Below, in pieces: positions 1 to 64,000 of a stretch of DNA of 64,000 nt. The stretch covers positions 192,001 to 256,000 of the forward strand of contig CAVOUE010000005.1 of assembly GCA_963699545.1 (NCBI GenBank). Direction: 5' to 3'. Position numbers and translations under genes: made by a program. The notes under the pieces are model-generated. The model did no database searches, was not told the origin of the DNA, and was given only the letters and a program-made list of their open reading frames with translations. This DNA is from Nitrospirota bacterium (GTDB lineage: Bacteria > Nitrospirota > Thermodesulfovibrionia > Thermodesulfovibrionales > UBA9159). Numbering within the stretch: the first letter of the stretch is position 1; every line of letters begins with the position of its first letter.

Positions 1-1246
1 GAAGCCCATGAGACGCCCGATGACACCGAAGCGCCATTGGAGAAACTGATGTCTGATCTCGGCGGGTACGGCGTGGAAGACTACTTCGACGATCGGGGAA
101 GTGACGGCAGGGATCTCGGGTACTTCAACCCCGGCACAGTGGAGCAGCCGTCCTTCGACCACTTTGTCAGCAAAGAGGCCGACCTCGCCGACCATCTCAT
201 CTGGCAGCTGCGGTTCTCTGACGCTGATGATGAGATCAGGGAGATCGGTGAAATCGTCATCGGCAATATCGATGAAAACGGTTACTTGCGGGTCACCGAT
301 GAGGAGATAGCCCAGACAGCGGGCGCGGAAATGGAAAAAGTGAAGGCGGCAGTGGACATCATACAGGGTTTTGATCCGCCGGGAATCGCCGCCCGTGATC
401 TCCAGGAGTGTCTGCTGCTGCAGCTGAAGGCGATGGATCTTCAAGGGAGCCTTGTGGAACAGATCGTTCTTAACAATATGGCTGACGTAGAGAAGAAACG
501 CTACCAGCAGATCGCCAAGCACTACACCGTATCTCTGGACACCGTAATGGCCGCCATCAAAGTGATCGAGGGGCTTGAACCAAAACCGGCGAGAAATTTT
601 TCGACCCAGACACCCACGTACATTGTCCCCGACGTAACGGTAGTCAAGACCGAGGACGGCTACCAGATCATCCTCAACGACGAAGGATTGCCCAGGCTGC
701 GGTTGAACAGTTATTACAAGAAACTCTTCCTCGCGAAGAACTCCCTGTCGAAGGAGGAGAAACAATTCATTGAGGAGAAACTGCGCTCTGCGGTTTGGCT
801 TCTGAAAAGCCTTGACCAGAGAAACAGGACCATTTACCGGGTGACCGAGAGCATCCTGAATTTTCAGAAAGATTTCTTTGATACAGGGAGTTGCGCTGCT
901 GAAGCCCCTCAATCTTCGCGATGTGGCTGCCAGCCTCGGCATGCATGAAAGCACCATCAGCAGGGTCACCTCGAACAAGTTTCTTTCCTGCAGTCACGGT
1001 CTGTTCAGCTTTCGATTTTTTTTCAGCAGCGCCCTTCAGAGCGGGTCAGGTTCGGTATCCTCTACCTCGGTAAAAGACCTCATAAAGAAGATCATCCTTG
1101 AAGAGAACAGTAAGAAGCCCTTGAGCGACCAGAGGATCGTTGAACTCCTCAAGACAAAGAACATCGTCATCGCACGACGGACAGTGGCCAAGTACAGGGA
1201 AGAACTGAAGATCCCTGCCCAGGGACAGCGCAAGATGCACGACTAA
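1..1246 (+). CDS. rpoN: RNA polymerase sigma-54 factor (5'-truncated by window; frameshift near 885)
   Basis: Two overlapping ORFs (37-948, 878-1246) join into sigma-54: DENGYL, FDPPGIAARDLQECLLLQL, MHESTISRVTSNK, RpoN box ARRTVAKYRE. Confidence 0.95.
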
Positions 1247-1273
1247 TCATACAGATCAATTGAAGGAGGAGAT

Positions 1274-1798
1274 ATGAACATCATTGTAAATGGAAGACAC
1301 CTCGAAATTACTCCGGCTCTCAAGAGTTATGCTGAGGAAAAACTGAAGAAATTCGACCGGTATCTTTCGCATATCACCGAAGCGGTCGTTACCCTTACGG
1401 TCGAGAAATACCGTCACAAGGCAGAGGTGCTGCTCAAGGCAAACGGTCTCCTGATCCAGGCCGAAGGGGTTACCGGCGAGATATATTCCGCCATAGACGA
1501 GGTTGTCGAAAAACTCGAAAAACAGGTCAAGAAATACAAAGAGAAGATGGTCTCTCATCGAAAAGGCGAGGGAAAAACCGCTGCTTCGGCTGAGTCGGAA
1601 AAAACCGACTCCGAACAGGGCAGGATCATAAAGAAGAAACGGTTTGATATGAAGCCTATGAGCCCTGATGAGGCTGCGATGCAGATGGAACTCCTTGACA
1701 AGGACTTCTTTGTTTTTTCGAATCAGAGCTCAGGAGAGATCAATGTGATTTACAGGAGGGACGACGGCAACTTTGGTCTCATAGAGCCGGCCAGGTAG
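1274..1798 (+). CDS. hpf: Ribosome hibernation promoting factor, long form
   Basis: MNIIVNGRHLEITPALKSYAEEKL, C-terminal KPMSPDEAAMQMELL...VIYRRDDGNFGLIE; usual position after rpoN; strong RBS. Confidence 0.95.
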   Translation: MNIIVNGRHLEITPALKSYAEEKLKKFDRYLSHITEAVVTLTVEKYRHKAEVLLKANGLLIQAEGVTGEIYSAIDEVVEKLEKQVKKYKEKMVSHRKGEGKTAASAESEKTDSEQGRIIKKKRFDMKPMSPDEAAMQMELLDKDFFVFSNQSSGEINVIYRRDDGNFGLIEPAR

Positions 1799-1966
1799 CC
1801 GAGCAGTTGCCGTCAGCTCCTGGCAGGAGAGAAGCGACTAATCATAAAGAACTACTTTATGTTTAGTGGTTAATATATTGTTATAATTAGATATATCTGC
1901 TCCGGTTTCTTCCCCTTCGAAAAAAAAGGGAGCAGGTTTAGTGCTCGTGACCGCATAACGCAAAAA

Positions 1967-2830
1967 ATGAAACCGAGCGTAGTGATCATAACAGGACTTT
2001 CAGGTTCAGGCAAATCTGTGGCGCTCAGGGCACTGGAAGACGAAGGGTTCTTCTGTGTTGACAACCTTCCCGTCACCCTGATGGAATCCTTTGCCTCCAT
2101 CATCACCGCCAACGGACCACAACTACAAAGATCGGCATAGGCAGTGGATATCCGGGAAAAGGAGTTTCTCCCGTCCTTTGATTCGGTTCTCGGCCCCTAA
2201 GGGAACGATACGCGTCGAGATCATATTTCTCGAAGCAGACAGGGACGCGCTCATGACGGAGATTCAAGGAGACCAGGAGACCCCACCCCCTCGTCTCGGA
2301 AGGGGTGAGCGTGGAAGAGGCCGTCGAGCACGGAGTACACGCATGCTCCTTCCCCTGAGAAGCGAATCGGACCGTGTCATCGATACGTCATCCTACACCC
2401 CTCACCAGCTGAGACATCTGATATGCATCGTTCTTCAAGGCCTCTCCGCGCTCCGGCGCCAATGACCATAACCCTCATCTCCTTCGGATTCAAGTTCGGG
2501 ATACCACAGAATGTCGACCTCCTCCTGGATGTACGATTTCTGCCCAACCCGAATTTTGTTCCTGAACTCAGGAAATTGAAGGGTACGGATACGGCGGTAC
2601 AGAGCTTTCTCTTCGAAAAGCCTTCAACAGGGGAATTCATTGAAAGGACCTTCTCACTGCTTGATTTTCTCATCCCCCGGTACAAGGAGGAAGGAAAGGC
2701 ATACCTGACCATAGGCTTCGGCTGTACCGGGGGGAGACACCGCTCCCCCGCGATCGTCGAAAGGATTGCGGAACACATAGCCGGGAAACACGGCATAGAG
2801 CCCGCTGTCATTCACAGGGACATGCAGTAG
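1967..2830 (+). CDS. rapZ: RapZ/YvcJ-family P-loop nucleotide-binding RNase adaptor (several frameshifts)
   Basis: Read manually from ATG 1967: [36 protein letters not shown]-terminal [25 protein letters not shown]. Confidence 0.9.
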
Positions 2831-2837
2831 GAATGCC

Positions 2838-3962
2838 ATGATCTACCTGGATCACAATGCCTCTACCCCCGTTGACCCCGAGGTTGCCGATGCCGTACAC
2901 TCGGCGCTCAGATGGAGCTACGGGAATCCTTCCAGCACCCACGGCATCGGCCTGAAGGCAAGGGCCGCGCTGGAAAAAGCACGGGGAGAGGTCGCGGAGT
3001 GTGTCAGCGCTTCCCCTGAAGAAGTCGTCTTCACCTCCGGCGGTACGGAGTCCAATAACCTCGCCATACTGGGGACGGCCCTGCATAAAGGGAAAGGCCA
3101 CATTATCACCACGGCCATCGAACATCCTTCGGTCATGAACCCCTGCCGGTACCTCGAACGAAACGGCTTTTCCGTTTCATATATCGCCGCTGACAGTGAC
3201 GGGAAGATCGCGTTTGATGATGTGAGGAGAGCGATAAGGAAAGAGACGATGTTAATAACCGTCATGCATGCTAACAATGAAACAGGTGTTCTGCAGCCGG
3301 TGGAGGAGATAGGGGCGCTTGCCAGGGAGAGGGATGTTGTTTTTCACATCGATGCGGCTCAGACTGTCGGAAAGATCCCTGTGGACATTGCGAAGCTGAA
3401 CGTGGATCTCCTCACTATAGTATCCCACAAGTTCTACGGTCCCAAAGGGGTCGGCGCCCTCGCTGTCAGAAAGGGCGTGCACCTGAAGCCTATCCTGTTC
3501 GGCGCTGGGCACGAGAAAGGACTTCGCCCGGGAACCGAGAATGTTCCCGGTATCGTGGGACTGGGAAAGACATGTGAGCTGACGAGACTTTTCCTGAAGG
3601 AAAGAGGGGCTCATATGAAGAAACTTACGGATATGCTCTTCGTAGGTCTCAGGGAACGCCTTCAGGGTATACGGATCAACGGACATGAAACGCTCAGGTT
3701 GCCGAATACACTTAATGTCTGCATTCCCGGAGTGGACTCGACCGATCTCATCGAGAAGATCAAGGACGACGTTGCGGTGACCGCAAGTTCGGCGTGTCAT
3801 TCCGGCCAGAGGACCCCTTCGGCAGTGCTCATGGCCATGGGGATGCCGGAAGCAGATGCCCTGTCCTCGGTGAGGCTCAGCACCGGAAAGGACAATACCG
3901 AGGAAGAGATCAGAGCGGCAGTTGAGATAATTGCGAAGGCTGCACGGGGCCAAAGACGGTAA
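2838..3962 (+). CDS. iscS: Cysteine desulfurase, IscS/NifS family
   Basis: MIYLDHNASTP, FTSGGTESNN, PLP lysine in SHKFYGPKG, catalytic SACHS. Confidence 0.92.
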   Translation: MIYLDHNASTPVDPEVADAVHSALRWSYGNPSSTHGIGLKARAALEKARGEVAECVSASPEEVVFTSGGTESNNLAILGTALHKGKGHIITTAIEHPSVMNPCRYLERNGFSVSYIAADSDGKIAFDDVRRAIRKETMLITVMHANNETGVLQPVEEIGALARERDVVFHIDAAQTVGKIPVDIAKLNVDLLTIVSHKFYGPKGVGALAVRKGVHLKPILFGAGHEKGLRPGTENVPGIVGLGKTCELTRLFLKERGAHMKKLTDMLFVGLRERLQGIRINGHETLRLPNTLNVCIPGVDSTDLIEKIKDDVAVTASSACHSGQRTPSAVLMAMGMPEADALSSVRLSTGKDNTEEEIRAAVEIIAKAARGQRR

Positions 3963-5158
3963 GCGCAGCAGAACCGTTTCTGAAAAGCCTCTCAATAAGC
4001 TCCTTCACCTGCTTCATGCTTACCGCGTCTATCTCCCTGAGGATCTCCTCGGTAGAGAAATATCTCCCGTGGTAGATCTCCTGGCGGGCGATGTTCTGCA
4101 TCCTGCTGCTCGAGGATTCAAGGCCGAGGATCAGATTCCCCTTGATCTGGTCCTTCGCCCTCCGGAGTTCGGCATCGGTAATGGTGTCCTTCAGTTCCCT
4201 CATCTCCTTTGCGATAAGCTCGATCACTTCCACCACTCTTTTCCTGGCAGTGCCGGCATAGACACCCCATATCCCTGTATCAAGATATGCGGCAATGAAA
4301 GAATAGATGGAATACGCAAGTCCCCTCTTCTCCCGGATCTCCTGAAAGAGCCTCGAGCTCACCCCTGCTCCCATGACGGCGTTGATGAGATAGAGGGCAT
4401 ACCGGTCGGAGCTGCCCTGGGGCAATCCTTGCACGCCAATAACGCTGTGCGCCTCCGAGAGGTCTTTCGTGAAGACAGAGGTCTCCGCCTTAAAACAGGG
4501 AGCCTCTCCTTTTCTCGGTTCTGACCCTCTTCTCAGGTCTCCCAGAAGATGGTTAAGCGTATGCAGCAGCCTTTCGCGATCGAAGTTGCCTGCGCAGGCG
4601 ATCACGGTATCCTTTGTACCGTAGTATTTCCTGATGTGCCCCATGAGGTCATCCGTCGTGAAGGACTTGATCGTCTCCCTCCTCCCAAGGACGGGCTGGC
4701 CGATGCCGGAGCGGCCCCATACCGTCTCGTAAAAGAGGTCATGGATATAGTCATCCGGGGTGTCTTCCACCATTTTTATCTCTTCTTTTATGATGCTCTT
4801 TTCCTTCTCGATATCGGCCTCAGGAAAGGTGGAGTGGAGGAAGATGTCGGTCAGAAGATCGATCCCTCTTTCAAGGTATTCGTCCAGCACCTTGATGTAG
4901 AAGGTGGTCGTTTCCCTGGAGGTGAAGGCGTTCAGGTCTCCGCCGATGGAATCGATGTCCACCGCAATGTCCCTCGCAGAGCGCTTCCGCGTGCCTTTGA
5001 AAAACATGTGTTCGAGGAAATGGGATGATCCCGTTCTTTTCCGGCAGCTCATACCGCGAACCGACCCCGATCCATATGCCCAGGGATACGGAATGGACAT
5101 TCCTTATCCGCTCGACGACGAGCGGGATGCCGTTATCCAGCCGATATTTCTCGAACAT
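3910..5158 (-). CDS. M16 (pitrilysin-family) zinc peptidase (frameshift near 5025)
   Basis: Inverted zinc motif HFLEHMFFKGT, NAFTS, SSRLFQEIREKRGLAY; typical neighbour downstream of pnp. Confidence 0.9.
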
Positions 5159-5220
5159 AGTCAGCGCGCCTTTGCCCGGCGTTCATGGAGGGGAAGCAGA
5201 GAGCGGACAGGGGCTTTTCC

Positions 5221-7324
5221 CTAGTCCGGCCTTGGATGACCCGCCTGCTCCCTCATGGCCTCTTTTCTGCTGAGGCGGATCTTTCCCTGCCTGTCTATTT
5301 CGATCACCTTTACGTCAACTTCGTCGCCTTCCTGCAGTTCGTCCGTGACCTTTGCTATCCTTTTCTCTGATATTTGGGAGATGTGAAGCAGTCCGTCGGT
5401 TCCCGGCAGGATTTCAACAAACGCTCCGAAATCGGTGATCCTCTTCACCTTGCCGTGATAGATCCTTCCCGAGCTCGGCCTCCGCGATGATACCGTTGAT
5501 GATATCGATGGCCTTTTGCGCCGAGGTCTCGTCGGCAGACGCGATATTGATCAACCCGGAATCATCGATATCGATCTTGACCCCCGTCTGCTCGATGATC
5601 CCCCGGATGACCTTCCCTCCTGAGCCGATCACGTCCCTGATCTTGTCCTGCTTGATCTGCATGGTATAGATCCTGGGTGCATGGGGTGCGAGGCTCTCCC
5701 TCGGCCCAGCAAGAGCTTCTCTTATCTTGCCGATAATAAAAACCCTTCCCTGCCGCGCCTGTTCAAGGGCCTTGTCCATCACTTCTTTGCGTATGCCCCC
5801 TGTTTTCAGGTCCATCTGAAACGCGGTGATGCCCTGCTCAGTTCCGGTAACCTTGAAATCCATATCTCCCAGATGATCCTCGAGACCGAGAATATCGGTG
5901 AGGACAACCGTCTTGTCCCCTTCCTGAATCAGTCCCATGGCAATACCCGCCACCGGCGCCTTGATGGGCACACCTGCATCCATAAGGGCCAGGGTGGAAC
6001 CACAGACCGTTGCCATGGAAGAGGACCCGTTCGATTCAAGGATATCGGAGACGATCCTTATGGTGTAGGGAAACACCTCCTTCGACGGGATGATCGGTTT
6101 CAGGGATCTCTCTGCAAGGGCACCGTGTCCTATCTCCCGTCTTCCCGGCGAACGCAGGGGCTTCACCTCACCCACGCTGAACGGAGGAAAATTATAATGG
6201 AGCATGAAGGTCTTGTAAACTTCTCCTTCAAGTGTCTCGATCTTCTGCTCGTCTTCCGAGGTGCCAAGGGTAACGGCAACAAGCGCCTGTGTTTCGCCTC
6301 TGACAAAAAGGGCTGAACCGTGGGCCCGGGGAAGAAATCCGACCGACGAAGTTATCTGGCGTATCTCGTCGGGACGCCTTCCGTCAGCCCTCACCCCCTC
6401 GTTGATGATCATCTGTCTTACCAGGTCCTTCTCTATATCAAAGAATATGTTCGCAATGTTTTTCGCAAGCCCTTTTTCCTCTGCTTCGAAATGCTTCAGG
6501 GTCTCATCGAGAAGCATATCCAGGGCCTCCTGCCGTCGTTGTTTTCCCGGGATCGCGATGTGCTCCTTGATGCGGTCGAGCACATATGTCTTTACGCCGC
6601 TCTGGAGTTCCACGTTCTCTTCTTTCTGGATAAGGGGTCTCTTCGGCCTTCCGATTCGGGACCTTAGTTCATTCTGCATGGCCACGAGCCGCTTAATTTC
6701 AGCATGTCCGAATTCTATGGCATCAAGGAGTATCTTTTCCGATACTTCTGCCGCGCTCCCCTCTACCATCATGACGGCATCCTGTGTGCCGGCGACCACG
6801 ATATTCAGCTCTAGGGATTCCACTTCTGAAAGATCGGGGTTAATCACAAGTTCGCCCTTCAGCAATCCGACCCTCACCGCACCCACAGGACCATTGAAGG
6901 GGATATCGGAGATCACCAATGCCGCCGACATCGCGGTGATCCCGAGGACATCCGATACATTTTCCTCTCCGAAGGAGAGCACCGACACGATACCCTGCGT
7001 CTCCGAACGAAATCCCTTAGGGAAGAGGGGGCGCATGGGCCTGTCCACAAGGCGGGAGGTGAGCACCTCCTTTTCCGTCGGTCTGCCTTCCCTCTTGAAA
7101 TATCCTCCGGGGATCTTCCCCGCAGCAAACGTCTTTTCCTGATAGTCAATGGTCAACGGAAAGAAGTCAAGCCCTTCCCTCACCTTCTTGTCTGCGACCG
7201 CCGTGGCGAGCAGAACCGTATCACCATACTTCACAACAACAGCCCCATCTGACTGCTTCGCCATTTCACCGGTCTCGATGGTCAACTTCTTGCCTCTCAC
7301 TTCAACTGCTACATTCGTTATCAA
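5221..7324 (-). CDS. pnp: Polyribonucleotide nucleotidyltransferase (frameshift near 5455 separates the S1 domain)
   Basis: [40 protein letters not shown] domain [11 protein letters not shown]1 domain [20 protein letters not shown]. Confidence 0.97.
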
Positions 7325-7334
7325 TATCGTTCTC

Positions 7335-7604
7335 CTATTTCCTCAGTCCCAAGCGTTCCACAACTTTTTCGTACCGCTCTTTGCTGTTGCTTTTGAGATA
7401 ATCCAGAAGACTCCTCCGCTGGCTCACCAGCTTCAGAAGCCCCCTCCTTGAATGATGATCATTCTTATGGGTCTTGAAATGCTCCGTGAGGTACGTTATC
7501 CTTTCACTCAAGATCGCGATCTGGACCTCCGGCGATCCGGTGTCCTTCTCGTGGACCTTATATGAGCTTATAATGGTCTGTTTCGTCTCCTTCTGAAGTG
7601 ACAT
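7335..7604 (-). CDS. rpsO: 30S ribosomal protein S15
   Basis: 89 aa, [21 protein letters not shown]; upstream of pnp. Confidence 0.98.
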
Positions 7605-7889
7605 ATCACCACCACCTTTCGTAAATTGTTCACTGTATCATACCATATATCCGACCCATTTCTTGAGCCTCGTTGCTATAAAGACGGTCTCCGGAGAGGA
7701 ATGGAACGTTCTTAGCGTGATAGTTTAACTCACGCCGCGGGCAAAATTCAACCCGTTCTCTCCAAAGAACAGCACATGACCGGGTCTTCTCCAGGCAATG
7801 CCCTGCTCACCGGGAAACGCGCCCGCTATCCGCCTCACCGGATGAGGAACACAGATATTCCGGAGGCGAGAGGTCGACCACTCCCCTCT

Positions 7890-8399
7890 TCACAGATCGC
7901 CCTTGTCGCTCATCCTGCGGATTCGTACCGAACGCTTCAACGCTCTCATAATGACATACAGGCGGGATTCAAAAAGACTGATCGCCGCGATCAGACAACT
8001 GACAGTGCTCCACATCTTTGCTTCAAGGTCCATATATATCGGACCATTCTCAACTGCACAAACCTTACCGAGAATTTCCCTGTCCCGAACAGGCTCATCC
8101 GGAATGACCAGCGCGTCCCCCTTCGTCTGGAACGTGATTCCCTCAGTGTCATTTTCACCTCTCCTGACGATCCGGTGAACCACCGGCCGGCCCTCATGAT
8201 TTCTGAAGAATATCAGATCTCCTCGCTTCAGCGAATTGCGGGGTACCTTTCTTATGGTCACAATTTCTCCCCCGTGGAGGAAAGGGTTCATGCTTCTCCC
8301 TGTCACCCTCACCCGGAGAGAAGCCCCCCTGCCGAGGATATCTTCGAAAAGCCCGACACAGCAGGGCAATGGGATTTCAGCGCGCTTTTTCACCCACAT
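7890..8399 (-). CDS. S24/S26-family (signal peptidase I-like, Ser-His type) peptidase without an evident N-terminal membrane anchor
   Basis: VTGRSMNP (catalytic Ser), GDLIFF, VVHRI (His), TKGD; last gene of the RiPP cassette. Confidence 0.8.
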   Translation of the reverse strand: MWVKKRAEIPLPCCVGLFEDILGRGASLRVRVTGRSMNPFLHGGEIVTIRKVPRNSLKRGDLIFFRNHEGRPVVHRIVRRGENDTEGITFQTKGDALVIPDEPVRDREILGKVCAVENGPIYMDLEAKMWSTVSCLIAAISLFESRLYVIMRALKRSVRIRRMSDKGDL

Positions 8400-9346
8400 C
8401 TCCTTTCTCGGCGATGAGCGAACTCTGCCAGGAAGCCTGCAACGTCCCTGCCAGGCCTGAAGGAGAGCTCATACGCGGGGATATTGGTGATGAGTTCATC
8501 GCAGAACGACAGGACCTTTGCCGTCGCCTCTCGATCATACCAGGGGACCGAGACAACCGGGAGGAGCCGCCTGCCCGATTCCGGACCGCCCAATTCCAGA
8601 ACCAGGTTATGCTCAGCATGGGCAAGGAACATGATGCCCGCAAGCGGGACACCCTTGTTCAAAGCATCTCCGGCCTCGCCGGGCCATGGAGTTCCGAACA
8701 CATAGAAGTCGTTCCCGATCTTTCGTACAACGACCCTGTCGTCACTCAGCACATCGCACCGGGCGGCATCCGCGAACTGTCTTGCCAGTGTACTCTTCCC
8801 TGAGCCGGACCGTCCCGGGAATATATATCCCTTCCCCTGCATATCCACCCCTGCCGCATGGATAAGGATACCTTCTCGCCCGGCGAGGGCGTACATTAAG
8901 AGAAGCTGATCAAGAGGATAGCTGAAGGGATTCCTGATCATTTCTTTGCCTTCGACTTCCACGATGTCCATTTTTCCGCAATAGATGATCGCCGTTTCAA
9001 AACGCCGGTCAAAGCGGGCTATGCACTCCGGTCCATCCCCGAGAGAAGGGTTGAGGACCAAATAATATTCGTCTCCCTTTTTGAACATGGACCAGGAACC
9101 CCTGCCTTCAAAGACTTCGGTCAAGTCTTCGATGGCGGGGAGACTCCCCGTCTCAAGATTCACATCGATCGTAAAAAAGCCGGCATCACCAGCCGTGGCG
9201 TCTGTTAAGAAAGACGCGTATGGTGCATTCGGGGGCTCAATCAGTATGGGCAGATCTCTGCAGTGTATGGCGAAGCGGACGTCTGCTATCACGATGTTCA
9301 GCAGGCACACTCTTTGTAAACTTCCCTTATCAGTTCGTAAACACAA
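8390..9346 (-). CDS. HPr-kinase-related P-loop kinase of a peptide-modification cassette (start uncertain)
   Basis: LIHAAGV, Walker A GRSGSGKSTL, LSDDRVVVR, FGTPWPGE. Confidence 0.75.
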   Translation of the reverse strand: MCLRTDKGSLQRVCLLNIVIADVRFAIHCRDLPILIEPPNAPYASFLTDATAGDAGFFTIDVNLETGSLPAIEDLTEVFEGRGSWSMFKKGDEYYLVLNPSLGDGPECIARFDRRFETAIIYCGKMDIVEVEGKEMIRNPFSYPLDQLLLMYALAGREGILIHAAGVDMQGKGYIFPGRSGSGKSTLARQFADAARCDVLSDDRVVVRKIGNDFYVFGTPWPGEAGDALNKGVPLAGIMFLAHAEHNLVLELGGPESGRRLLPVVSVPWYDREATAKVLSFCDELITNIPAYELSFRPGRDVAGFLAEFAHRRERRCG

Positions 9347-9349
9347 CCA

Positions 9350-9538
9350 TTATGACGCATACGCACCGGGCACCGAGCAGGGCGCAAACCCGCACATGCC
9401 AGTACTGCCATGCTTCCCCGGCGCCCCGCTGGCGGTCTTGCAGCCGATAGCCAATACCTCTTCAGCAACCAGCGGAATCACACTTAATCTCGGCTTCTCA
9501 TACGGGTGCTTGCGCTTTTCTTCCTGCTTTTTTGTCAT
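9350..9538 (-). CDS. Putative RiPP precursor peptide, 62 aa
   Basis: MTKKQEEKRKHPYEKPRLSVIPLVAEEVLA-IGCKTASGAPGKHGSTGMCGFAPCSVPGAYAS; YxxPxL leader motif, 3 Cys, AAGGAG RBS, lies between the rSAM and kinase genes. Confidence 0.85.
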   Translation of the reverse strand: MTKKQEEKRKHPYEKPRLSVIPLVAEEVLAIGCKTASGAPGKHGSTGMCGFAPCSVPGAYAS

Positions 9539-10634
9539 GATTGTCTCCTTCCGAATTGTAATCCTTTATGCGCTGATACCGAAGCTCTCCCATTCTGCAG
9601 ATATACTGAGACGGGACATCCTCTGCCCCGTTTTCCAGTCTGAAAAAAGCAGGACAATAACCGCACAGATTGATCTTCTCGCAGCCTCTACAAGAGAAGT
9701 CAGGCGACGCTTTCTTGCTTCGCAGCCGAGATACGATATCACTCCATGCCGCCGCGAATCCGCTTCCCGAGAGCATGTGTTGAACATCACCTGTCATGAG
9801 ACAGGGCTGGAGACAACCGTTGGGTCCGACGTGAAAGCTGGTCAGCCCGGCGCCGCACCCATACAGTTCATCGAACAGCAAATGCTCTTTTGATTCCTCA
9901 TAAAAGGATCCCCAACGCTGAATTGTCTCCTCGTCAGAAAATTCCATTTCTATGGCTCTTTCGGGAGCAACCCTCAGCTCGATCGGGGCTCTCTCCCCAC
10001 CCATGCCGGCTGATATCGCAGCGTCAAACCGGAACCTGGCCCCGAATTCCTTGGCAATCCTCTCCATAGCAAATAATTCATGGCTGTTTACCGTCATGAG
10101 AACCGTTTTAAGGCTAATCTTCACGCTGTTCGCCACAAGAGCCTTTATGCCGCGCAGACACTTTTCGTAAGACCCCTGCACTCCTGTCACTCTCTCATAC
10201 GTGGATGCCGTAGCCCCATACAGACTGATCTCCACGAGAAGGGGCGGCAGAGCTCTGAAGAGATCAATGATGTCATTCCTGAGCAGCGTACCATTAGAAA
10301 AGACCGTGACCAAAAGACCCTTTTCCTTTGCATACCGATAAATTTTGGGGAAGTCGTCACGAAGAAGCGGCTCCCCTCCCGTAACCAACAGGTTCAGACA
10401 CCCAGCCTCGGTTATTTCATCAATGAGAGAGAGAATCCTGTCGCTGCTCATTTCACCACGCCTCAGTTCCCGTCCCTTTGCATCGGAGCCCAGATAGCAA
10501 TGGATGCATCTGAGATTGCAGGCATGGGTCACCTCAATGCTCCCCGAAAGCGGAATATGAAGCCGCCGGGCTTTCATAAGGAACCGTGCCAGGTAGTTTT
10601 CGGCGCTCAACTCTGTCTGCTCCCGGCAGTGCAT
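9498..10634 (-). CDS. Radical SAM enzyme with SPASM domain
   Basis: CNLRCIHC (CxxxCxxC), TGGEPLLR, SPASM cysteines CGAG...PC...CRGCEKINLCGYCP...C. Confidence 0.93.
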   Translation of the reverse strand: MHCREQTELSAENYLARFLMKARRLHIPLSGSIEVTHACNLRCIHCYLGSDAKGRELRRGEMSSDRILSLIDEITEAGCLNLLVTGGEPLLRDDFPKIYRYAKEKGLLVTVFSNGTLLRNDIIDLFRALPPLLVEISLYGATASTYERVTGVQGSYEKCLRGIKALVANSVKISLKTVLMTVNSHELFAMERIAKEFGARFRFDAAISAGMGGERAPIELRVAPERAIEMEFSDEETIQRWGSFYEESKEHLLFDELYGCGAGLTSFHVGPNGCLQPCLMTGDVQHMLSGSGFAAAWSDIVSRLRSKKASPDFSCRGCEKINLCGYCPAFFRLENGAEDVPSQYICRMGELRYQRIKDYNSEGDNHDKKAGRKAQAPV

Positions 10635-10636
10635 CT

Positions 10637-10957
10637 TCAGCCCGTCCTTTCACGAACCAGCCCTGCCTCCAGGAGGCCCTCAATAAACTCGCAAATATCT
10701 GCCCCGGCAACCTGCTGATTCACATCAAACTGCTCTACAACATCGTTGCGGATGTCGTTTAAGCTTTCTGTTCCATCCAGCCTGTCCCAGATATATTCAG
10801 CAACCGCGGTGAGGGCGAATATCTTCTCCATGTCAGCAAGCTTCCCCTTAACCGGCACAAGGAAAAGCTCGCCGGCGATCTTGCGGGAGACTACATCCTT
10901 GTCCCGCATAAAGACCCTGCCCAACGCGTCGCTGTTTAAGGGCTGTACCAATCCCAT
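10637..10957 (-). CDS. PqqD-family RiPP recognition element (RRE)
   Basis: About 100 aa, VVSRKIAGELFLVP...IFALTAVAEYIWDRLDG...DICEFIEGLLEAGLV; adjacent to rSAM. Confidence 0.9.
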   Translation of the reverse strand: MGLVQPLNSDALGRVFMRDKDVVSRKIAGELFLVPVKGKLADMEKIFALTAVAEYIWDRLDGTESLNDIRNDVVEQFDVNQQVAGADICEFIEGLLEAGLVRERTG

Positions 10958-10962
10958 CCGCT

Positions 10963-13900
10963 CTATTTCAGCCTGAGCGCGGGATCGCCAATGATGTTAT
11001 ACATATCAATCATGGATGGCACCGTTCCCTTTGTCCTGTATTCTGTGAAGGCCTTCACTACCGCCTCTCCCAGTGTCTTTTTCCCTCCGGAGAAGACCGC
11101 CTTGTAGAATTCACTGTTGAGTACTTCAGCCTCTGAGTTGTCGGACAACCCGGTGGCCGACCAAACTGCTGCTGCTCCGCCGCCCGTCTTCAACAACATG
11201 GACTCGCTCAGCGAGAGGTAATCCGGCAGCGCAAACTCGCCTGCAGCACAGGTCATGGCAACCATAACCGGAAGTCCGTTCCCATTGGTCAGGGAATCCA
11301 CCTGGAGGGCATCCGGATACCAGCTACTGCTGGCAAAAATCGACCAGTTTGAGAGAACATCTATTCCGGCGTGGCCAATATAGTTAAAGAACGAGGCGCC
11401 GTTGTTCAGGTAGGTCGAAAGCATCGCCCTGGCCTCATCGAAAGAATGTTCGGCAAGGTATACCCTCTCCCGAATGTAATTCGACGGGAACAGGGCGGCC
11501 ATCACTTCACTGTTGAGCGTAAAGTTGCCTCCCCCATCAGGGTAATCCGCAAGCAGGACGGCCCGGTTCCCCGGGGTGCTTTCGAATGTCTTTATCTTGT
11601 TAATGATATTCTGCACATCGTCAGGAACGAGGATAGGAAGTCGTCCTATTGCCATATCGGGCACATGGTCGCCGTTCACATCCGCCAGGTAATTGTCAGA
11701 TGTCACAAGCCCGTATGATGTCGGCACCAATGCGGGGGGTATGAGATTCCCGCCCGCGCCCAGGTTATCCCTGTAGTCCCATGTCCCATTTCCTGCCAGC
11801 ACTATGTATCGTGGGGCCTTTTTCCAATTGTGGTATGCATAGGACAGGAACAGCCTGATCGCCTCGGGGCTTGAGAGTCCGAAATTGAATTCGTTCATGA
11901 TATCATCCACCTTCACCACCATTGCTTTCAAGCCCTGTGCTTTCCTGTAAAGGGCAAGAGGCTGTACCGCCGGGACCAGTTCTCCAGGCGCGATGATAAG
12001 ATAATCGGCCGAGAGATCCTTCGATCGCAGACCCGCTGGAACAACCGCGCGTCCATTGCCCACTTTCACGACCGCATCAGCTGCAACAGCCAGATAGAGT
12101 GCATCGGCTGAAACGGGTTTAACGCTGATCCGGTAGTTCCCTGGCGCACCATCAATGGTCGTGGCGGTGTTCAACTTCGGAGACTCGGCATCCGTAACGT
12201 CAAAGAGAAGGATGTCCGGCGTCGCAGTGGTGAACCCGCTGACGGTCACGGTATTGTTCCCGTCCCCTCTGAAGAAGAGTCTGTTCCCCGATGCGGTGTA
12301 AAGCCGTTCGTAGGTGAGGTCAAAGGAGTCTATGAGGAACATGCTCCAGGGAACGCCTGCATCCAGAACCCCTTGCACCTCGATCGTGTTTTGCCCGTCA
12401 TTGAGCAAAGACTGGCTGAAAGTGGCAGTCAGGGTATAAGGATTCAAACCTTCCCATTGTCCCTCACCTATCTGCTGACCATTGAGCCTTACTATAACGT
12501 GGTGGTCGGGGTTCGTCCCCGCATCGGAGCCGCCAAAAAGATGCACTTGGAGCGTAGCCGCAGTATTCGTATCCGCTTTCCCGTATCCGGAGAACGTGAA
12601 GCTCTTGGGGCCATCACTGTACGAAGCGCTCAGGAAGATCAGGTCCCAGTCCCAGAAGTCAACTCCGGGGTCATCGAGCTGCATATTGGGGATCAGGTCC
12701 TGTTCGATATGCAAGGTCTCCGTAAAGGCCTTGTTACCGGGTGCAGGGACAGGGTGCGGTCCTGTCTGATAATTCATGGTCGCGCCCTTGTCGGTATCGA
12801 TCCAGTAGATGTTATCGCGTGTATATACACTGTCCGTTGCCGTACCATAGAAGAACATGCCGGTGTCATGGTTGGCGGCCAAATAGGCGACAGGGTTGCC
12901 CTGATTGCTCACCGACAACCTGTCATGAGCGATAAGGGACGAAATTTTTGAAGAGGAACTGCCAAGCAGCTTCGCCAGATCACCAGCATCCACGTAATAG
13001 ATCCCGTTTGCGGTCACGGGTATCTTTACACGGGTTCCCACAACAGATGCCTGGCTTGTTCTGACCAGCTGGGCGGATTCGTTTGCAGCCTTTGCGGCCT
13101 GCACGCGGGATTCCTTGAATGCAGAATGTTCCCGTGCGCTGCGGTTGTAGTCGGAAGGATGGAACGAGTTCGCCCTGCCGGACGTCTTTACCGAGCGGTC
13201 CGTTATCCCGCCGGAAGGGGCGTCATTTCCCCCTTCCACAGACACGGTAAAGGGACCGTATGAGATCTGATCGCCGCTCCTCTCGACCTCGACAAGTCTA
13301 TATTGGTATACCTCACCAGGGAACGCCCCCTTGTCGATGATCGTGTATGTTCCGCCTCTGCGGGAGGTGATGACGCCGGGCAGTAAGCCCTCGGTCAAGC
13401 TCCGGTATTCGCCCGTGGCGGCGTCCAGCCTCAAAAGGTAAAAGCCCAGGGTATTATGCTCGGAGGCCGTCTCCCACTCCACTACTACCTGACCGTCATG
13501 CTCATGTGCGCCGAAGAAGGAGAGAACGACCCGTGTGGGGACGACAGGACTGGCGTAGCCGAAATGGACATTGGATTGATTGCCACCGCTGAGATCCACG
13601 GTTTCCTGGCCGTTGAAAGGCCCGGTTGTGCCTTCGGTCTTCTCATAGGTGGGGAAGTAGCCGCTCAAAACACCGGTGTTATCCGTGACCTTGACAGTAT
13701 AGGTGCCGCTCGCCAAGCCACTGAAGCTATAATTTCCGGTGGCGGCAGTGGAGGTCGTTGCAACGGTATTACCCCCCTGCAACAGAGAGATCGTCACTCC
13801 GCCTATGCCTGCTTCACCGCCGTCAATAGTGCCATTGTTATTATTATCACTCCAGATGTTCCCTGACACGCTGCGGGACGTCGTGGCCTGGTAGCCAAAG

Positions 13901-16900
13901 TTCTTATCCAGGGAGTTACCCCCACCGACTATGCTCGCGCCCTGCTGCTGCCCGGTCGTCACCCCATCGCTGTCAGTTCCGCTGAACGTGTAACCGCCGG
14001 GCGGAGATTCGATGCTTACGATATAATTCCCATTGCTCAGCCCGGAGAAAACGTAATTGCCGTTGGCATCAGTGGTCACGGTTGTAATCAGTGTGTCGCC
14101 ACCGTTTATCTGTCCGTTCCCGTTCACATCGTTGTACAACTTTACGCTGACTCCGCTGATTCCCAGTTCGCCCGTCTCCTGGCCGTTAATGCCGTTGATA
14201 TCGTTAAACACTGTACCGGCAATGCTCCTTCGCAGATCATAACCGAAGTTAGGAGCTGAGCTATAATCAACATTGGCGGTGACGTTTATAACCTGCTTTG
14301 TACTGGAAATAGCTGAACTCGTCGTGCCGAAGTAATTGGCCAGTTTCGCGTTCGTGTCGGTGACCTTGATGGTATAGTCCGCCCCTCCTCCAGTAACCCC
14401 GGAGAAAGTGAAATATCCATTAGCATCGGTGGTCGTGGTCGCAATGACATTGAGACTGGCATCCAGCAAATCCAGCGTCACCAGAGCGATACCCGTCTCG
14501 CCCACATTCACAGAACCATTGCCATTGGCATCGAACCAGACCCTGTCTGTGATGGAGTAAGTCGTCCCGCTGTGATAGCCGAAGTTCGCATACTGGATGA
14601 CGTCGCCTGCGCTGAGGTTATTGATAAAGAGCGGATCGTTAGGTGGCGCCGTCCTCGTATACCCTGTCAGTTTCGCCTGGCTCCCGTCAACATATACGAA
14701 GTAATCCTCACTACCGGTGGCCGGCACCCCGGTGAACAGATAGCTGCCGTCAGGCGCGGTAGTGGTGGAACCCCACAGGGTATCACCGGCTCCAGGCTCG
14801 AACGTGCCGTTGCCGTTTGCGTCCTGCCAGAGCTGGACCGTTACTCCGCCCAGTCCGGGTTCACCTGCATCGCGACTGCCGCTACTGTTCGCGTCGCTCC
14901 AGATCGAGCTTCTGATGGTGGCGCTCCCCGGAGCAGACTTATAGCCCAGATCCGCGCCCACGTATGACAAGCCGGCGCTCAGATTGAAGGCATTCGTGCG
15001 GTTGTCGCTGTGACCGGCAGGAGCGGACTGCTGTAGACCGGAAGGAAGCGTCCCCGGGGTTATTTCGATGTAGTATCCATTACCGGATTCCACGCCAGTA
15101 AACAAGTAATGACCTGTGGCGTCTGTCGTGGTTGTCATGACCGAGGCCCCGAGCCAGTTCTTCAGTGTCACGTCAACGTTGGCGAGCCCCGGCTCACCCA
15201 GATCCAAAACGCCGTTGCCGTTGGCATCGAGCCAGACGCGGTCGCCCACTTCAGCGCTCCCGGAAGACGGGTTGACGACGATGTTGGTAACGCTTGCAGT
15301 GAGCGCTAACGGGATTTCATTGCTGTTGACAAAAGCCGTGTTGGTGATCTGTTCGATCCCGCTGGCCAGGGGGTTATCCACTGTGACGTTGTACGTCAGG
15401 GTGAGGGAGTTACCTGGCCGGATACGACAACCGGTCCCGCCGGACAGGAGATCGGGCGGACTGCCGGTCGTAAAAGTACCGAGTAAACCGTAGCTGATAT
15501 CCACATTATCGACGGAGAAAGTCTTGTTGGTGGCATTGAATCCCCCGGTGACCCGAAAGCGTATCGTCGTATTGGCAGAGATATAGGGTGTGAGATTGTA
15601 AGGAGGAGCAACATTCGGAGTGCCACCCGTGAAGGTCGCCAGGGTCGTAAATGGACCCGCTGCGCTAGTGCTGGCCTCCACCACCAACGTATCGCCGGCC
15701 ACGAGGTTAGCGGAGCCGTAGCTGAAGTTGAGCAGCGGATTCACCGCACCTGTGAGATCGGCGGTGCGCTGGACCTGAGTCCCTGAGGCGTTGGCAGGGA
15801 CGTTGTAAATTATGTCCACATTGTCGAGGTAGACTAGGTCGCCTCCAGCATTCCAATTCTGACCGGCACGGAATCGAACAGTGAGTGTATTGTTGCCGGC
15901 CAAGGCAATGGTTAACGTTTGGTTGTTCCCGCTCCAGCCGCCAGTACCTCCATCGTACGTACCGATGTTTACATAACCGCCACCGTCCAGGCTGTACTCC
16001 GCAACCAGCGTCTCGCCCCCATCGAATCCCCCGTCAGTTGGAGTAAAGCTGATTGTGGCGCTCGTTGCGCCAGTTACAGTCGCAGTCCTTAAGATCGCAT
16101 CGTTTGCCTGACATTGCGTAAATTCCAACCGGTTATTTCCATTGCTGAGCCGTATAGTTCCGGTGCTGTAATCGGGAGCGCCCGCATCGTTCTCTTCCGT
16201 CCAGCTGCCGGCCCAATTATTTGAACCATAATTTCCGCCATAAGTATTGTTGGTGGTGAACTCATCCCGCACATTCGAGAGCAAATATCTGAACTGCAAC
16301 TGGCCTCCGGTGATCCATACGAATCCACCTGTCGCCCCGGTTGCGCCGCCGTAACTGTCCGTCTCGGTCCAGTTGCCCGCCCAGTTGTTAGTATTGTTCG
16401 GGCCGTTGTTGGTGTAGGCGGAAGCCGCAAACTCGTCGCGGACGTTCCGCGGCAACTCACAGGTCACTGACCCGCTGGCCGCCACATAGGTCACCCCGTC
16501 GGGAAGCGGGTCGTACACAGATACACCTGTGAAGGCCGCCGCCGAAGGGTTTGTCACGGTGACGGTATAGGTGAACTGGTTTCCAGGGTATAGAGGGCTG
16601 GGAGCGTTTGAGGTCTTTGTCACACTCAGATTACCATAGCTGTTGAACGCAAAGTCGGAAGCGACAAAGGTCTGGGTCGCTCCTGCCACGGTTCTGGTTC
16701 CGCTCGTCTGGACCACATTGCGGGTGATATCGCCCACATTGAAGTTCTGTGTTGTCTGGGCGGTGAACGTGACGGTTATCGTCTGGTTTGCAGCCATATT
16801 GCCGAGCATACTGCTGGGCCAGGTCAGGATCAAATTACCGCCGCTTATCGTGGGATTTGCGGATCCGCCGCTGACCGTTGTCATGTCCGCGATGGTGATC

Positions 16901-18618
16901 GTAGTGCTGTTGTTCACATACTGCCAGCCTGTAGGGAGGGTGTCGACCACGCTGATCCCTGCGACGTCAAAGTGATAAGAATTAATCACGAGCGTATAGG
17001 TGGATTGCGCACCCGCCGTCGTTGAGACTACAACCGGGTTGGCTGATTTCTTTACCGTAAGTACCTTGTCAATAAAATCACCGCCGGGGAACGAAACATA
17101 CCCCAGATCAATGGCCGGGGCTGCCGTAGGAGAAGTATCAGGGTTCTGGCCGTATGCGATCGCAATGGGACCGGTGGCCCAGACATGGGTGTTCGACAAA
17201 TTGCCGTCCCCTGTATCGTACACGTATTGTGTCTGGAGGCGGTTCAGCGTGTAGGTCTGGTCAGGGATCCCGTCATCGTTCGTATCGATAAACACCCGGG
17301 TATTGTCCTGGACCGGGGTAATAAAAATCCCGGAGTCATCGTAATTTGCCGCAAGGATAGGAGTCGCGTAAGCCCCCGGCGCCCAGCCGAAGAAATGCTC
17401 GTTCCCGAGCAGAAATGACGGCACAAGGGGATAACCCCATTCATGGGTTGGTCCCCCCGTGTCGATCGTCGACACTCCCCAGAAGACCTCGCTCGCTTTC
17501 ACGTAGACCCCCGAACCTGCAGGCACGTAGCCTCCTGTCATCTCACTAAATGAACGCGTCTGCCCGGCCGGGACACTGAATGAACCAGAGGCAGAACTGG
17601 TCTGGTAGTTGATCGTCAGGGCAGAAGACTGCGGGTTAAAGACATAGAGCTGTGTGGGATAATTGGAACCGGCGTCGCTCGGCACAGGGGCATAGTACTC
17701 GTTGTCCCACATGCCGCTCGGAAAGGCGCTGAAGCCGCGTGCTTCAAACGTCGCGGTCTGATCTCCCACGATATAGTTCACCTGCAGGGTATCGGAGCCC
17801 TGTATGACTGTCCCCGTAGGCAGGGATACTGCGCCCGTAGTCGGAAACGGGGCGAAACGATCAAGCAGGAAGACCTCTCCGGAATTGAGCGTTACCTGCG
17901 TTGCAGTCTGGGTGCAGGGATTATTATGGCTTATGCAAACGGTATCGCCAAAGGTCCCGTCCTTATTGAAATCGAAGGTAACAACCGTGTTATCCTTCGT
18001 GGCCTGAATCAGTGCAAACACCCTTCTGAAATCGAGATAGTTGCGGGGGGCACCATAAAGGTCGTCGCCAAAGGGGAGGATATACCTGACCATTTGCGGC
18101 TTGACAGGATAAACCTCCCATGCCAAAGAAAACACCGTCCCGTCAGTCTCCTCCCAGCTCGTTCGTGTGACGGTAACGACTCCACCGGCAACATAGATTC
18201 GATCCCGGCCGTCGTAGTAAGTTGCGGTCCCCCTCGGGTTCACCGGTATATTGGAGCTCTCAAATATCCTGCTGTCTCCGGCATTGGCCAGGACGTACTT
18301 TTCGTCGGCTGTCGCATCGGGGTTGTTCGGGTCGAAATTATATCCGTTCTCCCATTGGTCGTAGTAGATTGTTGTATTCGGCGACCATGCGACAACGCTG
18401 ATGATTGTGTGCCTGGGAGCGGTGAGCGCAACAGGACCCGCCGCGCCGATGTCGGCCCAAACCTGTCCCAAAATGTTTTCATCACCGGGGATAAAGTATT
18501 CCGAGTAACCCGCAGGAGCAGCGCCATAGCTGTACGTTGCGCATGACAAAAAAACCATAAGACTTAGGAAAAATTTATAGAGGGCTGTCATTGATCTCAG
18601 GAATGTCTTTGCGGTCAT
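10963..18618 (-). CDS. Giant (2551 aa) secreted surface protein: IgGFc-binding-like N-terminus, DUF11-type domains, five SdrD-B-like repeats, C-terminal C25 (gingipain/PorU-like) peptidase
   Basis: Signal-peptide-like N-terminus; DUF11 motifs (VTKTS...TYTVTVTN...VYDPLP); GDRVWLDANGNG-type repeats; C25 motifs ADYLII, LAGNGTWDY, IGRLP, YIGHAG, AMTCAAG, YNIIGDPAL. Uninterrupted ORF. Confidence 0.88.
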   Translation of the reverse strand: MTAKTFLRSMTALYKFFLSLMVFLSCATYSYGAAPAGYSEYFIPGDENILGQVWADIGAAGPVALTAPRHTIISVVAWSPNTTIYYDQWENGYNFDPNNPDATADEKYVLANAGDSRIFESSNIPVNPRGTATYYDGRDRIYVAGGVVTVTRTSWEETDGTVFSLAWEVYPVKPQMVRYILPFGDDLYGAPRNYLDFRRVFALIQATKDNTVVTFDFNKDGTFGDTVCISHNNPCTQTATQVTLNSGEVFLLDRFAPFPTTGAVSLPTGTVIQGSDTLQVNYIVGDQTATFEARGFSAFPSGMWDNEYYAPVPSDAGSNYPTQLYVFNPQSSALTINYQTSSASGSFSVPAGQTRSFSEMTGGYVPAGSGVYVKASEVFWGVSTIDTGGPTHEWGYPLVPSFLLGNEHFFGWAPGAYATPILAANYDDSGIFITPVQDNTRVFIDTNDDGIPDQTYTLNRLQTQYVYDTGDGNLSNTHVWATGPIAIAYGQNPDTSPTAAPAIDLGYVSFPGGDFIDKVLTVKKSANPVVVSTTAGAQSTYTLVINSYHFDVAGISVVDTLPTGWQYVNNSTTITIADMTTVSGGSANPTISGGNLILTWPSSMLGNMAANQTITVTFTAQTTQNFNVGDITRNVVQTSGTRTVAGATQTFVASDFAFNSYGNLSVTKTSNAPSPLYPGNQFTYTVTVTNPSAAAFTGVSVYDPLPDGVTYVAASGSVTCELPRNVRDEFAASAYTNNGPNNTNNWAGNWTETDSYGGATGATGGFVWITGGQLQFRYLLSNVRDEFTTNNTYGGNYGSNNWAGSWTEENDAGAPDYSTGTIRLSNGNNRLEFTQCQANDAILRTATVTGATSATISFTPTDGGFDGGETLVAEYSLDGGGYVNIGTYDGGTGGWSGNNQTLTIALAGNNTLTVRFRAGQNWNAGGDLVYLDNVDIIYNVPANASGTQVQRTADLTGAVNPLLNFSYGSANLVAGDTLVVEASTSAAGPFTTLATFTGGTPNVAPPYNLTPYISANTTIRFRVTGGFNATNKTFSVDNVDISYGLLGTFTTGSPPDLLSGGTGCRIRPGNSLTLTYNVTVDNPLASGIEQITNTAFVNSNEIPLALTASVTNIVVNPSSGSAEVGDRVWLDANGNGVLDLGEPGLANVDVTLKNWLGASVMTTTTDATGHYLFTGVESGNGYYIEITPGTLPSGLQQSAPAGHSDNRTNAFNLSAGLSYVGADLGYKSAPGSATIRSSIWSDANSSGSRDAGEPGLGGVTVQLWQDANGNGTFEPGAGDTLWGSTTTAPDGSYLFTGVPATGSEDYFVYVDGSQAKLTGYTRTAPPNDPLFINNLSAGDVIQYANFGYHSGTTYSITDRVWFDANGNGSVNVGETGIALVTLDLLDASLNVIATTTTDANGYFTFSGVTGGGADYTIKVTDTNAKLANYFGTTSSAISSTKQVINVTANVDYSSAPNFGYDLRRSIAGTVFNDINGINGQETGELGISGVSVKLYNDVNGNGQINGGDTLITTVTTDANGNYVFSGLSNGNYIVSIESPPGGYTFSGTDSDGVTTGQQQGASIVGGGNSLDKNFGYQATTSRSVSGNIWSDNNNNGTIDGGEAGIGGVTISLLQGGNTVATTSTAATGNYSFSGLASGTYTVKVTDNTGVLSGYFPTYEKTEGTTGPFNGQETVDLSGGNQSNVHFGYASPVVPTRVVLSFFGAHEHDGQVVVEWETASEHNTLGFYLLRLDAATGEYRSLTEGLLPGVITSRRGGTYTIIDKGAFPGEVYQYRLVEVERSGDQISYGPFTVSVEGGNDAPSGGITDRSVKTSGRANSFHPSDYNRSAREHSAFKESRVQAAKAANESAQLVRTSQASVVGTRVKIPVTANGIYYVDAGDLAKLLGSSSSKISSLIAHDRLSVSNQGNPVAYLAANHDTGMFFYGTATDSVYTRDNIYWIDTDKGATMNYQTGPHPVPAPGNKAFTETLHIEQDLIPNMQLDDPGVDFWDWDLIFLSASYSDGPKSFTFSGYGKADTNTAATLQVHLFGGSDAGTNPDHHVIVRLNGQQIGEGQWEGLNPYTLTATFSQSLLNDGQNTIEVQGVLDAGVPWSMFLIDSFDLTYERLYTASGNRLFFRGDGNNTVTVSGFTTATPDILLFDVTDAESPKLNTATTIDGAPGNYRISVKPVSADALYLAVAADAVVKVGNGRAVVPAGLRSKDLSADYLIIAPGELVPAVQPLALYRKAQGLKAMVVKVDDIMNEFNFGLSSPEAIRLFLSYAYHNWKKAPRYIVLAGNGTWDYRDNLGAGGNLIPPALVPTSYGLVTSDNYLADVNGDHVPDMAIGRLPILVPDDVQNIINKIKTFESTPGNRAVLLADYPDGGGNFTLNSEVMAALFPSNYIRERVYLAEHSFDEARAMLSTYLNNGASFFNYIGHAGIDVLSNWSIFASSSWYPDALQVDSLTNGNGLPVMVAMTCAAGEFALPDYLSLSESMLLKTGGGAAAVWSATGLSDNSEAEVLNSEFYKAVFSGGKKTLGEAVVKAFTEYRTKGTVPSMIDMYNIIGDPALRLK
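13560..15250 (-). repeat. Five tandem SdrD-B-like domain repeats within the giant protein
   Basis: VGDRVWLDANGNG..GEPGL; IRSSIWSDANSSG..GEPGL; ITDRVWFDANGNG..GETGI; IAGTVFNDINGING..GELGI; VSGNIWSDNNNNG..GEAGI. Confidence 0.85.
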
Positions 18619-18713
18619 AAAAGAAATCCTCCTCTTTCTGGAGTGTTACGCCTCCCCTTCATGCGGTACACCTCCCAACAAAAGCGCCGCGACGCAAAAC
18701 TTCCTGTCTTATC

Positions 18714-18731
18714 ATGCAGTTTTTGTACCAG
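18714..18731 (-). promoter_or_regulatory. Sigma-54 (-24/-12) promoter for the giant-protein/RiPP operon
   Basis: Minus strand CTGGTACAAAAACTGCAT: exact GG-N10-GC spacing, close to the TGGCAC-N5-TTGC consensus, about 100 bp upstream of the ATG. Confidence 0.75.
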
Positions 18732-18790
18732 TTGCCTTGTTTAATAGTATATTGATATGCATGGGAAAAAAAGCCTTTCCATCCTGAGAC

Positions 18791-18837
18791 TGTAGAATAA
18801 TGACAAATAGTGTCAAGTACAGTGTAAAAACCCGACA
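18791..18837. promoter_or_regulatory. Candidate enhancer-binding-protein sites (two TGT-N9-ACA boxes)
   Basis: TGTAGAATAATGACA (18791-18805) and TGTAAAAACCCGACA (18823-18837), 32 bp apart, with the palindrome TGACAAATAGTGTCA overlapping the first; about 60-110 bp upstream of the sigma-54 site. Confidence 0.6.
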
Positions 18838-18995
18838 ACCCCATCGATTATCTTATCCTAATATATGCTTATATGTAAACAATAAAATTGTGCCTGAAAT
18901 GCATAACCGGGGCGTTCGCCACCCCCTCACGCCGACTCAGGATGCTTCACCAAGACGTGCTGAGAGGCCGTGCTGCACTCAGGCGGCACCCCCCC

Positions 18996-21353
18996 TCACT
19001 TTCCGCCCAGTTCTTTCAGTCTTCTCTGGGCATTCTTGTCACGCGGATTCAGGACCAGCACATTCTCGTACTCCTCTCTCGCACGATGGAATATATGCAG
19101 CTTGTCATAAAGTTGCGCAAGATTAGACCTCAGTCCGTAGTCCGACGGATGATTCTTCACCCCTTCTTCGCAAAAAAACAGCGCCTGTTCAAGCTCGCCT
19201 TTTTTCTGATATATTCCTGTTATCCTGTAATATGCTTCACTCCCTGCGGCCCCTGTCCTTTTCATAACAGCGAGCGCGTCGAGATAGCTGTCCAATGCCT
19301 CCTGGATATCGCCCTTTTCTTCTCTATACTTCCCGTAAAGGAGCAGCGCAGATGGCGTATCGGGGATTGCGCCCCTTATTTCATCCGCGGTGAGTCTGCT
19401 CAGGGCAAGAGCGGTAATGTATTTCCCTGTATTATCGGGATCGAAGGCTATCGCCTCTTTCATCTCTTGTATCGCTTCCTCCTTCCGCCCCTGGGAAAAG
19501 AGCCACAACGAGTAATTCTTGCGCATCCATGCCGACATCGGGTCATAGAGCACCGCAAGTTTCATATATCTTGCCGCCCTGTCGTTGTCGCCTGCATTGC
19601 CGTAGGCAACACCCAGCATCTGCAAATACTCGCCGCGAACGGGATTCAGGGCCACCGCTCTCGAGAAATTGCCGACCATCTTTTCCTTCTTCCCGAGGGC
19701 ATAGTCGATAGTGCCCTTTGCAAAAGGCAGCCTGGCATCGAAGGGACTCAGTATGGCGGCCTTTTCCAGCATCGCCTCTTTTAAGGCAAGCTCCGACCCC
19801 TCCCTTAGCGACCCTTTTGCGAGCGAGTAGAGGACGTCGGCACCAGCATTGAACACGGGGATGGCGCAGATTAAAATACCCGTTACCCCAAGCCCGGCGA
19901 TCAGCCATTTTCTCGTCTGCTGCGGGATCCCTATCTCTCTCTCCCTGAGGTGTGTCCCTCCGTTTCCTTCTTTAACCCTTGCATGCGACACAGCCACCGC
20001 AAAACCCATCAGAAAACAAAAGTAAAGGCCGTTCGCGCCCAGCCGCAGGTTGAAGTCGGTCAGGCTGTGAATCATGATCGCTGTAATTCCTGTCACTGCG
20101 CCCAGAGAGAGGAGCCGCGAAGAGAGCGATTTCCGTCTCCTGAGCATCACGAACATTTTCCTGTAAAACGATCCCATGATATAAAGCATTATCAACAGTC
20201 CCGACAGACCGAGTTCGGCAGCGCCTTCTATGTAATCATTGTGAGCATGTTCCCAACGCTCCTGCGTCAGCACTGTCTTATAGCGGGGATAGACGTGCTC
20301 ATACGTTCCAAGGCCCGTACCGAACAGAGGGTATGCACGTATTATCTTCAGCGAATCTTTCCAGTTCTGTATCCTGTATTCACGGGAAGCGTCTGCGTAC
20401 CTTATTTTTTCGAACCGCTCAAAGACCGGTCCCCAGCCGAACCACCCGACGCTGAACAGCACAACGAGAAACAGCGCGACGATGGTCCGCCCCTTCTTTC
20501 TTGTTGAGTCTCTCAGCCAAAGCATCATCCCGAAGAAGAGCATCGAGAGGCTTAGTCCTATTATCCCGCCCCTTGACAGGCTCAGGAAGAGTGACGTACT
20601 CATGATCACCGCCGCGGTCCAGGCGAGAATAGCCCGGTTTGCCCGTCTGTGGGAAAAAAAATCGGCCACGGTCTTCTTTATGTCGCTGTCGCCCTTCGTT
20701 CCGGGGAGAGTATAGATGAGAAATCCGACACAGACAGGGATGAGCATCTCCATGAGACCGGCAAAATGGTTCCTGTTCACATACGGTCCAAAGGGCTGAC
20801 CCACCTGGCTTAATTCCCTGAACCAGAGCAGTTTCCCGTTCCACAATATCAGCTGGAATATTCCCAGGAGCGCGCAGCATGTCCCGATGACAAGGATGAC
20901 CTCGGTCATCAGGGTTATGGATCGTCTGTCTCTCAGCATCTGGACCGTAAGGCAATATACGCATGTGTATGCGATAAACCTCGCTATCTCCAAAAGGGTC
21001 GCATGGGGATAAAGGGAAATGGTAAGCCAGGGAAGAGCGCTTGTGTGGGGAAGATTCTCAGAGTAGACCCGGTATGTCTGGGGCGAAAGCACTTGGACAA
21101 ATGACGGAGGCATCGGAACGAGCTGCATGATTGCGAGTCCCAGGAGCAACACGACAGGCAGAAGAAAGGGCGGCTCTATGACAGAGATCGTCGTTTCCTT
21201 CTTGAACAGCCGGAAAAGCCACAGGAATAACAGAGAGATGCAAAGCACCTCCATTAGCGCAAGCGACCAGGGCTCAACCGTACCGAATAACAGGGGAGCG
21301 AGGAAAAGGAGGCAGATAAAACCGCGCTGAATGGCCTTCTCTACATCGATCAC
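18996..21353 (-). CDS. O-antigen ligase/Wzy-like membrane protein with C-terminal TPR region
   Basis: Multiple TM helices, GPYVNRNHFAG, SLSRGG, PLFGTGLGTY, HAHNDY; TPR-like helices in the last ~280 aa. Confidence 0.85.
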   Translation of the reverse strand: MIDVEKAIQRGFICLLFLAPLLFGTVEPWSLALMEVLCISLLFLWLFRLFKKETTISVIEPPFLLPVVLLLGLAIMQLVPMPPSFVQVLSPQTYRVYSENLPHTSALPWLTISLYPHATLLEIARFIAYTCVYCLTVQMLRDRRSITLMTEVILVIGTCCALLGIFQLILWNGKLLWFRELSQVGQPFGPYVNRNHFAGLMEMLIPVCVGFLIYTLPGTKGDSDIKKTVADFFSHRRANRAILAWTAAVIMSTSLFLSLSRGGIIGLSLSMLFFGMMLWLRDSTRKKGRTIVALFLVVLFSVGWFGWGPVFERFEKIRYADASREYRIQNWKDSLKIIRAYPLFGTGLGTYEHVYPRYKTVLTQERWEHAHNDYIEGAAELGLSGLLIMLYIMGSFYRKMFVMLRRRKSLSSRLLSLGAVTGITAIMIHSLTDFNLRLGANGLYFCFLMGFAVAVSHARVKEGNGGTHLREREIGIPQQTRKWLIAGLGVTGILICAIPVFNAGADVLYSLAKGSLREGSELALKEAMLEKAAILSPFDARLPFAKGTIDYALGKKEKMVGNFSRAVALNPVRGEYLQMLGVAYGNAGDNDRAARYMKLAVLYDPMSAWMRKNYSLWLFSQGRKEEAIQEMKEAIAFDPDNTGKYITALALSRLTADEIRGAIPDTPSALLLYGKYREEKGDIQEALDSYLDALAVMKRTGAAGSEAYYRITGIYQKKGELEQALFFCEEGVKNHPSDYGLRSNLAQLYDKLHIFHRAREEYENVLVLNPRDKNAQRRLKELGGK

Positions 21354-23529
21354 ACGGCCTTTCCCTTGTCCTGACCGTATTGAGAATAGTACGGATACAG
21401 GTACCTGTATCCTTCTCTCTTCGTATCCACCCTGTTCAGGACCACCCCCAATATTTTGGCGTTGATGTCCTTGAGCAGCTTTGTCCCTCTCTTCGCCACT
21501 TCAAACGTCGTTTTACCGCTCCTGACCACGACTACTGTCCCGTCTACCAGATCCGAGAGAATCGTTGTGTCCGTCACGGTAATAAGGGGTGCTGTGTCGA
21601 ACACCACGATATCAAACTTCTCATTTACAATATGCAGGAACTCCTTCATCCTCTTCGACCCGAGGAGCTCCGATGGATTCGGCGGCAACGGGCCCGCGGT
21701 GATGATGCTCAGATGGGGGACGGGGCTGGTCTTTATCATATCCCTGACAACCTGGCGTGCAAGGAAACTGCTGAGCCCTATGGAGTTCTCCATTCCGAAG
21801 ACGGTGTGCACCTTCGGTTTCCTGAGATCCGCGTCCACAAGCAAGACCATCTTTTCCATCTGTGCCAGGGTGATGGCGAGGTTGATCGCGGTGGTCGTCT
21901 TGCCCTCATCCTCCAATGAACTGGTCACCACAAAACTCTTTACCGGCTCCACTGCCGAAAGCAGAATGCTCGTTCGCAGGGCCCTGTATGTTCTCCGAGA
22001 CAGTGGATTTCTGATCTGTGTGCGTGATCGCTTCCAGCCGCTCTTCCGGATCGGTCTTGCTGAAAAAAGGAATCACCCCAAGGAGCGGCAGCGAGAGTTT
22101 TTCCTCAACATCTTCCGGTTTCTTGAAGGTGTTGTCGACATATTCGAGGAAGAACGCGATTCCCACTCCACCGAACAGGCCCACGATGACGGAGAGGAGG
22201 ACATTGAGAAGCCTCCTGGGCCTCACCGGACTCTTGGGCACCTCTGCCCTGTCGACGATGTAGATGTTGAAGGATTTCACTTCCTCAATAAGACTCGTCT
22301 TCCTTAATGCGTTTCAGAAGCGCATCATATATCTGTTGATTGCTGTCGACCTCGCGTTTGAGGACACCGTATTCTATCGACTTCGCAGAGAGAGACATGG
22401 CCTCACCCTTCCCCTGCGCCAAAGAACTTCTCAGTCCGGCCTCTTTTGTCTTCGCAAGTTCGTAATCGTTCTTCATCGCAGTGATGATCCTTTTCGACTC
22501 GCTGGACATCCTCTCCCGAATTGCTCTCAGGTCTTCCTTCAGTAATATCATCTGGGGATGTTTCTCTCCGAACTTCTTCGACATCTCCATCACATCCTTT
22601 TCCCTTCTTATCTCGTCCGTCCTGAGAGACTGCATCACCGGATCCCCTGCTACGGCAGGCACCGTGAGGGCTCCCGCAAGGTTGTTCGTAAGGTCCTTCA
22701 CCTGATTGTACAGGGCCTCGACCTCCTTCCTCCTGCTTTCCGCCATGACCAGTTGGGAGCTCAGGCTCTGGACCTTCTGAGGTGTGATCGCCTCCTTGCT
22801 CTCCAGTTCTACGATATCCTTGTCCTTCATGTACTCCTGAAGCGCCCTCTGCGACTGCTCCAGCAACTTCTTCTGTTCATCGATCTTCTTCGACATCCAC
22901 TCAACAGCATGCTTTGCCGTCCCCATCTTGATATCAAGGACCTGCTCTACATAGGCATCCGCCACGCCGTTGGCGACGTATGCCGCCAGGTTCGGATCGT
23001 GGTACTCATAACTGATGTTCACTATCCTGCTGCCCTTTATGGGATCCACCCTGAGGTTTCCCTGAACTTTCTTTGCTAGGACCAACAGGGGGTCCTCGAG
23101 GCTCCTTTCTTCCGGAGCATTCTTCCTTGTCGAGACGACATTCCTCAGCATGCCGAAGAACCCGCTCAGCGCACCCCCGCCCGATTTCTTCGCTGCCGGG
23201 TTGAAAGCCGGGTTATTCTGAAGGGTGAGATTCTTCACGACTTTATATGCAACCGCACCGCTTCTTATAAGCTCATACTGGGTGTGATAGTAGTCCTCTG
23301 AATAGAGGTCGGTATACACGGCATTGATATTCGACAAATACTGGTTCTCCCTGTCGATGAGAACGCGTGTCGTGGCCCTGTACACAGGTGTGGTCGTCAG
23401 GGTACCTATGGTAACCACAACAACAAGCACGGAGAAGAACGTAAGAACACTGTTGCTTCTCTTTACGATGACCTTCCAGTAGTCTCGCAGGTGTATCTCT
23501 TCGTCTTGAGGTCTTTCCATTCCGTCCAT
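21350..23529 (-). CDS. wzc: Wzc/GumC-type polysaccharide co-polymerase with BY-kinase domain (two frameshifts, near 22285 and 21985)
   Basis: EEIHLRDYW, PVYRAT, coiled coil, P-rich PKSPVRP before TM2, Walker A SSLEDEGKT, VDADLRKP, FDTAP, Tyr cluster YRYLYPYYSQY. Confidence 0.88.
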
Positions 23530-23539
23530 ATGTCGTTGA

Positions 23540-24343
23540 TCAGAAGAAGCTCTCGGGAACCACAATCACGTCATCAGGTCTGACGAGTTCATTGAGCCCG
23601 ACCTTCTCCAGAGTCTTCTCCTTTCCCTCTTCCATCCTCTTTATCTTTATTCGCCTCTCCGCTGCTTTGTCGGTAAATCCTCCTGCCATAGTGATCGCCT
23701 TGAGGACAGTAGTGCCTTCTTCGTACTTATACACATCAGGCTTCTTCACCTCTCCGCTCACGTAGAAGAATCCCGCCTTCTGAATGTAGATGCTGTCCCC
23801 GTCCTGCAGGCTCATATCAGCACTCGTATCACCCTTTTCTACCAGTCGTTTCAGGTCAATGGTGAACGTCTGCTCGCCCTGCTTCAGTTTGCGCTTCACG
23901 ATTGCCTTGTCCCCTGCGTCCTTTGTGATACCTCCTGCCCTTGAGAGAAGTTCCAGAAAGCTCGTTTGTCCAGGGAGTTCGTACAGGCCCGGCCTCGAAA
24001 CTTCTCCAATAGCCGTCACCTTCTTGCTCCTGAACTCCTCGATGAACACAATCACCTGGGGATTAACGATGAAGCCGTTGGCGAGCAGTTCGCTGATCTT
24101 GCCCGCTATCTGCGGTATCGTCAGTCCCGACACCTTCACCTCTCCCAGGAGAGGAAAGAAGATCGTGCCCTCACCGCTCACCCTTGCAAGGCTGGAAAGG
24201 TCAGCATGGTCGTATACGGTAATACGGAGCACGTCCCGCTCTCCCACCACATAGTCCTGGGAAAGCACCACAGAGCGGAGCGTCGTCAACACAAGCACGG
24301 CCAGAAGGACTAGGCACAGCACTGCTGTCCGGCGACTTAGCAT
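23540..24343 (-). CDS. Polysaccharide export protein, Wza/SLBB family
   Basis: DYVVGERDVLRITVY, IFFPLLGEVKVSG, two SLBB motifs (GEVSRPGLY, GEVKKPDVY), PDDVIVVPESFF. Confidence 0.9.
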   Translation of the reverse strand: MLSRRTAVLCLVLLAVLVLTTLRSVVLSQDYVVGERDVLRITVYDHADLSSLARVSGEGTIFFPLLGEVKVSGLTIPQIAGKISELLANGFIVNPQVIVFIEEFRSKKVTAIGEVSRPGLYELPGQTSFLELLSRAGGITKDAGDKAIVKRKLKQGEQTFTIDLKRLVEKGDTSADMSLQDGDSIYIQKAGFFYVSGEVKKPDVYKYEEGTTVLKAITMAGGFTDKAAERRIKIKRMEEGKEKTLEKVGLNELVRPDDVIVVPESFF

Positions 24344-24353
24344 CTTTCTTACC

Positions 24354-25502
24354 TCACGGAGTCGCAACAACTTTAAGATAATAGGTGTTGTTCGGATAAC
24401 TATACGTTTCAATGGTCGAACTCCGGTCAGTATGACTGTATCCCGCCTCAGCCCTCAACCAGTTCTTTATCTGGTAGATGAGCCCGATGCGCCCCTCCCA
24501 CGTGTCGTCCCTTCTTGGCTGCTCGCCTCGGTAGCTGTCCCTGCCATACGACAGATAAGCCTTTCCCGTGATCTTTCCCGTGAACTTATGAAGATATTCC
24601 AAGGAGAGCCCCGTGGTCACAAAGAAGTCATTCTGCGGGTTATTCGTCTCGTTCGTACTCCGTATCCCCCCCACCCTCAGCGAGTCCCTCGTGCTGAAAT
24701 TATGGTCAATGGTGATCTCCATGACAACGTCGCCATACCCATCAACGGTCGGATCCTTGAAGTCCTTTGTGCCATACCCTACCTTTACGGTCCCTTTCGT
24801 TTTTCCCGTAATGTCCCACGTAACCCCGCCGAAGAGATGGTGTTCTTTGCTATTCAGATCGCTAGGCTGCGCATAATTGACTACCAGATAGTCGTATTCG
24901 ATAAATGCAGCGGTCTTCGGCAAGAACCGATAATAGAGATATCCGGACACGCCATTGTCCGTCCTGTTCCTGAACTCGTTCCTGTCGGCATCATAACGCA
25001 GGATGAAGTTGGTCAAATCAAACCTCAGCTTGAACCTGTCGGATAAATTGTATGCAGCGCTCACCCTGCCAAGATTACTGTCGAAAAAATCAAGTTCCGG
25101 GCTGATGTTCAGTCCCCTCGGGTCATGGCCCCTGTTGAATTCATCGTTCACAACGAACTCGAGCCCCACGGGAAACCTTATCTCGAATCTCCCGGCAGCC
25201 TTGTGGCTGACCGCGTTCTCCGAGGTGAACGTGTTGAACCGCTCCACATCGGCCTGGTATATAAGCTCAAGCTCGTATCTCTTCTTGCTCCTCGGGAAAA
25301 TTATTTGTACGCCGGGGCTTATCACGGTCGAGAAATCGCTCTCCCGGTCGGTATCCGTATTAAAGACATTATCCGTAAAACGCTCGGTTAAGCCAAGGGA
25401 AGGATGAATCTCAAATTCGCCGAATCGCACGGCCTGAGAGTCGCTGCTGAAGGTCGCGCTAGCAAGGCATGCCACCACAACAGCAAACATGTACTTTCTC
25501 AT
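24354..25502 (-). CDS. Outer-membrane beta-barrel protein of EPS loci
   Basis: Signal peptide, alternating beta-strand pattern, ends YYLKVVATP; adjacent to wza. Confidence 0.75.
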   Translation of the reverse strand: MRKYMFAVVVACLASATFSSDSQAVRFGEFEIHPSLGLTERFTDNVFNTDTDRESDFSTVISPGVQIIFPRSKKRYELELIYQADVERFNTFTSENAVSHKAAGRFEIRFPVGLEFVVNDEFNRGHDPRGLNISPELDFFDSNLGRVSAAYNLSDRFKLRFDLTNFILRYDADRNEFRNRTDNGVSGYLYYRFLPKTAAFIEYDYLVVNYAQPSDLNSKEHHLFGGVTWDITGKTKGTVKVGYGTKDFKDPTVDGYGDVVMEITIDHNFSTRDSLRVGGIRSTNETNNPQNDFFVTTGLSLEYLHKFTGKITGKAYLSYGRDSYRGEQPRRDDTWEGRIGLIYQIKNWLRAEAGYSHTDRSSTIETYSYPNNTYYLKVVATP

Positions 25503-26027
25503 CTACGGTTGAACCGGACTTACTGTGCCTGTACCACCTCCTCCTCCACCGATGACGGGAGCGAATGTTGGTGTGTATCCAGGGGTTACCGGCGGCGGGG
25601 TATAGCCAAGCCCCGGCAATCCGAGTCTCTCTATGGTCCTTGCCAAAACATCAGTATCGACACCCGCCTCGATCAGACACGTCACAATAACAGGCGATGT
25701 GGCCCCTGCCCTGTATGCTGCGGTTATGACATCTTCCAGTTTTCCCCCCGCCTGTATCGCGCACCGCACCACCACGCATGCAGGATGACCCATCGCTATC
25801 GCGTTATTCACTATATCAGAGGTGTTTCCTCCGGACCGTATCATGTCGCTCACCACTGAACAGATCCCCTTACCGCCGGAAAGGGCATCTGCGATACTGT
25901 CCCTGACGGAATTATCAAGCGCGCCCTTATTCCCCACCTGGCAAGGCGCAGAAGCTGGTAACAGGCTGATCAGCACGACAACGCTGAAAAGCAAGGTTGC
26001 AACGGCTCTTTTTCTGTTCATCAGCAC
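25503..26027 (-). CDS. Hypothetical secreted protein with short helical repeats and Pro/Gly tail
   Basis: Signal peptide, repeated V(V)xxAIxAG units with Cys, tail GLGYTPPPVTPGYTP...GGGGGG...SPVQP; its stop codon abuts the next ATG. Confidence 0.65.
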   Translation of the reverse strand: MLMNRKRAVATLLFSVVVLISLLPASAPCQVGNKGALDNSVRDSIADALSGGKGICSVVSDMIRSGGNTSDIVNNAIAMGHPACVVVRCAIQAGGKLEDVITAAYRAGATSPVIVTCLIEAGVDTDVLARTIERLGLPGLGYTPPPVTPGYTPTFAPVIGGGGGGTGTVSPVQP

Positions 26028-26080
26028 CTCTCCTCTTCCTTCCGTTTATCTTATTTATTTCATTAATTTACCTATAAAAA

Positions 26081-26110
26081 ATGTTATCATTAAAGGCATT
26101 TGGTTGTCAA
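26081..26110 (-). promoter_or_regulatory. Sigma-70-type promoter for the EPS-export block
   Basis: Minus strand TTGACA-N18-TAACAT with extended TG, in an AT-rich divergent gap. Confidence 0.5.
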
Positions 26111-26140
26111 GACATATATAAACAGTGCAAGGAGATAAGT

Positions 26141-26941
26141 ATGGGTAAGATAACGGTAAATGACTTTCTGAAAAAAAAGACAGAACGGAAGAAGATAACC
26201 ATGATTACTGCCTACGACTATCCCTTTGCCATGATCGCCGATGAAGCGGGGATCGATGCACTCCTTGTGGGAGATTCCCTGTGCATGGTCGTACAGGGTC
26301 ACGAGAACACCCTGCCCGTGACCATGGATGAAATGATCTACCATACGAAGATGGTATCAAGGGCCGCTCGGAACGCGATGGTCATCGGGGACATGCCTTT
26401 TATGTCCTATCAGGCGGGCCGGGAAGATGCGATCCGTAACGCAGGGAGATTCCTCAAGGAGGCAGGGGCTTCCGCCATAAAGTTGGAGGGAGGCTCCGAG
26501 GTTCTGGGACATATTGAGGCCCTGACAAAGGCTGATATTCCGGTAATGGCACACTTGGGGCTGACCCCCCAGGCAGTTCACCGCATGGGGGGGTATAAAG
26601 TCCAGGGAAGAGACGAGGACGCGGCAAGAAAATTACTGGAAGAAGCCCGTGCAGTGGAAGATGCAGGCGCCTTTGCCCTTATCCTCGAGGCCATTCCCAC
26701 GGACCTGGCAGGGAAGATCACGGAAGCGATATCAATCCCGACCATAGGCATCGGAGCAGGACCCCATTGCGACGGCCAGGTACTGGTCCTCCATGACGTC
26801 CTCGGGCTCTTCGAGAGGTTCATCCCGAAATTCGTGAGGAGATACGCACACATGAGAGAAGATGCATTGAAGGCCATCCGGACCTACAGGGATGAGGTGG
26901 AAAAAGGACTCTTTCCCGGTGAAGAAGAGAGCTTTAGGTAA
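26141..26941 (+). CDS. panB: 3-methyl-2-oxobutanoate hydroxymethyltransferase
   Basis: [46 protein letters not shown]. Confidence 0.97.
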
Positions 26942-27119
26942 GGCAACGATGCATCCATCTGCAAGCACGGTAATAACCTTCTGTTCATGGGAGAAATGAT
27001 CATATCCCCCCGGGTTTCTCCATTGTTTCTGATTTATCGGCAATTCCCTGCTTTTTGAATCAATTGCACATTTTCTGTTGAAATGTTTCCCGCTTTCTGG
27101 TATATTGGAAACGTTTTGT

Positions 27120-27651
27120 ATGGACGACAGAGAAAAGAAATCACTCCTGGAGGCGCTGTTGTTCTTTTCGGGAGAGCCCTTAACACCATCAACCCTTAAG
27201 GGCATCACGGAGGTGGATGAGCCGGAGATCAGGAGAGCTCATGGACGGGCTGATGGCCGACTACCGCACAAGGGAGAGTGGCATCCTTATAGCGGAGATA
27301 GCCAATGGATATCAGATGGTGACCGATCCAAGGCACTCCCCGTGGATAAAAAAAATGAAGAACTCCCAGGTGTCGAGCAGGCTTTCCCTGGCTGCCCTTG
27401 AGACGCTGGCGATCGTCGCATACAGGCAACCCATTATCAAGGCAGAGATAGAACAGGTGAGAGGGGTGAACGCGGACGGGGTAATAAAGACGCTCCTGGA
27501 CAGAAGACTGATAAAGATAATGGGCAAAAAGGAGGCTCCGGGCAAGCCGCTTCTCTATGGAACGACGAAGGAGTTCTTGCAGCATTTCGGACTGAAGGAC
27601 CTTGCAGAACTGCCCACCCTCAAAGATTTGGCGAGGGATGAGGCAATCTAA
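27120..27651 (+). CDS. scpB: SMC-Scp complex subunit ScpB (frameshift near 27235)
   Basis: LEALLFFSGEPL, LSLAALETLAIVAYRQP, PGKPLLYGTTKEFLQHFGL. Confidence 0.93.
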
Positions 27652-27663
27652 AGGAGGTTAGAC

Positions 27664-28781
27664 ATGAAACTATGGTCTGTTCTGATGGCCCTTATTCTTT
27701 TCCTTGTGACAAATACTGCTGAAGCAAGCCAGACGTACGTGGTCAGGAAAGGCGACAGCCTTTATACAATAGCGAAGAAATTCAGGATTGATCAGAGCAA
27801 GATCGAGGAAGCGAACAGCCTTGATTCCGTCAAGCTCAGGCCCGGGGATAAATTAAAGATACCGACGAAGAGGACCTCCGGGGGAAGACAGATCAGCGGG
27901 AATGAGGTGACAGAGTCATCCAGGTCAGCCCGACCTGTGTCCGGAACCATGACCTCAGAGCCTTCCGCTGCACAGGACCCCCCCTACCACACCGTGAGGA
28001 AAGGGGATACCCTTGCGTCCATCGCCAAGAAATATTCCCTCTCAGTAAAAGACCTTAAAGAGCTGAATGACCTCGCCAGGACGACGAAGCTCAAGCCCGG
28101 CCGGCAACTCCTTGTAAAAAGAACCGGCCCGAAGACCTATACGATAAGAAAGGGCGACACGCTGTCGAAGATAGCGAAAAAATGCAGTGTGAGCGCTGAA
28201 GAGCTTCAGGATCTGAACGAGCTGGAATCGGATGACCTGAAACCCGGTCAGAAGCTGATCATTGAGCCCTGGACAGAACAGCATGAGATGAGGAATTATC
28301 CCATACTCTCCGCAGCAAGCCTTTCCGAGGATATCAGGACCCTTGCGGAATCTCCTGAACTTGATTCCATTGGCATGAAGGAACGCCTCATTCTTTTTGC
28401 CAGAAGAATGCTTAATATTCCTTATCGTTTCGGGGGGAGCACCTTTATGGGCATCGATTGCTCGGGTACGTTCAGAAGGTCTTCGGTTTCCTCGACGTAT
28501 CTCTGCCGAGGACAGCCCGGGAGCAGTTCCATATCGGCGAACCTGTCAGCAAAGAAGAACTCTCGATCGGCGACCTTGTTTTCTTCCGCACCTATGCCTC
28601 CTTCCCTTCCCATGTGGGCATCTACCTCGGAAATGATCTTTTTATCCATGCTTCATCACGAAGTAGGAAGGTTTCCATAGACAGTCTGGACACCCCGTAT
28701 TACGTCAAGCACTTCATCGGTGCAAAGAGATTGTTCGGTGATGAACTGGACAAGCGGATCAATCTCAAAGAGCAGGGCTGA
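27664..28781 (+). CDS. Three-LysM + NlpC/P60 cell-wall peptidase (frameshift near 28467)
   Basis: Three YxV(I)RKGDxLxxIAKK LysM motifs; PYRFGG..GIDCSG, GDLVFF, SHVGIY, FIHASS. Confidence 0.92.
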
Positions 28782-28853
28782 TCCTCTCTCTATTCTCTGT
28801 CTCCCGTCCCCGGTGTTGAGAGGTCATACGTCTCTACCCCTCACCCTCAAAGG

Positions 28854-29591
28854 CTATCTCGTCACTTTCTGCTTCACCTTTTGCTTTGCGCGAAATGCCG
28901 TTGGCGACGCCCCATAAACCGTCTTGAAGACCCGCCCAAAATGCGTCACGCTTTCATACCCCACAAAGGTCGCAATCTCTGTAACCGTGAGGTTGGGATC
29001 GTCCAGAAGCCTCGCGGCTTTCTTGACCCTGATGCTGTTCAGGTAGGAGATGAAACTCAAACCGAACCGGCCCTTGAATGCCCGGCAGAAATTGAACCTG
29101 CTCATACAGACCATACGAGCCAGTTTGTCAAGGCTCAGGTCCTCCATGGAGCGGTCTTCGATATACGCTGCGATACCGTCCATGATGAATTCTTCTCTTG
29201 TTACGGTATCTTTCCAAAAAGTATTGCCGAGGTTCATGCCCAGGATTTCTGAAAGCCGTTTCATAAGATAGGAGAAACTCAGCGGCTTCTTGATGTAATC
29301 CGTGACCCCTTCTCTGAGCGCCTTTATCACCACATGTTCACTGCCGTATCCCGTCATGAGGATAACAGGGAGGGACGGGCTCGCTTCCCGCACCGCTTTC
29401 AGAACCTCGAACCCGTCACGATCAGGAAGGGCATAATCGATAAGGGCAAGATCCATGGGATGAGTAAGCTGACGGAGCGCTTCGGAATGCGTCGATGCTT
29501 CCAGCACGTCATATTCTCTTTCAAGGGCACCCCGGATCATCTCCCTCACCACAGCCTCGTCCTCAACCAGAAGAATGACCTTCCTCTTCAC
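28854..29591 (-). CDS. Response regulator with AraC-type HTH output
   Basis: REC domain (ILLVEDE, LIDYALP, KKP) plus AraC domain (SLDKLA..FCRAFK..VGYESVTHFGRVFK). Confidence 0.9.
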   Translation of the reverse strand: MKRKVILLVEDEAVVREMIRGALEREYDVLEASTHSEALRQLTHPMDLALIDYALPDRDGFEVLKAVREASPSLPVILMTGYGSEHVVIKALREGVTDYIKKPLSFSYLMKRLSEILGMNLGNTFWKDTVTREEFIMDGIAAYIEDRSMEDLSLDKLARMVCMSRFNFCRAFKGRFGLSFISYLNSIRVKKAARLLDDPNLTVTEIATFVGYESVTHFGRVFKTVYGASPTAFRAKQKVKQKVTR

Positions 29592-29737
29592 GTCCCCCCC
29601 CCAAGAAAACATCCCCCGACTTGTTGCAAAAAGCTTTCTCTCGGCGAAAATAATATACTGTTGCAGATTTATAACAGAACAGGGCACGTTTTGTAAATAC
29701 TATTCGCCACTCGCTAAAAAAACCTTACCCGGGGGTT

Positions 29738-31678
29738 TCATCCCTCGTACATTACCTTACCCATGTCACCGATATCGTATCCGCCCAGTCCCTCTACGGT
29801 GTCCCTGAATTCACCGTCTTCCCTGATGATCCGCAAAAGCGCGGCGACCTTGTCCGACTCAATGAACTCCCGGGGAATGGCAATGTCATAGCGTTCCTTT
29901 GCCACCGGAATGAAATCAAGACCCAACGCATTCGCAGCCGCAAGGATGGCAAGCCCCGTGTCCGCAATACCGGTCAGCACCGCTGAGGCGACTCCCATGT
30001 GGGTATATTCCTCTCTTTCATACCCCTGGATCTGAGCAGGGTCTGCGCCCATCTCTCTGAGATGCTTATCCGTGAGGAGTCTTGTGCCGGAACCGGGTTG
30101 CCTGTTGATAAAGACCACGTCATGCCTCAAAAGGTCGTTAAAGCCCGTAATGCCTCCGGGATTACCCTTTTTCACTACAAGACCTTGTTCACGGTACACA
30201 AGGTTTATGAGGACAATCCTCTTCTCGTGCAGAAGCTTTTCGATAAAGGGAACATTGTACAATCCCGATTCTTCGTCCAGAAGGTGAGTCCCTGCCATAT
30301 GAGCCTCGCCTTTTTTCAGAGCGATCAATCCCCCCATGGAGCCCACATGGGCCGAGGACAGAGAGAGCCTCGGATGTCTTTTCTTGAGAATGTTCGCTAG
30401 GATGTCCAGAGTATTGTCATGACTGCCGATGCAGACGATGGTGTTCCTGATCTCATCCCTGCTCCTGAGAAGTTCCACTTCCACCTCGGAGCCTGCGCCG
30501 ATCCCCTCTGACAGGGCAGGAATGCGAACAATACCGTCGGCCCTCACAAGGGACATGATCACCCCCGCCCCTCTTGTCATGGGGGTCGCTATGGTCTTCT
30601 CACCCACCTGCCCGACCTTCACCCTCACAAATTCCTCCTGTCCCAGGGATGACGATAACTGGCGCGAGAGGACGGCGTGAACGGTTTCATGCTCCGCCAT
30701 TTCAATACCCTGCCAGATGTGGAGAAGAGGTTTTGCAAAAAGAGTGAACGTAATGAACGCGGACACGGGATAGCCCGGTATTCCGAGCACAGGCTTCCCT
30801 TTTACCATCCCGAGGATGAGGGGCTTTCCCGGTCTTATCCCCACCCCATGGACGAATACCTCACCCATCTCACGAATGGCCAGGCCGGTGAAGTCTTCCG
30901 AACCGGCGGAGGATCCGGCATTCACCACTACCATATCAGCACCCTCGCAGGCATGCCCGATGGCCGCTTTAAGCTCACCAACATCGTCAGGGATGATATC
31001 AGACCTTAAGGGCTCTCCGCCCCACTCACGCACAAGGCCTCCCAGGATCCGGGAGTTATACTCGATGATGGAGCCCACTTTCAGTTCGGTACCCGGCTCC
31101 ACTATTTCATCCCCGGTGGGAAGAATGAACACACGCGGTCTTTTCCTGACCATGATCTCTGTATGTCCGCCCGCAAGCAGCGCACCGATGTCCACCGGCC
31201 TTATTCTCTGATTCTCAGGAATTATGAGTTCTGTTGCAACGATATCTTCCCCTATGGTCCTCACGTGCTGCCATGGCGTTGCCGGCTCTCTGATCTCGAT
31301 ATACTCTGGAGATGATCCATGACCGCGCACGACGTGCACCTCTTCGATCATGATCACGGCATTGAACCCTTCGGGCATGGGATCGCCCGTGTCAACGGGG
31401 ATCCCCTGCACCCCCACCTTAAGCTGCAGCGGCACGGTCTCAGAGGCGCCAAAGGTTTCGGTAAACCTCACCGCGTACCCGTCCATTGCCGCCGCATGGT
31501 AAAAAGGAGACGATATCTTCGCGGCCACTGCTGCTGAAGACACCCTGCCGATCGAGTCGATGACCGCAATGGTCTCTCCGGAGAGGGGTTGCAGAAGCCC
31601 TTCCCTGCGAAGCCTCGTGAGCCACACAGTGAGGGCATCGGATAAAGGGGTGCTCTCAAGATAGATCTTTTGCTTCAT
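29738..31678 (-). CDS. moeA: Molybdopterin molybdenumtransferase MoeA fused to a PBP (substrate-binding) domain
   Basis: AAMDGYAV, DTGDPMP, PTGDE, IRPGKP, GIPGYPVS; C-terminal GSHD, GSMGGL, FINRQPGSGTR. Confidence 0.9.
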   Translation of the reverse strand: MKQKIYLESTPLSDALTVWLTRLRREGLLQPLSGETIAVIDSIGRVSSAAVAAKISSPFYHAAAMDGYAVRFTETFGASETVPLQLKVGVQGIPVDTGDPMPEGFNAVIMIEEVHVVRGHGSSPEYIEIREPATPWQHVRTIGEDIVATELIIPENQRIRPVDIGALLAGGHTEIMVRKRPRVFILPTGDEIVEPGTELKVGSIIEYNSRILGGLVREWGGEPLRSDIIPDDVGELKAAIGHACEGADMVVVNAGSSAGSEDFTGLAIREMGEVFVHGVGIRPGKPLILGMVKGKPVLGIPGYPVSAFITFTLFAKPLLHIWQGIEMAEHETVHAVLSRQLSSSLGQEEFVRVKVGQVGEKTIATPMTRGAGVIMSLVRADGIVRIPALSEGIGAGSEVEVELLRSRDEIRNTIVCIGSHDNTLDILANILKKRHPRLSLSSAHVGSMGGLIALKKGEAHMAGTHLLDEESGLYNVPFIEKLLHEKRIVLINLVYREQGLVVKKGNPGGITGFNDLLRHDVVFINRQPGSGTRLLTDKHLREMGADPAQIQGYEREEYTHMGVASAVLTGIADTGLAILAAANALGLDFIPVAKERYDIAIPREFIESDKVAALLRIIREDGEFRDTVEGLGGYDIGDMGKVMYEG

Positions 31679-31751
31679 GCCTTCTCTTTTTTCCATCTCT
31701 TCCTGCGCTGCCACCGGTTCAGGCATCCTGCCTGAAAATTCACCGGCACTT

Positions 31752-32201
31752 TCAGAGGCTGCTGGCAACAATGCGGTTCGTGTCCTCAGACGTGAGATGA
31801 CAGTGCACACGCACGTCCTTATCTCTGATATGTTTTTCCGCGTTCGCCCTCGCTGCAAGACATATCTTCCTCAAGACATCGAACCGTTTGCCGTAATAGA
31901 GCCATGGGAAAAGGTCGGCAGTGCCGGCTTCTCTGAAAGGGAGCAACTCTTCAGATGTGATTCCCATGTTCTTCAAAAGGAAAAAAACATCTCCCGTTGT
32001 TGGTTCGGACTTCCATATGGCAAGTCGTATGATATCAACCCAGTTCGAAGAGATATGAAGCTTCTTAATATCTCCCCTGATCTGGGTGATGTTCTCAATG
32101 AGGTTATCCGCGACGATGGTATAGGCTTGCTCCCTGAAGTGGTAGAGTTCCTGATGCGCAGTCCTTGACGCGTCATTGGAGGCGAACACGATCTCGATCA
32201 C
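31752..32201 (-). CDS. Hypothetical protein
   Basis: 149-aa ORF co-oriented with and overlapping the stop of rlmD; no motif recognised. Confidence 0.6.
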   Translation of the reverse strand: MIEIVFASNDASRTAHQELYHFREQAYTIVADNLIENITQIRGDIKKLHISSNWVDIIRLAIWKSEPTTGDVFFLLKNMGITSEELLPFREAGTADLFPWLYYGKRFDVLRKICLAARANAEKHIRDKDVRVHCHLTSEDTNRIVASSL

Positions 32202-33490
32202 GGCGCACCTTTCCTGCGGAGGAATGCAAGCGCCTCTATATGGTAGGTGTTGGGAAAGAAATCCACCATGCGGACCGTCTCTATATCATACTTCTCCCTC
32301 ATCTTCTTCACATCCCTCGCAAGGGTTGCGGGATTACAGGAGATATACACGATCCTCTCACTGCCGGCCTCCATGACCTTTCTCAGACACTCTGCGGTGA
32401 GACCCGCCCGCGGGGGATCAAGGACGATGATATCAAAGTGGGTTTCTCCAAAGAGCCTGTCCACCTGCTGTTTCCTCGTGCTCCTGAGGACCTTCTCCAC
32501 CGACATGTTGACAAATGTACAGTTCCTGATGCCATTGAGCGTCACATTTCTGCGGCCGTCTTCAACGGCAGAGGGATTCTCTTCAACCGCCACGGTCTCC
32601 AGCGCCTGCAATGACAGGGGAAGAGAAAAGTTCCCTGCTCCCGCGTAGAGGTCCAGCACACGTTTGTTCTCGAGGGGAGAAAGTTCCCTCACAACGGCCT
32701 CCACAACCATGCGGTTGAGGGACCAGTGGCTCTGAAAAAAACTCCATGGGGTGACCGAATACTTCAGACCGTTGAGATCCAGCGTGATATAATCCTTCCC
32801 CATGGAACCACCGTCTTCAAACGCGATCCCGGAAAGCCCGCTGTCAAGGAGAGACTGGGCCGCTTCATCCGCCATGGTGCCTTTCACCAGAATTGCCAGC
32901 GTGTCTCCTGCCATCACGGACAGCTCCTTCACGCCCCTCAACTCTATGCCTGCCAGTTTCCGCAGCAGGTCGTTGATCCCCGGCGCCATGACGGGACAAT
33001 GTTCAACAGCGATCACCTCCCTCGTTCCCTCCCGGTAAAAACCAACCGCACCCTCAGCAGACACCTTGAATTGCCCCCTGTGACGGTATCCGAACTCTTG
33101 AGCGGCAAGAGAGGGCGTGAGCGCGACCTCAACGTCCCCTATCCTTCTCATCGCATCAATGAGTATCTCTTCCTTCACGGAGACCTGTTTTTCGTATTCC
33201 ATGAACTGGAGCTGACACCCCCCGCATATTCCGAAGATGCGGCAGGGCGGCTCCCTCCTCAACGGTGAAGGTTCGACAACATGCCGGACCGAGGCTATGG
33301 AATAGTCCCTTTTGCGCTCTTCAACAGAGACATCCACAAGCTCTCCCGGAATGGCGCCTCGGATAAAGATGACCCTCCCGTCCCTCCCAAGCACATAGCC
33401 GCCGTAGACAGGAGTCTCCGCCTTCAGAATAAGCGAGGCGGCCTCGCTCACTGGGTGTTCCCTGCCCGTTCTCTTCCCACGAGGCCTCAT
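32198..33490 (-). CDS. rlmD: 23S rRNA m5U methyltransferase, RlmD/TrmA family
   Basis: TRAM domain, CGGCQLQ Fe-S motif, SFFQ, LDLYAGAGNF, LDPPRAG, YISCNPATLARD, DFFPNTYHIE. Confidence 0.9.
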   Translation of the reverse strand: MRPRGKRTGREHPVSEAASLILKAETPVYGGYVLGRDGRVIFIRGAIPGELVDVSVEERKRDYSIASVRHVVEPSPLRREPPCRIFGICGGCQLQFMEYEKQVSVKEEILIDAMRRIGDVEVALTPSLAAQEFGYRHRGQFKVSAEGAVGFYREGTREVIAVEHCPVMAPGINDLLRKLAGIELRGVKELSVMAGDTLAILVKGTMADEAAQSLLDSGLSGIAFEDGGSMGKDYITLDLNGLKYSVTPWSFFQSHWSLNRMVVEAVVRELSPLENKRVLDLYAGAGNFSLPLSLQALETVAVEENPSAVEDGRRNVTLNGIRNCTFVNMSVEKVLRSTRKQQVDRLFGETHFDIIVLDPPRAGLTAECLRKVMEAGSERIVYISCNPATLARDVKKMREKYDIETVRMVDFFPNTYHIEALAFLRRKGAP

Positions 33491-33837
33491 TGTTTGCCGA
33501 GAAGCTTCTTTATCGTTTCTTTGAGATCGCCCAGCTCCGCCGACTTCACAATATACGCCTCGGAGGCCCAGACCGCGAAATCATCCCGATAGTCGTACGC
33601 GGTCGACATGATGATCGGAACTCTCGGTCTTTTTTCCTTCATCTGTCTCAGCAGTTTTATGCCGTCGATGTCCGGCATCAGAATGTCCAGAGTAACCAGA
33701 TCCGGGGTCTCCTTATCGAACAATTCGAGCGCCTCCGTGCCTGTTGATGCAACGACCACCTCATATCCCTCTTCCTCAAGCTCTTCCTTGTACAGGCGCC
33801 GGATATGCTGGTCGTCATCCACGATTAATATCTTCAT
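33487..33837 (-). CDS. Single-domain response regulator
   Basis: MKILIVDDD, VTLDILMP, REC domain only. Confidence 0.92.
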   Translation of the reverse strand: MKILIVDDDQHIRRLYKEELEEEGYEVVVASTGTEALELFDKETPDLVTLDILMPDIDGIKLLRQMKEKRPRVPIIMSTAYDYRDDFAVWASEAYIVKSAELGDLKETIKKLLGKQ

Positions 33838-36800
33838 CTCTCCTCCTTTCCCACGGATAAAAAAACCTTGATCGTTGTCCCAATTCCGGGCTTGCTCTTC
33901 ACTTCTATCCTCCCCTTATGCTCTTCGATGATCCTGCGGGTAATCGCGAGTCCGAGGCCCGTGCCGGTCGGTTTCGTTGTGTAAAAAGGATCGAAGATGA
34001 ACGGCAGATCCTTTTCCGCGATCCCGGGTCCCGTGTCGGACACCTCCACCACGACATTTCCGTTCCAGGGATACGTCCTTATCGTGATCTTCCCGTGGGC
34101 GCCAACGGCCTGGATCGAATTGTTCACGATATTCAGGAAGGCCTCTCTGATCCTGTCCCCGTCAAGCAAAACCTCGGGCACTTCACCAAAAACGGTCTCG
34201 ATCCCTATCCCCCGCTCGACGACCTCGGACTCCACAAGGGAAAGCATATTGCTGACAAGGCCGTTGATATCGACAGAGGTTATGGACAGCCTCACCTCTC
34301 TCACAAAACCGAGGATGTCCCTGAGAATGTCTTCCAGCCTCTTCACTTCCCGTGCTATGATCGTCGCATACTCTTTAAGGTTTCCCTCAAGTTTGTTCTC
34401 CAGCCTCTGCGCAAATCCCCCGATGGAGACAAGGGGGTTGCGTATCTCGTGGGCAACCTTTGCAGCCACCTCACCGAGCGCCGCCATCCGCTCTGCGGTC
34501 GCCAGTCTCTCTCTGATATGTTTCAGTTCGGTGACGTCCCTGACGATGTGTACTGCCCCGAGAAAACTGCCCCGAGATATCAAAAATGGGGGACGTTGAG
34601 GTGAGAAACGTCTCGCCGGTTCTCGGGTCTTCCACCTCCTCGATATATGGCTTCTTTGTCTCTACGGTCTTATGATGGGGGCAAGCCTGCCACGGCTCGT
34701 TCATGGAGTGGAAGACGTCATAGCATTTTCTGCCGACGATCTCACTGTCCGGTAATCCAAGCCTTTCAGAAACGGCCTTATTGATACTCCGTATCGTGTA
34801 ATCCATGTCCGTAAAATAGACCATATCCGAGATGGATCTGAAGATGTTCTCAAGCTCTGCTTCCGCAAAGGAGACCTGTTCAAAGAGCTTTGCACTCTCG
34901 ATAGCGGCAGCCATCTGGTTCGAAAATGCGGTAAGGAACCTCATGTCTTCATCCGTGATCGGTTTCTTGTTGAACAGATTATCCACAAACAATACCCCTA
35001 TCACCTTGCCCCTGGAGATAAGGGGGACCACGGCATATGCCTCCGTTCCGAGCTGCTGGATGAGCAGAGGGTCAGAGAGAGGTTCGTTCTTTGCGTCGGA
35101 AACATTTACGGACTTCTTCTCTCTCACTGAGATGGCAAAGGCCGATTCGCTGTCAAGAGGTATTTCGATCCCGCGGCTCAGACGGTCAAGGAAGGTGTCC
35201 AGCTTCTTGGAGCCTGACTCGATTTCCTGCATCACATCATCAAGGGTCTTCTTCTCCATGGACAGCCGCTCCCATACCATACCTGCCTCTTCATAACTGG
35301 AGGGCCCGACGCCCATCGTGCCCTTTAACACGTTCCTTCCCTCGTCCATCAGGAACAGCACCGCGCGGTTGAACCCGAATCCATCACCCATGGTGACCGC
35401 GGTTAATATCATCCGCAGGAGCCGGTCAAGGTCCAGCGTACTTCTCATGGCAGAGCTGATGAAGAAGAGCCTCGAAAGTTCCTGGTTTCTCTTAATGAGC
35501 TCCTTTTCCACCGCCTTTTTATCCGATATATCCCTGGATATCCCGCTCACCCCGATAATGCCGCCCGACGCGTCCTTGATAGGAGAACAAGGTAAGACTC
35601 ACCTCGATGATTTTCCCGTCACCCCGCCGGCGAACGGTCTCGATGTCCCTCAGTACCTCGCCGTTCCTGACCCTCTCTGTAAACTCTCTCTCCGCCTCTT
35701 TCAGAAAGTCCGGCACAAAGGGAAGGAACGTGCCGACGGCCTCCGCCTCCGTATAGCCGTAAATCCTCTCCGCCCCCTGGTTCCAGGAGGTTACGATACC
35801 GTTCAGATCCGAAGTGACAATGGCATCCGCAGAGTTGTCGATCAGGCTCTCAAGGTATTCCTTCGTCTGTGCAACTTCCCGGTAGAGGGCGAGCATTTCT
35901 TCCTGGTAAAGAACGCGGTCGGTGATGTCGAGGATAAACACCACACATTCCTCAACGTTTCCCTTCTCATCCTTTATGGGATAGGACGTCAATTCCGCGT
36001 AGTTCAATCCGCTCACCTGCGTTAACACATTGATTTCCCCTGTTTCAAAGGTCACCTGCGCGACGCAATGGGGGCAGATCCCCTGGTGAGCATGAAAAAT
36101 ATCGACGCTGTTCTTCCCGATGATCTCATCCACCGTCCTGCCTGTCCACGTCTCAACGTACTTGTTCGCCGAGAGGACCCTGTACCCGCTCCCCATGGTT
36201 ACAATGCCGCCCTGAACACTGTCAAAAAGGACATCGAGCCTCTTTTTTGCCTCAACAGCCTCTCTTTCCCTCTGGAGTTCCCATTCGAACATCTTCGCCT
36301 TCTCAATGGCGATGGCAGAGAGCGATGCGAACCCTTCAGCAGTGCCAAGATCCTCACCCGAAAAAGGAATGATCACTTCGCCAGGCGTCTTCTTGTCGTA
36401 GAGTCCAAGGGTTCCGATAACCCGCTCACCGACCACTAGCGGCACGTTGATCACTGACTTCGCATCCAGATGCGGGACCTGCCAGTCCTGGGGCATGTTG
36501 GAGAGGTCCTCCACAAGGATGGGTCTCCCCTCCTCGACCACCTTTCCGGGAAGGCCTTCACCGACGGAAAGGGTCATCATCTGTTCGACCTCCTTCTCAA
36601 GACCATAGGATGCCTTGATCACCAGCCTGTGGTCCTCAAGCAGACGGATAATGCATCCCCTGGCATTGAGGAGGCGCGTTGCTTCCTCGGCCATTTTTCT
36701 GAGGAGTTCGTCCAGGTCCAGGGTCGAGGTGATTGCCTTCGCAAGTTCATACATCGCCCTCAGTTTCTGGAGCTGGTTCTTTGTGGAAAGATAGAGTTCC

Positions 36801-37558
36801 ACGTTCTTCTCGTTCGCTACCTGCAGCTCTTCCACCATCCTGTCGAACCGTTGAGCGATAATGCCGAACTCATCCTTTCTCCTTGAACCTATCCGGTAAT
36901 CGAGGTCCCCGGAGATGATCCTGTCCGTGGCGGTGAGGATGTCGTTGAACGGCACCGCGACCATCCTCCTCATAAAGAAGGCCAGAAGGAGAAACGCGAG
37001 GGAACTCGACGCCAGGAGACCTGCAAGATAGTAAGCCATCTCCTGCTTTATCTTCTCTCCCCGGTCAATGGTGGTGGTCAATCCCTGAACCGACTTGGCA
37101 TGCAGCTCATCCAGTTTTGCACGGATCTCTCCGTCCTTTACCTCAAGCCTGCGCAGCAGGGGAAAGATATGCCTGTTCTCGGTCGGCTGTTCCGTGGACA
37201 TCACGGCATCTGCAAGGTTCTTCAGATCCCCAAAGTCCTTTCCGATCGCCTTGAGTCCTTCTCTGTCAGCAGCCAATTTCGTGAGGCTGCCGAAGTTCTT
37301 ATAGACATCTTTGAGCCGTTCCCTGTATACCTTCCTGAACCTGCTACTGCCCGTGACCGCCCACCCCTCGGACGCGCTTACAAAATCGACGATGGATATC
37401 TCCAATTCCTCATGGAGATTATGAACCTCTGAAGATCTCCTCAGGACCTCGAAGTTGCTGCCCATGCTTTTGAAAATAAGGAAACTGCCAGCGATAAATG
37501 CGGCTATGAGGACAAGAAAGGCGATGATAAAGAGGTTTAACTTTGACTTGATGGTCAT
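33834..37558 (-). CDS. Membrane sensor histidine kinase (HAMP-GAF-PAS-PAS-GAF-PAS-HisKA-HATPase); two frameshifts (near 35590 and 34585)
   Basis: Three consecutive ORFs: two TM helices plus HAMP (DEFGIIAQRFDRM), GAF and PAS motifs, AHEIRNPL, DTGPGI, FYTTK, GTGLGL. Confidence 0.88.
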
Positions 37559-39018
37559 CCTCTTCCTCGTGTCTGCCGTTTCCCCTCACCTGCCTTTGCG
37601 TAAAGGGCGAGATATTTCATGGCAGAGGCCCTCCAGGAGAAGTCCATTCCCATGCCGTCGGCGACCATTTTTTTCCATTTCCTGGTGTCAGAATACACGC
37701 AGAACGCGCGCTTCAGACACTCCGTAAGGGAAGCTGCCTGATAGTCCGCGAACAGGAAGCCTGTGCCCCGTCCCTTCAACGGCTCGTAGTCGGTGATGGT
37801 ATCTGCAAGCCCTCCCGTTCTTCTCGCCACAGGCACGGTGCCGTATCTCATTGCAATGAGCTGGCTCAGCCCGCACGGTTCATACTGCGAAGGCATGAGG
37901 AGCATGTCGCTCCCTGCATAGATACGGTGGGCAAAGGCATCGTCATACCCTATTCTCACGAACACCCTCCCCTTATATTTTTCCCCGAGACCAAGGACAA
38001 GGTCCTGATAGTGTTCATCTCCCTTGCCGAGAATGACAATATGCGCCCCTGCCGAGACAATCTCCTCCGCCGCCTCCAGGAAGATGTCGACACCCTTCTG
38101 CGAAGACAGCCTCCCCACCATCGAAATGAGGGGGACGTTCTTCTCCCCCACGTTCAACGAACACTCGTTGATAAGGTGTTTCCTGCATGCTCCTTTCCCC
38201 GAGAGGTCGGAAGAATCATACCGTGCAGGGAGGAACGGATCCTTCTTCGGGTTCCACTCTTCAATATCAATGCCGTTTATCACGCCGTAGAGGGCGGAAG
38301 ACCGTTTTCTCAAAACACCGTCCAGCCCGAAGCCGTGCTCAGACGTGAGGATTTCCTTCGCGTAGGTCTCACTGACCGTGGTTATGATATCAGACGCAAT
38401 GAGGCCCGCTTTGAGAAGGTTCATCTTCCCGTAAAATTCCACGCCATCGGGACCGAACCAATCCCGCGACAGCCCCGTAAGAGAGAAGCGGGAGACATCG
38501 AAGAGTCCCTGGTATCCGAGGTTATGGATGGTCATAAGAGTCGCTGTATTGCTAAAAAAATCCGTTTGATAGATTGTTCTGAGATAAAGGGGGAGGAGAC
38601 CGGTCTGCCAGTCGTTGCAATGTATGATATCGGGCCGGAGACCCAGCAGCCTGCATCCTTCAAGGACGGCCCGGCAAAAAAAGGTGAAGCGTTCCGCATT
38701 GTCAGGATAATCTCCTTCCGGAGTTCCGTAGAGATCGTCTCTGTGAAAAAACTCGTCGCATTCCACAAAAAAAACGGAGCCATGAGTGAAGAGGCGTCCT
38801 TCAAACCATTTCACCCCAACCGGCACCCTCACCCTGAGCCCCGTATCCTTCAGGTCGAAGCGTTCCCCCACGGTCTTGTAGAGGGGGAGCATCAGGCAAG
38901 CCTCCGTGTTCATCGCCCTGTACTCCTGAAGAAGTGCGCCGCTCACATCGGCGAGGCCGCCGGTCTTGACATACGGCGTCGCCTCTGATGCCACGAGAAG
39001 TACCTTCATTGCTGCCAC
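37555..39018 (-). CDS. glgA: Glycogen synthase
   Basis: KTGGLADV, HCNDWQT, TIHNLGYQG, PSQYEPCGLSQL. Confidence 0.96.
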   Translation of the reverse strand: MAAMKVLLVASEATPYVKTGGLADVSGALLQEYRAMNTEACLMLPLYKTVGERFDLKDTGLRVRVPVGVKWFEGRLFTHGSVFFVECDEFFHRDDLYGTPEGDYPDNAERFTFFCRAVLEGCRLLGLRPDIIHCNDWQTGLLPLYLRTIYQTDFFSNTATLMTIHNLGYQGLFDVSRFSLTGLSRDWFGPDGVEFYGKMNLLKAGLIASDIITTVSETYAKEILTSEHGFGLDGVLRKRSSALYGVINGIDIEEWNPKKDPFLPARYDSSDLSGKGACRKHLINECSLNVGEKNVPLISMVGRLSSQKGVDIFLEAAEEIVSAGAHIVILGKGDEHYQDLVLGLGEKYKGRVFVRIGYDDAFAHRIYAGSDMLLMPSQYEPCGLSQLIAMRYGTVPVARRTGGLADTITDYEPLKGRGTGFLFADYQAASLTECLKRAFCVYSDTRKWKKMVADGMGMDFSWRASAMKYLALYAKAGEGKRQTRGRG

Positions 39019-40016
39019 TGAATCTTCGCCTCTCTCATAAACCGTGCTGCCTCTTCAGGAGGCGTGGGGTTGATATAGAATCCCGACCCCCACTCAAACC
39101 CGGCGATATTGGTGAGTTTTGGCATCAGCTCGATGTGCCAATGGTAATACTCATTGATCTCCTCGGTGAAGGGCGATGTGTGGATGATAAAGTTATAGGG
39201 CGGCGTATCCAGTATCCTGTCCATCTGCTTGACCACACGCTGCAAGACCTCGGCAAGGGCGGAGAAGCTCTTGTCGGGAGGACAGAACATGGATTCGTGC
39301 TTCTTCGGAAGGATCCAGGTCTCGAAAGGTGAGCGGGGCGCGTAAGGGGCAAGAGCGATATATCCGGAATTTTCATAGATGACCCTCTTGCCGTCCTCCA
39401 TCTCCTGGTTGATCACGTCACAGAAGATGCAGCGTTCCTTAAACTCGAAGTAGTGGCGGCACGAATCCACTTCCTCCCTCACCAGCTTCGGAACAATGGG
39501 AAGGGCGATGAGCTGCGAATGGGAATGCTCAAGAGATGCACCGGCCGCATCTCCTTCGTTCTTGAATATAAGGACATACTTGAAGCGCGGATCCTTCTTC
39601 AGGTCGCTGAGCCTCAGATGATATGCCCAGAGGACATCCTCAACAGCCTTCAGGGGCATGGTGGCCAGGGAGAGGAGATGATCCGGGGTCTCGATAATGA
39701 CCTCATGGGCGCCGATCCCGTTCATCTTGTCGAACATGCCTTCCCCTGACCTGTTGAGGTCACCGTAGATCTGGAGAGCGGGGAATTTATTGGGCATTAC
39801 CCGAAGCGTCCAGCCTGCAGTGTTCGGCTGGGTAGACGCAGGCCTGAAGGCCATGATCTCCTGGGGCGTCGTGTATTCGTTGCCGGGACAGAAGGGGCAG
39901 AATCCTCCCTTTCTCCTCTGCACCGGCGGGGAAGCAAAGTCTGTCGGCCTCTTCCCCCTTTCCACTGCGATAATGACCCAGCCCCCGGATATGGGGTCCT
40001 TTCTCAGTTCCGGCAT
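39006..40016 (-). CDS. galT: Galactose-1-phosphate uridylyltransferase family (HIT-type hexose-1-P nucleotidyltransferase)
   Basis: MPELRKDP, CPFCPGNE, NKFPAL, GASLEHSHSQ, GFEWGSG. Confidence 0.9.
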   Translation of the reverse strand: MPELRKDPISGGWVIIAVERGKRPTDFASPPVQRRKGGFCPFCPGNEYTTPQEIMAFRPASTQPNTAGWTLRVMPNKFPALQIYGDLNRSGEGMFDKMNGIGAHEVIIETPDHLLSLATMPLKAVEDVLWAYHLRLSDLKKDPRFKYVLIFKNEGDAAGASLEHSHSQLIALPIVPKLVREEVDSCRHYFEFKERCIFCDVINQEMEDGKRVIYENSGYIALAPYAPRSPFETWILPKKHESMFCPPDKSFSALAEVLQRVVKQMDRILDTPPYNFIIHTSPFTEEINEYYHWHIELMPKLTNIAGFEWGSGFYINPTPPEEAARFMREAKIQWQQ

Positions 40017-40126
40017 ATATCCTCCCGGTCTCGCACAGAGACTAACGTGTCTGAATTAAAAAGGAATTCGTCATTAAAACGTCCATTATTATATCACAAT
40101 GCGATATAATCTCCTGGAGGGCGGAC

Positions 40127-41095
40127 ATGAAACCTACGTTCCACCACCGATTGATAAATGACCCGTTCGAAGACCCCTCCCTGTTCGTGAGGATGCTCAG
40201 GGAGAGGCGCGCATTCCTTTTCGATGCGGGCCGGATCGACCGCCTGTCGCCCGGCGACCTTCTGAAGATAACCGATGTCTTCGTAACCCATATGCACATC
40301 GATCACTTCATCGGGTTCGACACCCTTCTCCGGGCACTCCTGAGAAGGGAGACTCCTCTGAAGGTGTATGGACCGGAAGAGCTCATCAGCTGCGTCGAAG
40401 GCAAACTGAGAGGATACACATGGAATCTCATACAGGAGTATCCCATCAAAATTGAGGTCTTTGGCATCAGCCGCCGGAAGATGAGGCACGCAAGCTTCTA
40501 TGCGGAACAGAGCTTTGCGAGGATCGACAGGGAGGAGATGGTCTTCGAGGGGTCTGCGCTGGAGGCCCCCCCCTATACCGTGAGCGCAGTGAACCTTTCC
40601 CATGGCATACCATGCCTGGCCTTTTCCCTCAAAGAAGATTTTCATATCAACATTGACAAGACGGGTCTGAGTGCCATGAACCTTTCCACAGGGCCATGGC
40701 TGAGCGATCTCAAACAGATGATCCGTGCCAAGGCCGCCCCGGACACGCCGTTGCGCGTTGACGGCAGGGAATTCGCCTTCTCGGACCTTGTCCATATCGC
40801 CGCGGTCACCGAAGGTCAGAAGGTCTCATACGTCACCGACGTTTCACCGGAGGAGGATAACCTCATCAGGGTGACCCAGTTCGTTAAGGATTCTGACACT
40901 CTCTACTGCGAGGCATATTTCCTTCACGAGGACAGGGAACGCGCTTTTGAGCGGCATCACCTCACCGCGAAGATGGCAGGCGAGATCGCGCGGCAGGCAA
41001 AGGTCAGGAATCTTGTCCTGATGCATTTTTCTCCGAAATACAGGGACCGGATGGAGAAAATGGAAGAAGAGGCGATGAAGGAATTTTGGAATTGA
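40127..41095 (+). CDS. Ribonuclease Z-like metallo-beta-lactamase-fold protein
   Basis: THMHIDHFIG, LSHGIPC, YVTD, CEAYF, HHLTA, HFSPKY. Confidence 0.8.
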   Translation: MKPTFHHRLINDPFEDPSLFVRMLRERRAFLFDAGRIDRLSPGDLLKITDVFVTHMHIDHFIGFDTLLRALLRRETPLKVYGPEELISCVEGKLRGYTWNLIQEYPIKIEVFGISRRKMRHASFYAEQSFARIDREEMVFEGSALEAPPYTVSAVNLSHGIPCLAFSLKEDFHINIDKTGLSAMNLSTGPWLSDLKQMIRAKAAPDTPLRVDGREFAFSDLVHIAAVTEGQKVSYVTDVSPEEDNLIRVTQFVKDSDTLYCEAYFLHEDRERAFERHHLTAKMAGEIARQAKVRNLVLMHFSPKYRDRMEKMEEEAMKEFWN

Positions 41096-41343
41096 CCCGC
41101 GTTGTTTCATGCTCCGTTCAAGGTCTGGTCATTACAATGAGAAACAACGGCTACACATTTTCAGCCTTCCCCTCCGCGTCCGTGAAATCATAAAAAACCG
41201 CCATTACTCGCAGCTTCTCCCTGGACCTGGTATTCGTACCGCATCAGCCGGAATTTTGAATGCACCTGAAACTCCTCACGTCAGCTATCTCTCTACGTGT
41301 TTCTATTTCCGATAGTAATGTTGAGAGTCTGCAGGGCAAAGAA

Positions 41344-41368
41344 AAACGGGATGTGTCCCCAATTATTT
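41344..41368 (+). repeat. Inverted-repeat family copy 1 (AAACGGGATGTGTCCCCAATTATTT)
   Basis: 23/25 identical to the reverse complement of 42752-42776. Confidence 0.85.
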
Positions 41369-41453
41369 TCCTTTATGCTGAAAACTCTCACACGAATTAT
41401 ATTGTTTTGCTATACTTAACAGCAATGTCTTACGTAGAAGTGGATTATTCAGG

Positions 41454-42627
41454 ATGATAAGAAAGCACACCCTTCTAATATTGGGGGCAGGGGCAAGTAT
41501 GGATTACGGCTTCCCGTCAGGCAAACAGTTAATTCGAGATATAATCAATTTCCTTCATGGTACGCTGTTCAGTTTGCAACCCATAAAGAAGAAATTCTCA
41601 GTCGCTCTTGTATTACAGAGATATTACAAAGAGCAGTTAGGCACACAGAAAACGCTCCCGTATTGCCTCGAAAAGGTGGAGACATTTATCAATGCTTTAA
41701 TACAAGCTTCCCCAGCTTCCATTGATGATTTTATAGACAAGAATAGAGAAGAAGGATTTGATATTATCGGGAAAATCTGTATTGTTCTATGCATATCAAG
41801 ATATGAGAAAGCAGACGAACCCTTTTTTATTCAAGAAACAGTAACTGCCTCCAGCCATCATTACTACCACGATTCACTTGATCATAGACACTGGGAAGTA
41901 AGAGAGGGATGGTACGGTCACTTGTGGAATAAAATATATGAGGGAGAACGACATAAACGCAATAAACGCGAACCTAAACAAACTGACATTTATAACGTTT
42001 AATTATGACCGTTCATTAGAATATTTCCTATATACCACCTTTAGAAATATGCTCGGGAAGACTTCAGAAGAAGCAGCGAAATTGTTCAACGAGAATATCT
42101 TTATTTACCACGTTTATGGTCAACTTGGACACCTTGGTTGGCAGAATCAAGGAAGCATCAAGAACGATTACAAAAGGCTGACACTTGAGCCTCTTCTAGG
42201 GGGAACGAAGGAGGCCGATTTTTCTTCCGACTCACAGCTAATGCAAGGCCGCATAACGATGAGCGGCTTGGAGACTCACTTAGACAGCATATTATCTCTT
42301 GCTAAGGAAATCAAAACCTATACAGAAGCGGCTCGAGCTGATATGACCTTGATTAGTGGAAGAGCTTCTCCCGCAGAAGTAGTATTCTTCCTTGGTTTTG
42401 GTTATCATTCTCAGAATTTGGAGTGGCTCCAAAAAGCTAAAGTTAGTTCAATCAAAAAGACAAGTGTTACTGTCGGCACAACTTATGGATTAGGCAAGCT
42501 ACAAACAGAACGCATTGCAAAAGACCTTCGCAAGGTTTATTCATTTAGCAATGTTTCATACATTGATGCTGAATTCACTGCCCTAAACATACGGGATTAT
42601 TTTTCTAATGTATACGACATACAGTAA
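41454..42627 (+). CDS. SIR2-like domain protein in AT-rich islet (frameshift near 41943); candidate anti-phage effector
   Basis: LILGAGAS..YGFP, FITFNYDRSLE, HVYGQLG, FFLGFGY; extended -10 TGCTATACT at 41408-41416. Confidence 0.75.
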
Positions 42628-42751
42628 AGCTCCAACCGCGAAGCCTTTCCAAAGAAGCCACGTTACACATTTCTACTTCAAATCTTCAAAGCGTGCTGCC
42701 CGCTGTCCGCGTCTTTCCGAGTGAAGTTTACTTGCCGGGCCCGATTCAGTT

Positions 42752-42776
42752 AAATAAGTGGGGACACATCCCATTT
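42752..42776 (-). repeat. Inverted-repeat family copy 2
   Basis: AAATAAGTGGGGACACATCCCATTT. Confidence 0.85.
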
Positions 42777-42836
42777 AATTCATTGCAGCTCTCATCCCCC
42801 GCAAGGCGTCAGGCAGTATAGGTATATTCTGTGCGG

Positions 42837-42859
42837 AAATAGGATGTGCCCCTAATATT
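42837..42859 (+). repeat. Inverted-repeat family copy 3 (degenerate)
   Basis: AAATAGGATGTGCCCCTAATATT. Confidence 0.7.
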
Positions 42860-42877
42860 CTCAAAGAATATCTGCCC

Positions 42878-42906
42878 TTGACTGAATAACATACTCAAAG
42901 TATTCT
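42878..42906 (+). promoter_or_regulatory. Sigma-70 promoter for the small membrane peptide
   Basis: TTGACT-N17-TATTCT, 20 nt upstream of the TTG start. Confidence 0.7.
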
Positions 42907-42926
42907 TTAAGCAGAACGGAGGGATT

Positions 42927-43052
42927 TTGATAAGTCTGATTTCATTTGTCATGATCGGCATTATAGGCCTGGCAGTGCTCGCGGCATTCTTTCATTGGCT
43001 GGCAACGATATTTCCGGGGAAGCCACAGGATAAGAAGGACATAAAGAAGTAA
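42927..43052 (+). CDS. Small single-pass membrane peptide, 41 aa (absent from the ORF track)
   Basis: TTG start after GGAGG; MISLISFVMIGIIGLAVLAAFFHWLATIFPGKPQDKKDIKK*. Confidence 0.6.
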   Translation: MISLISFVMIGIIGLAVLAAFFHWLATIFPGKPQDKKDIKK

Positions 43053-43094
43053 ACCTTATAGACAGGGAAAGGCCACGCATCATGTAAATAGGGA

Positions 43095-43118
43095 AACATT
43101 AGGGACACATGCCACTTT
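43095..43118 (-). repeat. Inverted-repeat family copy 4 (degenerate)
   Basis: AACATTAGGGACACATGCCACTTT; its reverse complement resembles copy 3. Confidence 0.65.
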
Positions 43119-43269
43119 TCATTAACAAAAAGAAGCCCCGGCGTAGCTGGGTAGGTGCTTCTCTATGAGTACTTCCGCTTATAGCCCGGAATAGGATTGT
43201 GCACTTGCTAAGCGTTTGTTACTGTGAGCAGTTGCTATCGCAGCGCTCATCATTGAAGGCTACCTTACA

Positions 43270-44112
43270 TTACCTCACTATCTTCATGCTGATATCCGCC
43301 GCAGGCGCAGAGTGCGTAAGGGCGCCGACCGATATGAGATCCACCCCTGTCTCGGCAACATCGCGGACCCTTTCGAGGCTCATATTGCCGGAGGCCTCAA
43401 GAATGGCCTTCCCCTTCGCCATTTTCACGGCCTCTTTCATCTCCTCAACCGACATATTGTCGAGCATCACAACATCCGCACCGGCTGAAAGGGCATCTTC
43501 GAGGCCTTTGAGACTCTCCACCTCGACCTCGATCTTCGAGAGGTGATGGGCTTGTTTTGCGGAAGCAACAGCAGCGGGTATGCCTCCCGCGGCCTGGATA
43601 TGGTTGTCCTTTATCAAAATACCGTCAAAAAGTCCGAAACGGTGATTACCGCCGCCCCCCATCCTCACGGCGTATTTCTCCATGAATCTCAGCCCCGGGG
43701 TTGTCTTTCTCGTGTCTACGATCCTCACGGCGGTGCCCTTCACCTTTTCCACAAAGGTCCGGGTGAGCGTGGCGATCCCGCTGAGTCGCTGCAGAATGTT
43801 AAGGCCCACGCGCTCGCTCGAAAGAAGGGACCTTGTACTTCCCGCGATCTCGGCGATGATGTCGTCCTTTGTCGCCTGCGACCCTTCTTCGCGGAAGATC
43901 TTCAACTCCGTCCCTGCATCCATGATACGGAATACCTCAGCAGCAAAGGGCATTCCCGCGACGATGAAGTCTCCTTTTGCCACAAGCAATGCCCTTGATC
44001 GGTGACCTTCCGGGATGGTGAACGAGGTGGTGATATCGTCTGGGCCGATGTCCTCTTCGAGGGCACGACGAAGAGTGTTTCTTACACTAAAGGGTATATG
44101 CATTCTTATCAA
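43270..44112 (-). CDS. nadC: Nicotinate-nucleotide diphosphorylase (quinolinate phosphoribosyltransferase)
   Basis: DTRKTTPGLR, NHRFGLFD, IKDNH, EVEVE, MLDNM, SVGALTHS. Confidence 0.97.
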   Translation of the reverse strand: MIRMHIPFSVRNTLRRALEEDIGPDDITTSFTIPEGHRSRALLVAKGDFIVAGMPFAAEVFRIMDAGTELKIFREEGSQATKDDIIAEIAGSTRSLLSSERVGLNILQRLSGIATLTRTFVEKVKGTAVRIVDTRKTTPGLRFMEKYAVRMGGGGNHRFGLFDGILIKDNHIQAAGGIPAAVASAKQAHHLSKIEVEVESLKGLEDALSAGADVVMLDNMSVEEMKEAVKMAKGKAILEASGNMSLERVRDVAETGVDLISVGALTHSAPAADISMKIVR

Positions 44113-44176
44113 AATAGTAAATTCAAGTGCCTAATCCCGACGCTGAACTTCGGGTTTGCTGGTTTCTTCCTTTGGA

Positions 44177-44242
44177 TGTCATTCCTGCGAAAGCAGGAAT
44201 CCAGAAGAAAAGACTGGATTCCGCATCAAGTGCGGAATGACA
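44177..44242. repeat. REP-like extragenic composite palindrome
   Basis: TGTCATTCCTGCGAAAGCAGGAATCCAG-AAGAAAAGA-CTGGATTCCGCATCAAGTGCGGAATGACA: terminal inverted repeats with two internal hairpins. Confidence 0.85.
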
Positions 44243-44282
44243 ACTTTGAGGACCTCTCATCGTTTCCCTGTTCTCTATGGTC

Positions 44283-44768
44283 TTACCGTCTCCTGAACAG
44301 CGAAAGGAAGCCCAGCGCGCCCCCGATGACCGCTCCGAGGGCGAGGGCAGATCTCCAGTCAAGGAGGGTGGTGACGTCCCCCTCCACCGTATTCGCTATC
44401 ATCAGGAGCGAAGAGGCATTGTCCGCCTTTATCGTCCCGGCTCCCATGATCCCCACCGCGCTCCTCTCAACAACGACGCCGTCCCTGCACAGCAACACGG
44501 GCGCAAGGGAAGAGTTCACCTCCGTGTTGTTCCCCGTGGTGATCAGACTGATGCTCTGGTTGAGATTCACCTCGGATCCGCGGATTATAGCAGCGGTCCC
44601 CTGGGTGACTTCAACCCTCTCACCGTCAATGCTCAGGGCGCCCACCTGCTGCGCCTCCACATGCCCGCCTTCAAGCGCCCTCACACTGCTCTGTCGTATC
44701 GTTATGAACTCTGCCTCGATGAATTCGAGGTCTTCGCCCTCAATCTCCCGTGTACCGGACTCAACCAT
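44283..44768 (-). CDS. Hypothetical protein with beta-repeat-like body and C-terminal TM helix plus RRR
   Basis: Overlaps the valS stop; ends ALALGAVIGGALGFLSLFRRR. Confidence 0.7.
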   Translation of the reverse strand: MVESGTREIEGEDLEFIEAEFITIRQSSVRALEGGHVEAQQVGALSIDGERVEVTQGTAAIIRGSEVNLNQSISLITTGNNTEVNSSLAPVLLCRDGVVVERSAVGIMGAGTIKADNASSLLMIANTVEGDVTTLLDWRSALALGAVIGGALGFLSLFRRR

Positions 44769-47497
44769 TTTTCACCCCCATCTCCTTTAATCTATGAATG
44801 CTTCCTTCAAGCCTCTCATCCTTCAGGACCAGTTCCTGGAACTTTGCCCGCTCCTTCTCGACCACTTCCGTCGGCGCCCGCTTCAGAAAGTCTTCGCTCT
44901 GAAGTTTCCTGTTCAGGAAACCCAGAGACTCCGCTATCTTCATCTTCTCTTTCATCAGTCTTCCGACTTCCTCGTCAATATTCAACAGCCCTTCCACAGG
45001 GATATACAGTTCAAAGGAGTCTCTGACCCCCGTTGCAGCACCCTTTGGCTTTTCAAGGTTCCTTCCTATGGTGACCTCCCCCGCTCTTGCAAGGCGCTGA
45101 ACAAGGGGCAGGTTATCCCTCAGGATCTCTCCTGCTCCGTCCTTGAAGATCTTTACAAGAACCTTCACTTCCGCAGCCGGGGGGATGTTGAGCTCCCCCC
45201 TGATATTTCTTATGCCCGTTACCGCTTCAATGATGCATGCCACTTCTTCTTCAGCCCGAAGGTCCCGGGGGAGCTTTTCGGGGTATGGCGCGATAACGAT
45301 GCTGTCGGGGCTCTCCGTCATATGCTTCTTTATGGTCTGCCATATCTCCTCGGTGACAAAGGGCATAAAGGGATGGAGCAGCCTCAGGGAATGGTCAAGG
45401 ACTGCGATGAGGCAGGCAATGGTCCCCGCGCTGTTCTCCGACCTGTTGTAGATGGCATGTTTCGACATCTCTATGTACCAGTCGCAGAATTCATGCCATA
45501 CGAACTGGTAGATGCTGTTCGCCGCGTCATTGAACCGGTATTCTCCCAGTGAGGCATTGACCTCTTCCACCGTGGCGGCAAGTCTGGACAATATCCACCT
45601 GCTCGAAAGGTCAAGGGATGAACGGTGAACAGCGAGCAATGGTCCCTTGTCCCTGAGCATCACCTCCCTCTCTTCAGCCTCGACCGTCCCAATGTTCATG
45701 GTGATGAACCGTGCGGCATTCCATAACTTGTTCACGAAGAACCGGTATCCTTCAACCCTCTCCTCAGCGAACCGTATGTCCCTTCCCTGGGCGGCAAACG
45801 CCGCAAGGGTGAACCTGAAGGCATCGGTCCCGTACTTGTCGATAATGATGAGAGGATCGACCACGTTCCCCCTGGACTTCGACATCTTTTCTCCCCTTGA
45901 ATCCCTCACCAGGGCGTGGATATAAACGTCCCTGAAGGGGACGTCGCCCATGAACTTCAATCCCATCATGATCATCCTCGCAACCCAGAAAAAGAGGATA
46001 TCAAAGGCAGTGACCAGCACGCTGGTGGGATAGAATGTCCTGAGGTCATCTGTTGCATCGGGCCAGCCCAATGTGGAGAACGGCCAGAGGGCAGACGAGA
46101 ACCATGTGTCAAGAACATCCTCGTCCTGGCGCAGCGTCCCGCTGCCGCACCTCCTACAGGCCGTCGGTGTTCTCCCGGGAGACGTTGATCTCTCCGCATT
46201 CATCACAGTACCACACCGGGATCCTGTGTCCCCACCATATCTGGCGGGAGATGCACCAATCCCTGATATTCTCCATCCATGCAAAGTAGGTGTTCTCCCA
46301 CGATGAGGGGATGATCCTGATCTTCCCCTCCCGCACCGCGGTCACCGCTGCCTCGGCAAGAGGTCTTGTACTTACGTACCACTGCAGCGTGGATAATGGT
46401 TCAATGATGGTCTTGCACCGGTAGCAGTGTCCCACGGAATGATGGTGTTTTTCTTCCTTTTCGACCAGACCCAGGGCATTCAGGTCTTCCATTACCTTCT
46501 TCCTGCACGCATACCGGTCCATGCCGGAATACACTGACCCGGCCTCAGCGGTCATCTTCCCGTCAGCACCGATGACCGTAATGAACGGGAGGGGCGGATC
46601 CTGACGCCTGGCCATCGCTTCGTCGTTGAAGTCGTGGGCGGGTGTCACCTTCACCGCACCCGTGCCGAAGGACTGCTCCACCGCGCTGTCCGCAATGACC
46701 GCTATCCGGCGGCTCGTCAGGGGAAGGTCTATGCTCTTGCCTACGACATTCGTATACCGTTCATCTTCAGGGTTCACCGCAACCGCGCTATCTCCCAGCA
46801 TGGTCTCAGGTCTCGTGGTGGCGACCACCAGATACCCCCCCGTTTTCCCCCCCTTGCCAAGGGGGGGAGATGGGGGGGTGAAGGGATATCGGATATAGGT
46901 GAGAATGCCGTCGATCTCTTCATGTTCCACTTCGAGGTCGGAAAGGGCCGTGCGGCACCGGGGACACCAGTTGATAAGCCTTTTGTCCCTGTAGATAAGC
47001 CCCTCTTCATAGAGTCTGACAAAGACCTCACGCACCGCTCTCGAAAGCCCTTCATCCAGGGTGAACCTCTCCCGCGACCAGTCACAGGACGCGCCGAGAC
47101 TTTTCAACTGGTGGATGATCCTCCCGCCGTATTCGGCCTTCCATTTCCAGACCCGTCCGACGAATGCCTCTCTGCCGAGTGCATGTCTGTCAAGTCCTTC
47201 CTTTGCAAGCTGCCTTTCCACAACGTTCTGCGTTGCAATGCCTGCATGGTCGGTGCCGGGGACCCAGAGGGTCCTGACCCCGAGCATACGCTTCCACCGG
47301 ATGAGGATATCCTGCAATGTGGAGTTCAGGGCATGTCCCATATGGAGCGAGCCCGTGACATTAGGGGGAGGGATTACGATGGAATAGGACTTATCTCCTG
47401 AGGGGTTCGGGCTGAAATACCCTTTCTCAAGCCATTCCGCGTACCATTTCTCTTCTACACCTTCAAGATTGTAATGTTTTTCAAGTTTTGTCATCAC
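44761..47497 (-). CDS. valS: Valine--tRNA ligase (frameshift near 46160-46190)
   Basis: PPPNVTGSLHMGH, DHAGIATQ, TTRPET, WCISRQIWWGHRIP, DVLDTWFSS, KMSKS, C-terminal coiled coil. Confidence 0.97.
46835..46880. repeat. G/C palindromic element inserted in-frame in valS
   Basis: CCCCCCCGTTTTCCCCCCCTTGCCAAGGGGGGGAGATGGGGGGGTG, encoding TPPSPPLGKGGKTGG on the minus strand. Confidence 0.75.
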
Positions 47498-47545
47498 GTA
47501 GAAAGGAAGAATCAGTCGACGACTCTCGGAGGAGAAAGGCTGATT

Positions 47546-48526
47546 CTACAGCTCGGATTTGATTCTCTCTATTTCTCTGGAAATCATGCTCTCTGCAAGC
47601 TCGGGCACCGTCTCCCAGATCACCTTCTCGACTTCCTTTGCAATGGTGGCAAGGGATCCCTTGAGCATCTCCTTCAGGAGCTTCTCCACCAGTTCAGGCG
47701 CCACCTCCCACAGGACCTTCTCTGCAGAATCCTTGAGGGAAGGCGCAAGGGATGAAGACACGATCTCTTTCATGTCGATGGAAGAGAGTAATGCGGATAT
47801 CTTCTCATCGACCGACCGCCTGAATATCTCTGCCGCCTTTTCTGCCGACATGACCTCGACACCCGGAACAACAGCAGCAGGTCTCCCGGCAACAGGTCTG
47901 TCAGCCTCCTCTTCCTCAATTATCTTATCGATCTCGGCCTCTTCCTCGGAGCCCTCAGTAAACGCAAAGCCCTCTGAGGTGGCAACCTCTTCCAGGGGGG
48001 TCTCAGCGAGATCAAGCGGGGTCTCCTCGGCAAGCCCTTCCACAGCCATGGTTTCCGATGAGAGTTCCTCCATTGCCCAGAGGTCTTCATCCGTCACCAC
48101 ATCCTCAATAGCTTCCACCGCCGCTTCCTCTTCTGCAGGGGCGCCCCTCTCCATCTCCTCCGCAGCGATCACCGCATTGATTTTGCTTATTAATTCCTGC
48201 GATTCAAAGGGTTTGATGATATAGTCCTCAGCGCCTACATTCCTTGCCAGCTCTTCATCGAGGGGCTCAAAGGCGCCCGCGAGGAGAATGACAGGGATGC
48301 CCCTTGTATCGGGATCGGCCTTTATTTTATCGCAGAGCTGGTATCCGTTCATCTTGGGCATATCGATGTCAGCCAGGACCACATCCGGATTGAATTTCCC
48401 TACCACAGCCAGGGCCTCCTCACCGTTATTCGTAGCCTTGATATCAAAGCCCTCTTCAGCGAGGACGAGTTCGACCACTTTTTGTATCGTGATACTGTCA
48501 TCAGCAAGGAGAAGTTTACGTGCCAT
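47546..48526 (-). CDS. RomR-like response regulator (REC, acidic linker, conserved C-terminal helix)
   Basis: MARKLLLADDSITIQKVVEL, LLAGAFEP, KPFESQ, Glu-rich linker, EKVIWETVPELAESMISREIERI; next to valS. Confidence 0.8.
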   Translation of the reverse strand: MARKLLLADDSITIQKVVELVLAEEGFDIKATNNGEEALAVVGKFNPDVVLADIDMPKMNGYQLCDKIKADPDTRGIPVILLAGAFEPLDEELARNVGAEDYIIKPFESQELISKINAVIAAEEMERGAPAEEEAAVEAIEDVVTDEDLWAMEELSSETMAVEGLAEETPLDLAETPLEEVATSEGFAFTEGSEEEAEIDKIIEEEEADRPVAGRPAAVVPGVEVMSAEKAAEIFRRSVDEKISALLSSIDMKEIVSSSLAPSLKDSAEKVLWEVAPELVEKLLKEMLKGSLATIAKEVEKVIWETVPELAESMISREIERIKSEL

Positions 48527-48667
48527 TTTTCCTTCCCTCTGGGGAGCGATCCCTAAAAAAAAGATAGTGAGCAAAGGGACAATGTCCCTCGTAAGCCGTC
48601 AGCCAAATTGTATTGCTACAGGAAGGAAAAGTCAAGAATTTTCTCATGGGAGAGCCGAACCGACGGT

Positions 48668-48893
48668 TCAGCAGGAAGTGACTCCTCAGCCTCCGCCTCC
48701 GCCGAAACGGGGGGAAGATGACGAGGATGACGATGGAGCGTTCCCCGGTGCGCAGCAGAACGAGGAGAACCTTCTTCTTCACGTCATTCGAACCGCAGCC
48801 GGGACAGCACGTCTCCTTTTCAGTGGCGCCCATCTTTTGCAAAGCAGAGAAGATGTTGTTGCATTTTATACAGAGATACTCATATATCGGCAT
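48668..48893 (-). CDS. FmdB-family zinc-ribbon protein (frameshift near 48770; possible Sec at TGA 48688-48686)
   Basis: MPIYEYLCIKC...CPGCGS..VKKK; corrected frame continues FSSFCCAPG..GGGGG-TGA-GVTSC-TGA. Confidence 0.75.
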
Positions 48894-48976
48894 TTCAAAC
48901 CTCCATGATTCTTTGCGGTAACGCTGAACTATTTTACAATAATCGGCGGCTCGGCGTCAAAAAAAATTGCACAAGG

Positions 48977-49034
48977 GGGACTGTCCCTGATTTACGGACA
49001 GAGCAAAGCGGAGTCGTAGAATCGGGACTGTCCC
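48977..49034. repeat. Small interspersed palindromic element bounded by two GGGACTGTCCC palindromes
   Basis: GGGACTGTCCC at 48977-48987 and 49024-49034, with inner imperfect inverted repeat GATTTACG...CGTAGAATC. Confidence 0.8.
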
Positions 49035-49052
49035 CGGAAGAATCAGAGCCTC

Positions 49053-49859
49053 CTATCCCACCATCATCACACCCAGTGTATCGCCAACCTTGAGTTCGAA
49101 CTGCTTTGAGGCATTCCCCCTGTAAACAAAGAGCTCCAGGTAATTCATGCTGTTGACCAGGGCATAGAGATCCTTGTCTTCTGCCTGACCGTAATGGTCT
49201 TTCATTGCGATCTCTCTGCCTTTGGCGACGATCTTCAGCTTCCCATCCGGTTTTGCATTGCGGAGCTCGTCAAGGTACCCCGACCTGATGTTCGTGATGG
49301 CGTTGCCGAAATGATCCACGTGCATGATCTCCCCTTCCACTGCCGTCTTTGTCGGCATGGTGGGGATCGGGAAAGAAAGCTTCACAAAATTCGTTATGGG
49401 CTCGCCGAAGTTCGAGGAAGCAACACCCCTGGACAGCCACGCCGCTACGGGGGAGAATATATCCCTCGCGTGGAACGTCGCACTCCTGTCACGCAGGAAA
49501 TAATGGTCCGCAGTGATGTGGATGACCTCAAAACGCTCGCTCTCGTTGTAGACGACCGAGAATATACCGTTATCAGGACCGACAAAGTAATGGTTCTCGG
49601 TCACCACAAGAATCGGCCTTCTGGAGGACCCTACTCCCGGATCTGTTACTGCAACGTGGATGGTCCGCGGGGGAAACTGCCGGTAACTCATCCCAACGAT
49701 AAGGGCGGCTTCTCTGACGTTGTATTTGCTTATGCCATGCGTTATATCCACAATATTCGTTTCCGGGTTAATGCTCAGGATAGCCCCCTTCATGATCCCG
49801 CTCAAAGGGTCCCTATATCCGAAATCTGTCGAGAGAGTGATGATGGGAATAGTCTTCAT
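49053..49859 (-). CDS. SAM hydroxide adenosyltransferase / SAM-dependent halogenase family (DUF62)
   Basis: [32 protein letters not shown]. Confidence 0.9.
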
Positions 49860-50761
49860 ATCATGCCTCCTGTCATCTCCTTGACATCCGCAATCCCGTT
49901 CTCCCTCATATAAGCCTCTATCCCCGAAAGTATATCAATGGTCGCTCTTGGGTTGATGAAATTCGCCGTTCCCACCGCCACCGCTGTGGCGCCGGCAAGC
50001 AGAAACTCAACGGCATCATCGCTGCTCATTATTCCGCCCATGCCGATAACAGGGACCTTCACCGCCCGGTAAACCTCCCACACCATCCTCAGCGCAACGG
50101 GTTTCACCGCAGGCCCCGAAAGACCGCCGGTGATGTTCGCAAGCTTCGGCCTCCTCGTCTTTACGTCAATGGCAAGGCCGCTCAGGGTATTTATAAGGGA
50201 TACCGCATCAGCGCCGGCATCTTCTGCCACCCTCGCCATAAGGGCAATATCAGTCACATTGGGCGACAGCTTGACAATGAGGGTCAGCTCCGTGGACCTC
50301 CTCACCGCCCTCACTACATTGAACGTGACCGTGGGGTCCGTGCCGAAGACGCACCAACCCGCCTGCTTGTTGGGACAAGAGATATTCATCTCAAGACCGC
50401 CTACACCTTCTGCAGCGCTCAGCCGTTTGGCCGCCTCTGCATATTCGTCGATGGAGTCGCCGAAGAAATTAACGATCACGGGAGTACGAAATCTTTTCAG
50501 GAAAGGGAGTTTGTCCTGGACAAACCTCTCGATGCCGATATTCTGGAGGCCGATGGCATTGAGCACACCGGCAGGGGTTTCTATGATGCGGGGAGGAGGA
50601 TTCCCTTCCTTGGGAGTGAGAGAGAGTCCCTTCACCACCACTGCCCCAAGTCTGTTGATGTCGATGAACTCGGAATACTCCTCCCCGTACCCGAAGGTGC
50701 CCGAGGCCGTCATCACCGGGTTCTTGAGTTTCAGCTTGCCTATGGTCACTGATACATTCAT
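49856..50761 (-). CDS. pyrD: Dihydroorotate dehydrogenase, family 1B catalytic subunit
   Basis: [38 protein letters not shown]. Confidence 0.96.
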
Positions 50762-50762
50762 G

Positions 50763-51539
50763 CTACCAAACTATCTCCCTGGCATTAAACACCGGTCCTT
50801 CCTTGCATACCCTCTTATGCCCGCTCACAGTCTTCACCACGCAGCCGAGACACGCGCCGATGCCGCAGGCCATATTCTCCTCCATTGATACATATGCCTC
50901 AATCCCCTTGCCTGCAGCAATCCTTGCCACGATCTCGAGCATCTTCCGCGGACCGCATGCATAGATAACCATATCTCTCTCCATTGAAGCGCCCGACGAA
51001 AAAACGCTGAATACGTCCGTAATACATCCCCGGTCTCCGCACGAGCCGTCATCAGTGGTGAGTGAGAGTCTCTTCGCAACCTTCTTGAGAGCGCCTGCCA
51101 TAAGGAGGTCGCTTGCACCCCTTGCCCCGTAGTATATGTGAGCCTTATTCTTCGCCACGGCAAGCCGCTCCGCCAGGGAGAAGACCGATGCGATACCTAT
51201 CCCCCCCGCCACGATCACCGGTGTGTGATCCTTCGGCGGGACAGGATACGGATTCCCCAGGGGACCAAGCACATGGATCACAGAGCCTCGACCCAGATTT
51301 CTCATAAGCGCTGTTCCCCTCCCCCGTACCCTGTAGAGGATCTGGAAACCCCTGGGCGTGCGCCTGAAAAGACTGAACGGCCTCTTGAGGAGAGGGTCGT
51401 AGTCTCCTTCCATGCCGATCATAAAAAACTGTCCCGGTTTCGCTTCTGCGGCTTTCCTTAAGGGAACAAACGTGAGGAGGTTGTAATCGTTGTTGAGTTT
51501 CCTGTTCTCTGTGATCTCTGCCCTGAAGTATCTACTCAA
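50763..51539 (-). CDS. pyrK: Dihydroorotate dehydrogenase electron-transfer subunit
   Basis: [36 protein letters not shown]. Confidence 0.95.
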
Positions 51540-52008
51540 AGCTTATCTCTAATATCTCATATTCCATAGTGCGCGCAGGGGCCTTGATCACCACCGAATC
51601 GCCCACCTCTTTCCCGAGCAATGCCTTTCCCACGGGAGAGCTTATGGATATCTTCCCCTGTTTCACGTCCGCCTCTTCGACGCCCACCAGGATAAAGACA
51701 TATTCCTCGTCCGCCCCTATATCCAGCACCTTCACCTTTGCTCCAAACCCGGCCCTGGACTGGTTTATCTTCGAAGGGTCGATCACCTCGGCCAGAGCAA
51801 GTTTCGCCTGGAGCTCCTGTATCCTCCCCTCAAGAAAGGACTGCCGCTCCTTGGCAGCGTGGTATTCGGCATTCTCGGAAAGGTCTCCATGGGCACGCGC
51901 CTCCGCGATGGCCTGTATGTTCTTCGGCCTGTCCACTTTCAGAAGCTTCTCCAGGTCCTCCTTGATCTTCTGCAACCCTTCCGGCGTCACCGGCACTCGC
52001 TTTTGCAT
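51532..52008 (-). CDS. greA: Transcription elongation factor GreA
   Basis: ARAHGDLSENAEYHAAKERQ, ISISSPVGKALLG. Confidence 0.97.
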   Translation of the reverse strand: MQKRVPVTPEGLQKIKEDLEKLLKVDRPKNIQAIAEARAHGDLSENAEYHAAKERQSFLEGRIQELQAKLALAEVIDPSKINQSRAGFGAKVKVLDIGADEEYVFILVGVEEADVKQGKISISSPVGKALLGKEVGDSVVIKAPARTMEYEILEISFE

Positions 52009-52156
52009 TTCCCCTCTCCCTGACAATTGATGAAATAATTTAACACTTTCACCAAAGATTTTCAAAGTTCAAAGACATCTCTTGACTAAACAGGGTGTAT
52101 AAATTACTCTAACGGAAAAGAAATGTGAGCGTCCATCGGAGCAGCGAGGAGGATAA

Positions 52157-53849
52157 ATGCGTTACTCGACAATGTTCATTCCGACCCTGAGGGAGACCCC
52201 CTCTGAAACCGAGTCGATAAGCCACATATTGATGCTGCGGGCGGGCTTTGTGAGGCAGCTTGCCTCAGGGTTGTATATATTTCTTCCCCTCGGCTGGAGG
52301 GTCATGAACAAGATCACTGCGATCCTGAGGGAAGAGATGGATGCCATAGGCGCACAGGAGATATCCATGCCGGTGCTCCACCCTGCCGAGATCTGGCAGC
52401 AGACCGGCAGGTGGGACGCCATCGGTGACGAAATGTTCAGGTTGAAGGACCGGACCGGACGGGACATGTGCCTGGGGATGACCCATGAGGAGATCATGAC
52501 GTGGCTCGCGTCCAGGGAGATCAGGTCATACAGGGACCTTCCCCAGATATGGTACCAGATACAGACAAAGCTCAGGGATGAGGCAAGGCCGAAGAGCGGG
52601 GTGCTGAGGACGCGTGAATTCGTCATGAAAGACAGCTACAGCTTTGATGTGTCCGAAGAAGGCCTCCGGAAGAACTACGAACTCCATGCAAATGCATACC
52701 ACCGGATCTTTGCCCGCTGCGGCCTGAAATTCTCGATGGTGGAGTCGGACCCCGGCATGATGGGAGGGGCGATCTCTCATGAGTTCATGGCCCCCAGTCC
52801 TGCAGGGGAAGATGAGATAGCGTTATGCGACCAATGCGGATATTCGGCAAATGTGGAGCTGGCGGTCTCAATCCCGGTCAGCAATGAGCCCAGGGAATGG
52901 ACATTAGAGGAGGTCCATACTCCGGACAAGAGGACGGTGGTGGAGGTTTCGAATTTTCTGAAGCTTCCCGCCTCATATTTCATAAAGAGCATTCTCGTCA
53001 TCGGGGATCAGGGCCCTGTCCTCGCTCTTGTGCGAGGCGATCAGGAACTGCATGAGAAGAAACTCGCAAAGGCGATCGGCAATCACCGTCCCGCACAGAA
53101 AACAGAGGTGAAAGAGATCCTTGGCGTGGAGGCAGGGTTCATCGGCCCCGTGGGACGGACGATAAGGACCATTGCTGATACTGCACTGAAGGAAGGTACA
53201 TATGTGAGCGGCGCCAACAAGCCCCACTATCATCTCAGGGGGATAGCACCGGGAAAGGATTTTTCTGCCGGAATGGCTCGACATCCATATCGCGAAGGCA
53301 GGGGACCTCTGCACGAAGTGTGCACGTGCACTTCGGGTCGAACGGGTGATAGAGATCGGAAATATCTTCCAGCTGGGGATCAAGTATTCGAACCCTCTGC
53401 GGGCCTTCTTCCTTGATGAGAGCGGACAGGAGAAACCGATCATCATGGGCAGTTACGGGATCGGTCCGGCCAGGATCGCGGCAGCGGCCGTTGAACAGAA
53501 CAATGACAAGGACGGTATAATTTGGCCAAAGAGCATCTCACCTTTTGATGTACAGCTTCTGCCGCTGAATATGAATGACGCGAAAACCGTGGAGGTGGCT
53601 GAAAAACTCTATGGAGATATCGCGGCGGCAGGGATAGAGGTCCTGATGGATGACCGTGAGGAAAGGGCCGGCGTGAAATTCAAGGACGCGGACCTCATCG
53701 GGATTCCCCTTCAGATCATTCTCGGGGAAAAGAACCTGAAAGACGGCCTTGTGGAGCTTAAGGACAGAAGGACAAAAGAGACAGTGAAAGTGAAGCTCGA
53801 AGAAATTGTCGAAAAGTTGCGGGTTGAAAGAAGCCGCAAAATACTTTAA
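52157..53849 (+). CDS. proS: Proline--tRNA ligase (frameshift near 53270)
   Basis: PTLRETP, THEE, RDEARP..LRTREFVMKD, IEIGNIFQLG, MGSYGIG, anticodon-binding GVKFKDADLIG. Confidence 0.96.
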
Positions 53850-53864
53850 AAGGAGAGTGCGCTT

Positions 53865-54254
53865 ATGAAATGGCTCGAAAAATACGCTGACTACGCTTAT
53901 GGTTTACTGCGCATCATGGCCGGATTCATGTTCTCGTTCCATGGTGCCCAGAAGATTCTTGGGGTGCTTTCAGGGGTACAGCCGCCAGTCGGATCTCAAC
54001 TCTGGTTCGGGGGAATGATCGAACTTTTGGGAGGTCTGGCGATACTGCTGGGGTTTAAGACGCGCGCGGCGGCTTTTCTCTGCTGCGGCGAGATGGCTGT
54101 GGCCTATTTCCAGTTCCACTGGAAGTTCCAACTCGGACCCCAGTTCTTTCCGACAATTAACAAAGGCGAGCTCGCCGTCCTCTACTGTTTTGTTTTCCTC
54201 TACATTGCCTGTCGAGGCGGGGTGAAATGGAGCCTGGACAAAAAGGGCCAATAG
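53865..54254 (+). CDS. DoxX-family membrane protein
   Basis: LLRIMAGFMFSFHGAQK, IELLGG, GELAVLY, WSLD. Confidence 0.9.
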   Translation: MKWLEKYADYAYGLLRIMAGFMFSFHGAQKILGVLSGVQPPVGSQLWFGGMIELLGGLAILLGFKTRAAAFLCCGEMAVAYFQFHWKFQLGPQFFPTINKGELAVLYCFVFLYIACRGGVKWSLDKKGQ

Positions 54255-54312
54255 CATATAAAGACAACCGCTGAGCCGGCAGCGACAGCACCCGACATCA
54301 TGCCCTTACAGG

Positions 54313-56089
54313 TCACTCAGCTGACGGTTCTTCACCCTGCCCTTCGGCCCCCTCTCCCGTAGTCTCGACACCCTGTCCCGGCGTTGTCTCCACAGCAGCA
54401 CCTGTCTTTGCCCTGTGCTTGGAGCGGCGTCTCCCCGCGCGACCGGGGCCGGCGCTTGGGATGCCTCTTGGGCTCTTCTCCCTGTTCCTTCGCATGTTCG
54501 GTCTCGTGTTCCTCTTTGTGCTCGGTCTTATGTTCAGTCCTCTGCTCGCCCTTACGCTCCGTCGCCTCCACTCCCTTGTGTTCCGTCCTTTTCTCTTCCT
54601 CGGGTTCTGCCTTTTCTTCCGCGAGTTTTTCAACGCTTATCGTATACTGGCCCGGGAAGAGTTTCGTGTCGGCTTCCAGCCTGACCGGCACTTTGAACTC
54701 CTTTTCGATCAGGGCGATCTCGTCCCTTCTCGTATTGACAAGATAGTTCATGATCTCAACAGTGACGGAGCAGAGAATGCTTTTTATCCCTCCCTTTGAT
54801 GCTTTGGCATGTATGTCCCTGTAGGCCGAAAGGGCGCTCATTTCAGTAGTCTTCACAATACCACTGCCCTCGCATGCCTCGCACTTCTTGTTTACCGCTT
54901 CATAATATGCCGGCCTCAGTCGCTCCCTGGTCATCTCCACCAGCCCGAATTTGGATATGGCGCTGATATCATTATGGGCCTTGTCCGCGCTGAGAGCGGT
55001 TCTCAGCCTGTTCTCAACTTCCTTCCTGTTCTTGAAAGAAGCCATGTCGATGAAGTCGATGACGATGAGGCCGCCGATGTCCCGCAACCTGAACTGCCGG
55101 GCGATCTCATCCGCAGCTTCGATGTTCGTCTTCAGGGCAGTGGACTCAATGTTCTCCTCTTTCCGGGACCTCCCTGAGTTCACATCGATGGAGGTGAGGG
55201 CCTCTGTCTTGTCGATGACGATATATCCCCGGGAAGGAAGGTATACATACCGGTCGTAGATCTTGGCGATCTGTTCCTCGATGGCATGCTTCGAGAAGAT
55301 CGGCTTTTTGTCCTTGTACAACTTTATGTTTATCTTTCGCCACGGAAGGGTCTTTCTCAGGAACTCTTTGGTATTCCGGTACGCCTCCTGATCATCCACA
55401 AGGACTTCCGTTACATCGCTGGTAAGATAGTCCCTCACGGTCCTGACCGCGATGTCCTGCTCCTTGTAAATGAGGGCAGGCGCAGTGACCTTCTTGGATT
55501 CGCTCTGGATCTTGGTCCACAGCTTGGTGAGATACTTCAGGTCGTTCTCCAGTTCCTCGCCGGTCTTGTCACTGCCCGCTGTCCGGAGGATGAAGCCCAT
55601 ATCCTTTGGGAGCTTGAGAGAGCTGAATATCTCCTTGAGGCGGTTGCGGTCCTCCCTGTCCTCGATCTTCCTCGAGATGCCCACCCTTTCCTCACCGGGC
55701 ATCATGACGATATACCTGCCCGGGATCGACAGATAGGTGGTCAGGCTCGCTCCCTTCGTGTCACGCTCATCCTTCTCCACCTGGACAATGACCTCCAGTC
55801 CCTTGGACAGGGCTTCCTGTATCCTCGGTCTCTTGCCTGTCGCCAGGTTCTTGAAATATTCAGGCCTTATCTCTCTCATCTGGAGAAATCCGTGTTTCTT
55901 CGGACCGAAATCCACAAAGGCAGCCTGGAGCCCCGGCTCAACTCTCGCAATGACGCCTTTGTAGATGTTCCCCTTAAGGTGTTCTTTTGCAGAAACTTCG
56001 ACGTAGAAGTCCACAAGGGTATCGCCTTCCACGATGGCCACCCTCTTCTCTTCAGCATGCGCTGCGTTGATCAGTATCTTTTTCTTCAT
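54313..56089 (-). CDS. rne: Ribonuclease E/G family (probable frameshift in the low-complexity tail)
   Basis: GNIYKG, AAFVDFG, TEALTSIDVNSG, LRDIGGLIVIDFIDM, CEAC Zn-link; tail with EHK repeats. Confidence 0.92.
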
Positions 56090-56433
56090 TCTCCATCCCT
56101 CTCTGTCAGTGTACCGGTCTCGTATATTGCATCATCTCTCTCTGTAGTCACCTTTTCTCCTTCGCGGGTATCCTCTCTTCCCGCATCCGATTCCTTATGC
56201 ACCATGTAGAGGGCCTCGCTCAGGAGAAGCTCAGGATATCTCACCGTGGCCTCGATCACCTCCGCCAGGGGATAATCCACATACTGCCCCTCCGGGTACA
56301 TAATCCGCATGAACCGTCTCTTCAGAAGAAAAATGCGCCTGGCATGGCCGTTCTTGTCAATGACAGGAACTATCACATGCTCCAGGTCCTCTTCAAGATC
56401 ATACCGTCTGATGAGTTCCCTTGCCTCTTCCAT
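56086..56433 (-). CDS. Hypothetical protein coupled to rne
   Basis: 115-aa ORF with ATGA overlap onto the rne start. Confidence 0.7.
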   Translation of the reverse strand: MEEARELIRRYDLEEDLEHVIVPVIDKNGHARRIFLLKRRFMRIMYPEGQYVDYPLAEVIEATVRYPELLLSEALYMVHKESDAGREDTREGEKVTTERDDAIYETGTLTERDGE

Positions 56434-56627
56434 CGGAACCGATGCCCTCTATTCCTTGTCTGAGCGGAGAAGGGCCTTGCTTTCTGCCGAACCTTCTCGC
56501 GACGCCGACACACCCATTCTACAGAATGGGGCCTCTGTTGTAAAGAATTGTCTGCCTGACAGACCGGTCAGTGACGGCGCGGTCGGCATCCCGCGGCTCC
56601 CCTGTGTCGCGGAGTGCGACCTTCGCC

Positions 56628-56657
56628 TTGACTTACCGGAATTTCAACCAGTATACT
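56628..56657 (+). promoter_or_regulatory. Sigma-70 promoter of lysS
   Basis: TTGACT-N18-TATACT, 12 nt before the ATG. Confidence 0.65.
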
Positions 56658-56669
56658 TTTTAGATTCCG

Positions 56670-58145
56670 ATGGAAGACATTAACGAACAGATAGAGCAGA
56701 GACTGAAAAAGCTCGATGAGCTGAAACAGGCTGGCATCGAACCCTTTGGCGGACCCTTCGAAGTTACCCATCATGCCTCTCAAATACTGAACGCGTACGG
56801 CGAGACTTCAAAGGAAGATCTTGGAGCGCATCCCGTCACTTTCGTCATTGCAGGCAGGATCGTTGCGATGCGCGATTTCGGGAAGGCGGCCTTTGCGCAC
56901 ATCCAGGATTCCTCAGGCAGGATACAGGTCTATTTCCGGAAAGACATTCTCGGCGATTCCTTCTCCGTCATAAAAAAACTGGACATCGGGGATATCGTCG
57001 GGATCAAAGGCAAGCTCTTCAGAACAAAGACGAATGAACTCACTATCGAGGTGGACGATCTCGCCTTTCTCACAAAATCCCTGAGACCGCTGCCTGAGAA
57101 ATGGCACGGCCTCAAGGATATCGAGACCCGGTACCGCCAGCGCTACGTTGATCTCATCGTGAATCCCGAAGTCCGCAAGGCCTTTGAGAAGAGGAGCGCC
57201 GTGATAAAGTCAATCAGGGACTTCTTTGAGGCAAAGGGGTTCATCGAGGTTGAAACACCGATGATGCACCAGATTCCGGGTGGCGCCACCGCGCGGCCGT
57301 TTATGACGCACCATAATGCTCTGGATATCGACCTCTATTTGAGGATCGCACCGGAACTCTACCTGAAGAGGCTCCTCGTGGGGGGCTATGAGCGTGTGTA
57401 CGAACTGAACAAGAACTTCAGAAATGAGGGTATATCCACAAAGCACAACCCCGAATTCACCATGCTGGAATTCTATATGGCGTACAAGGATTACACCTTT
57501 CTGATGAGCTTCACAGAGGAGATATTCTCGTACGTAGCGGAGAAGGCGGTCGGTACGTTAAAGATACCCTATGGGGATACGGTGATCGACCTTACCCCTC
57601 CCTGGAAGCGGGTCACCATGCGCGACGCCCTCAGGGAAAAGGGGGTGCCCGACGGCGTACTGACAGGCCCGGCCGAAGCAGTGAACTGGGCAATGACGAG
57701 GAAGTTAGCACTGGAGAAGGGCGCATCCCATGCAAAGGTGCTGGATGAAATATTCAAGGAGAATGTGGAGCCGGACCTGATACAGCCCACCTTCATCATC
57801 GACTATCCGGTAGAGCTTTCGCCCCTTGCAAAGAGGAAACGGGACAATCCTGACCTTGTGGAAAGGTTCGAGCTCTTCATCGCCTCCAGGGAGGTCGCCA
57901 ATGCTTTTTCGGAGCTCAACGACCCTCTTGACCAGAGAGAGAGGTTCCTCAAACAAGTGGAAGCACGGGAAGAAGGCGATGAAGAAGCCCAGCATATGGA
58001 TGAGGACTTTGTTCGGGCGCTGGAATACGGCATGCCGCCGGCTGCAGGCGAAGGCATCGGCATAGACAGGTTGGTGATGTTGCTCACCAATTCCCTTTCG
58101 ATAAGGGACGTCATCCTCTTTCCGCAACTGAAGCCAGAGCAATAA
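56670..58145 (+). CDS. lysS: Lysine--tRNA ligase (class II)
   Basis: RYRQRYVDL, EVETPMM, LRIAPELYLKRL, FRNEG, ERFELF, LEYGMPP..GIGIDRL. Confidence 0.98.
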   Translation: MEDINEQIEQRLKKLDELKQAGIEPFGGPFEVTHHASQILNAYGETSKEDLGAHPVTFVIAGRIVAMRDFGKAAFAHIQDSSGRIQVYFRKDILGDSFSVIKKLDIGDIVGIKGKLFRTKTNELTIEVDDLAFLTKSLRPLPEKWHGLKDIETRYRQRYVDLIVNPEVRKAFEKRSAVIKSIRDFFEAKGFIEVETPMMHQIPGGATARPFMTHHNALDIDLYLRIAPELYLKRLLVGGYERVYELNKNFRNEGISTKHNPEFTMLEFYMAYKDYTFLMSFTEEIFSYVAEKAVGTLKIPYGDTVIDLTPPWKRVTMRDALREKGVPDGVLTGPAEAVNWAMTRKLALEKGASHAKVLDEIFKENVEPDLIQPTFIIDYPVELSPLAKRKRDNPDLVERFELFIASREVANAFSELNDPLDQRERFLKQVEAREEGDEEAQHMDEDFVRALEYGMPPAAGEGIGIDRLVMLLTNSLSIRDVILFPQLKPEQ

Positions 58146-58150
58146 AAAAA

Positions 58151-59437
58151 GTGAACAGCGATCAGAAGCGAGAAACAGGCTCACCACCCATCACCGGTCA
58201 CCCGTCATTTTCTCTCCCGTATCAGCTCTTTATCGCACTACGGTACCTCAGATCAAAGAAGAGGAACAAAGGTGTCTCCTTCAACACCGCCATATCCATC
58301 GGGGGCGTCGCTCTGGGCGTAATGGCCCTCCTTGTGGTGCTCTCGGTCATGAGCGGGTTTCATGAAGACCTCCAGAGAAAGATCCTGGGAGTGAACGCTC
58401 ATATCGTTGTCCTGGACCACAGGGGAACTCTGGACAATTATGAAAAAACGATCGAAAAGATCCGGGGAGTACAGGATGTCGTCTCTGCCTCCCCCTTTGT
58501 CCTTGGGCAGGTCATGGTCTCCTTCGGCAGCAAGGGACAGGGCGTCTATCTCAGGGGAATAAACCCTGCCACAGAGGAAAGTACCACGGACATCGCAAAG
58601 CATCTGAAAGAAGGCAGGCTCTCTGACCTGGACAAAAAGGACGGGCTGCCCGGCATTATCCTCGGCAAAGAGCTGGCCAACAGGCTGGGGGTGTTCAGGA
58701 ACGATGTGATCACCATCCTTTCTCCCACAGGGGAGATCGGTCCGCTGGGCATGCTTCCGAAGGTAAAGTCCTTCAGGGTGGTGGGGATATTCGAGGTGGG
58801 GATGTTCGAGTACGACTCCAACCTCGTGGTCACGGGACTTAAACCCGCGCAGGACTTCTTTAAGCTCGGCGGTTCAGTGACAGGGCTCGAGGTGAGGATA
58901 TCCGATATCTACAGGGCGTCGGACGTGAGGGAGAGGACCCAGAAGACCCTGGGCTATCCCTTCCATGTGCGGGACTGGATGCAGATGAACAAGAACCTCT
59001 TCTCCGCTCTCAAGCTCGAAAAGTTCGCCATGTTCGTCATCCTGGTGCTCATCATCCTGGTGGCCTCTTTCAACATCGTGAGCACCCTCATCATGAACGT
59101 CATTGAAAAGCAGAGAGAGATAGCGATCCTCAAGACCATGGGGGCCACCAACAGAGGCATCATGACCATATTCATGTTCCAGGGATTCATCATCGGGCTC
59201 GTCGGCACCGTCATCGGCCTTGGGTGCGGGTATGCCCTTTCCTACGTTCTCAATACCTACCAGATCATCAAGCTTCCTCCCGACATTTATTATCTCAGTC
59301 ATCTGCCGGTGAAGATGAAGCTCTCTGACTTCCTCTCCGTTTCCCTGTCCGCTATCGTGATCAGCTTCCTCTCGACCATCTACCCTGCCTGGCAGGCCGC
59401 AAAATTAGACCCCATCGAGCCCCTCAGATACGAGTGA
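58151..59437 (+). CDS. lolE: Lipoprotein-releasing ABC transporter permease, LolC/E family
   Basis: FIALRYLR, VLSVMSGF, GMFEYD, EIAILKTMGA, YPAWQAAKLDPIEPLRYE. Confidence 0.9.
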   Translation: MNSDQKRETGSPPITGHPSFSLPYQLFIALRYLRSKKRNKGVSFNTAISIGGVALGVMALLVVLSVMSGFHEDLQRKILGVNAHIVVLDHRGTLDNYEKTIEKIRGVQDVVSASPFVLGQVMVSFGSKGQGVYLRGINPATEESTTDIAKHLKEGRLSDLDKKDGLPGIILGKELANRLGVFRNDVITILSPTGEIGPLGMLPKVKSFRVVGIFEVGMFEYDSNLVVTGLKPAQDFFKLGGSVTGLEVRISDIYRASDVRERTQKTLGYPFHVRDWMQMNKNLFSALKLEKFAMFVILVLIILVASFNIVSTLIMNVIEKQREIAILKTMGATNRGIMTIFMFQGFIIGLVGTVIGLGCGYALSYVLNTYQIIKLPPDIYYLSHLPVKMKLSDFLSVSLSAIVISFLSTIYPAWQAAKLDPIEPLRYE

Positions 59438-60385
59438 AGGGCTAAAGGCCTCCATGGCCCATTGCACCCGGGTCTCTGCCGTTGCAAATATATGAGACGG
59501 TGCATGGTCCACAAGGTCAAGGCGTCGTCTGAGACCTGAACCGTTCGCCAGCTGGATCGCCAGCCCGGGACGCACGTTCATTTCGAGGAGCAGCGGGCCG
59601 TGTTTCCGGTCAATGACCATATCCACCCCCACGTAGCCCAGACCCGTCATCTCAAAGGCAGACGCGGCCATCAGGAGCATGGCCCTCCAGTGCGGCACCT
59701 CTATGCCTCTCACCTGCCTGCCCGTATCGGGATGGCGGGTGATCGTCTCCGAGCCATGTACTGCGTCAAGGGTCAGACCCCTGCTCATCTCTATGCCGGA
59801 GCCCACGGCACCCCGGTGGAGGTTCGCCTTGCCTTCGGATTCTTTTGTCGGGAGGCGGACCATTCCCATCGCCGGAACCCCCTGATACACCACGATCCGT
59901 ACGTCCGGGACCCCTTCATAGGACACCGAAACGAAGGCCGGGTCGGGAAAGACCAATGCCTCTATGATCGCCTCGTCCTCGAGGGCCGCAAGGGAATAAA
60001 TCCCTGAGAGAATATCTGAGACATGATAGCAAAAATCAGACCATGTCATCACCTCACCGCTTTGCGTGACAAAATCGAGGCCCTTCCTGTCGGTAACAAG
60101 AACGATACCGCTCCCTCCTGCTCCGCGAGCGGGTTTCAGAACAAAATTCCGCCGGTCTCCCAGCGCACGTTCAAGGCCGGCGATATCGCCATGATATTCC
60201 ACCACGTGGTACAGGGCAGGTGTCGGGATACGATGTTTCTCGGCAAGAGTCTTTGTATACAACTTATTATCCACGAGGGGATAGGAGGAACGGGGATTGC
60301 ACCGCATAATGTACTCGGCATTCCTGCGATTCATACCAAGCACTCCTGCGTTCCGCAGCCCGGAAATACCTTTGAAGGTCATCAT
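59405..60385 (-). CDS. Alpha-L-glutamate ligase-like ATP-grasp protein (RimK-related)
   Basis: GVLGMNRRNAEY, LVDNKLYTK, FVLKPARGAGGSGI, GVPDVR, GKANLHRGA, LEMNVRPGLAIQ. Confidence 0.88.
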   Translation of the reverse strand: MMTFKGISGLRNAGVLGMNRRNAEYIMRCNPRSSYPLVDNKLYTKTLAEKHRIPTPALYHVVEYHGDIAGLERALGDRRNFVLKPARGAGGSGIVLVTDRKGLDFVTQSGEVMTWSDFCYHVSDILSGIYSLAALEDEAIIEALVFPDPAFVSVSYEGVPDVRIVVYQGVPAMGMVRLPTKESEGKANLHRGAVGSGIEMSRGLTLDAVHGSETITRHPDTGRQVRGIEVPHWRAMLLMAASAFEMTGLGYVGVDMVIDRKHGPLLLEMNVRPGLAIQLANGSGLRRRLDLVDHAPSHIFATAETRVQWAMEAFSPSLVSEGLDGV

Positions 60386-61906
60386 GATTTCCTCAGCCTC
60401 CGAAAACGGAGGAATTCCGAGAGACGATAGCCGGTGTAGCGACCGATGAGCACCTGGAGGGCCGCAACCACACAGAGTAGCTCCGGGTAGATGAAGAAAG
60501 AGAGCTGGAGAGGCTCCACGTGGATGACCTCGTAGGCGATGCCGGCCACCACAGCGCTCCCCAGGGCCGTCCGGAGACCTTCCCGTAACCCCTCTTCCTC
60601 CATAATGACAAAAAAACGCTCGATGGTCATGGTGAGGATTACGAACGGGAGCAGACCCACGGCCATGAATTGCCGCATTCCGAGCTTGTTTCCGACCACG
60701 GCAAAGACGGTGAAACAGGCGATCACCAGTGTCAGGATCACTGAAAGACGGGGAACGAGGAGGAGGTGAAGTTTGTCGAGGAACCGGCGGACCGCGTACC
60801 CGATGAAAACCACGCCGCCAAAAATACCGAGCCCATAGGCGAGTCCGGTGTTCCGAAAAGCAAGGGCCATAAGGACAGGCATGAATATACCAAAGGTGGG
60901 GAATCCCACGATATTGCGAAGCACGCATACGATGAGGGCGCCTATGGGGACCAAAAGGAGAATGCGGAAGGTGGCCTGGAACTCTTCCGGGAGAACGAAA
61001 GAGCGACCAGCGATCCAGAAATCTTTCCGACTGTCGTATCCGCTCGAACTGCAAGCGCCACTGACCTATGATCTGCTTTCTCAGGGTCCATCGCATGTCT
61101 GTCAGCTCTCCATTTGACACGCGAATGGCAGGGAGAGCCCCCGTGGTCAATGGGAACAGGAGAACCGATCTCCTGTAAACCTCTCCTGTTTCAGGATGGA
61201 GCCGTTCCCATCCTCTGCCGGTCCATACCTCGGTCCATGTGACAGGTTTGGACGTAACGCTCTCGGTGAGAACCAGACCCTCAACAATGCGCGCAGGGAG
61301 CCTTGCAGCGCTGAGCAGAGCCATAAGTGCGGAAAGATGACCTCGTTCCTCGCGAAGACGTTTCCACGCCACGATATCGTCGGCAGCCGGCAGCGGTGCC
61401 CAGTAACCTGCTGCGGCTGAGACCACCGCATGAAACCTCTCCTGAAGGCTGAGAGTTCTCCAGTTCAGGGCCAGACGTTCCACCAGTTGCCGCTCCTCCT
61501 TTCCTATGGACTCTGGATAAGGTCCAGGCGCCGGCTCCGCTTCTTTCACCTTCTGTTCGGGCCGCAAAACAATGGTGGCGCGGTATGAGATGCTCTCTCC
61601 CCTGGCATCGGTCGTGCCGGACCAGACACCGAAACGGTTCAGACCTTCATGGAGGAGGCTGAAATCCAGTTCGCCGCCCGTTATTTTTTCTTCGAATACC
61701 GCCCGGTCCTTATAGGTATGGGGGAGACCCATCACTACCTTCATCTCTTCCCCTCCGCTCCTGACCGCCGCGTCCATGGAAAGCTGCCAGGCCTTCTCGC
61801 TGGCAGCAGGCAAGAGCGGATATCCGAGGGAGAAAATACGGTAGGCTATGAGGGCCGCAGGGAGCATCATCAGCAACACGGCAAGAACGAATGCGCGGTA
61901 TCTCAC
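60382..61906 (-). CDS. Inactive-transglutaminase domain fused to a 7TM domain (frameshift near 60990)
   Basis: N-terminal TM, LPARIVEGL..WTEVW; C-terminal VPIGAL..RNIVGFPTFGIFMPVL, VILTMTIERF, GRYTGYRLSE. Confidence 0.85.
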
Positions 61907-62448
61907 GGTACTGTGCTGACGCGGCAGCTCGGAGGAGCTATCCCGGTTCGGCCCACATCAACAATAAAATCTTTTTCGAGAGTTTCACGTCCCACCAGAA
62001 AAGGATACTCCATGCGGGAACGGTCCGTGAGCGTCACGGAAGTGACGATGCGTTTCGGCCCCAGACATATCTCGATCTTCACCACCGGTCTCCTCCAGCT
62101 GCCCTCGGCAGTCTGGACCTCCTTCCAACCCACCAGCGGCAGGCGAGCCTCGTGACCGCCACATCTGTCTGCCATGGTGAGTGTGACGAATTTCCCCACC
62201 ACGGCATATCCGCACACATCAAGAGAAGACAGGGCAGCGCCCGTATCGATGCGGGCCGGGACCTTCACACCCCATGGGAAAAGGATCACGTCTTCCACCG
62301 CCCCGACAGTGATTTTTTCATGAGCGTTCATGTCAGCGGGGACAAGGATCAGAAGAACAACCCACCAGGCCCAGAGCACCAGGCCCACTAATCCCCGGCA
62401 GAACGCCATCTCACCATCTCGGCCCTTGTGATCAACCATACGTTCCAT
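61903..62448 (-). CDS. Secreted retropepsin-like protease of RimK-associated loci
   Basis: Hydrophobic leader, ARIDTGA, RRPVV, LTDRSRMEYPFLVGR. Confidence 0.85.
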   Translation of the reverse strand: MERMVDHKGRDGEMAFCRGLVGLVLWAWWVVLLILVPADMNAHEKITVGAVEDVILFPWGVKVPARIDTGAALSSLDVCGYAVVGKFVTLTMADRCGGHEARLPLVGWKEVQTAEGSWRRPVVKIEICLGPKRIVTSVTLTDRSRMEYPFLVGRETLEKDFIVDVGRTGIAPPSCRVSTVP

Positions 62449-62503
62449 TTCTTACTATAACCGACTTTACTCTCGATGACAAGATTGCGTTCACCGCACC
62501 TGT

Positions 62504-63364
62504 TCAAGAGGATCCCTCTCCATAATCCCTGACCGTAATGTATCCGGACAGGAGGATCATAACGCCGCCGATCACGGTTCTATAATCGATCCCTTCCCCG
62601 AGGAAGGCTACTCCGAGTAGAATGGCACAGAGCGGTTCGAGATAGCCGAGGATCGCTGCTCTGTTGGCGGTGACCTCCTGCATCCCCTTGAAATAGAGAA
62701 CTGGTGCAATGGCGGAGTGGACGACCCCCATCACAATAAATGCCCAGACTGCAGAGAGAAGACCCAGGTGGATCTCAACAAAGGGCAGCAGGAGCAGCGC
62801 AATGATAGTGTTCTGGAAAAATGTCATGAGAACGGGGTGGAAGTTCCGGGCAAATATCCTGAAAAGTATTACGAGCACGGCATAGGCGAACCCTGACAGG
62901 AGTCCTGCCAGAATACCGCCGGTGTTCCTGTCGCCGGCCACCGCGAGATCAATGAATTGACCGGCCGTGATCCCGAGCATGATCCATAACCCGGCAGAAG
63001 CTGCAGCAACCGCCAGGAGTATCCTGACTGTCAGCCGTTCCTTCAGGAAGACCGGAGCAAGAAAGGCCACGAGCACAGGCGCAGTGTAATGGGTAAGCAC
63101 AGCGTTTGCCACCGACGTATTCTTGTATGCATAGAAAAAGGAGAACGAATTCACCAGGCTTATAGGTCCGAGAACGAGCAGGGAAGCAAGGGCCCTCCCT
63201 CCGGGGATTTCGGCACGGAACTTCCTCGAGAAGAAGGCCGACCCCATTATCAATGAAGAGATGAGGCAGGAGAAAAAGATCAGCTCGCGTACCGGAACAC
63301 CTGAGAGCCTGATGACGACGGGAAGGGAGCCCCACAGGAAGATGGCAACAAGGATATAGACCAT
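62504..63364 (-). CDS. EamA/DMT-family transporter
   Basis: About 10 TM helices, YTAPVLVAFLAPVFLKE, YLEPL..LGE. Confidence 0.9.
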   Translation of the reverse strand: MVYILVAIFLWGSLPVVIRLSGVPVRELIFFSCLISSLIMGSAFFSRKFRAEIPGGRALASLLVLGPISLVNSFSFFYAYKNTSVANAVLTHYTAPVLVAFLAPVFLKERLTVRILLAVAAASAGLWIMLGITAGQFIDLAVAGDRNTGGILAGLLSGFAYAVLVILFRIFARNFHPVLMTFFQNTIIALLLLPFVEIHLGLLSAVWAFIVMGVVHSAIAPVLYFKGMQEVTANRAAILGYLEPLCAILLGVAFLGEGIDYRTVIGGVMILLSGYITVRDYGEGSS

Positions 63365-63417
63365 TCAGGTTACAGGTACAATCTTATGAAAGCCATCAGT
63401 CTTTCCCCGCCCAGTGC

Positions 63418-64000
63418 CTATAGCCGTACGCCCGGTGCCTCTATCTGTCGTAACACAAATTCCCTGATCTCTTTGTGGGACGGCATGCCGACGCAGTACT
63501 GCCCGTTGTCCAGGACAGGGACAAGGATATCCTTCAACAGCCCGCCGCATTCGCACACACGGCGTTCATCGCCATAGGGAACGATCGACCCCTTATCGCA
63601 TGCAGCACATCTGAGGACGCTCTTGGTTCCGGACCACTTGCCCCTCTTCGCAACGGGCTTCCCTTCGATCTCCATGATGTCCATGGCATAGTCGACCACA
63701 GCGGCATTACTGATGGACGTCCCGATACCATACCCGTCCACCACAGGGTTCAGGGCAGGCACGTCTTCCTCCTTTATGCCTCCGCTGACGTAAAACTTTA
63801 TATTTTTGTATCCCCTTAGATCCAGCTCCCACCTGCACTCTTCAAGGATACGGAAAAAATTGCCGCGCCTCGACGCAGGGGTATCAAACCGAACGGCAAA
63901 AAGATGCCCGCCCATAGCCCCTGCCACATTCAGCACCTCGAACTTCTCATCCAGGAACGTATCGATCAAGGCAACCCTTTTGAGTTTCGGTTCGAGGACC
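63418..64000 (-). CDS. pncB: Nicotinate phosphoribosyltransferase (C-terminal part; 5'-truncated by window)
   Basis: ALIDTF, VRFDTPASRRG, VSGGI, YGIGTSI, DIMEIEG..AKRGK. Confidence 0.85.
   Translation of the reverse strand, partial: VLEPKLKRVALIDTFLDEKFEVLNVAGAMGGHLFAVRFDTPASRRGNFFRILEECRWELDLRGYKNIKFYVSGGIKEEDVPALNPVVDGYGIGTSISNAAVVDYAMDIMEIEGKPVAKRGKWSGTKSVLRCAACDKGSIVPYGDERRVCECGGLLKDILVPVLDNGQYCVGMPSHKEIREFVLRQIEAPGVRL

Follow-up and report, generated by a model that had tools for sequence, protein, structure and literature searches.

How a set of peptide-maturation genes and the gene of a giant surface protein come to share one operon, and whether their products work together, is the question raised by positions 7890-18618 of the 64,000-nucleotide stretch of Nitrospirota DNA analysed here (the window). 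The operon consists of six co-oriented genes on the minus strand, separated by gaps of no more than 5 nt or overlapping. Read from its first gene to its last, it encodes a giant secreted protein (10963-18618, a 2551-aa ORF), a PqqD-type RiPP recognition element (RRE; 10637-10957, 106 aa), a radical SAM (rSAM) enzyme with SPASM-type C-terminal cysteines (9498-10634, 378 aa), a precursor peptide (9350-9538, 62 aa), an HPrK-like P-loop protein (8390-9346, 318 aa, TTG start), and an archaeal/SipW-type signal-peptidase-I-like (S26-like) protein (7890-8399, 169 aa). In the same order, the junctions comprise gaps of 5 and 2 nt, an overlap of 41 nt, a gap of 3 nt, and an overlap of 10 nt. This layout agreed with the initial annotation, and so did the absence of an exporter, an immunity gene, and a lasso cyclase: ORF and family searches found no exporter, lasso cyclase, or further family-matching ORF of at least 50 aa inside 7890-18731, and no immunity gene in the operon. 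A terminator at the giant/pqqD junction would speak against a single operon; a search of that junction returned no terminator-like site. The five small genes are referred to below as the cassette.

The PqqD-type protein was matched by PF05402 with 51 bits (cut-off 23.4) and qualified as a discrete RRE, with additional sub-threshold matches to the ScmD, PqqD, and lasso PqqD models. Among PDB entries it matched no solved RRE except PqqD itself (E 0.09), which counts against the explanation favoured below, and it had no direct sequence match to a solved LppB structure. The rSAM enzyme was matched by Radical_SAM (80 bits) and carries the cluster motif CNLRCIHC at residue 39, followed by seven SPASM-type cysteines (C260, C278, C315, C318, C324, C327, and C346) that were invariant in 24 homologues. 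Its closest solved relative by profile was the thioether synthase SkfB (6efn, E 1.5e-24). The match to the mycofactocin maturase was full-length and sub-threshold (116 bits vs a cut-off of 265), that to PqqE was also sub-threshold, and no equivalog model reached its cut-off. A database search at E 1e-20 or better assigned 2422 proteins to the family of this enzyme.

The HPrK-like protein gave sub-threshold matches only (HprK_rel_B 33.9 bits, ScmC 31.5, Pfam Hpr_kinase_C 20.2), together with a match to the solved HPr kinase (2qmh/1jb1) at E 1.4e-4. Walker A was invariant and the DD motif nearly invariant among 28 homologues, and the gene, like that of the PqqD-type protein, was present in 64 of 77 surveyed loci. 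It is annotated as a putative peptide Ser kinase on the strength of these sub-threshold matches. The S26-like protein exceeded the cut-off of the signal peptidase I model TIGR02228 (63 bits vs 51.85), and its Ser36, His75, and Asp95 were conserved in 44-45 of 45 homologues; by analogy with LppS, discussed below, it is a putative leader peptidase.

The ATG of the precursor gene is preceded, at 6 nt, by a GGAGG-type ribosome-binding site. The peptide is built of a leader with the motif YEKPRL (YxxPxL), an EEVLAIGCK junction, a core with three cysteines, and a C-terminal Ser. Y13, P16, C33, K34, C49, and C54 were invariant in an alignment of 30 sequences, and the C-terminal Ser was present in 29 of these and in 57 of 63 profile matches. 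A lipoprotein-type reading of the LAxGC junction was rejected, since a hydrophobic signal segment is missing from the leader. A second precursor gene was seen upstream of the giant gene in one related locus (L085). The view that the cassette is a RiPP-type peptide-maturation set was thus supported by its gene content, the design of its precursor, and its catalytic motifs.

The translation of the giant gene begins with a signal-peptide-like stretch, followed by a head of about 490 aa, variable adhesin repeats, and a C-terminal PorU-like C25 module. Family searches identified the repeats as DUF11, SdrD_B (five copies), SpaA, and CarboxypepD_reg, and placed Peptidase_C25 at residues 2206-2550 (E 2.9e-77); they gave no match to Propeptide_C25 in the giant protein. 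The head domain led to IgGFc_binding-like clusters only, and the part common to all 22 C25 neighbours was restricted to the C25 module (residues ~1690-2551; 10966-13551, minus strand). PorU (6za2) was the best solved relative of this module (E 9.8e-12). The catalytic pair, His2416 (11371-11373) and Cys2457 (11248-11250), aligned with the GHGG and TATC motifs of PorU and was invariant in 19 of 19 aligned sequences. This His/Cys pair is intact in the module, which appears to be of the cysteine protease or transpeptidase type. The genome has a single C25 gene and a single HPrK-like gene. The giant protein was rejected as a substrate of the rSAM enzyme because, judging from its translation, it is Sec-targeted and poor in Cys. 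A complex prediction for the C25 module with the precursor, which is evidence neither way, gave a score of 0.02 (mark 0.32).

The likeness to PorU, the type IX secretion sortase (6za2, NF033707), spans some 620 residues and takes in the stretch that precedes the catalytic domain. The two differ in that NF033707 scored 210 bits against a cut-off of 420, and in that the module forms the C-terminus of a giant adhesin, whereas PorU is a separate protein attached to the outer membrane. The type IX secretion markers TIGR04183 and TIGR04189 (CTD cargo, SprA) had no match in the 87%-complete genome, and none in control genomes either.

The closest characterised system to the cassette is the linear polyphosphorylated peptide (LPP) pathway of Bacillota, whose clusters encode LppA, LppB, LppK, LppS, LppN, and LppD (Popov et al., Nat Commun 2026, PMC13381572). 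According to that source, LppS is a SipW-like peptidase with a Ser/His/Asp triad that cleaves the leader only in the presence of the RRE LppB, LppK is an HprK-type kinase that polyphosphorylates a Ser (Ser3 of the core), the leader carries a YxxPxV motif, and the clusters lie in capsular polysaccharide loci, where the authors suspect a role in biofilms. The cassette shares with this pathway a discrete PqqD-type RRE, a putative HprK-like kinase (matched below threshold in the window), a SipW/archaeal-type leader peptidase with a Ser/His/Asp triad, a YxxPx(L/V) leader motif (YEKPRL in the window, with Y and P invariant in 30 of 30 precursors), and a setting in a polysaccharide biosynthesis locus (PMC13381572). 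It differs in its phylum, in having an rSAM/SPASM enzyme as well as a core with three Cys and a terminal Ser, in the absence from the operon of an MsbA-like exporter and a PF14907 NTP transferase, and in being joined in one operon to a giant C25 protein. The LPP product is moreover linear with phosphorylation as its primary modification, to which an rSAM/SPASM gene and three invariant cysteines do not fit (PMC13381572). The LPP main text does not mention 'radical SAM', 'SPASM', or 'C25', and Peptidase_C25, Radical_SAM, and DUF11 appear in the supplementary domain matrix as column heads only (PMC13381572). The two PF14907 genes of the present genome are on other contigs.

The initial annotation had compared the set with the SynChlorMet cassette (SCM; TIGR04248-TIGR04251) and had missed the LPP pathway (PMC13381572). 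The partial resemblance to SynChlorMet was retained as far as the kinds of gene are concerned, namely an HPrK-related ScmC, a PqqD-like ScmD, and rSAM/SPASM genes, but it is weak: all four models scored far below their cut-offs (ScmC 31.5 vs 125, ScmD 35.3 vs 100, ScmE 91.2 vs 400, and ScmF 81.5 vs 400), and SynChlorMet has two rSAM genes vs one in the window. The more distant survey loci carried two or three rSAM genes and precursors of the same design, with a (W/Y)xKPxL leader, an EE-VL-x-CK junction, a Cys core, and a C-terminal Ser. The SCM definition has, to our knowledge, no C25 partner, and a literature search on SynChlorMet found nothing.

Two further families share parts of the cassette. 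HprK-family kinases act on lasso precursors of the paeninodin/pseudomycoidin type by adding phosphate to the side chain of the Ser at the C-terminus (PMC6993621). A kinase of this family combined with a precursor ending in Ser, and a PqqD-type RRE that reads a YxxP leader, are common to that type and the cassette; the HprK-type kinase occurs there with or without a nucleotidyltransferase (PMC6993621), and a PF14907-type transferase was found in 10 related loci of the present survey. The window differs in the weakness of its kinase match and in having an rSAM enzyme in place of macrolactam formation. A lasso peptide cluster was rejected because neither an Asn-synthetase-like macrolactam cyclase nor a B2 cysteine protease was present in or beside the operon. 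The sactipeptide and ranthipeptide maturases (SkfB, CteB, AlbA, and PapB) resemble the cassette in their SPASM rSAM, PqqD-type recognition element, and Cys-rich core, and the window has the CX3CX2C motif, the seven SPASM cysteines, and the Cys-containing core of this class. The window differs from them in that its RRE stands as a protein of its own and in having a kinase and an S26-type peptidase as well; the thioether chemistry is predicted.

The association of the cassette with C25 genes was surveyed in 77 loci chosen only by rSAM similarity. A C25 gene was found in 13 of these, each time within 150 nt of the cassette. The 27 loci with an rSAM match of E <1e-70 comprised 12 with C25, seven without it and with at least 5 kb on both flanks (L005, L007, L010, L018, L021, L025, and L027), and eight that were short-flanked, so that C25 was present in 12 of the 19 close relatives with enough flank. 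The linked loci came from six phyla (Nitrospirota, Acidobacteriota, Verrucomicrobiota, Actinomycetota, Chloroflexota, and Omnitrophota) and showed three gene orders: giant-pqqD-rSAM-pep-hprk-s26, pqqD-rSAM-pep-hprk-C25(-s26), and C25-hprk-pqqD-rSAM-s26. Two loci (L087 and L088) have the C25 gene within the cassette itself, with hprk on one side of it and s26 on the other. Among 60 relatives sampled at the level of the order, nine of 12 strong C25 sites shared a contig with an HPrK gene no more than 5 kb away, and a tenth genome (G053) carried a C25 fragment at a contig start, next to its cassette. In trees obtained by quick searches without bootstrap, with relatives that are non-independent samples, the rSAM sequences formed one clade (support 99) in which 16 of 18 rows were C25-linked, and the C25 sequences formed a matching group of 13 rows, all linked.

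The two parts also occur separately. A locus of the same taxonomic family (L102) has the cassette in the same chromosomal slot, in the order Wzy_C-TPR, cassette, pnp, without the giant gene. Across 251 sampled genomes of the phylum, adjacency of cassette and C25 was confined to the order to which the window belongs; of the 39 genomes in one family (f24), 11 had an HPrK-like cassette and none had C25, and another family (f23) had C25 in 11 of 11 and an HPrK-like match in one genome only, on another contig. Genomes of f23 encode the C25 module on its own, in a gene that follows one for an Ig-repeat giant of at least 2400 aa; the peptide is therefore dispensable for the module to work with a giant adhesin. 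The link between cassette and C25 is real but facultative, since C25-less cassettes and cassette-less C25 modules are both common. The original proposal of a cassette co-transcribed with a C25 giant accordingly held in part: the adjacency is conserved far beyond chance (13/77, 12/19, and 9/12 strong C25 sites) but is not general, and the proposed roles of the peptide as a ligated tag, cross-linker, or regulator of the surface protein are conjectural.

The operon is probably transcribed from a sigma-54 promoter. The candidate -24/-12 element, TGGTAC-N5-CTGCA (18715-18730, minus strand), lies 96 nt upstream of the giant ATG and has two mismatches; a scan of the 64-kb window with the sigma-54 consensus gave 20 matches with up to two mismatches vs 25 expected, which is not above chance. 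Like sites were found upstream of the giant gene in five of seven orthologous Nitrospirota loci and in none of three loci of other phyla. The single sigma-54 site reported earlier is thus present and recurs in orthologous loci; taken alone it does not exceed chance, and a sigma-70-like candidate, TTGACA-16-TACAGT (18789-18816, minus strand), with a 10/12 consensus match only, offers an alternative. The rpoN gene itself occupies positions 1-948 of the window. Upstream of the operon, and outside it, co-oriented genes for polysaccharide chain length and export (18996-25502, minus strand) encode Wzy_C-TPR (18996-21353), a Tyr autokinase (21350-21952), a Wzz/EpsF-like protein (22285-23565), an EpsE-like exporter (23540-24412), and an EpsL-like outer-membrane protein (24354-25502). 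Similar genes were found beside seven related cassettes (L005, L021, and L102; also, by BLAST cluster, L013, L015, L022, and L058).

The explanation that we favour, and hold to be somewhat better than an even proposition, is that the five small genes form a RiPP-type peptide-maturation pathway, built on the LPP core with an added rSAM enzyme, that is coupled to a giant adhesin with a PorU-like C25 module. What has been observed is which genes the operon contains, how the precursor is conserved, that the catalytic motifs are intact, and that the genetic coupling recurs; we infer each of the chemical steps. The products of the cassette probably cross-link, phosphorylate, and trim the 62-residue peptide. 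In such a pathway, the PqqD-type protein would bind the YxxPxL motif of the precursor, and the rSAM/SPASM enzyme would introduce cross-links, most likely thioethers, at the three invariant cysteines of the core. The HPrK-like protein would phosphorylate a Ser, most likely the near-invariant C-terminal one, as in paeninodin-type lasso peptides, and the SipW-type peptidase would cut the leader off the PqqD-bound precursor. The adhesin, presumably Sec-exported and encoded in an operon at the end of a polysaccharide export locus, would present its last ~860 residues as a PorU-like cysteine protease/transpeptidase module, and the peptide may cooperate with the C25 protein on the cell surface or within the polysaccharide matrix.

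Several points speak against this explanation. The operon encodes no exporter, yet the C25 protein is a secreted one and leader removal probably takes place in the cytoplasm; the target of LppK is Ser3 of the core and not a C-terminal Ser (PMC13381572); the coupling is not obligatory; and the kinase was assigned from sub-threshold matches. The form of the link that we prefer, although less likely than not, has the matured peptide cleaved or transferred by the C25 module. More specifically, and improbably, the module could be a sortase-type transpeptidase that joins the adhesin or other surface proteins to the cross-linked peptide, itself tied through its C-terminal phospho-Ser to the polysaccharide of the neighbouring locus. 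A ribosomal peptide would then be a covalent protein-to-polysaccharide linker, and the system a non-Bacteroidota counterpart of PorU, which anchors cargo to anionic lipopolysaccharide.

Co-regulation of neighbours without direct chemistry is a possible alternative, though not one we would expect to prevail: the peptide pathway and the adhesin-protease would share a polysaccharide, biofilm, or envelope programme and stay in one operon so as to be expressed together, the target of C25 being the adhesin or some other protein and not the peptide. The window and the seven related loci named above have polysaccharide export genes beside the cassette, LPP clusters also occupy capsular polysaccharide loci with a suspected biofilm role (PMC13381572), the C25 module of f23 is paired with a giant Ig-repeat protein and no cassette, and the operon has no exporter to carry the peptide to a secreted protease. 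Against this, the insertion of C25 into the cassette in L087 and L088, its distance of at most 150 nt in all linked loci, and the matching rSAM and C25 clades indicate a tighter association than is usual for co-regulation alone.

The same conserved coupling could reflect a peptide that regulates the protease, the matured cross-linked phosphopeptide serving as an inhibitor, a trans pro-domain, an activator, or a signal with the giant protein as its receptor. Because the giant protein has no Propeptide_C25 match, trans-acting control is conceivable, but literature searches on C25/gingipain with radical SAM found no precedent, many cassettes have no C25 partner, and no exporter is encoded, which makes this doubtful.

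That the product is a free bacteriocin or antibiotic, its cluster lying beside a large surface-protein gene by chance, is less probable still. Sactipeptide and ranthipeptide antibiotics typically involve an rSAM/SPASM enzyme, PqqD, and a Cys-rich precursor, the solved protein nearest to the rSAM enzyme is SkfB, and some related loci (L100) have an ABC exporter; the operon itself lacks both exporter and immunity gene, however, the adjacency recurs across six phyla and three gene orders, and the surrounding polysaccharide genes are housekeeping-like. A peptide-derived redox cofactor for intracellular use, in the style of PQQ or mycofactocin, would accord with the sub-threshold resemblance of the rSAM enzyme to the mycofactocin maturase and PqqE and with the lack of an exporter, but is very improbable given that no conserved dehydrogenase or cofactor-using partner lies beside the cassette, that the conserved precursor features are three Cys and a C-terminal Ser as opposed to the Glu/Tyr or Val-Tyr motifs of known cofactor precursors, and that the cassette is linked to a secreted protein and to polysaccharide loci.

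The coupled peptide-maturation and C25 explanation bears on an rSAM family that spans many, mostly uncultured phyla and has no known product; the literature search returned no description of an rSAM-bearing or C25-coupled form of the cassette. For three parts of the cassette, experimental counterparts are now available from the 2026 LPP work (PMC13381572), and the chemistry of the cassette is therefore predictable and testable. If the peptide and the C25 protein do act together, this would give modified peptides a new role, in which they help to build or regulate the cell surface and the polysaccharide matrix of environmental anaerobes, and would be a new use of the C25 fold beyond type IX secretion.

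The six genes were all recovered by ORF calling on the minus strand, tightly packed and co-oriented as the initial annotation had described. They encode the giant secreted adhesin with its terminal C25 module (10963-18618, 2551 aa), PqqD (10637-10957, Pfam/NCBIfam match above cut-off), a radical SAM enzyme (rSAM; 9498-10634, Radical_SAM above cut-off), a 62-aa precursor peptide preceded by a GGAGG-type ribosome-binding site (9350-9538), an HPrK-like protein with sub-threshold family matches only (8390-9346), and an S26-like peptidase matching TIGR02228, the archaeal-type signal peptidase I, above cut-off (7890-8399). The genes are separated by 5, 2, and 3 nt at three of the junctions and overlap by 41 and 10 nt at the other two, and a search of the giant/pqqD junction for a terminator-like site found none. 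The sigma-54 site proposed before the giant gene (18715-18730, minus strand, 2 mismatches) was not above chance when the window was scanned alone, but 5 of the 7 orthologous loci from Nitrospirota have a similar site 5' of the giant gene, against 0 of 3 loci from other phyla; rpoN is located at the window start.

On sequence evidence, the 62-residue ORF encodes a genuine precursor. Homologues occupy the equivalent position in related loci, and an alignment of 30 precursors contains the invariant residues Y13, P16, C33, K34, C49, and C54, with a C-terminal Ser, mostly as Gly-Ser, in 29. The profile built from these 30 also retrieves precursors of the same design from more distant multi-rSAM (SynChlorMet-like) loci, and 57 of its 63 matches end in Ser. 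One locus has an additional precursor gene, almost identical to the first, 5' of the giant C25 gene (L085:14282-14458, minus strand), so that precursors flank the giant there on both sides. The rSAM belongs to a family with 2422 members at E ≤1e-20 in the database search, and its nearest named homologues come from Nitrospirota metagenome bins. Besides a CX3CX2C motif it has seven other invariant cysteines of the kind typical of SPASM domains, and it attains the cut-off of no NCBIfam equivalog; in a profile search the closest solved enzyme was the thioether synthase SkfB, with PqqE and CteB next. Among 28 homologues of the HPrK-like protein the Walker A motif is invariant and an Asp-Asp pair nearly so, and Ser36, His75, and Asp95 of the S26-like protein are kept in 44-45 of 45 homologues.

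In the giant, Peptidase_C25 spans residues 2206-2550 (Pfam, E 2.9e-77) and is preceded by DUF11, SdrD_B, SpaA, and CarboxypepD_reg repeats (Pfam/NCBIfam). Only the last ~860 residues are common to all 22 C25 neighbours, the remainder being variable adhesin repeats. The best solved relative of the module is PorU, with whose catalytic pair His2416 and Cys2457, invariant in 19 of 19 sequences, are aligned. The head of the giant (17059-18522, minus strand, ~490 residues) had no Pfam match; its protein atlas neighbours are clusters partly carrying IgGFc_binding (score 0.95), which is taken as a lead only.

The neighbourhood survey called for by the initial annotation was performed on 77 genome loci gathered by rSAM similarity alone, the ORFs of which were searched with the window's proteins. 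Adjacency of C25 recurred in 13 of the 77, which span six phyla, and in each of these at most 150 nt separate the C25 gene from the cassette (pqqD, rSAM, precursor, hprk, and s26). For the 27 loci with rSAM E <1e-70, C25 was present in 12 and the flanks were too short to judge in 8, but it was absent from 7 with at least 5 kb on each side (L005, L007, L010, L018, L021, L025, and L027). Among 60 relatives of the window's genome, 9 of 12 strong C25 sites had an HPrK gene no more than 5 kb away on that contig, one (G025) was unlinked, and two lay at contig ends; in a tenth linked genome (G053) the cassette adjoins a C25 fragment located at a contig start. Loci fetched among these relatives were left out of the unbiased figures because they had been picked for their C25/HPrK matches. 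Gene order varies: the giant comes first in the window, whereas C25 lies between hprk and s26 in L087 and L088, after hprk in L006, L022, and L028, and before hprk in L058. A quick rSAM tree, from which three rows were left out for length, placed 16 C25-linked rows and 2 others in one clade with 99% support, and in a quick tree of the C25 module 13 rows, every one of them linked, form a corresponding group.

Coupling is not obligatory. In a sample of 251 genomes of the phylum, with C25 counted at E 1e-20 or better, C25 was found in 20 and the HPrK-like protein in 21, and the two were adjacent only within the window's own order. All 11 genomes sampled from one family (f23) carry C25; just one of these also encodes the HPrK-like protein, which lies on a different contig. 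At the four f23 loci fetched, no cassette was found and the C25 module is a stand-alone gene (732-771 aa) that immediately follows the open frame of an Ig-repeat giant, 2400 aa or longer and containing Invasin_D3, He_PIG, and Big_1 repeats. Genes for SAM synthetase and AdoHcy hydrolase follow C25 at loci of this type (L095:8543-17999, L096, L097, and L099). In a second family (f24), 11 of 39 genomes contain an HPrK-like cassette and none of the 39 contains C25. Within the window's own taxonomic family, L102:5016-15289 represents the same chromosomal slot without the giant gene and with a cassette of different subtype, in the order Wzz/Tyr-kinase, Wzy_C-TPR, pqqD-rSAM-pep-hprk-s26, PPDK, and pnp.

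The polynucleotide phosphorylase of L102 has 700 aa and an S1 domain; the window's orthologue (5414-7324, minus strand, 636 aa) stops after the KH domain with no S1 match, and may be truncated or frameshifted at its 3' end. The window's valS (44761-47497, minus strand) is read as two overlapping ORFs, 46154-47497 and 44761-46284, which match the N-terminal and the C-terminal half of valine-tRNA ligase, respectively; the gene may be truly split, or the cause may be a frameshift or an assembly error.

Polysaccharide export or chain-length genes adjoin the cassette in the window and in L005, L013, L015, L021, L022, L058, and L102. Further partners at loci without C25 include GNAT domains, B12-type rSAM genes, and, in L100, an ABC exporter. 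In L014, an 844-aa S8 subtilase (7073-9607, plus strand) lies directly 5' of pqqD, in the place held elsewhere by the C25 giant, and may stand in for it as the secreted protease partner. A PF14907 transferase, fused or adjacent to S26, occurs in 10 loci without C25 and in none of the main C25-linked group. In three Omnitrophota loci (L003:3892-5973, L005:12174-13784, and L011:3845-6070) a single protein combines the S26-like peptidase with a PF14907 nucleotidyltransferase, two of these fusions also containing a GNAT domain. The window's own genome has PF14907 genes at G000:C6:116032-116766 and G000:C9:201622-202314, one within a 1055-aa open frame, and the two could act on the peptide in trans.

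The closest described pathway is that of the linear polyphosphorylated peptide (LPP) clusters of Bacillota. According to Popov et al. 2026 (PMC13381572), these clusters lie within loci for capsular polysaccharide and their precursors carry the leader motif YxxPxV; leader removal by the SipW-like peptidase LppS requires the RRE protein LppB and depends on Ser29, His68, and Asp93, and the HprK-type kinase LppK adds several phosphates to Ser3 of the core. HprK-family kinases of paeninodin-type lasso peptides instead phosphorylate the C-terminal Ser (PMC6993621). Set beside these findings, the cassette has in common with LPP the RRE, the SipW-like peptidase, a putative HprK-type kinase, the leader motif, and the polysaccharide context; it differs in adding an rSAM/SPASM enzyme and a three-Cys core and in missing the exporter and the transferase. 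The LPP main text has no mention of radical SAM, SPASM, or C25, and its supplementary domain matrix contains Peptidase_C25, Radical_SAM, and DUF11 as column heads only (PMC13381572). SynChlorMet models cover related gene sets without a product described. A pathway of RRE, HprK kinase, and SipW-like peptidase is of a kind known since 2026; the literature search turned up neither an account of the rSAM-bearing form with a Ser-terminated three-Cys precursor nor one of cassette coupling to a PorU-like giant.

Among the explanations considered, the one ranked first is that the C25 module acts directly on the peptide, which it would process or transfer. A close second is that the giant and the peptide are co-regulated matrix components that are chemically separate. 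Regulation of the protease by the peptide is ranked third, and a free antibiotic or intracellular cofactor is unlikely. The missing exporter is the chief unexplained point for any surface role. The primary association of the C25 module seems to be with giant adhesins, fused or encoded adjacently, and that of the cassette with polysaccharide loci. In one lineage of each, now present in several phyla, the two have become joined and have stayed so through rearrangements; retention of this union despite the rearrangements argues for a functional connection between the C25 module and the cassette.

Follow-up and report, generated by a model that had tools for sequence, protein, structure and literature searches.

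The short open reading frame that lies between a radical-SAM/SPASM gene and an HPr-kinase-like gene in a 64,000-nucleotide stretch of Nitrospirota DNA (hereafter the window) is a real gene that is widespread and under purifying selection. Its product is probably a RiPP-type precursor peptide that is matured by a cassette representing a distinct sibling of the uncharacterised SynChlorMet system. Sets of HPr-kinase-like, PqqD and radical-SAM/SPASM proteins have already been catalogued under the SynChlorMet name; what is pinned down here is the substrate of a large sister family, with a signature strict enough to make the chemistry directly testable. All precursor modifications in our model are predictions. 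Ranked by likelihood, the proposed steps are docking of the leader on the PqqD protein, cross-linking by the radical-SAM enzyme, phosphorylation of the Ser at the C terminus, and removal of the leader by an S26-type peptidase.

A conserved precursor gene and its cassette

The precursor gene starts with an ATG at position 9538, upstream of which the window sequence carries GGAAGGAG with a 6-nt spacer. Translation of the minus strand gives a leader that includes HPYEKPRL...AEEVLA and a core, IGCKTASGAPGKHGSTGMCGFAPCSVPGAYAS, in which the cysteines are spaced C-x15-C-x4-C and the final residue is Ser. The description of leader, core, cysteine spacing and Ser end in the first-pass annotation matches this translation exactly. 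Comparison of the precursor with NCBIfam and Pfam produced zero matches to any known family, and a scan for promoters and terminators between positions 7300 and 11200 returned counts no higher than chance. A look-up of expression data listed zero sequencing runs for positions 7800–11000.

A homologue search with the precursor recovered 31 other proteins of 59–68 aa (E values from 1.8e-20 to 1.6e-15), all of which keep Y13, P16, AEEVLA, C33, K34, C49, C54 and S62 unchanged. Searching 1.84 billion representatives with a profile then gave 1681 cluster representatives at E ≤ 0.001 and 199 at E ≤ 1e-10. Among the best 150 of these 1681, every sequence carries Y..P-x16-C[KR] and CK, and 144 have exactly three core cysteines. 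Of the same 150, 145 end in Ser, three in Thr and two in Arg, with both Arg-ended representatives having garbled, frameshift-like cores. Lys34 is invariant in these 150 and likewise in 100 unique family sequences, of which 99 end in Ser and 98 have a Tyr-to-Cys spacing of 20 residues. The fixed signature of the family is Y-x-[KR]-P-x-[LI], 16 residues from the Pro to an invariant Cys-Lys, two more cysteines usually 4–5 apart, and a C-terminal Gly-Ser. The window copy is slightly atypical in that its first two cysteines are separated by x15 versus a family mode of x13, and in that it ends in AS versus GS in 97 of the 100.

From 15 pairs among six close relatives, we obtained a dN/dS value of 0.17 for the whole precursor and 0.13 for residues 12–60. 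A chance open reading frame is ruled out by the homologues, the profile matches and these values. The first-pass annotation had proposed to look for conservation of its motifs near related radical-SAM genes, and YxxP, AEEVLA.GCK, the three cysteines and the terminal Ser are indeed all kept in the short open reading frames found there. A reading of the leader as a lipobox or Sec signal was rejected by inspection, as the leader is charged (the EE of AEEVLA) and Asn often precedes Cys33 (21 of 100 sequences).

The cassette consists of a PqqD chaperone, a radical-SAM/SPASM enzyme, the precursor, an HPr-kinase-like protein and an apparently soluble S26-type peptidase, and a gene for a giant C25 protein usually adjoins it (Table 1). 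In the window, the 3′ end of the radical-SAM gene overlaps the precursor start by 41 nt, and the PqqD gene starts 5 nt past the stop of the giant gene. The precursor lies between the radical-SAM and kinase-like genes in all 20 loci of a sample from the phylum, which contain the kinase-like gene in 20 cases, the radical-SAM gene in 19, PqqD in 18, the S26 gene in 19 and the C25 gene in 13. A second set comprises 49 loci from named MAGs with at least five phylum labels, and it was gathered with the precursor alignment and is thus biased to precursors with AEEVLA..CK. Here the counts are 49 for the precursor, 47 for the radical-SAM enzyme, 46 each for PqqD and the kinase-like protein, 33 for S26 and 43 for C25. 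When all open reading frames of these 49 loci were clustered, no further conserved neighbour, exporter, immunity gene or tailoring gene was found. The system is wide, with 1681 cluster representatives, but uncultured; the named matches come from MAGs that carry the labels Nitrospirota, Acidobacteriota, Desulfobacterota-type, Pseudomonadota and Actinobacteria.

Full-text literature searches returned no paper on the cassette or on HPr-kinase-like proteins coupled to PqqD and radical-SAM/SPASM proteins, and none by the name SynChlorMet. The terms kinase, Scm and GeoRSP are all absent from the main text of PMC10288494, whose supplements may list the enzyme group.

Table 1. Coordinates of the precursor gene, its parts and the neighbouring features in the window.
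Feature	Position	Strand	Size	Basis or content
S26-family peptidase, Sec11/SipW (Ser/His) type	7890..8399	−	169 aa	TIGR02228, PF00717, PF10502
HPr-kinase-like (ScmC-like) P-loop protein	8390..9346	−	318 aa	listed from TTG start
Precursor peptide gene	9350..9538	−	62 aa	sequence and Shine-Dalgarno, conservation, dN/dS 0.17
Precursor core	9353–9448	−	~residues 31–62	C33-K34, C49, C54, C-terminal Ser62
Precursor leader	9449–9538	−	~residues 1–30	Y13-x-x-P16-x-L and AEEVLA
Radical-SAM/SPASM enzyme	9498..10634	−	378 aa	PF04055 at 2.7e-22
PqqD-family peptide chaperone (RRE)	10637..10957	−	106 aa	PF05402 at 1.8e-13
Giant secreted protein	10963..18618	−	2551 aa	C-terminal Peptidase_C25 (gingipain/PorU-like), PF01364 at 2.9e-77
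Exopolysaccharide export block	18996..26027	−		context only, lineage-specific; NCBIfam names

Proposed leader recognition and kinship with SynChlorMet

SynChlorMet (Scm) is the closest known system and is defined in databases by TIGR04248 (ScmD), TIGR04249 (ScmC), TIGR04250/04251 (ScmE/ScmF), TIGR04252 (ScmA) and PF27840 (ScmC). The locus that we used as its reference (L062), where the ScmC model scores 328.7 bits, shares with the window the order PqqD, radical-SAM/SPASM enzyme, precursor(s), HPr-kinase-like protein and S26-type peptidase. Its precursors likewise have a Y-x-K-P-x-L leader, a first Cys about 15–20 residues further on, and Gly/Ser-rich cores with cysteines. Nevertheless, the proteins of the window stay far below the SynChlorMet cut-offs (ScmC, 31.5 versus 125; ScmD, 35.3 versus 100; ScmE, 91.2, and ScmF, 81.5, versus 400), and the ScmA model has zero matches here at E ≤ 1. 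The window cassette also differs in having one radical-SAM enzyme instead of two, and a single precursor with exactly three cysteines and a Gly-Ser end, whereas the SynChlorMet locus encodes four to five precursors that are longer, contain many cysteines and have no Ser end. Finally, where the SynChlorMet locus has an ABC exporter, the window cassette has the giant C25 protein instead.

In the first of the proposed steps, the YxKPxL leader would dock on the PqqD protein and the core would be presented to the radical-SAM enzyme. A PqqD partner for the YxxP leader, as assumed in the first-pass annotation, is present in the cassette; its best NCBIfam match is ScmD, at 35.3 bits versus the cut-off of 100. 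Besides PqqD family membership and the fixed Tyr-to-Cys distance, docking is suggested by a structure prediction of the PqqD–precursor complex, a check that the annotation had also proposed. The complex scored 0.50 versus 0.00 for the best of three controls, which was graded as weak support, with at least 95% of contacts shared between runs and a partner pLDDT of 52. Note that 116 of 157 solved complexes and 2 of 215 mismatches attained the pass mark for this score, and that passing scores of 0.60 or less came from only 18 of the 157 solved complexes but from both passing mismatches. The pass may also reflect mere likeness, because PqqD–leader pairs resemble solved complexes.

The YxxPxL motif defines the leaders of lasso peptides. 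On this ground, the precursor had been annotated as a lasso/sactipeptide hybrid, in which lasso-type recognition is recruited to a thioether pathway. Both the motif and a PqqD partner are present, and HPr-kinase-like kinases with a C-terminal Ser as their target have so far been described, in section 3 of the review PMC9266682, only in lasso clusters. Nevertheless, the hybrid reading was abandoned as highly improbable, as neither a lasso cyclase nor a B2 protease is encoded at the locus and acidic residues are absent from the window core. No open reading frame for an Asn-synthetase-like lasso cyclase occurs in positions 1–30000 of the window, and in the genome to which the window belongs, matches to the cyclase family PF00733 are confined to contigs C7 and C10, as opposed to contig C5, which contains the window. 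The B2 protease family PF13471 has no match at the locus and zero matches in this genome, where its absence is unproven at 86.9% completeness. An acceptor Asp or Glu at core position 7–9 is absent; the window core holds neither residue at any position, and they are rare in the family (20 Asp and 5 Glu over all core residues of the 100 unique sequences).

A further argument against the hybrid comes from the SynChlorMet locus, where the leader motif, the kinase-like gene and the peptidase gene all recur, and from the kinase-like protein, whose nearest Atlas clusters are ScmC (score 0.97). Because the SynChlorMet locus shares them, these features are native to the radical-SAM cassette family. Likewise, because the SynChlorMet precursors carry the same Y-x-K-P-x-L, the motif is common to PqqD/radical-SAM cassettes of this architecture and has not been borrowed from lasso peptides.

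Predicted modifications of the core

In the second step of our model, the radical-SAM/SPASM enzyme would form cross-links through the three invariant cysteines, most likely as thioethers of the sactipeptide or ranthipeptide type. In an alignment of 16 sequences, the three residues of its CxxxCxxC motif (C39, C43 and C46) and the SPASM cysteines C260, C278, C315, C318, C324, C327 and C346 show either full invariance or conservation of at least 90%, and the SPASM set is complete. Among PDB entries, the sactisynthase SkfB ranks first both in sequence (1.2e-17) and in fold (4.6e-15), the latter in a Foldseek search with an AF2 model (pLDDT 86.4) in which SuiB, CteB, PqqE and anSME were the other top matches. 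Within the core, no side chain is invariant except those of the three cysteines, Lys34 and the terminal Gly-Ser. Cysteines as the sole invariant reactive side chains in a Gly/Ser/Ala-rich core are the usual picture in sactipeptides and ranthipeptides. Given these observations, we consider thioether chemistry on the three cysteines plausible.

The homology of the enzyme is, however, not specific to thioethers. All NCBIfam models give scores below their cut-offs (AlbA, 77.9 versus 850; SkfB, 76.9 versus 300; PapB, 57.8 versus 340), and of the best full-length matches, which are mycofactocin maturase (1.4e-33, residues 23–324), AlbA and SkfB, the first is an enzyme of C–C bond formation and decarboxylation. 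In fold, SuiB, PqqE, anSME and the epimerase EpeE rank about equal to SkfB and CteB. Moreover, the alignments, including that of the 100 unique sequences, reveal no conserved residue in the core that could accept a thioether. The same precursor and cassette might therefore support a different chemistry, such as a C–C or C–N cross-link, epimerisation, Cys oxidation or a mycofactocin-like change at the C terminus. In that case, the mature peptide would employ its three invariant cysteines as ligands of a metal or iron-sulfur centre, or to form disulfides. The S26 family offers a precedent for a metal-binding product: the NiSOD-maturing peptidase (TIGR02754) exposes a Cys-containing metal hook, and the peptidase of the SynChlorMet locus matches this model weakly, although the S26 protein of the window has no match to it at E ≤ 0.01. 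With thioether-forming SkfB leading the PDB matches in both sequence and fold, and with the cysteine pattern described above, we judge such a non-thioether outcome to be the less likely one.

The system resembles sactipeptides and ranthipeptides of the SkfB, AlbA, CteB and PapB type in its invariant core cysteines and in the complete auxiliary-cluster Cys set of its radical-SAM/SPASM enzyme. It differs from them in that the RRE is a standalone PqqD protein, in that none of these maturase models is matched above its cut-off, and in that the cassette adds a kinase-like protein, an S26 peptidase and the giant C25 protein and is without a conserved exporter or immunity gene.

The kinase-like protein is also below the cut-off of every NCBIfam model, the best being HprK_rel_B (1.8e-8), ScmC (1.1e-7) and HprK_rel_A (3.4e-6), and an alignment of its relatives suggests that translation may in fact begin about 20 codons downstream of the listed start. 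Its AF2 model (pLDDT 89.8) matches PEP carboxykinases (1.4e-6) and HPr kinase/phosphatase 1ko7 (1.9e-5) in Foldseek. Residues H163, GxSGxGK184T, D202-D203-R204 and GTPW are invariant in 19 sequences. As described in section 3 of the review PMC9266682, a His-Lys-Asp-Asp set is essential in lasso-peptide kinases, whose target is the C-terminal Ser of the linear precursor; by that description, as opposed to an alignment, H163, K184, D202 and D203 would correspond to this set.

In the third step, we propose that the target of the kinase-like protein is the invariant C-terminal Ser, whose side chain it would phosphorylate while the precursor is still linear, as PadeK and ThcoK do with paeninodin-type lasso precursors. 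Consistent with this are the invariant His, P-loop Lys and Asp-Asp, the HprK/PEPCK-like fold, and the fact that the terminal Ser/Thr is the sole conserved hydroxyl of the core (Thr35 occurs in only 49 of the 100 unique sequences). By analogy with the lasso kinases, the kinase-like gene just downstream would be the best explanation for the invariance of the terminal Ser. Note that a kinase-like protein of the ScmC clade need not act on a C-terminal Ser, because the SynChlorMet precursors do not end in Ser though ScmC keeps the P-loop and Asp-Asp.

The parallel with the phosphorylated lasso peptides (paeninodin and pseudomycoidin; kinases PadeK, ThcoK, SyanK and PsmK) includes an HPr-kinase-like gene beside a precursor with a conserved final Ser, a PqqD-type chaperone with a YxxPxL leader, and the His, P-loop Lys and Asp-Asp residues, for which the kinases were compared through their description in section 3 of the review PMC9266682. 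The present system differs in that its main modifying enzyme is a radical-SAM/SPASM protein, and in the absence of the lasso cyclase, B2 protease and acidic core acceptor. In a term search of PMC4289311, too, HPr kinase comes up solely in connection with lasso clusters. Should the terminal Ser prove to be phosphorylated, RiPP precursors other than those of lasso peptides would join the targets of kinase tailoring, which section 3 of the review PMC9266682 describes for lasso peptides alone.

Proposed leader removal and the giant C25 protein

In the fourth step, the S26-type peptidase would cut off the leader inside the cytoplasm, with the cut most likely falling behind the V-L-A of AEEVLA. The peptidase scores 63.0 bits with TIGR02228 (cut-off 51.85), and its boxes GxSMxP, GD, HR and TxGD are invariant in 12 sequences that include the peptidase of the SynChlorMet locus. 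When the 35 residues preceding the catalytic Ser are inspected, neither the window protein nor any of 11 relatives shows a hydrophobic stretch, and no N-terminal membrane anchor is evident. The first-pass annotation had also placed cleavage near EEVLA, and a cut after VLA would fit the rule of small residues at −3 and −1, where the 100 unique sequences have Val in 91 and Ala in 87 cases, respectively. Two observations count against this step: the S26 gene is beside the cassette in only 33 of the 49 cross-phylum loci, and a minor precursor subfamily has Leu at −1 of the proposed site.

A second candidate for this cleavage is encoded next to PqqD. The giant protein consists of a hydrophobic N terminus, SdrD-B, DUF11 and Ig-like repeats, and a C-terminal C25 domain (about residues 1930–2551) that scores 260.9 bits with PF01364 (cut-off 23) and 210 bits with the PorU equivalog NF033707, which is below the cut-off of 420 for that model. 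Across 39 sequences, conservation of the catalytic His and Cys (G-H2416 and C2457) reaches at least 95%. Cleavage after Lys is known for some C25 peptidases. The C25 domain might therefore remove the leader extracellularly by cutting after Lys34, in which case Cys33 would be part of the leader, and the S26-type protein would have another job or be dispensable. The invariance of Lys34, the conserved His/Cys pair, the linkage of the C25 gene in 43 of the 49 loci and the lower count for S26 all speak for such a cut. However, Cys33 is as invariant as Lys34 and stands at a fixed distance from the leader motif, and these features are more in keeping with a site of modification than with a residue of the leader. 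Moreover, an export signal is present at the N terminus of the giant protein, whereas the peptide has no conserved exporter in the cassette, and five of the 21 phylum-sample genomes with the cassette have no C25 match over the cut-off, although in one of them the contig is cut at the cassette. We therefore regard cleavage by the C25 domain as improbable, and favour the S26-type peptidase for leader removal.

The near-constant linkage of the giant C25 gene, together with the lack of a conserved exporter, suggests a role unlike that of the usual secreted antimicrobial peptide. Because the C25 protein is the constant partner and no exporter is conserved, a job tied to this protein seems likelier than that of a free antibiotic. 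A more specific proposal, which we advance tentatively and with considerable doubt, is that the cross-linked and C-terminally phosphorylated peptide is a dedicated partner of the giant C25 surface protein, which accompanies the cassette in different phyla. One option is a small subunit with covalent stabilisation, by analogy with QhpC and its dehydrogenase; others are a substrate-like regulator of the protease that presents a Lys, and an acceptor or linker that the sortase-like C25 domain could join to the giant protein or to surface polymer through Lys34 or the phospho-Ser. If correct, the proposal would make this a RiPP-type pathway that serves the biogenesis of cell-surface proteins.

In the QhpC/QhpD system of quinohemoprotein amine dehydrogenase, a small peptide is cross-linked by a radical-SAM/SPASM enzyme and ends up as a subunit of a large exported enzyme, which sets a precedent for a cross-linked peptide working for a protein partner and not as an antibiotic. 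Both systems combine a small Cys-containing peptide, a radical-SAM/SPASM enzyme, a leader peptidase and a gene for a large secreted protein in one operon. There is no sequence relation to show between the two, and the present system differs in that the partner is a C25 peptidase/adhesin-like protein, no exporter is conserved and a kinase-like protein is present.

An exopolysaccharide export block follows in the window and was considered as a component of the cassette. Besides the window, 9 of the 20 phylum-sample loci show this linkage, yet only 2 of the 49 loci across phyla do, and because of this low count we treat the block as lineage-specific context. The block encodes an O-antigen-ligase-like/TPR protein, a Wzc-like chain-length/tyrosine-kinase protein, an EpsE/Wza-like exporter, an EpsL-like outer-membrane protein and a small secreted protein, and its Wzc-like gene is split into three open reading frames in the window.

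The precursor peptide and its family

In the window sequence, GGAAGGAG followed by a 6-nt spacer precedes the ATG at position 9538, where translation of the precursor ORF starts; this start falls within the final 41 nt of the upstream radical-SAM (rSAM) gene. The leader carries HPYEKPRL and AEEVLA, the core opens with IGCK, the Cys residues are spaced x15 and x4, and the final residue is Ser. These motifs had been listed in the first-pass annotation, and the list was correct. Each motif is conserved, as judged from the translation and the family alignments, and the precursor finding is real.

By using a word-indexed search of 5.8 billion proteins, we recovered 31 other members of 59 to 68 residues (E values of 1.8e-20 to 1.6e-15, 61–77% identity). 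Their alignment, in which residues 1–12 are variable, leaves Y13, P16, I21, L23, AEEVLA, C33, K34, C49, G50, P53, C54, S55, G58, Y60, and the terminal S62 invariant. A broader alignment of 26 sequences, extending down to 30% identity, retains Y13, P16, L23, C33, K34, C49, and C54 without exception and K15, E27, G58, and S62 in at least 90% of members. Six close relatives of equal length yielded a dN/dS of 0.17 over 15 pairs, with values of 0.13 for residues 12–60 and 0.38 for residues 1–11. The precursor is a real gene under selection.

Precursor matches were found in 28 of the 401 genomes sampled from the phylum, and the 20 best loci were fetched. The close-family alignment, scanned against a single genome from each GTDB species, provided 49 loci in named MAGs, which are labeled Thermodesulfovibrionales/Nitrospirota, Acidobacteriota (Thermoanaerobaculia, Vicinamibacteria), Desulfobacterales and relatives, Pseudomonadota, Actinobacteria/Acidimicrobiaceae, CSSED10-310, and, in one case, Pirellulales. 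All 49 peptides end in Gly-Ser, a count to be read with the bias of the scan patterns (AEEVLA..CK and CG..PCS..G) toward such features. As an unbiased check, we searched 1.84 billion cluster representatives with a profile, which gave 1681 matches at E ≤ 0.001, of which 199 reached E ≤ 1e-10. The 150 best matches all carry CK and the arrangement Y..P, 16 residues, C[KR]; 144 have exactly three core Cys residues; and 138 end in Gly-Ser. The terminal position holds Ser in 145 of them, Thr in three, and Arg in two, and both Arg-ended precursors have cores that look frameshifted. Among 100 unique precursor sequences from the fetched loci, the spacing between the first and second Cys ranges from 11 to 17 (mode 13), and that between the second and third is 4 in 79 and 5 in 18.

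Organization and enzymes of the cassette

Features of the cassette and their occurrence in related loci (several of the absences among the named-MAG loci fall in loci cut by contig ends)
Feature	Coordinates	Strand	Description	Phylum-sample loci (of 20)	Named-MAG loci (of 49)
Giant protein, 2551 aa	10963–18618	−	Hydrophobic N-terminus; SdrD-B, DUF11, and other Ig-like repeats; C-terminal Peptidase_C25 (PF01364, 2.9e-77)	13 (C25 C-terminal domain directly upstream)	43 (part of the protein)
PqqD-family protein	10637–10957	−	PF05402, 1.8e-13; start 5 nt past giant gene stop	18 (two missing, both at contig ends)	46
rSAM/SPASM enzyme	9498–10634	−	Upstream of precursor	19 (missing one in locus cut by contig end)	47
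Precursor	9350–9538	−	Translation of 62 residues	20 (19 by tblastn, the last by other searches)	
HPr-kinase-like P-loop protein	8390–9346	−	Downstream of precursor	20	46
S26-type peptidase	7890–8399	−	TIGR02228, 63 bits (cut-off 51.85)	19 (one some distance off)	33

Comparison of these loci demonstrates that the peptide is conserved, that its N-terminal half resembles a leader and its core is rich in Gly, Ser, Ala, and Pro, and that its gene is always accompanied by those for a peptide chaperone, an rSAM/SPASM enzyme, and a kinase-like protein. When all ORFs of the 49 named-MAG loci were clustered, no further conserved neighbor and no conserved transporter emerged. Because rpsO and pnp come next downstream, the operon ends after the S26-type gene. 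In a genome from the window's own family, the locus L046 holds two precursor copies with identical cores (15282–15458 and 4770–4949, both −), one following the rSAM gene and the other immediately upstream of the gene for a 2888-aa C25 giant protein, which is thereby bracketed by the copies.

None of the giant, PqqD-family, rSAM, and kinase-like proteins reaches the cut-off of an NCBIfam model; the PqqD protein and the kinase-like protein come closest to ScmD, ScmC, and "HprK-related kinase B". The rSAM enzyme conserves CxxxCxxC and the seven further Cys residues of a full SPASM domain. SkfB is its best PDB match by both sequence (1.2e-17) and fold (4.6e-15), with SuiB, CteB, MoaA, PqqE, anSME, and EpeE close behind in fold, and over its full length it matches the mycofactocin maturase best among NCBIfam models. 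Across 19 sequences of the kinase-like protein, H163, G-x-S-G-x-G-K184-T, D202-D203-R204, and G-T-P-W are invariant. Its AF2 model (pLDDT 89.8) resembles PEP carboxykinases over both domains (best E value 1.4e-6) and HPr kinase/phosphatase (1ko7, 1.9e-5; 1knx), and in the ESM Atlas it adjoins ScmC-named clusters (score 0.97), 23–54% of whose members carry PF27840.

In 12 aligned S26-type proteins, the Ser box (GxSMxP), GD, His box (HR), and TxGD are invariant and no hydrophobic segment precedes the catalytic Ser; from this alignment, the protein resembles a soluble Sec11/SipW-type peptidase. In the C25 domain, the catalytic pair (Gly-His and Cys) is at least 95% conserved among 39 sequences, and the giant protein scores 210 bits on the PorU model (cut-off 420). 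C25 matches over the cut-off occur in 43 of the 401 phylum-sample genomes, including 16 of the 21 cassette genomes, and another family of the phylum encodes C25 proteins of 750–1100 residues without the cassette. In G190, a genome from the same order, a ScmC-like match lies 3.5 kb from a C25 domain on contig C68, but the genome has no precursor match at E ≤ 0.01; this locus may encode a more divergent precursor.

Proposed maturation pathway

A lasso system was rejected: the locus encodes neither a cyclase nor a B2 protease, and the precursor core lacks acidic residues. The "lasso hybrid" label of the first-pass annotation should therefore be replaced. We propose instead that the YxKPxL leader would dock on the PqqD protein. 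Structure prediction of this complex weakly supports docking, with a score of 0.50 in all three runs versus 0.00 for the best of three controls. The runs agree in at least 95% of contacts, and the pLDDT of the partner is 52. Passing scores of 0.60 or less belong to only 18 of 157 solved complexes and to both passing mismatches, and the score may profit from likeness to solved PqqD–leader complexes. The distance from Tyr to Cys33 is fixed at 20 residues in 98 of the 100 unique precursor sequences, which fits a ruler that would place Cys33 in the active site.

The rSAM enzyme would then act on the three invariant Cys residues, most likely as thioether donors, a step proposed because the nearest solved relative of the enzyme is a sactisynthase. 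The match to the mycofactocin maturase and the lack of a conserved acceptor residue for the cross-link in the precursor core count against a firm thioether call.

The kinase-like protein would, by analogy, phosphorylate the terminal Ser. A review of lasso-peptide modifications (PMC9266682) describes PadeK, ThcoK, SyanK, and PsmK as HPr-kinase homologues that act on the linear precursor, adding phosphate to the hydroxyl of its strictly conserved C-terminal Ser. It reports a His-Lys-Asp-Asp set as essential in lasso-peptide kinases, and all four residue types are likewise invariant in the kinase-like protein. The terminal Ser/Thr is also the sole conserved hydroxyl of the precursor core. Against this step, ScmC from a true SynChlorMet locus keeps the P-loop and Asp-Asp, yet its four or five precursors do not end in Ser.

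Finally, the S26-type peptidase would remove the leader by cutting after V-L-A, which would place Val at −3 in 91 and Ala at −1 in 87 of the 100 unique sequences. The alternative, a cut directly before Cys33, would leave Asn, Lys, Phe, His, or Arg at −1 in 28 of these 100.

Relation to SynChlorMet and genomic context

Among known systems, the SynChlorMet cassette, defined solely by database models, comes closest. Full-text searches of the literature found no paper on an rSAM/PqqD/HPr-kinase cassette, SynChlorMet, GeoRSP, or a C25-linked rSAM system. A true example in a genome of the same class (locus L062; ScmC, 328.7 bits) encodes, in order, ScmD, ScmE and ScmF, the precursors, ScmC, an S26-type peptidase (TIGR02228, 53 bits), and an ABC exporter. 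Its four or five tandem precursor genes (4762–6012, +) specify peptides that open with M..EY.KPE[LI]VDL, within the longer leader pattern M..EY.KPE[LI]VDLKNS.A.G.C, followed by Cys/Gly/Ser/Thr-rich cores. On the ScmA model (cut-off 35), these precursors reach no more than 9.8 bits, so ScmA as modeled misses them.

The two cassettes share their architecture and leader motif. However, the window proteins score far below the cut-off on all Scm models, the precursor belongs to a different family, there is one rSAM enzyme rather than two, and the giant C25 protein stands where SynChlorMet has its ABC exporter. The window cassette is a variant of a catalogued but uncharacterized kind, whose chemistry and C25 partner role are testable.

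Exopolysaccharide export genes lie beside the window cassette and recur, in permuted order, in 9 of the 20 phylum-sample loci but in only 2 of the 49 named-MAG loci, which span several phyla, and we take them to be lineage-specific context. A 174-aa secreted protein (25503–26027, −), with a C-terminal tail rich in both Gly and Pro and without an NCBIfam match, is conserved beside the EpsL-like outer-membrane gene in 7 of the 20 related loci.

A Wzc-like chain-length-determinant/tyrosine-kinase gene (21350–23565, −) is split into ORFs 22285–23565, 21906–22280, and 21350–21952; its relatives are single ORFs of about 736–742 aa, and a frameshift, pseudogene, or assembly error could explain the split. 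Three other genes likewise appear as pairs of ORFs that overlap in different frames: an rpoN-like gene (1–1246, +; 1–948 and 878–1246), an M16-peptidase-like gene (3910–5158, −; 4871–5158 and 3910–5100), and a LysM/NlpC-P60-like gene (27664–28781, +; 27664–28680 and 28458–28781). Together, the four split genes suggest indel errors in the assembly, which is 86.9% complete with 5.1% contamination.
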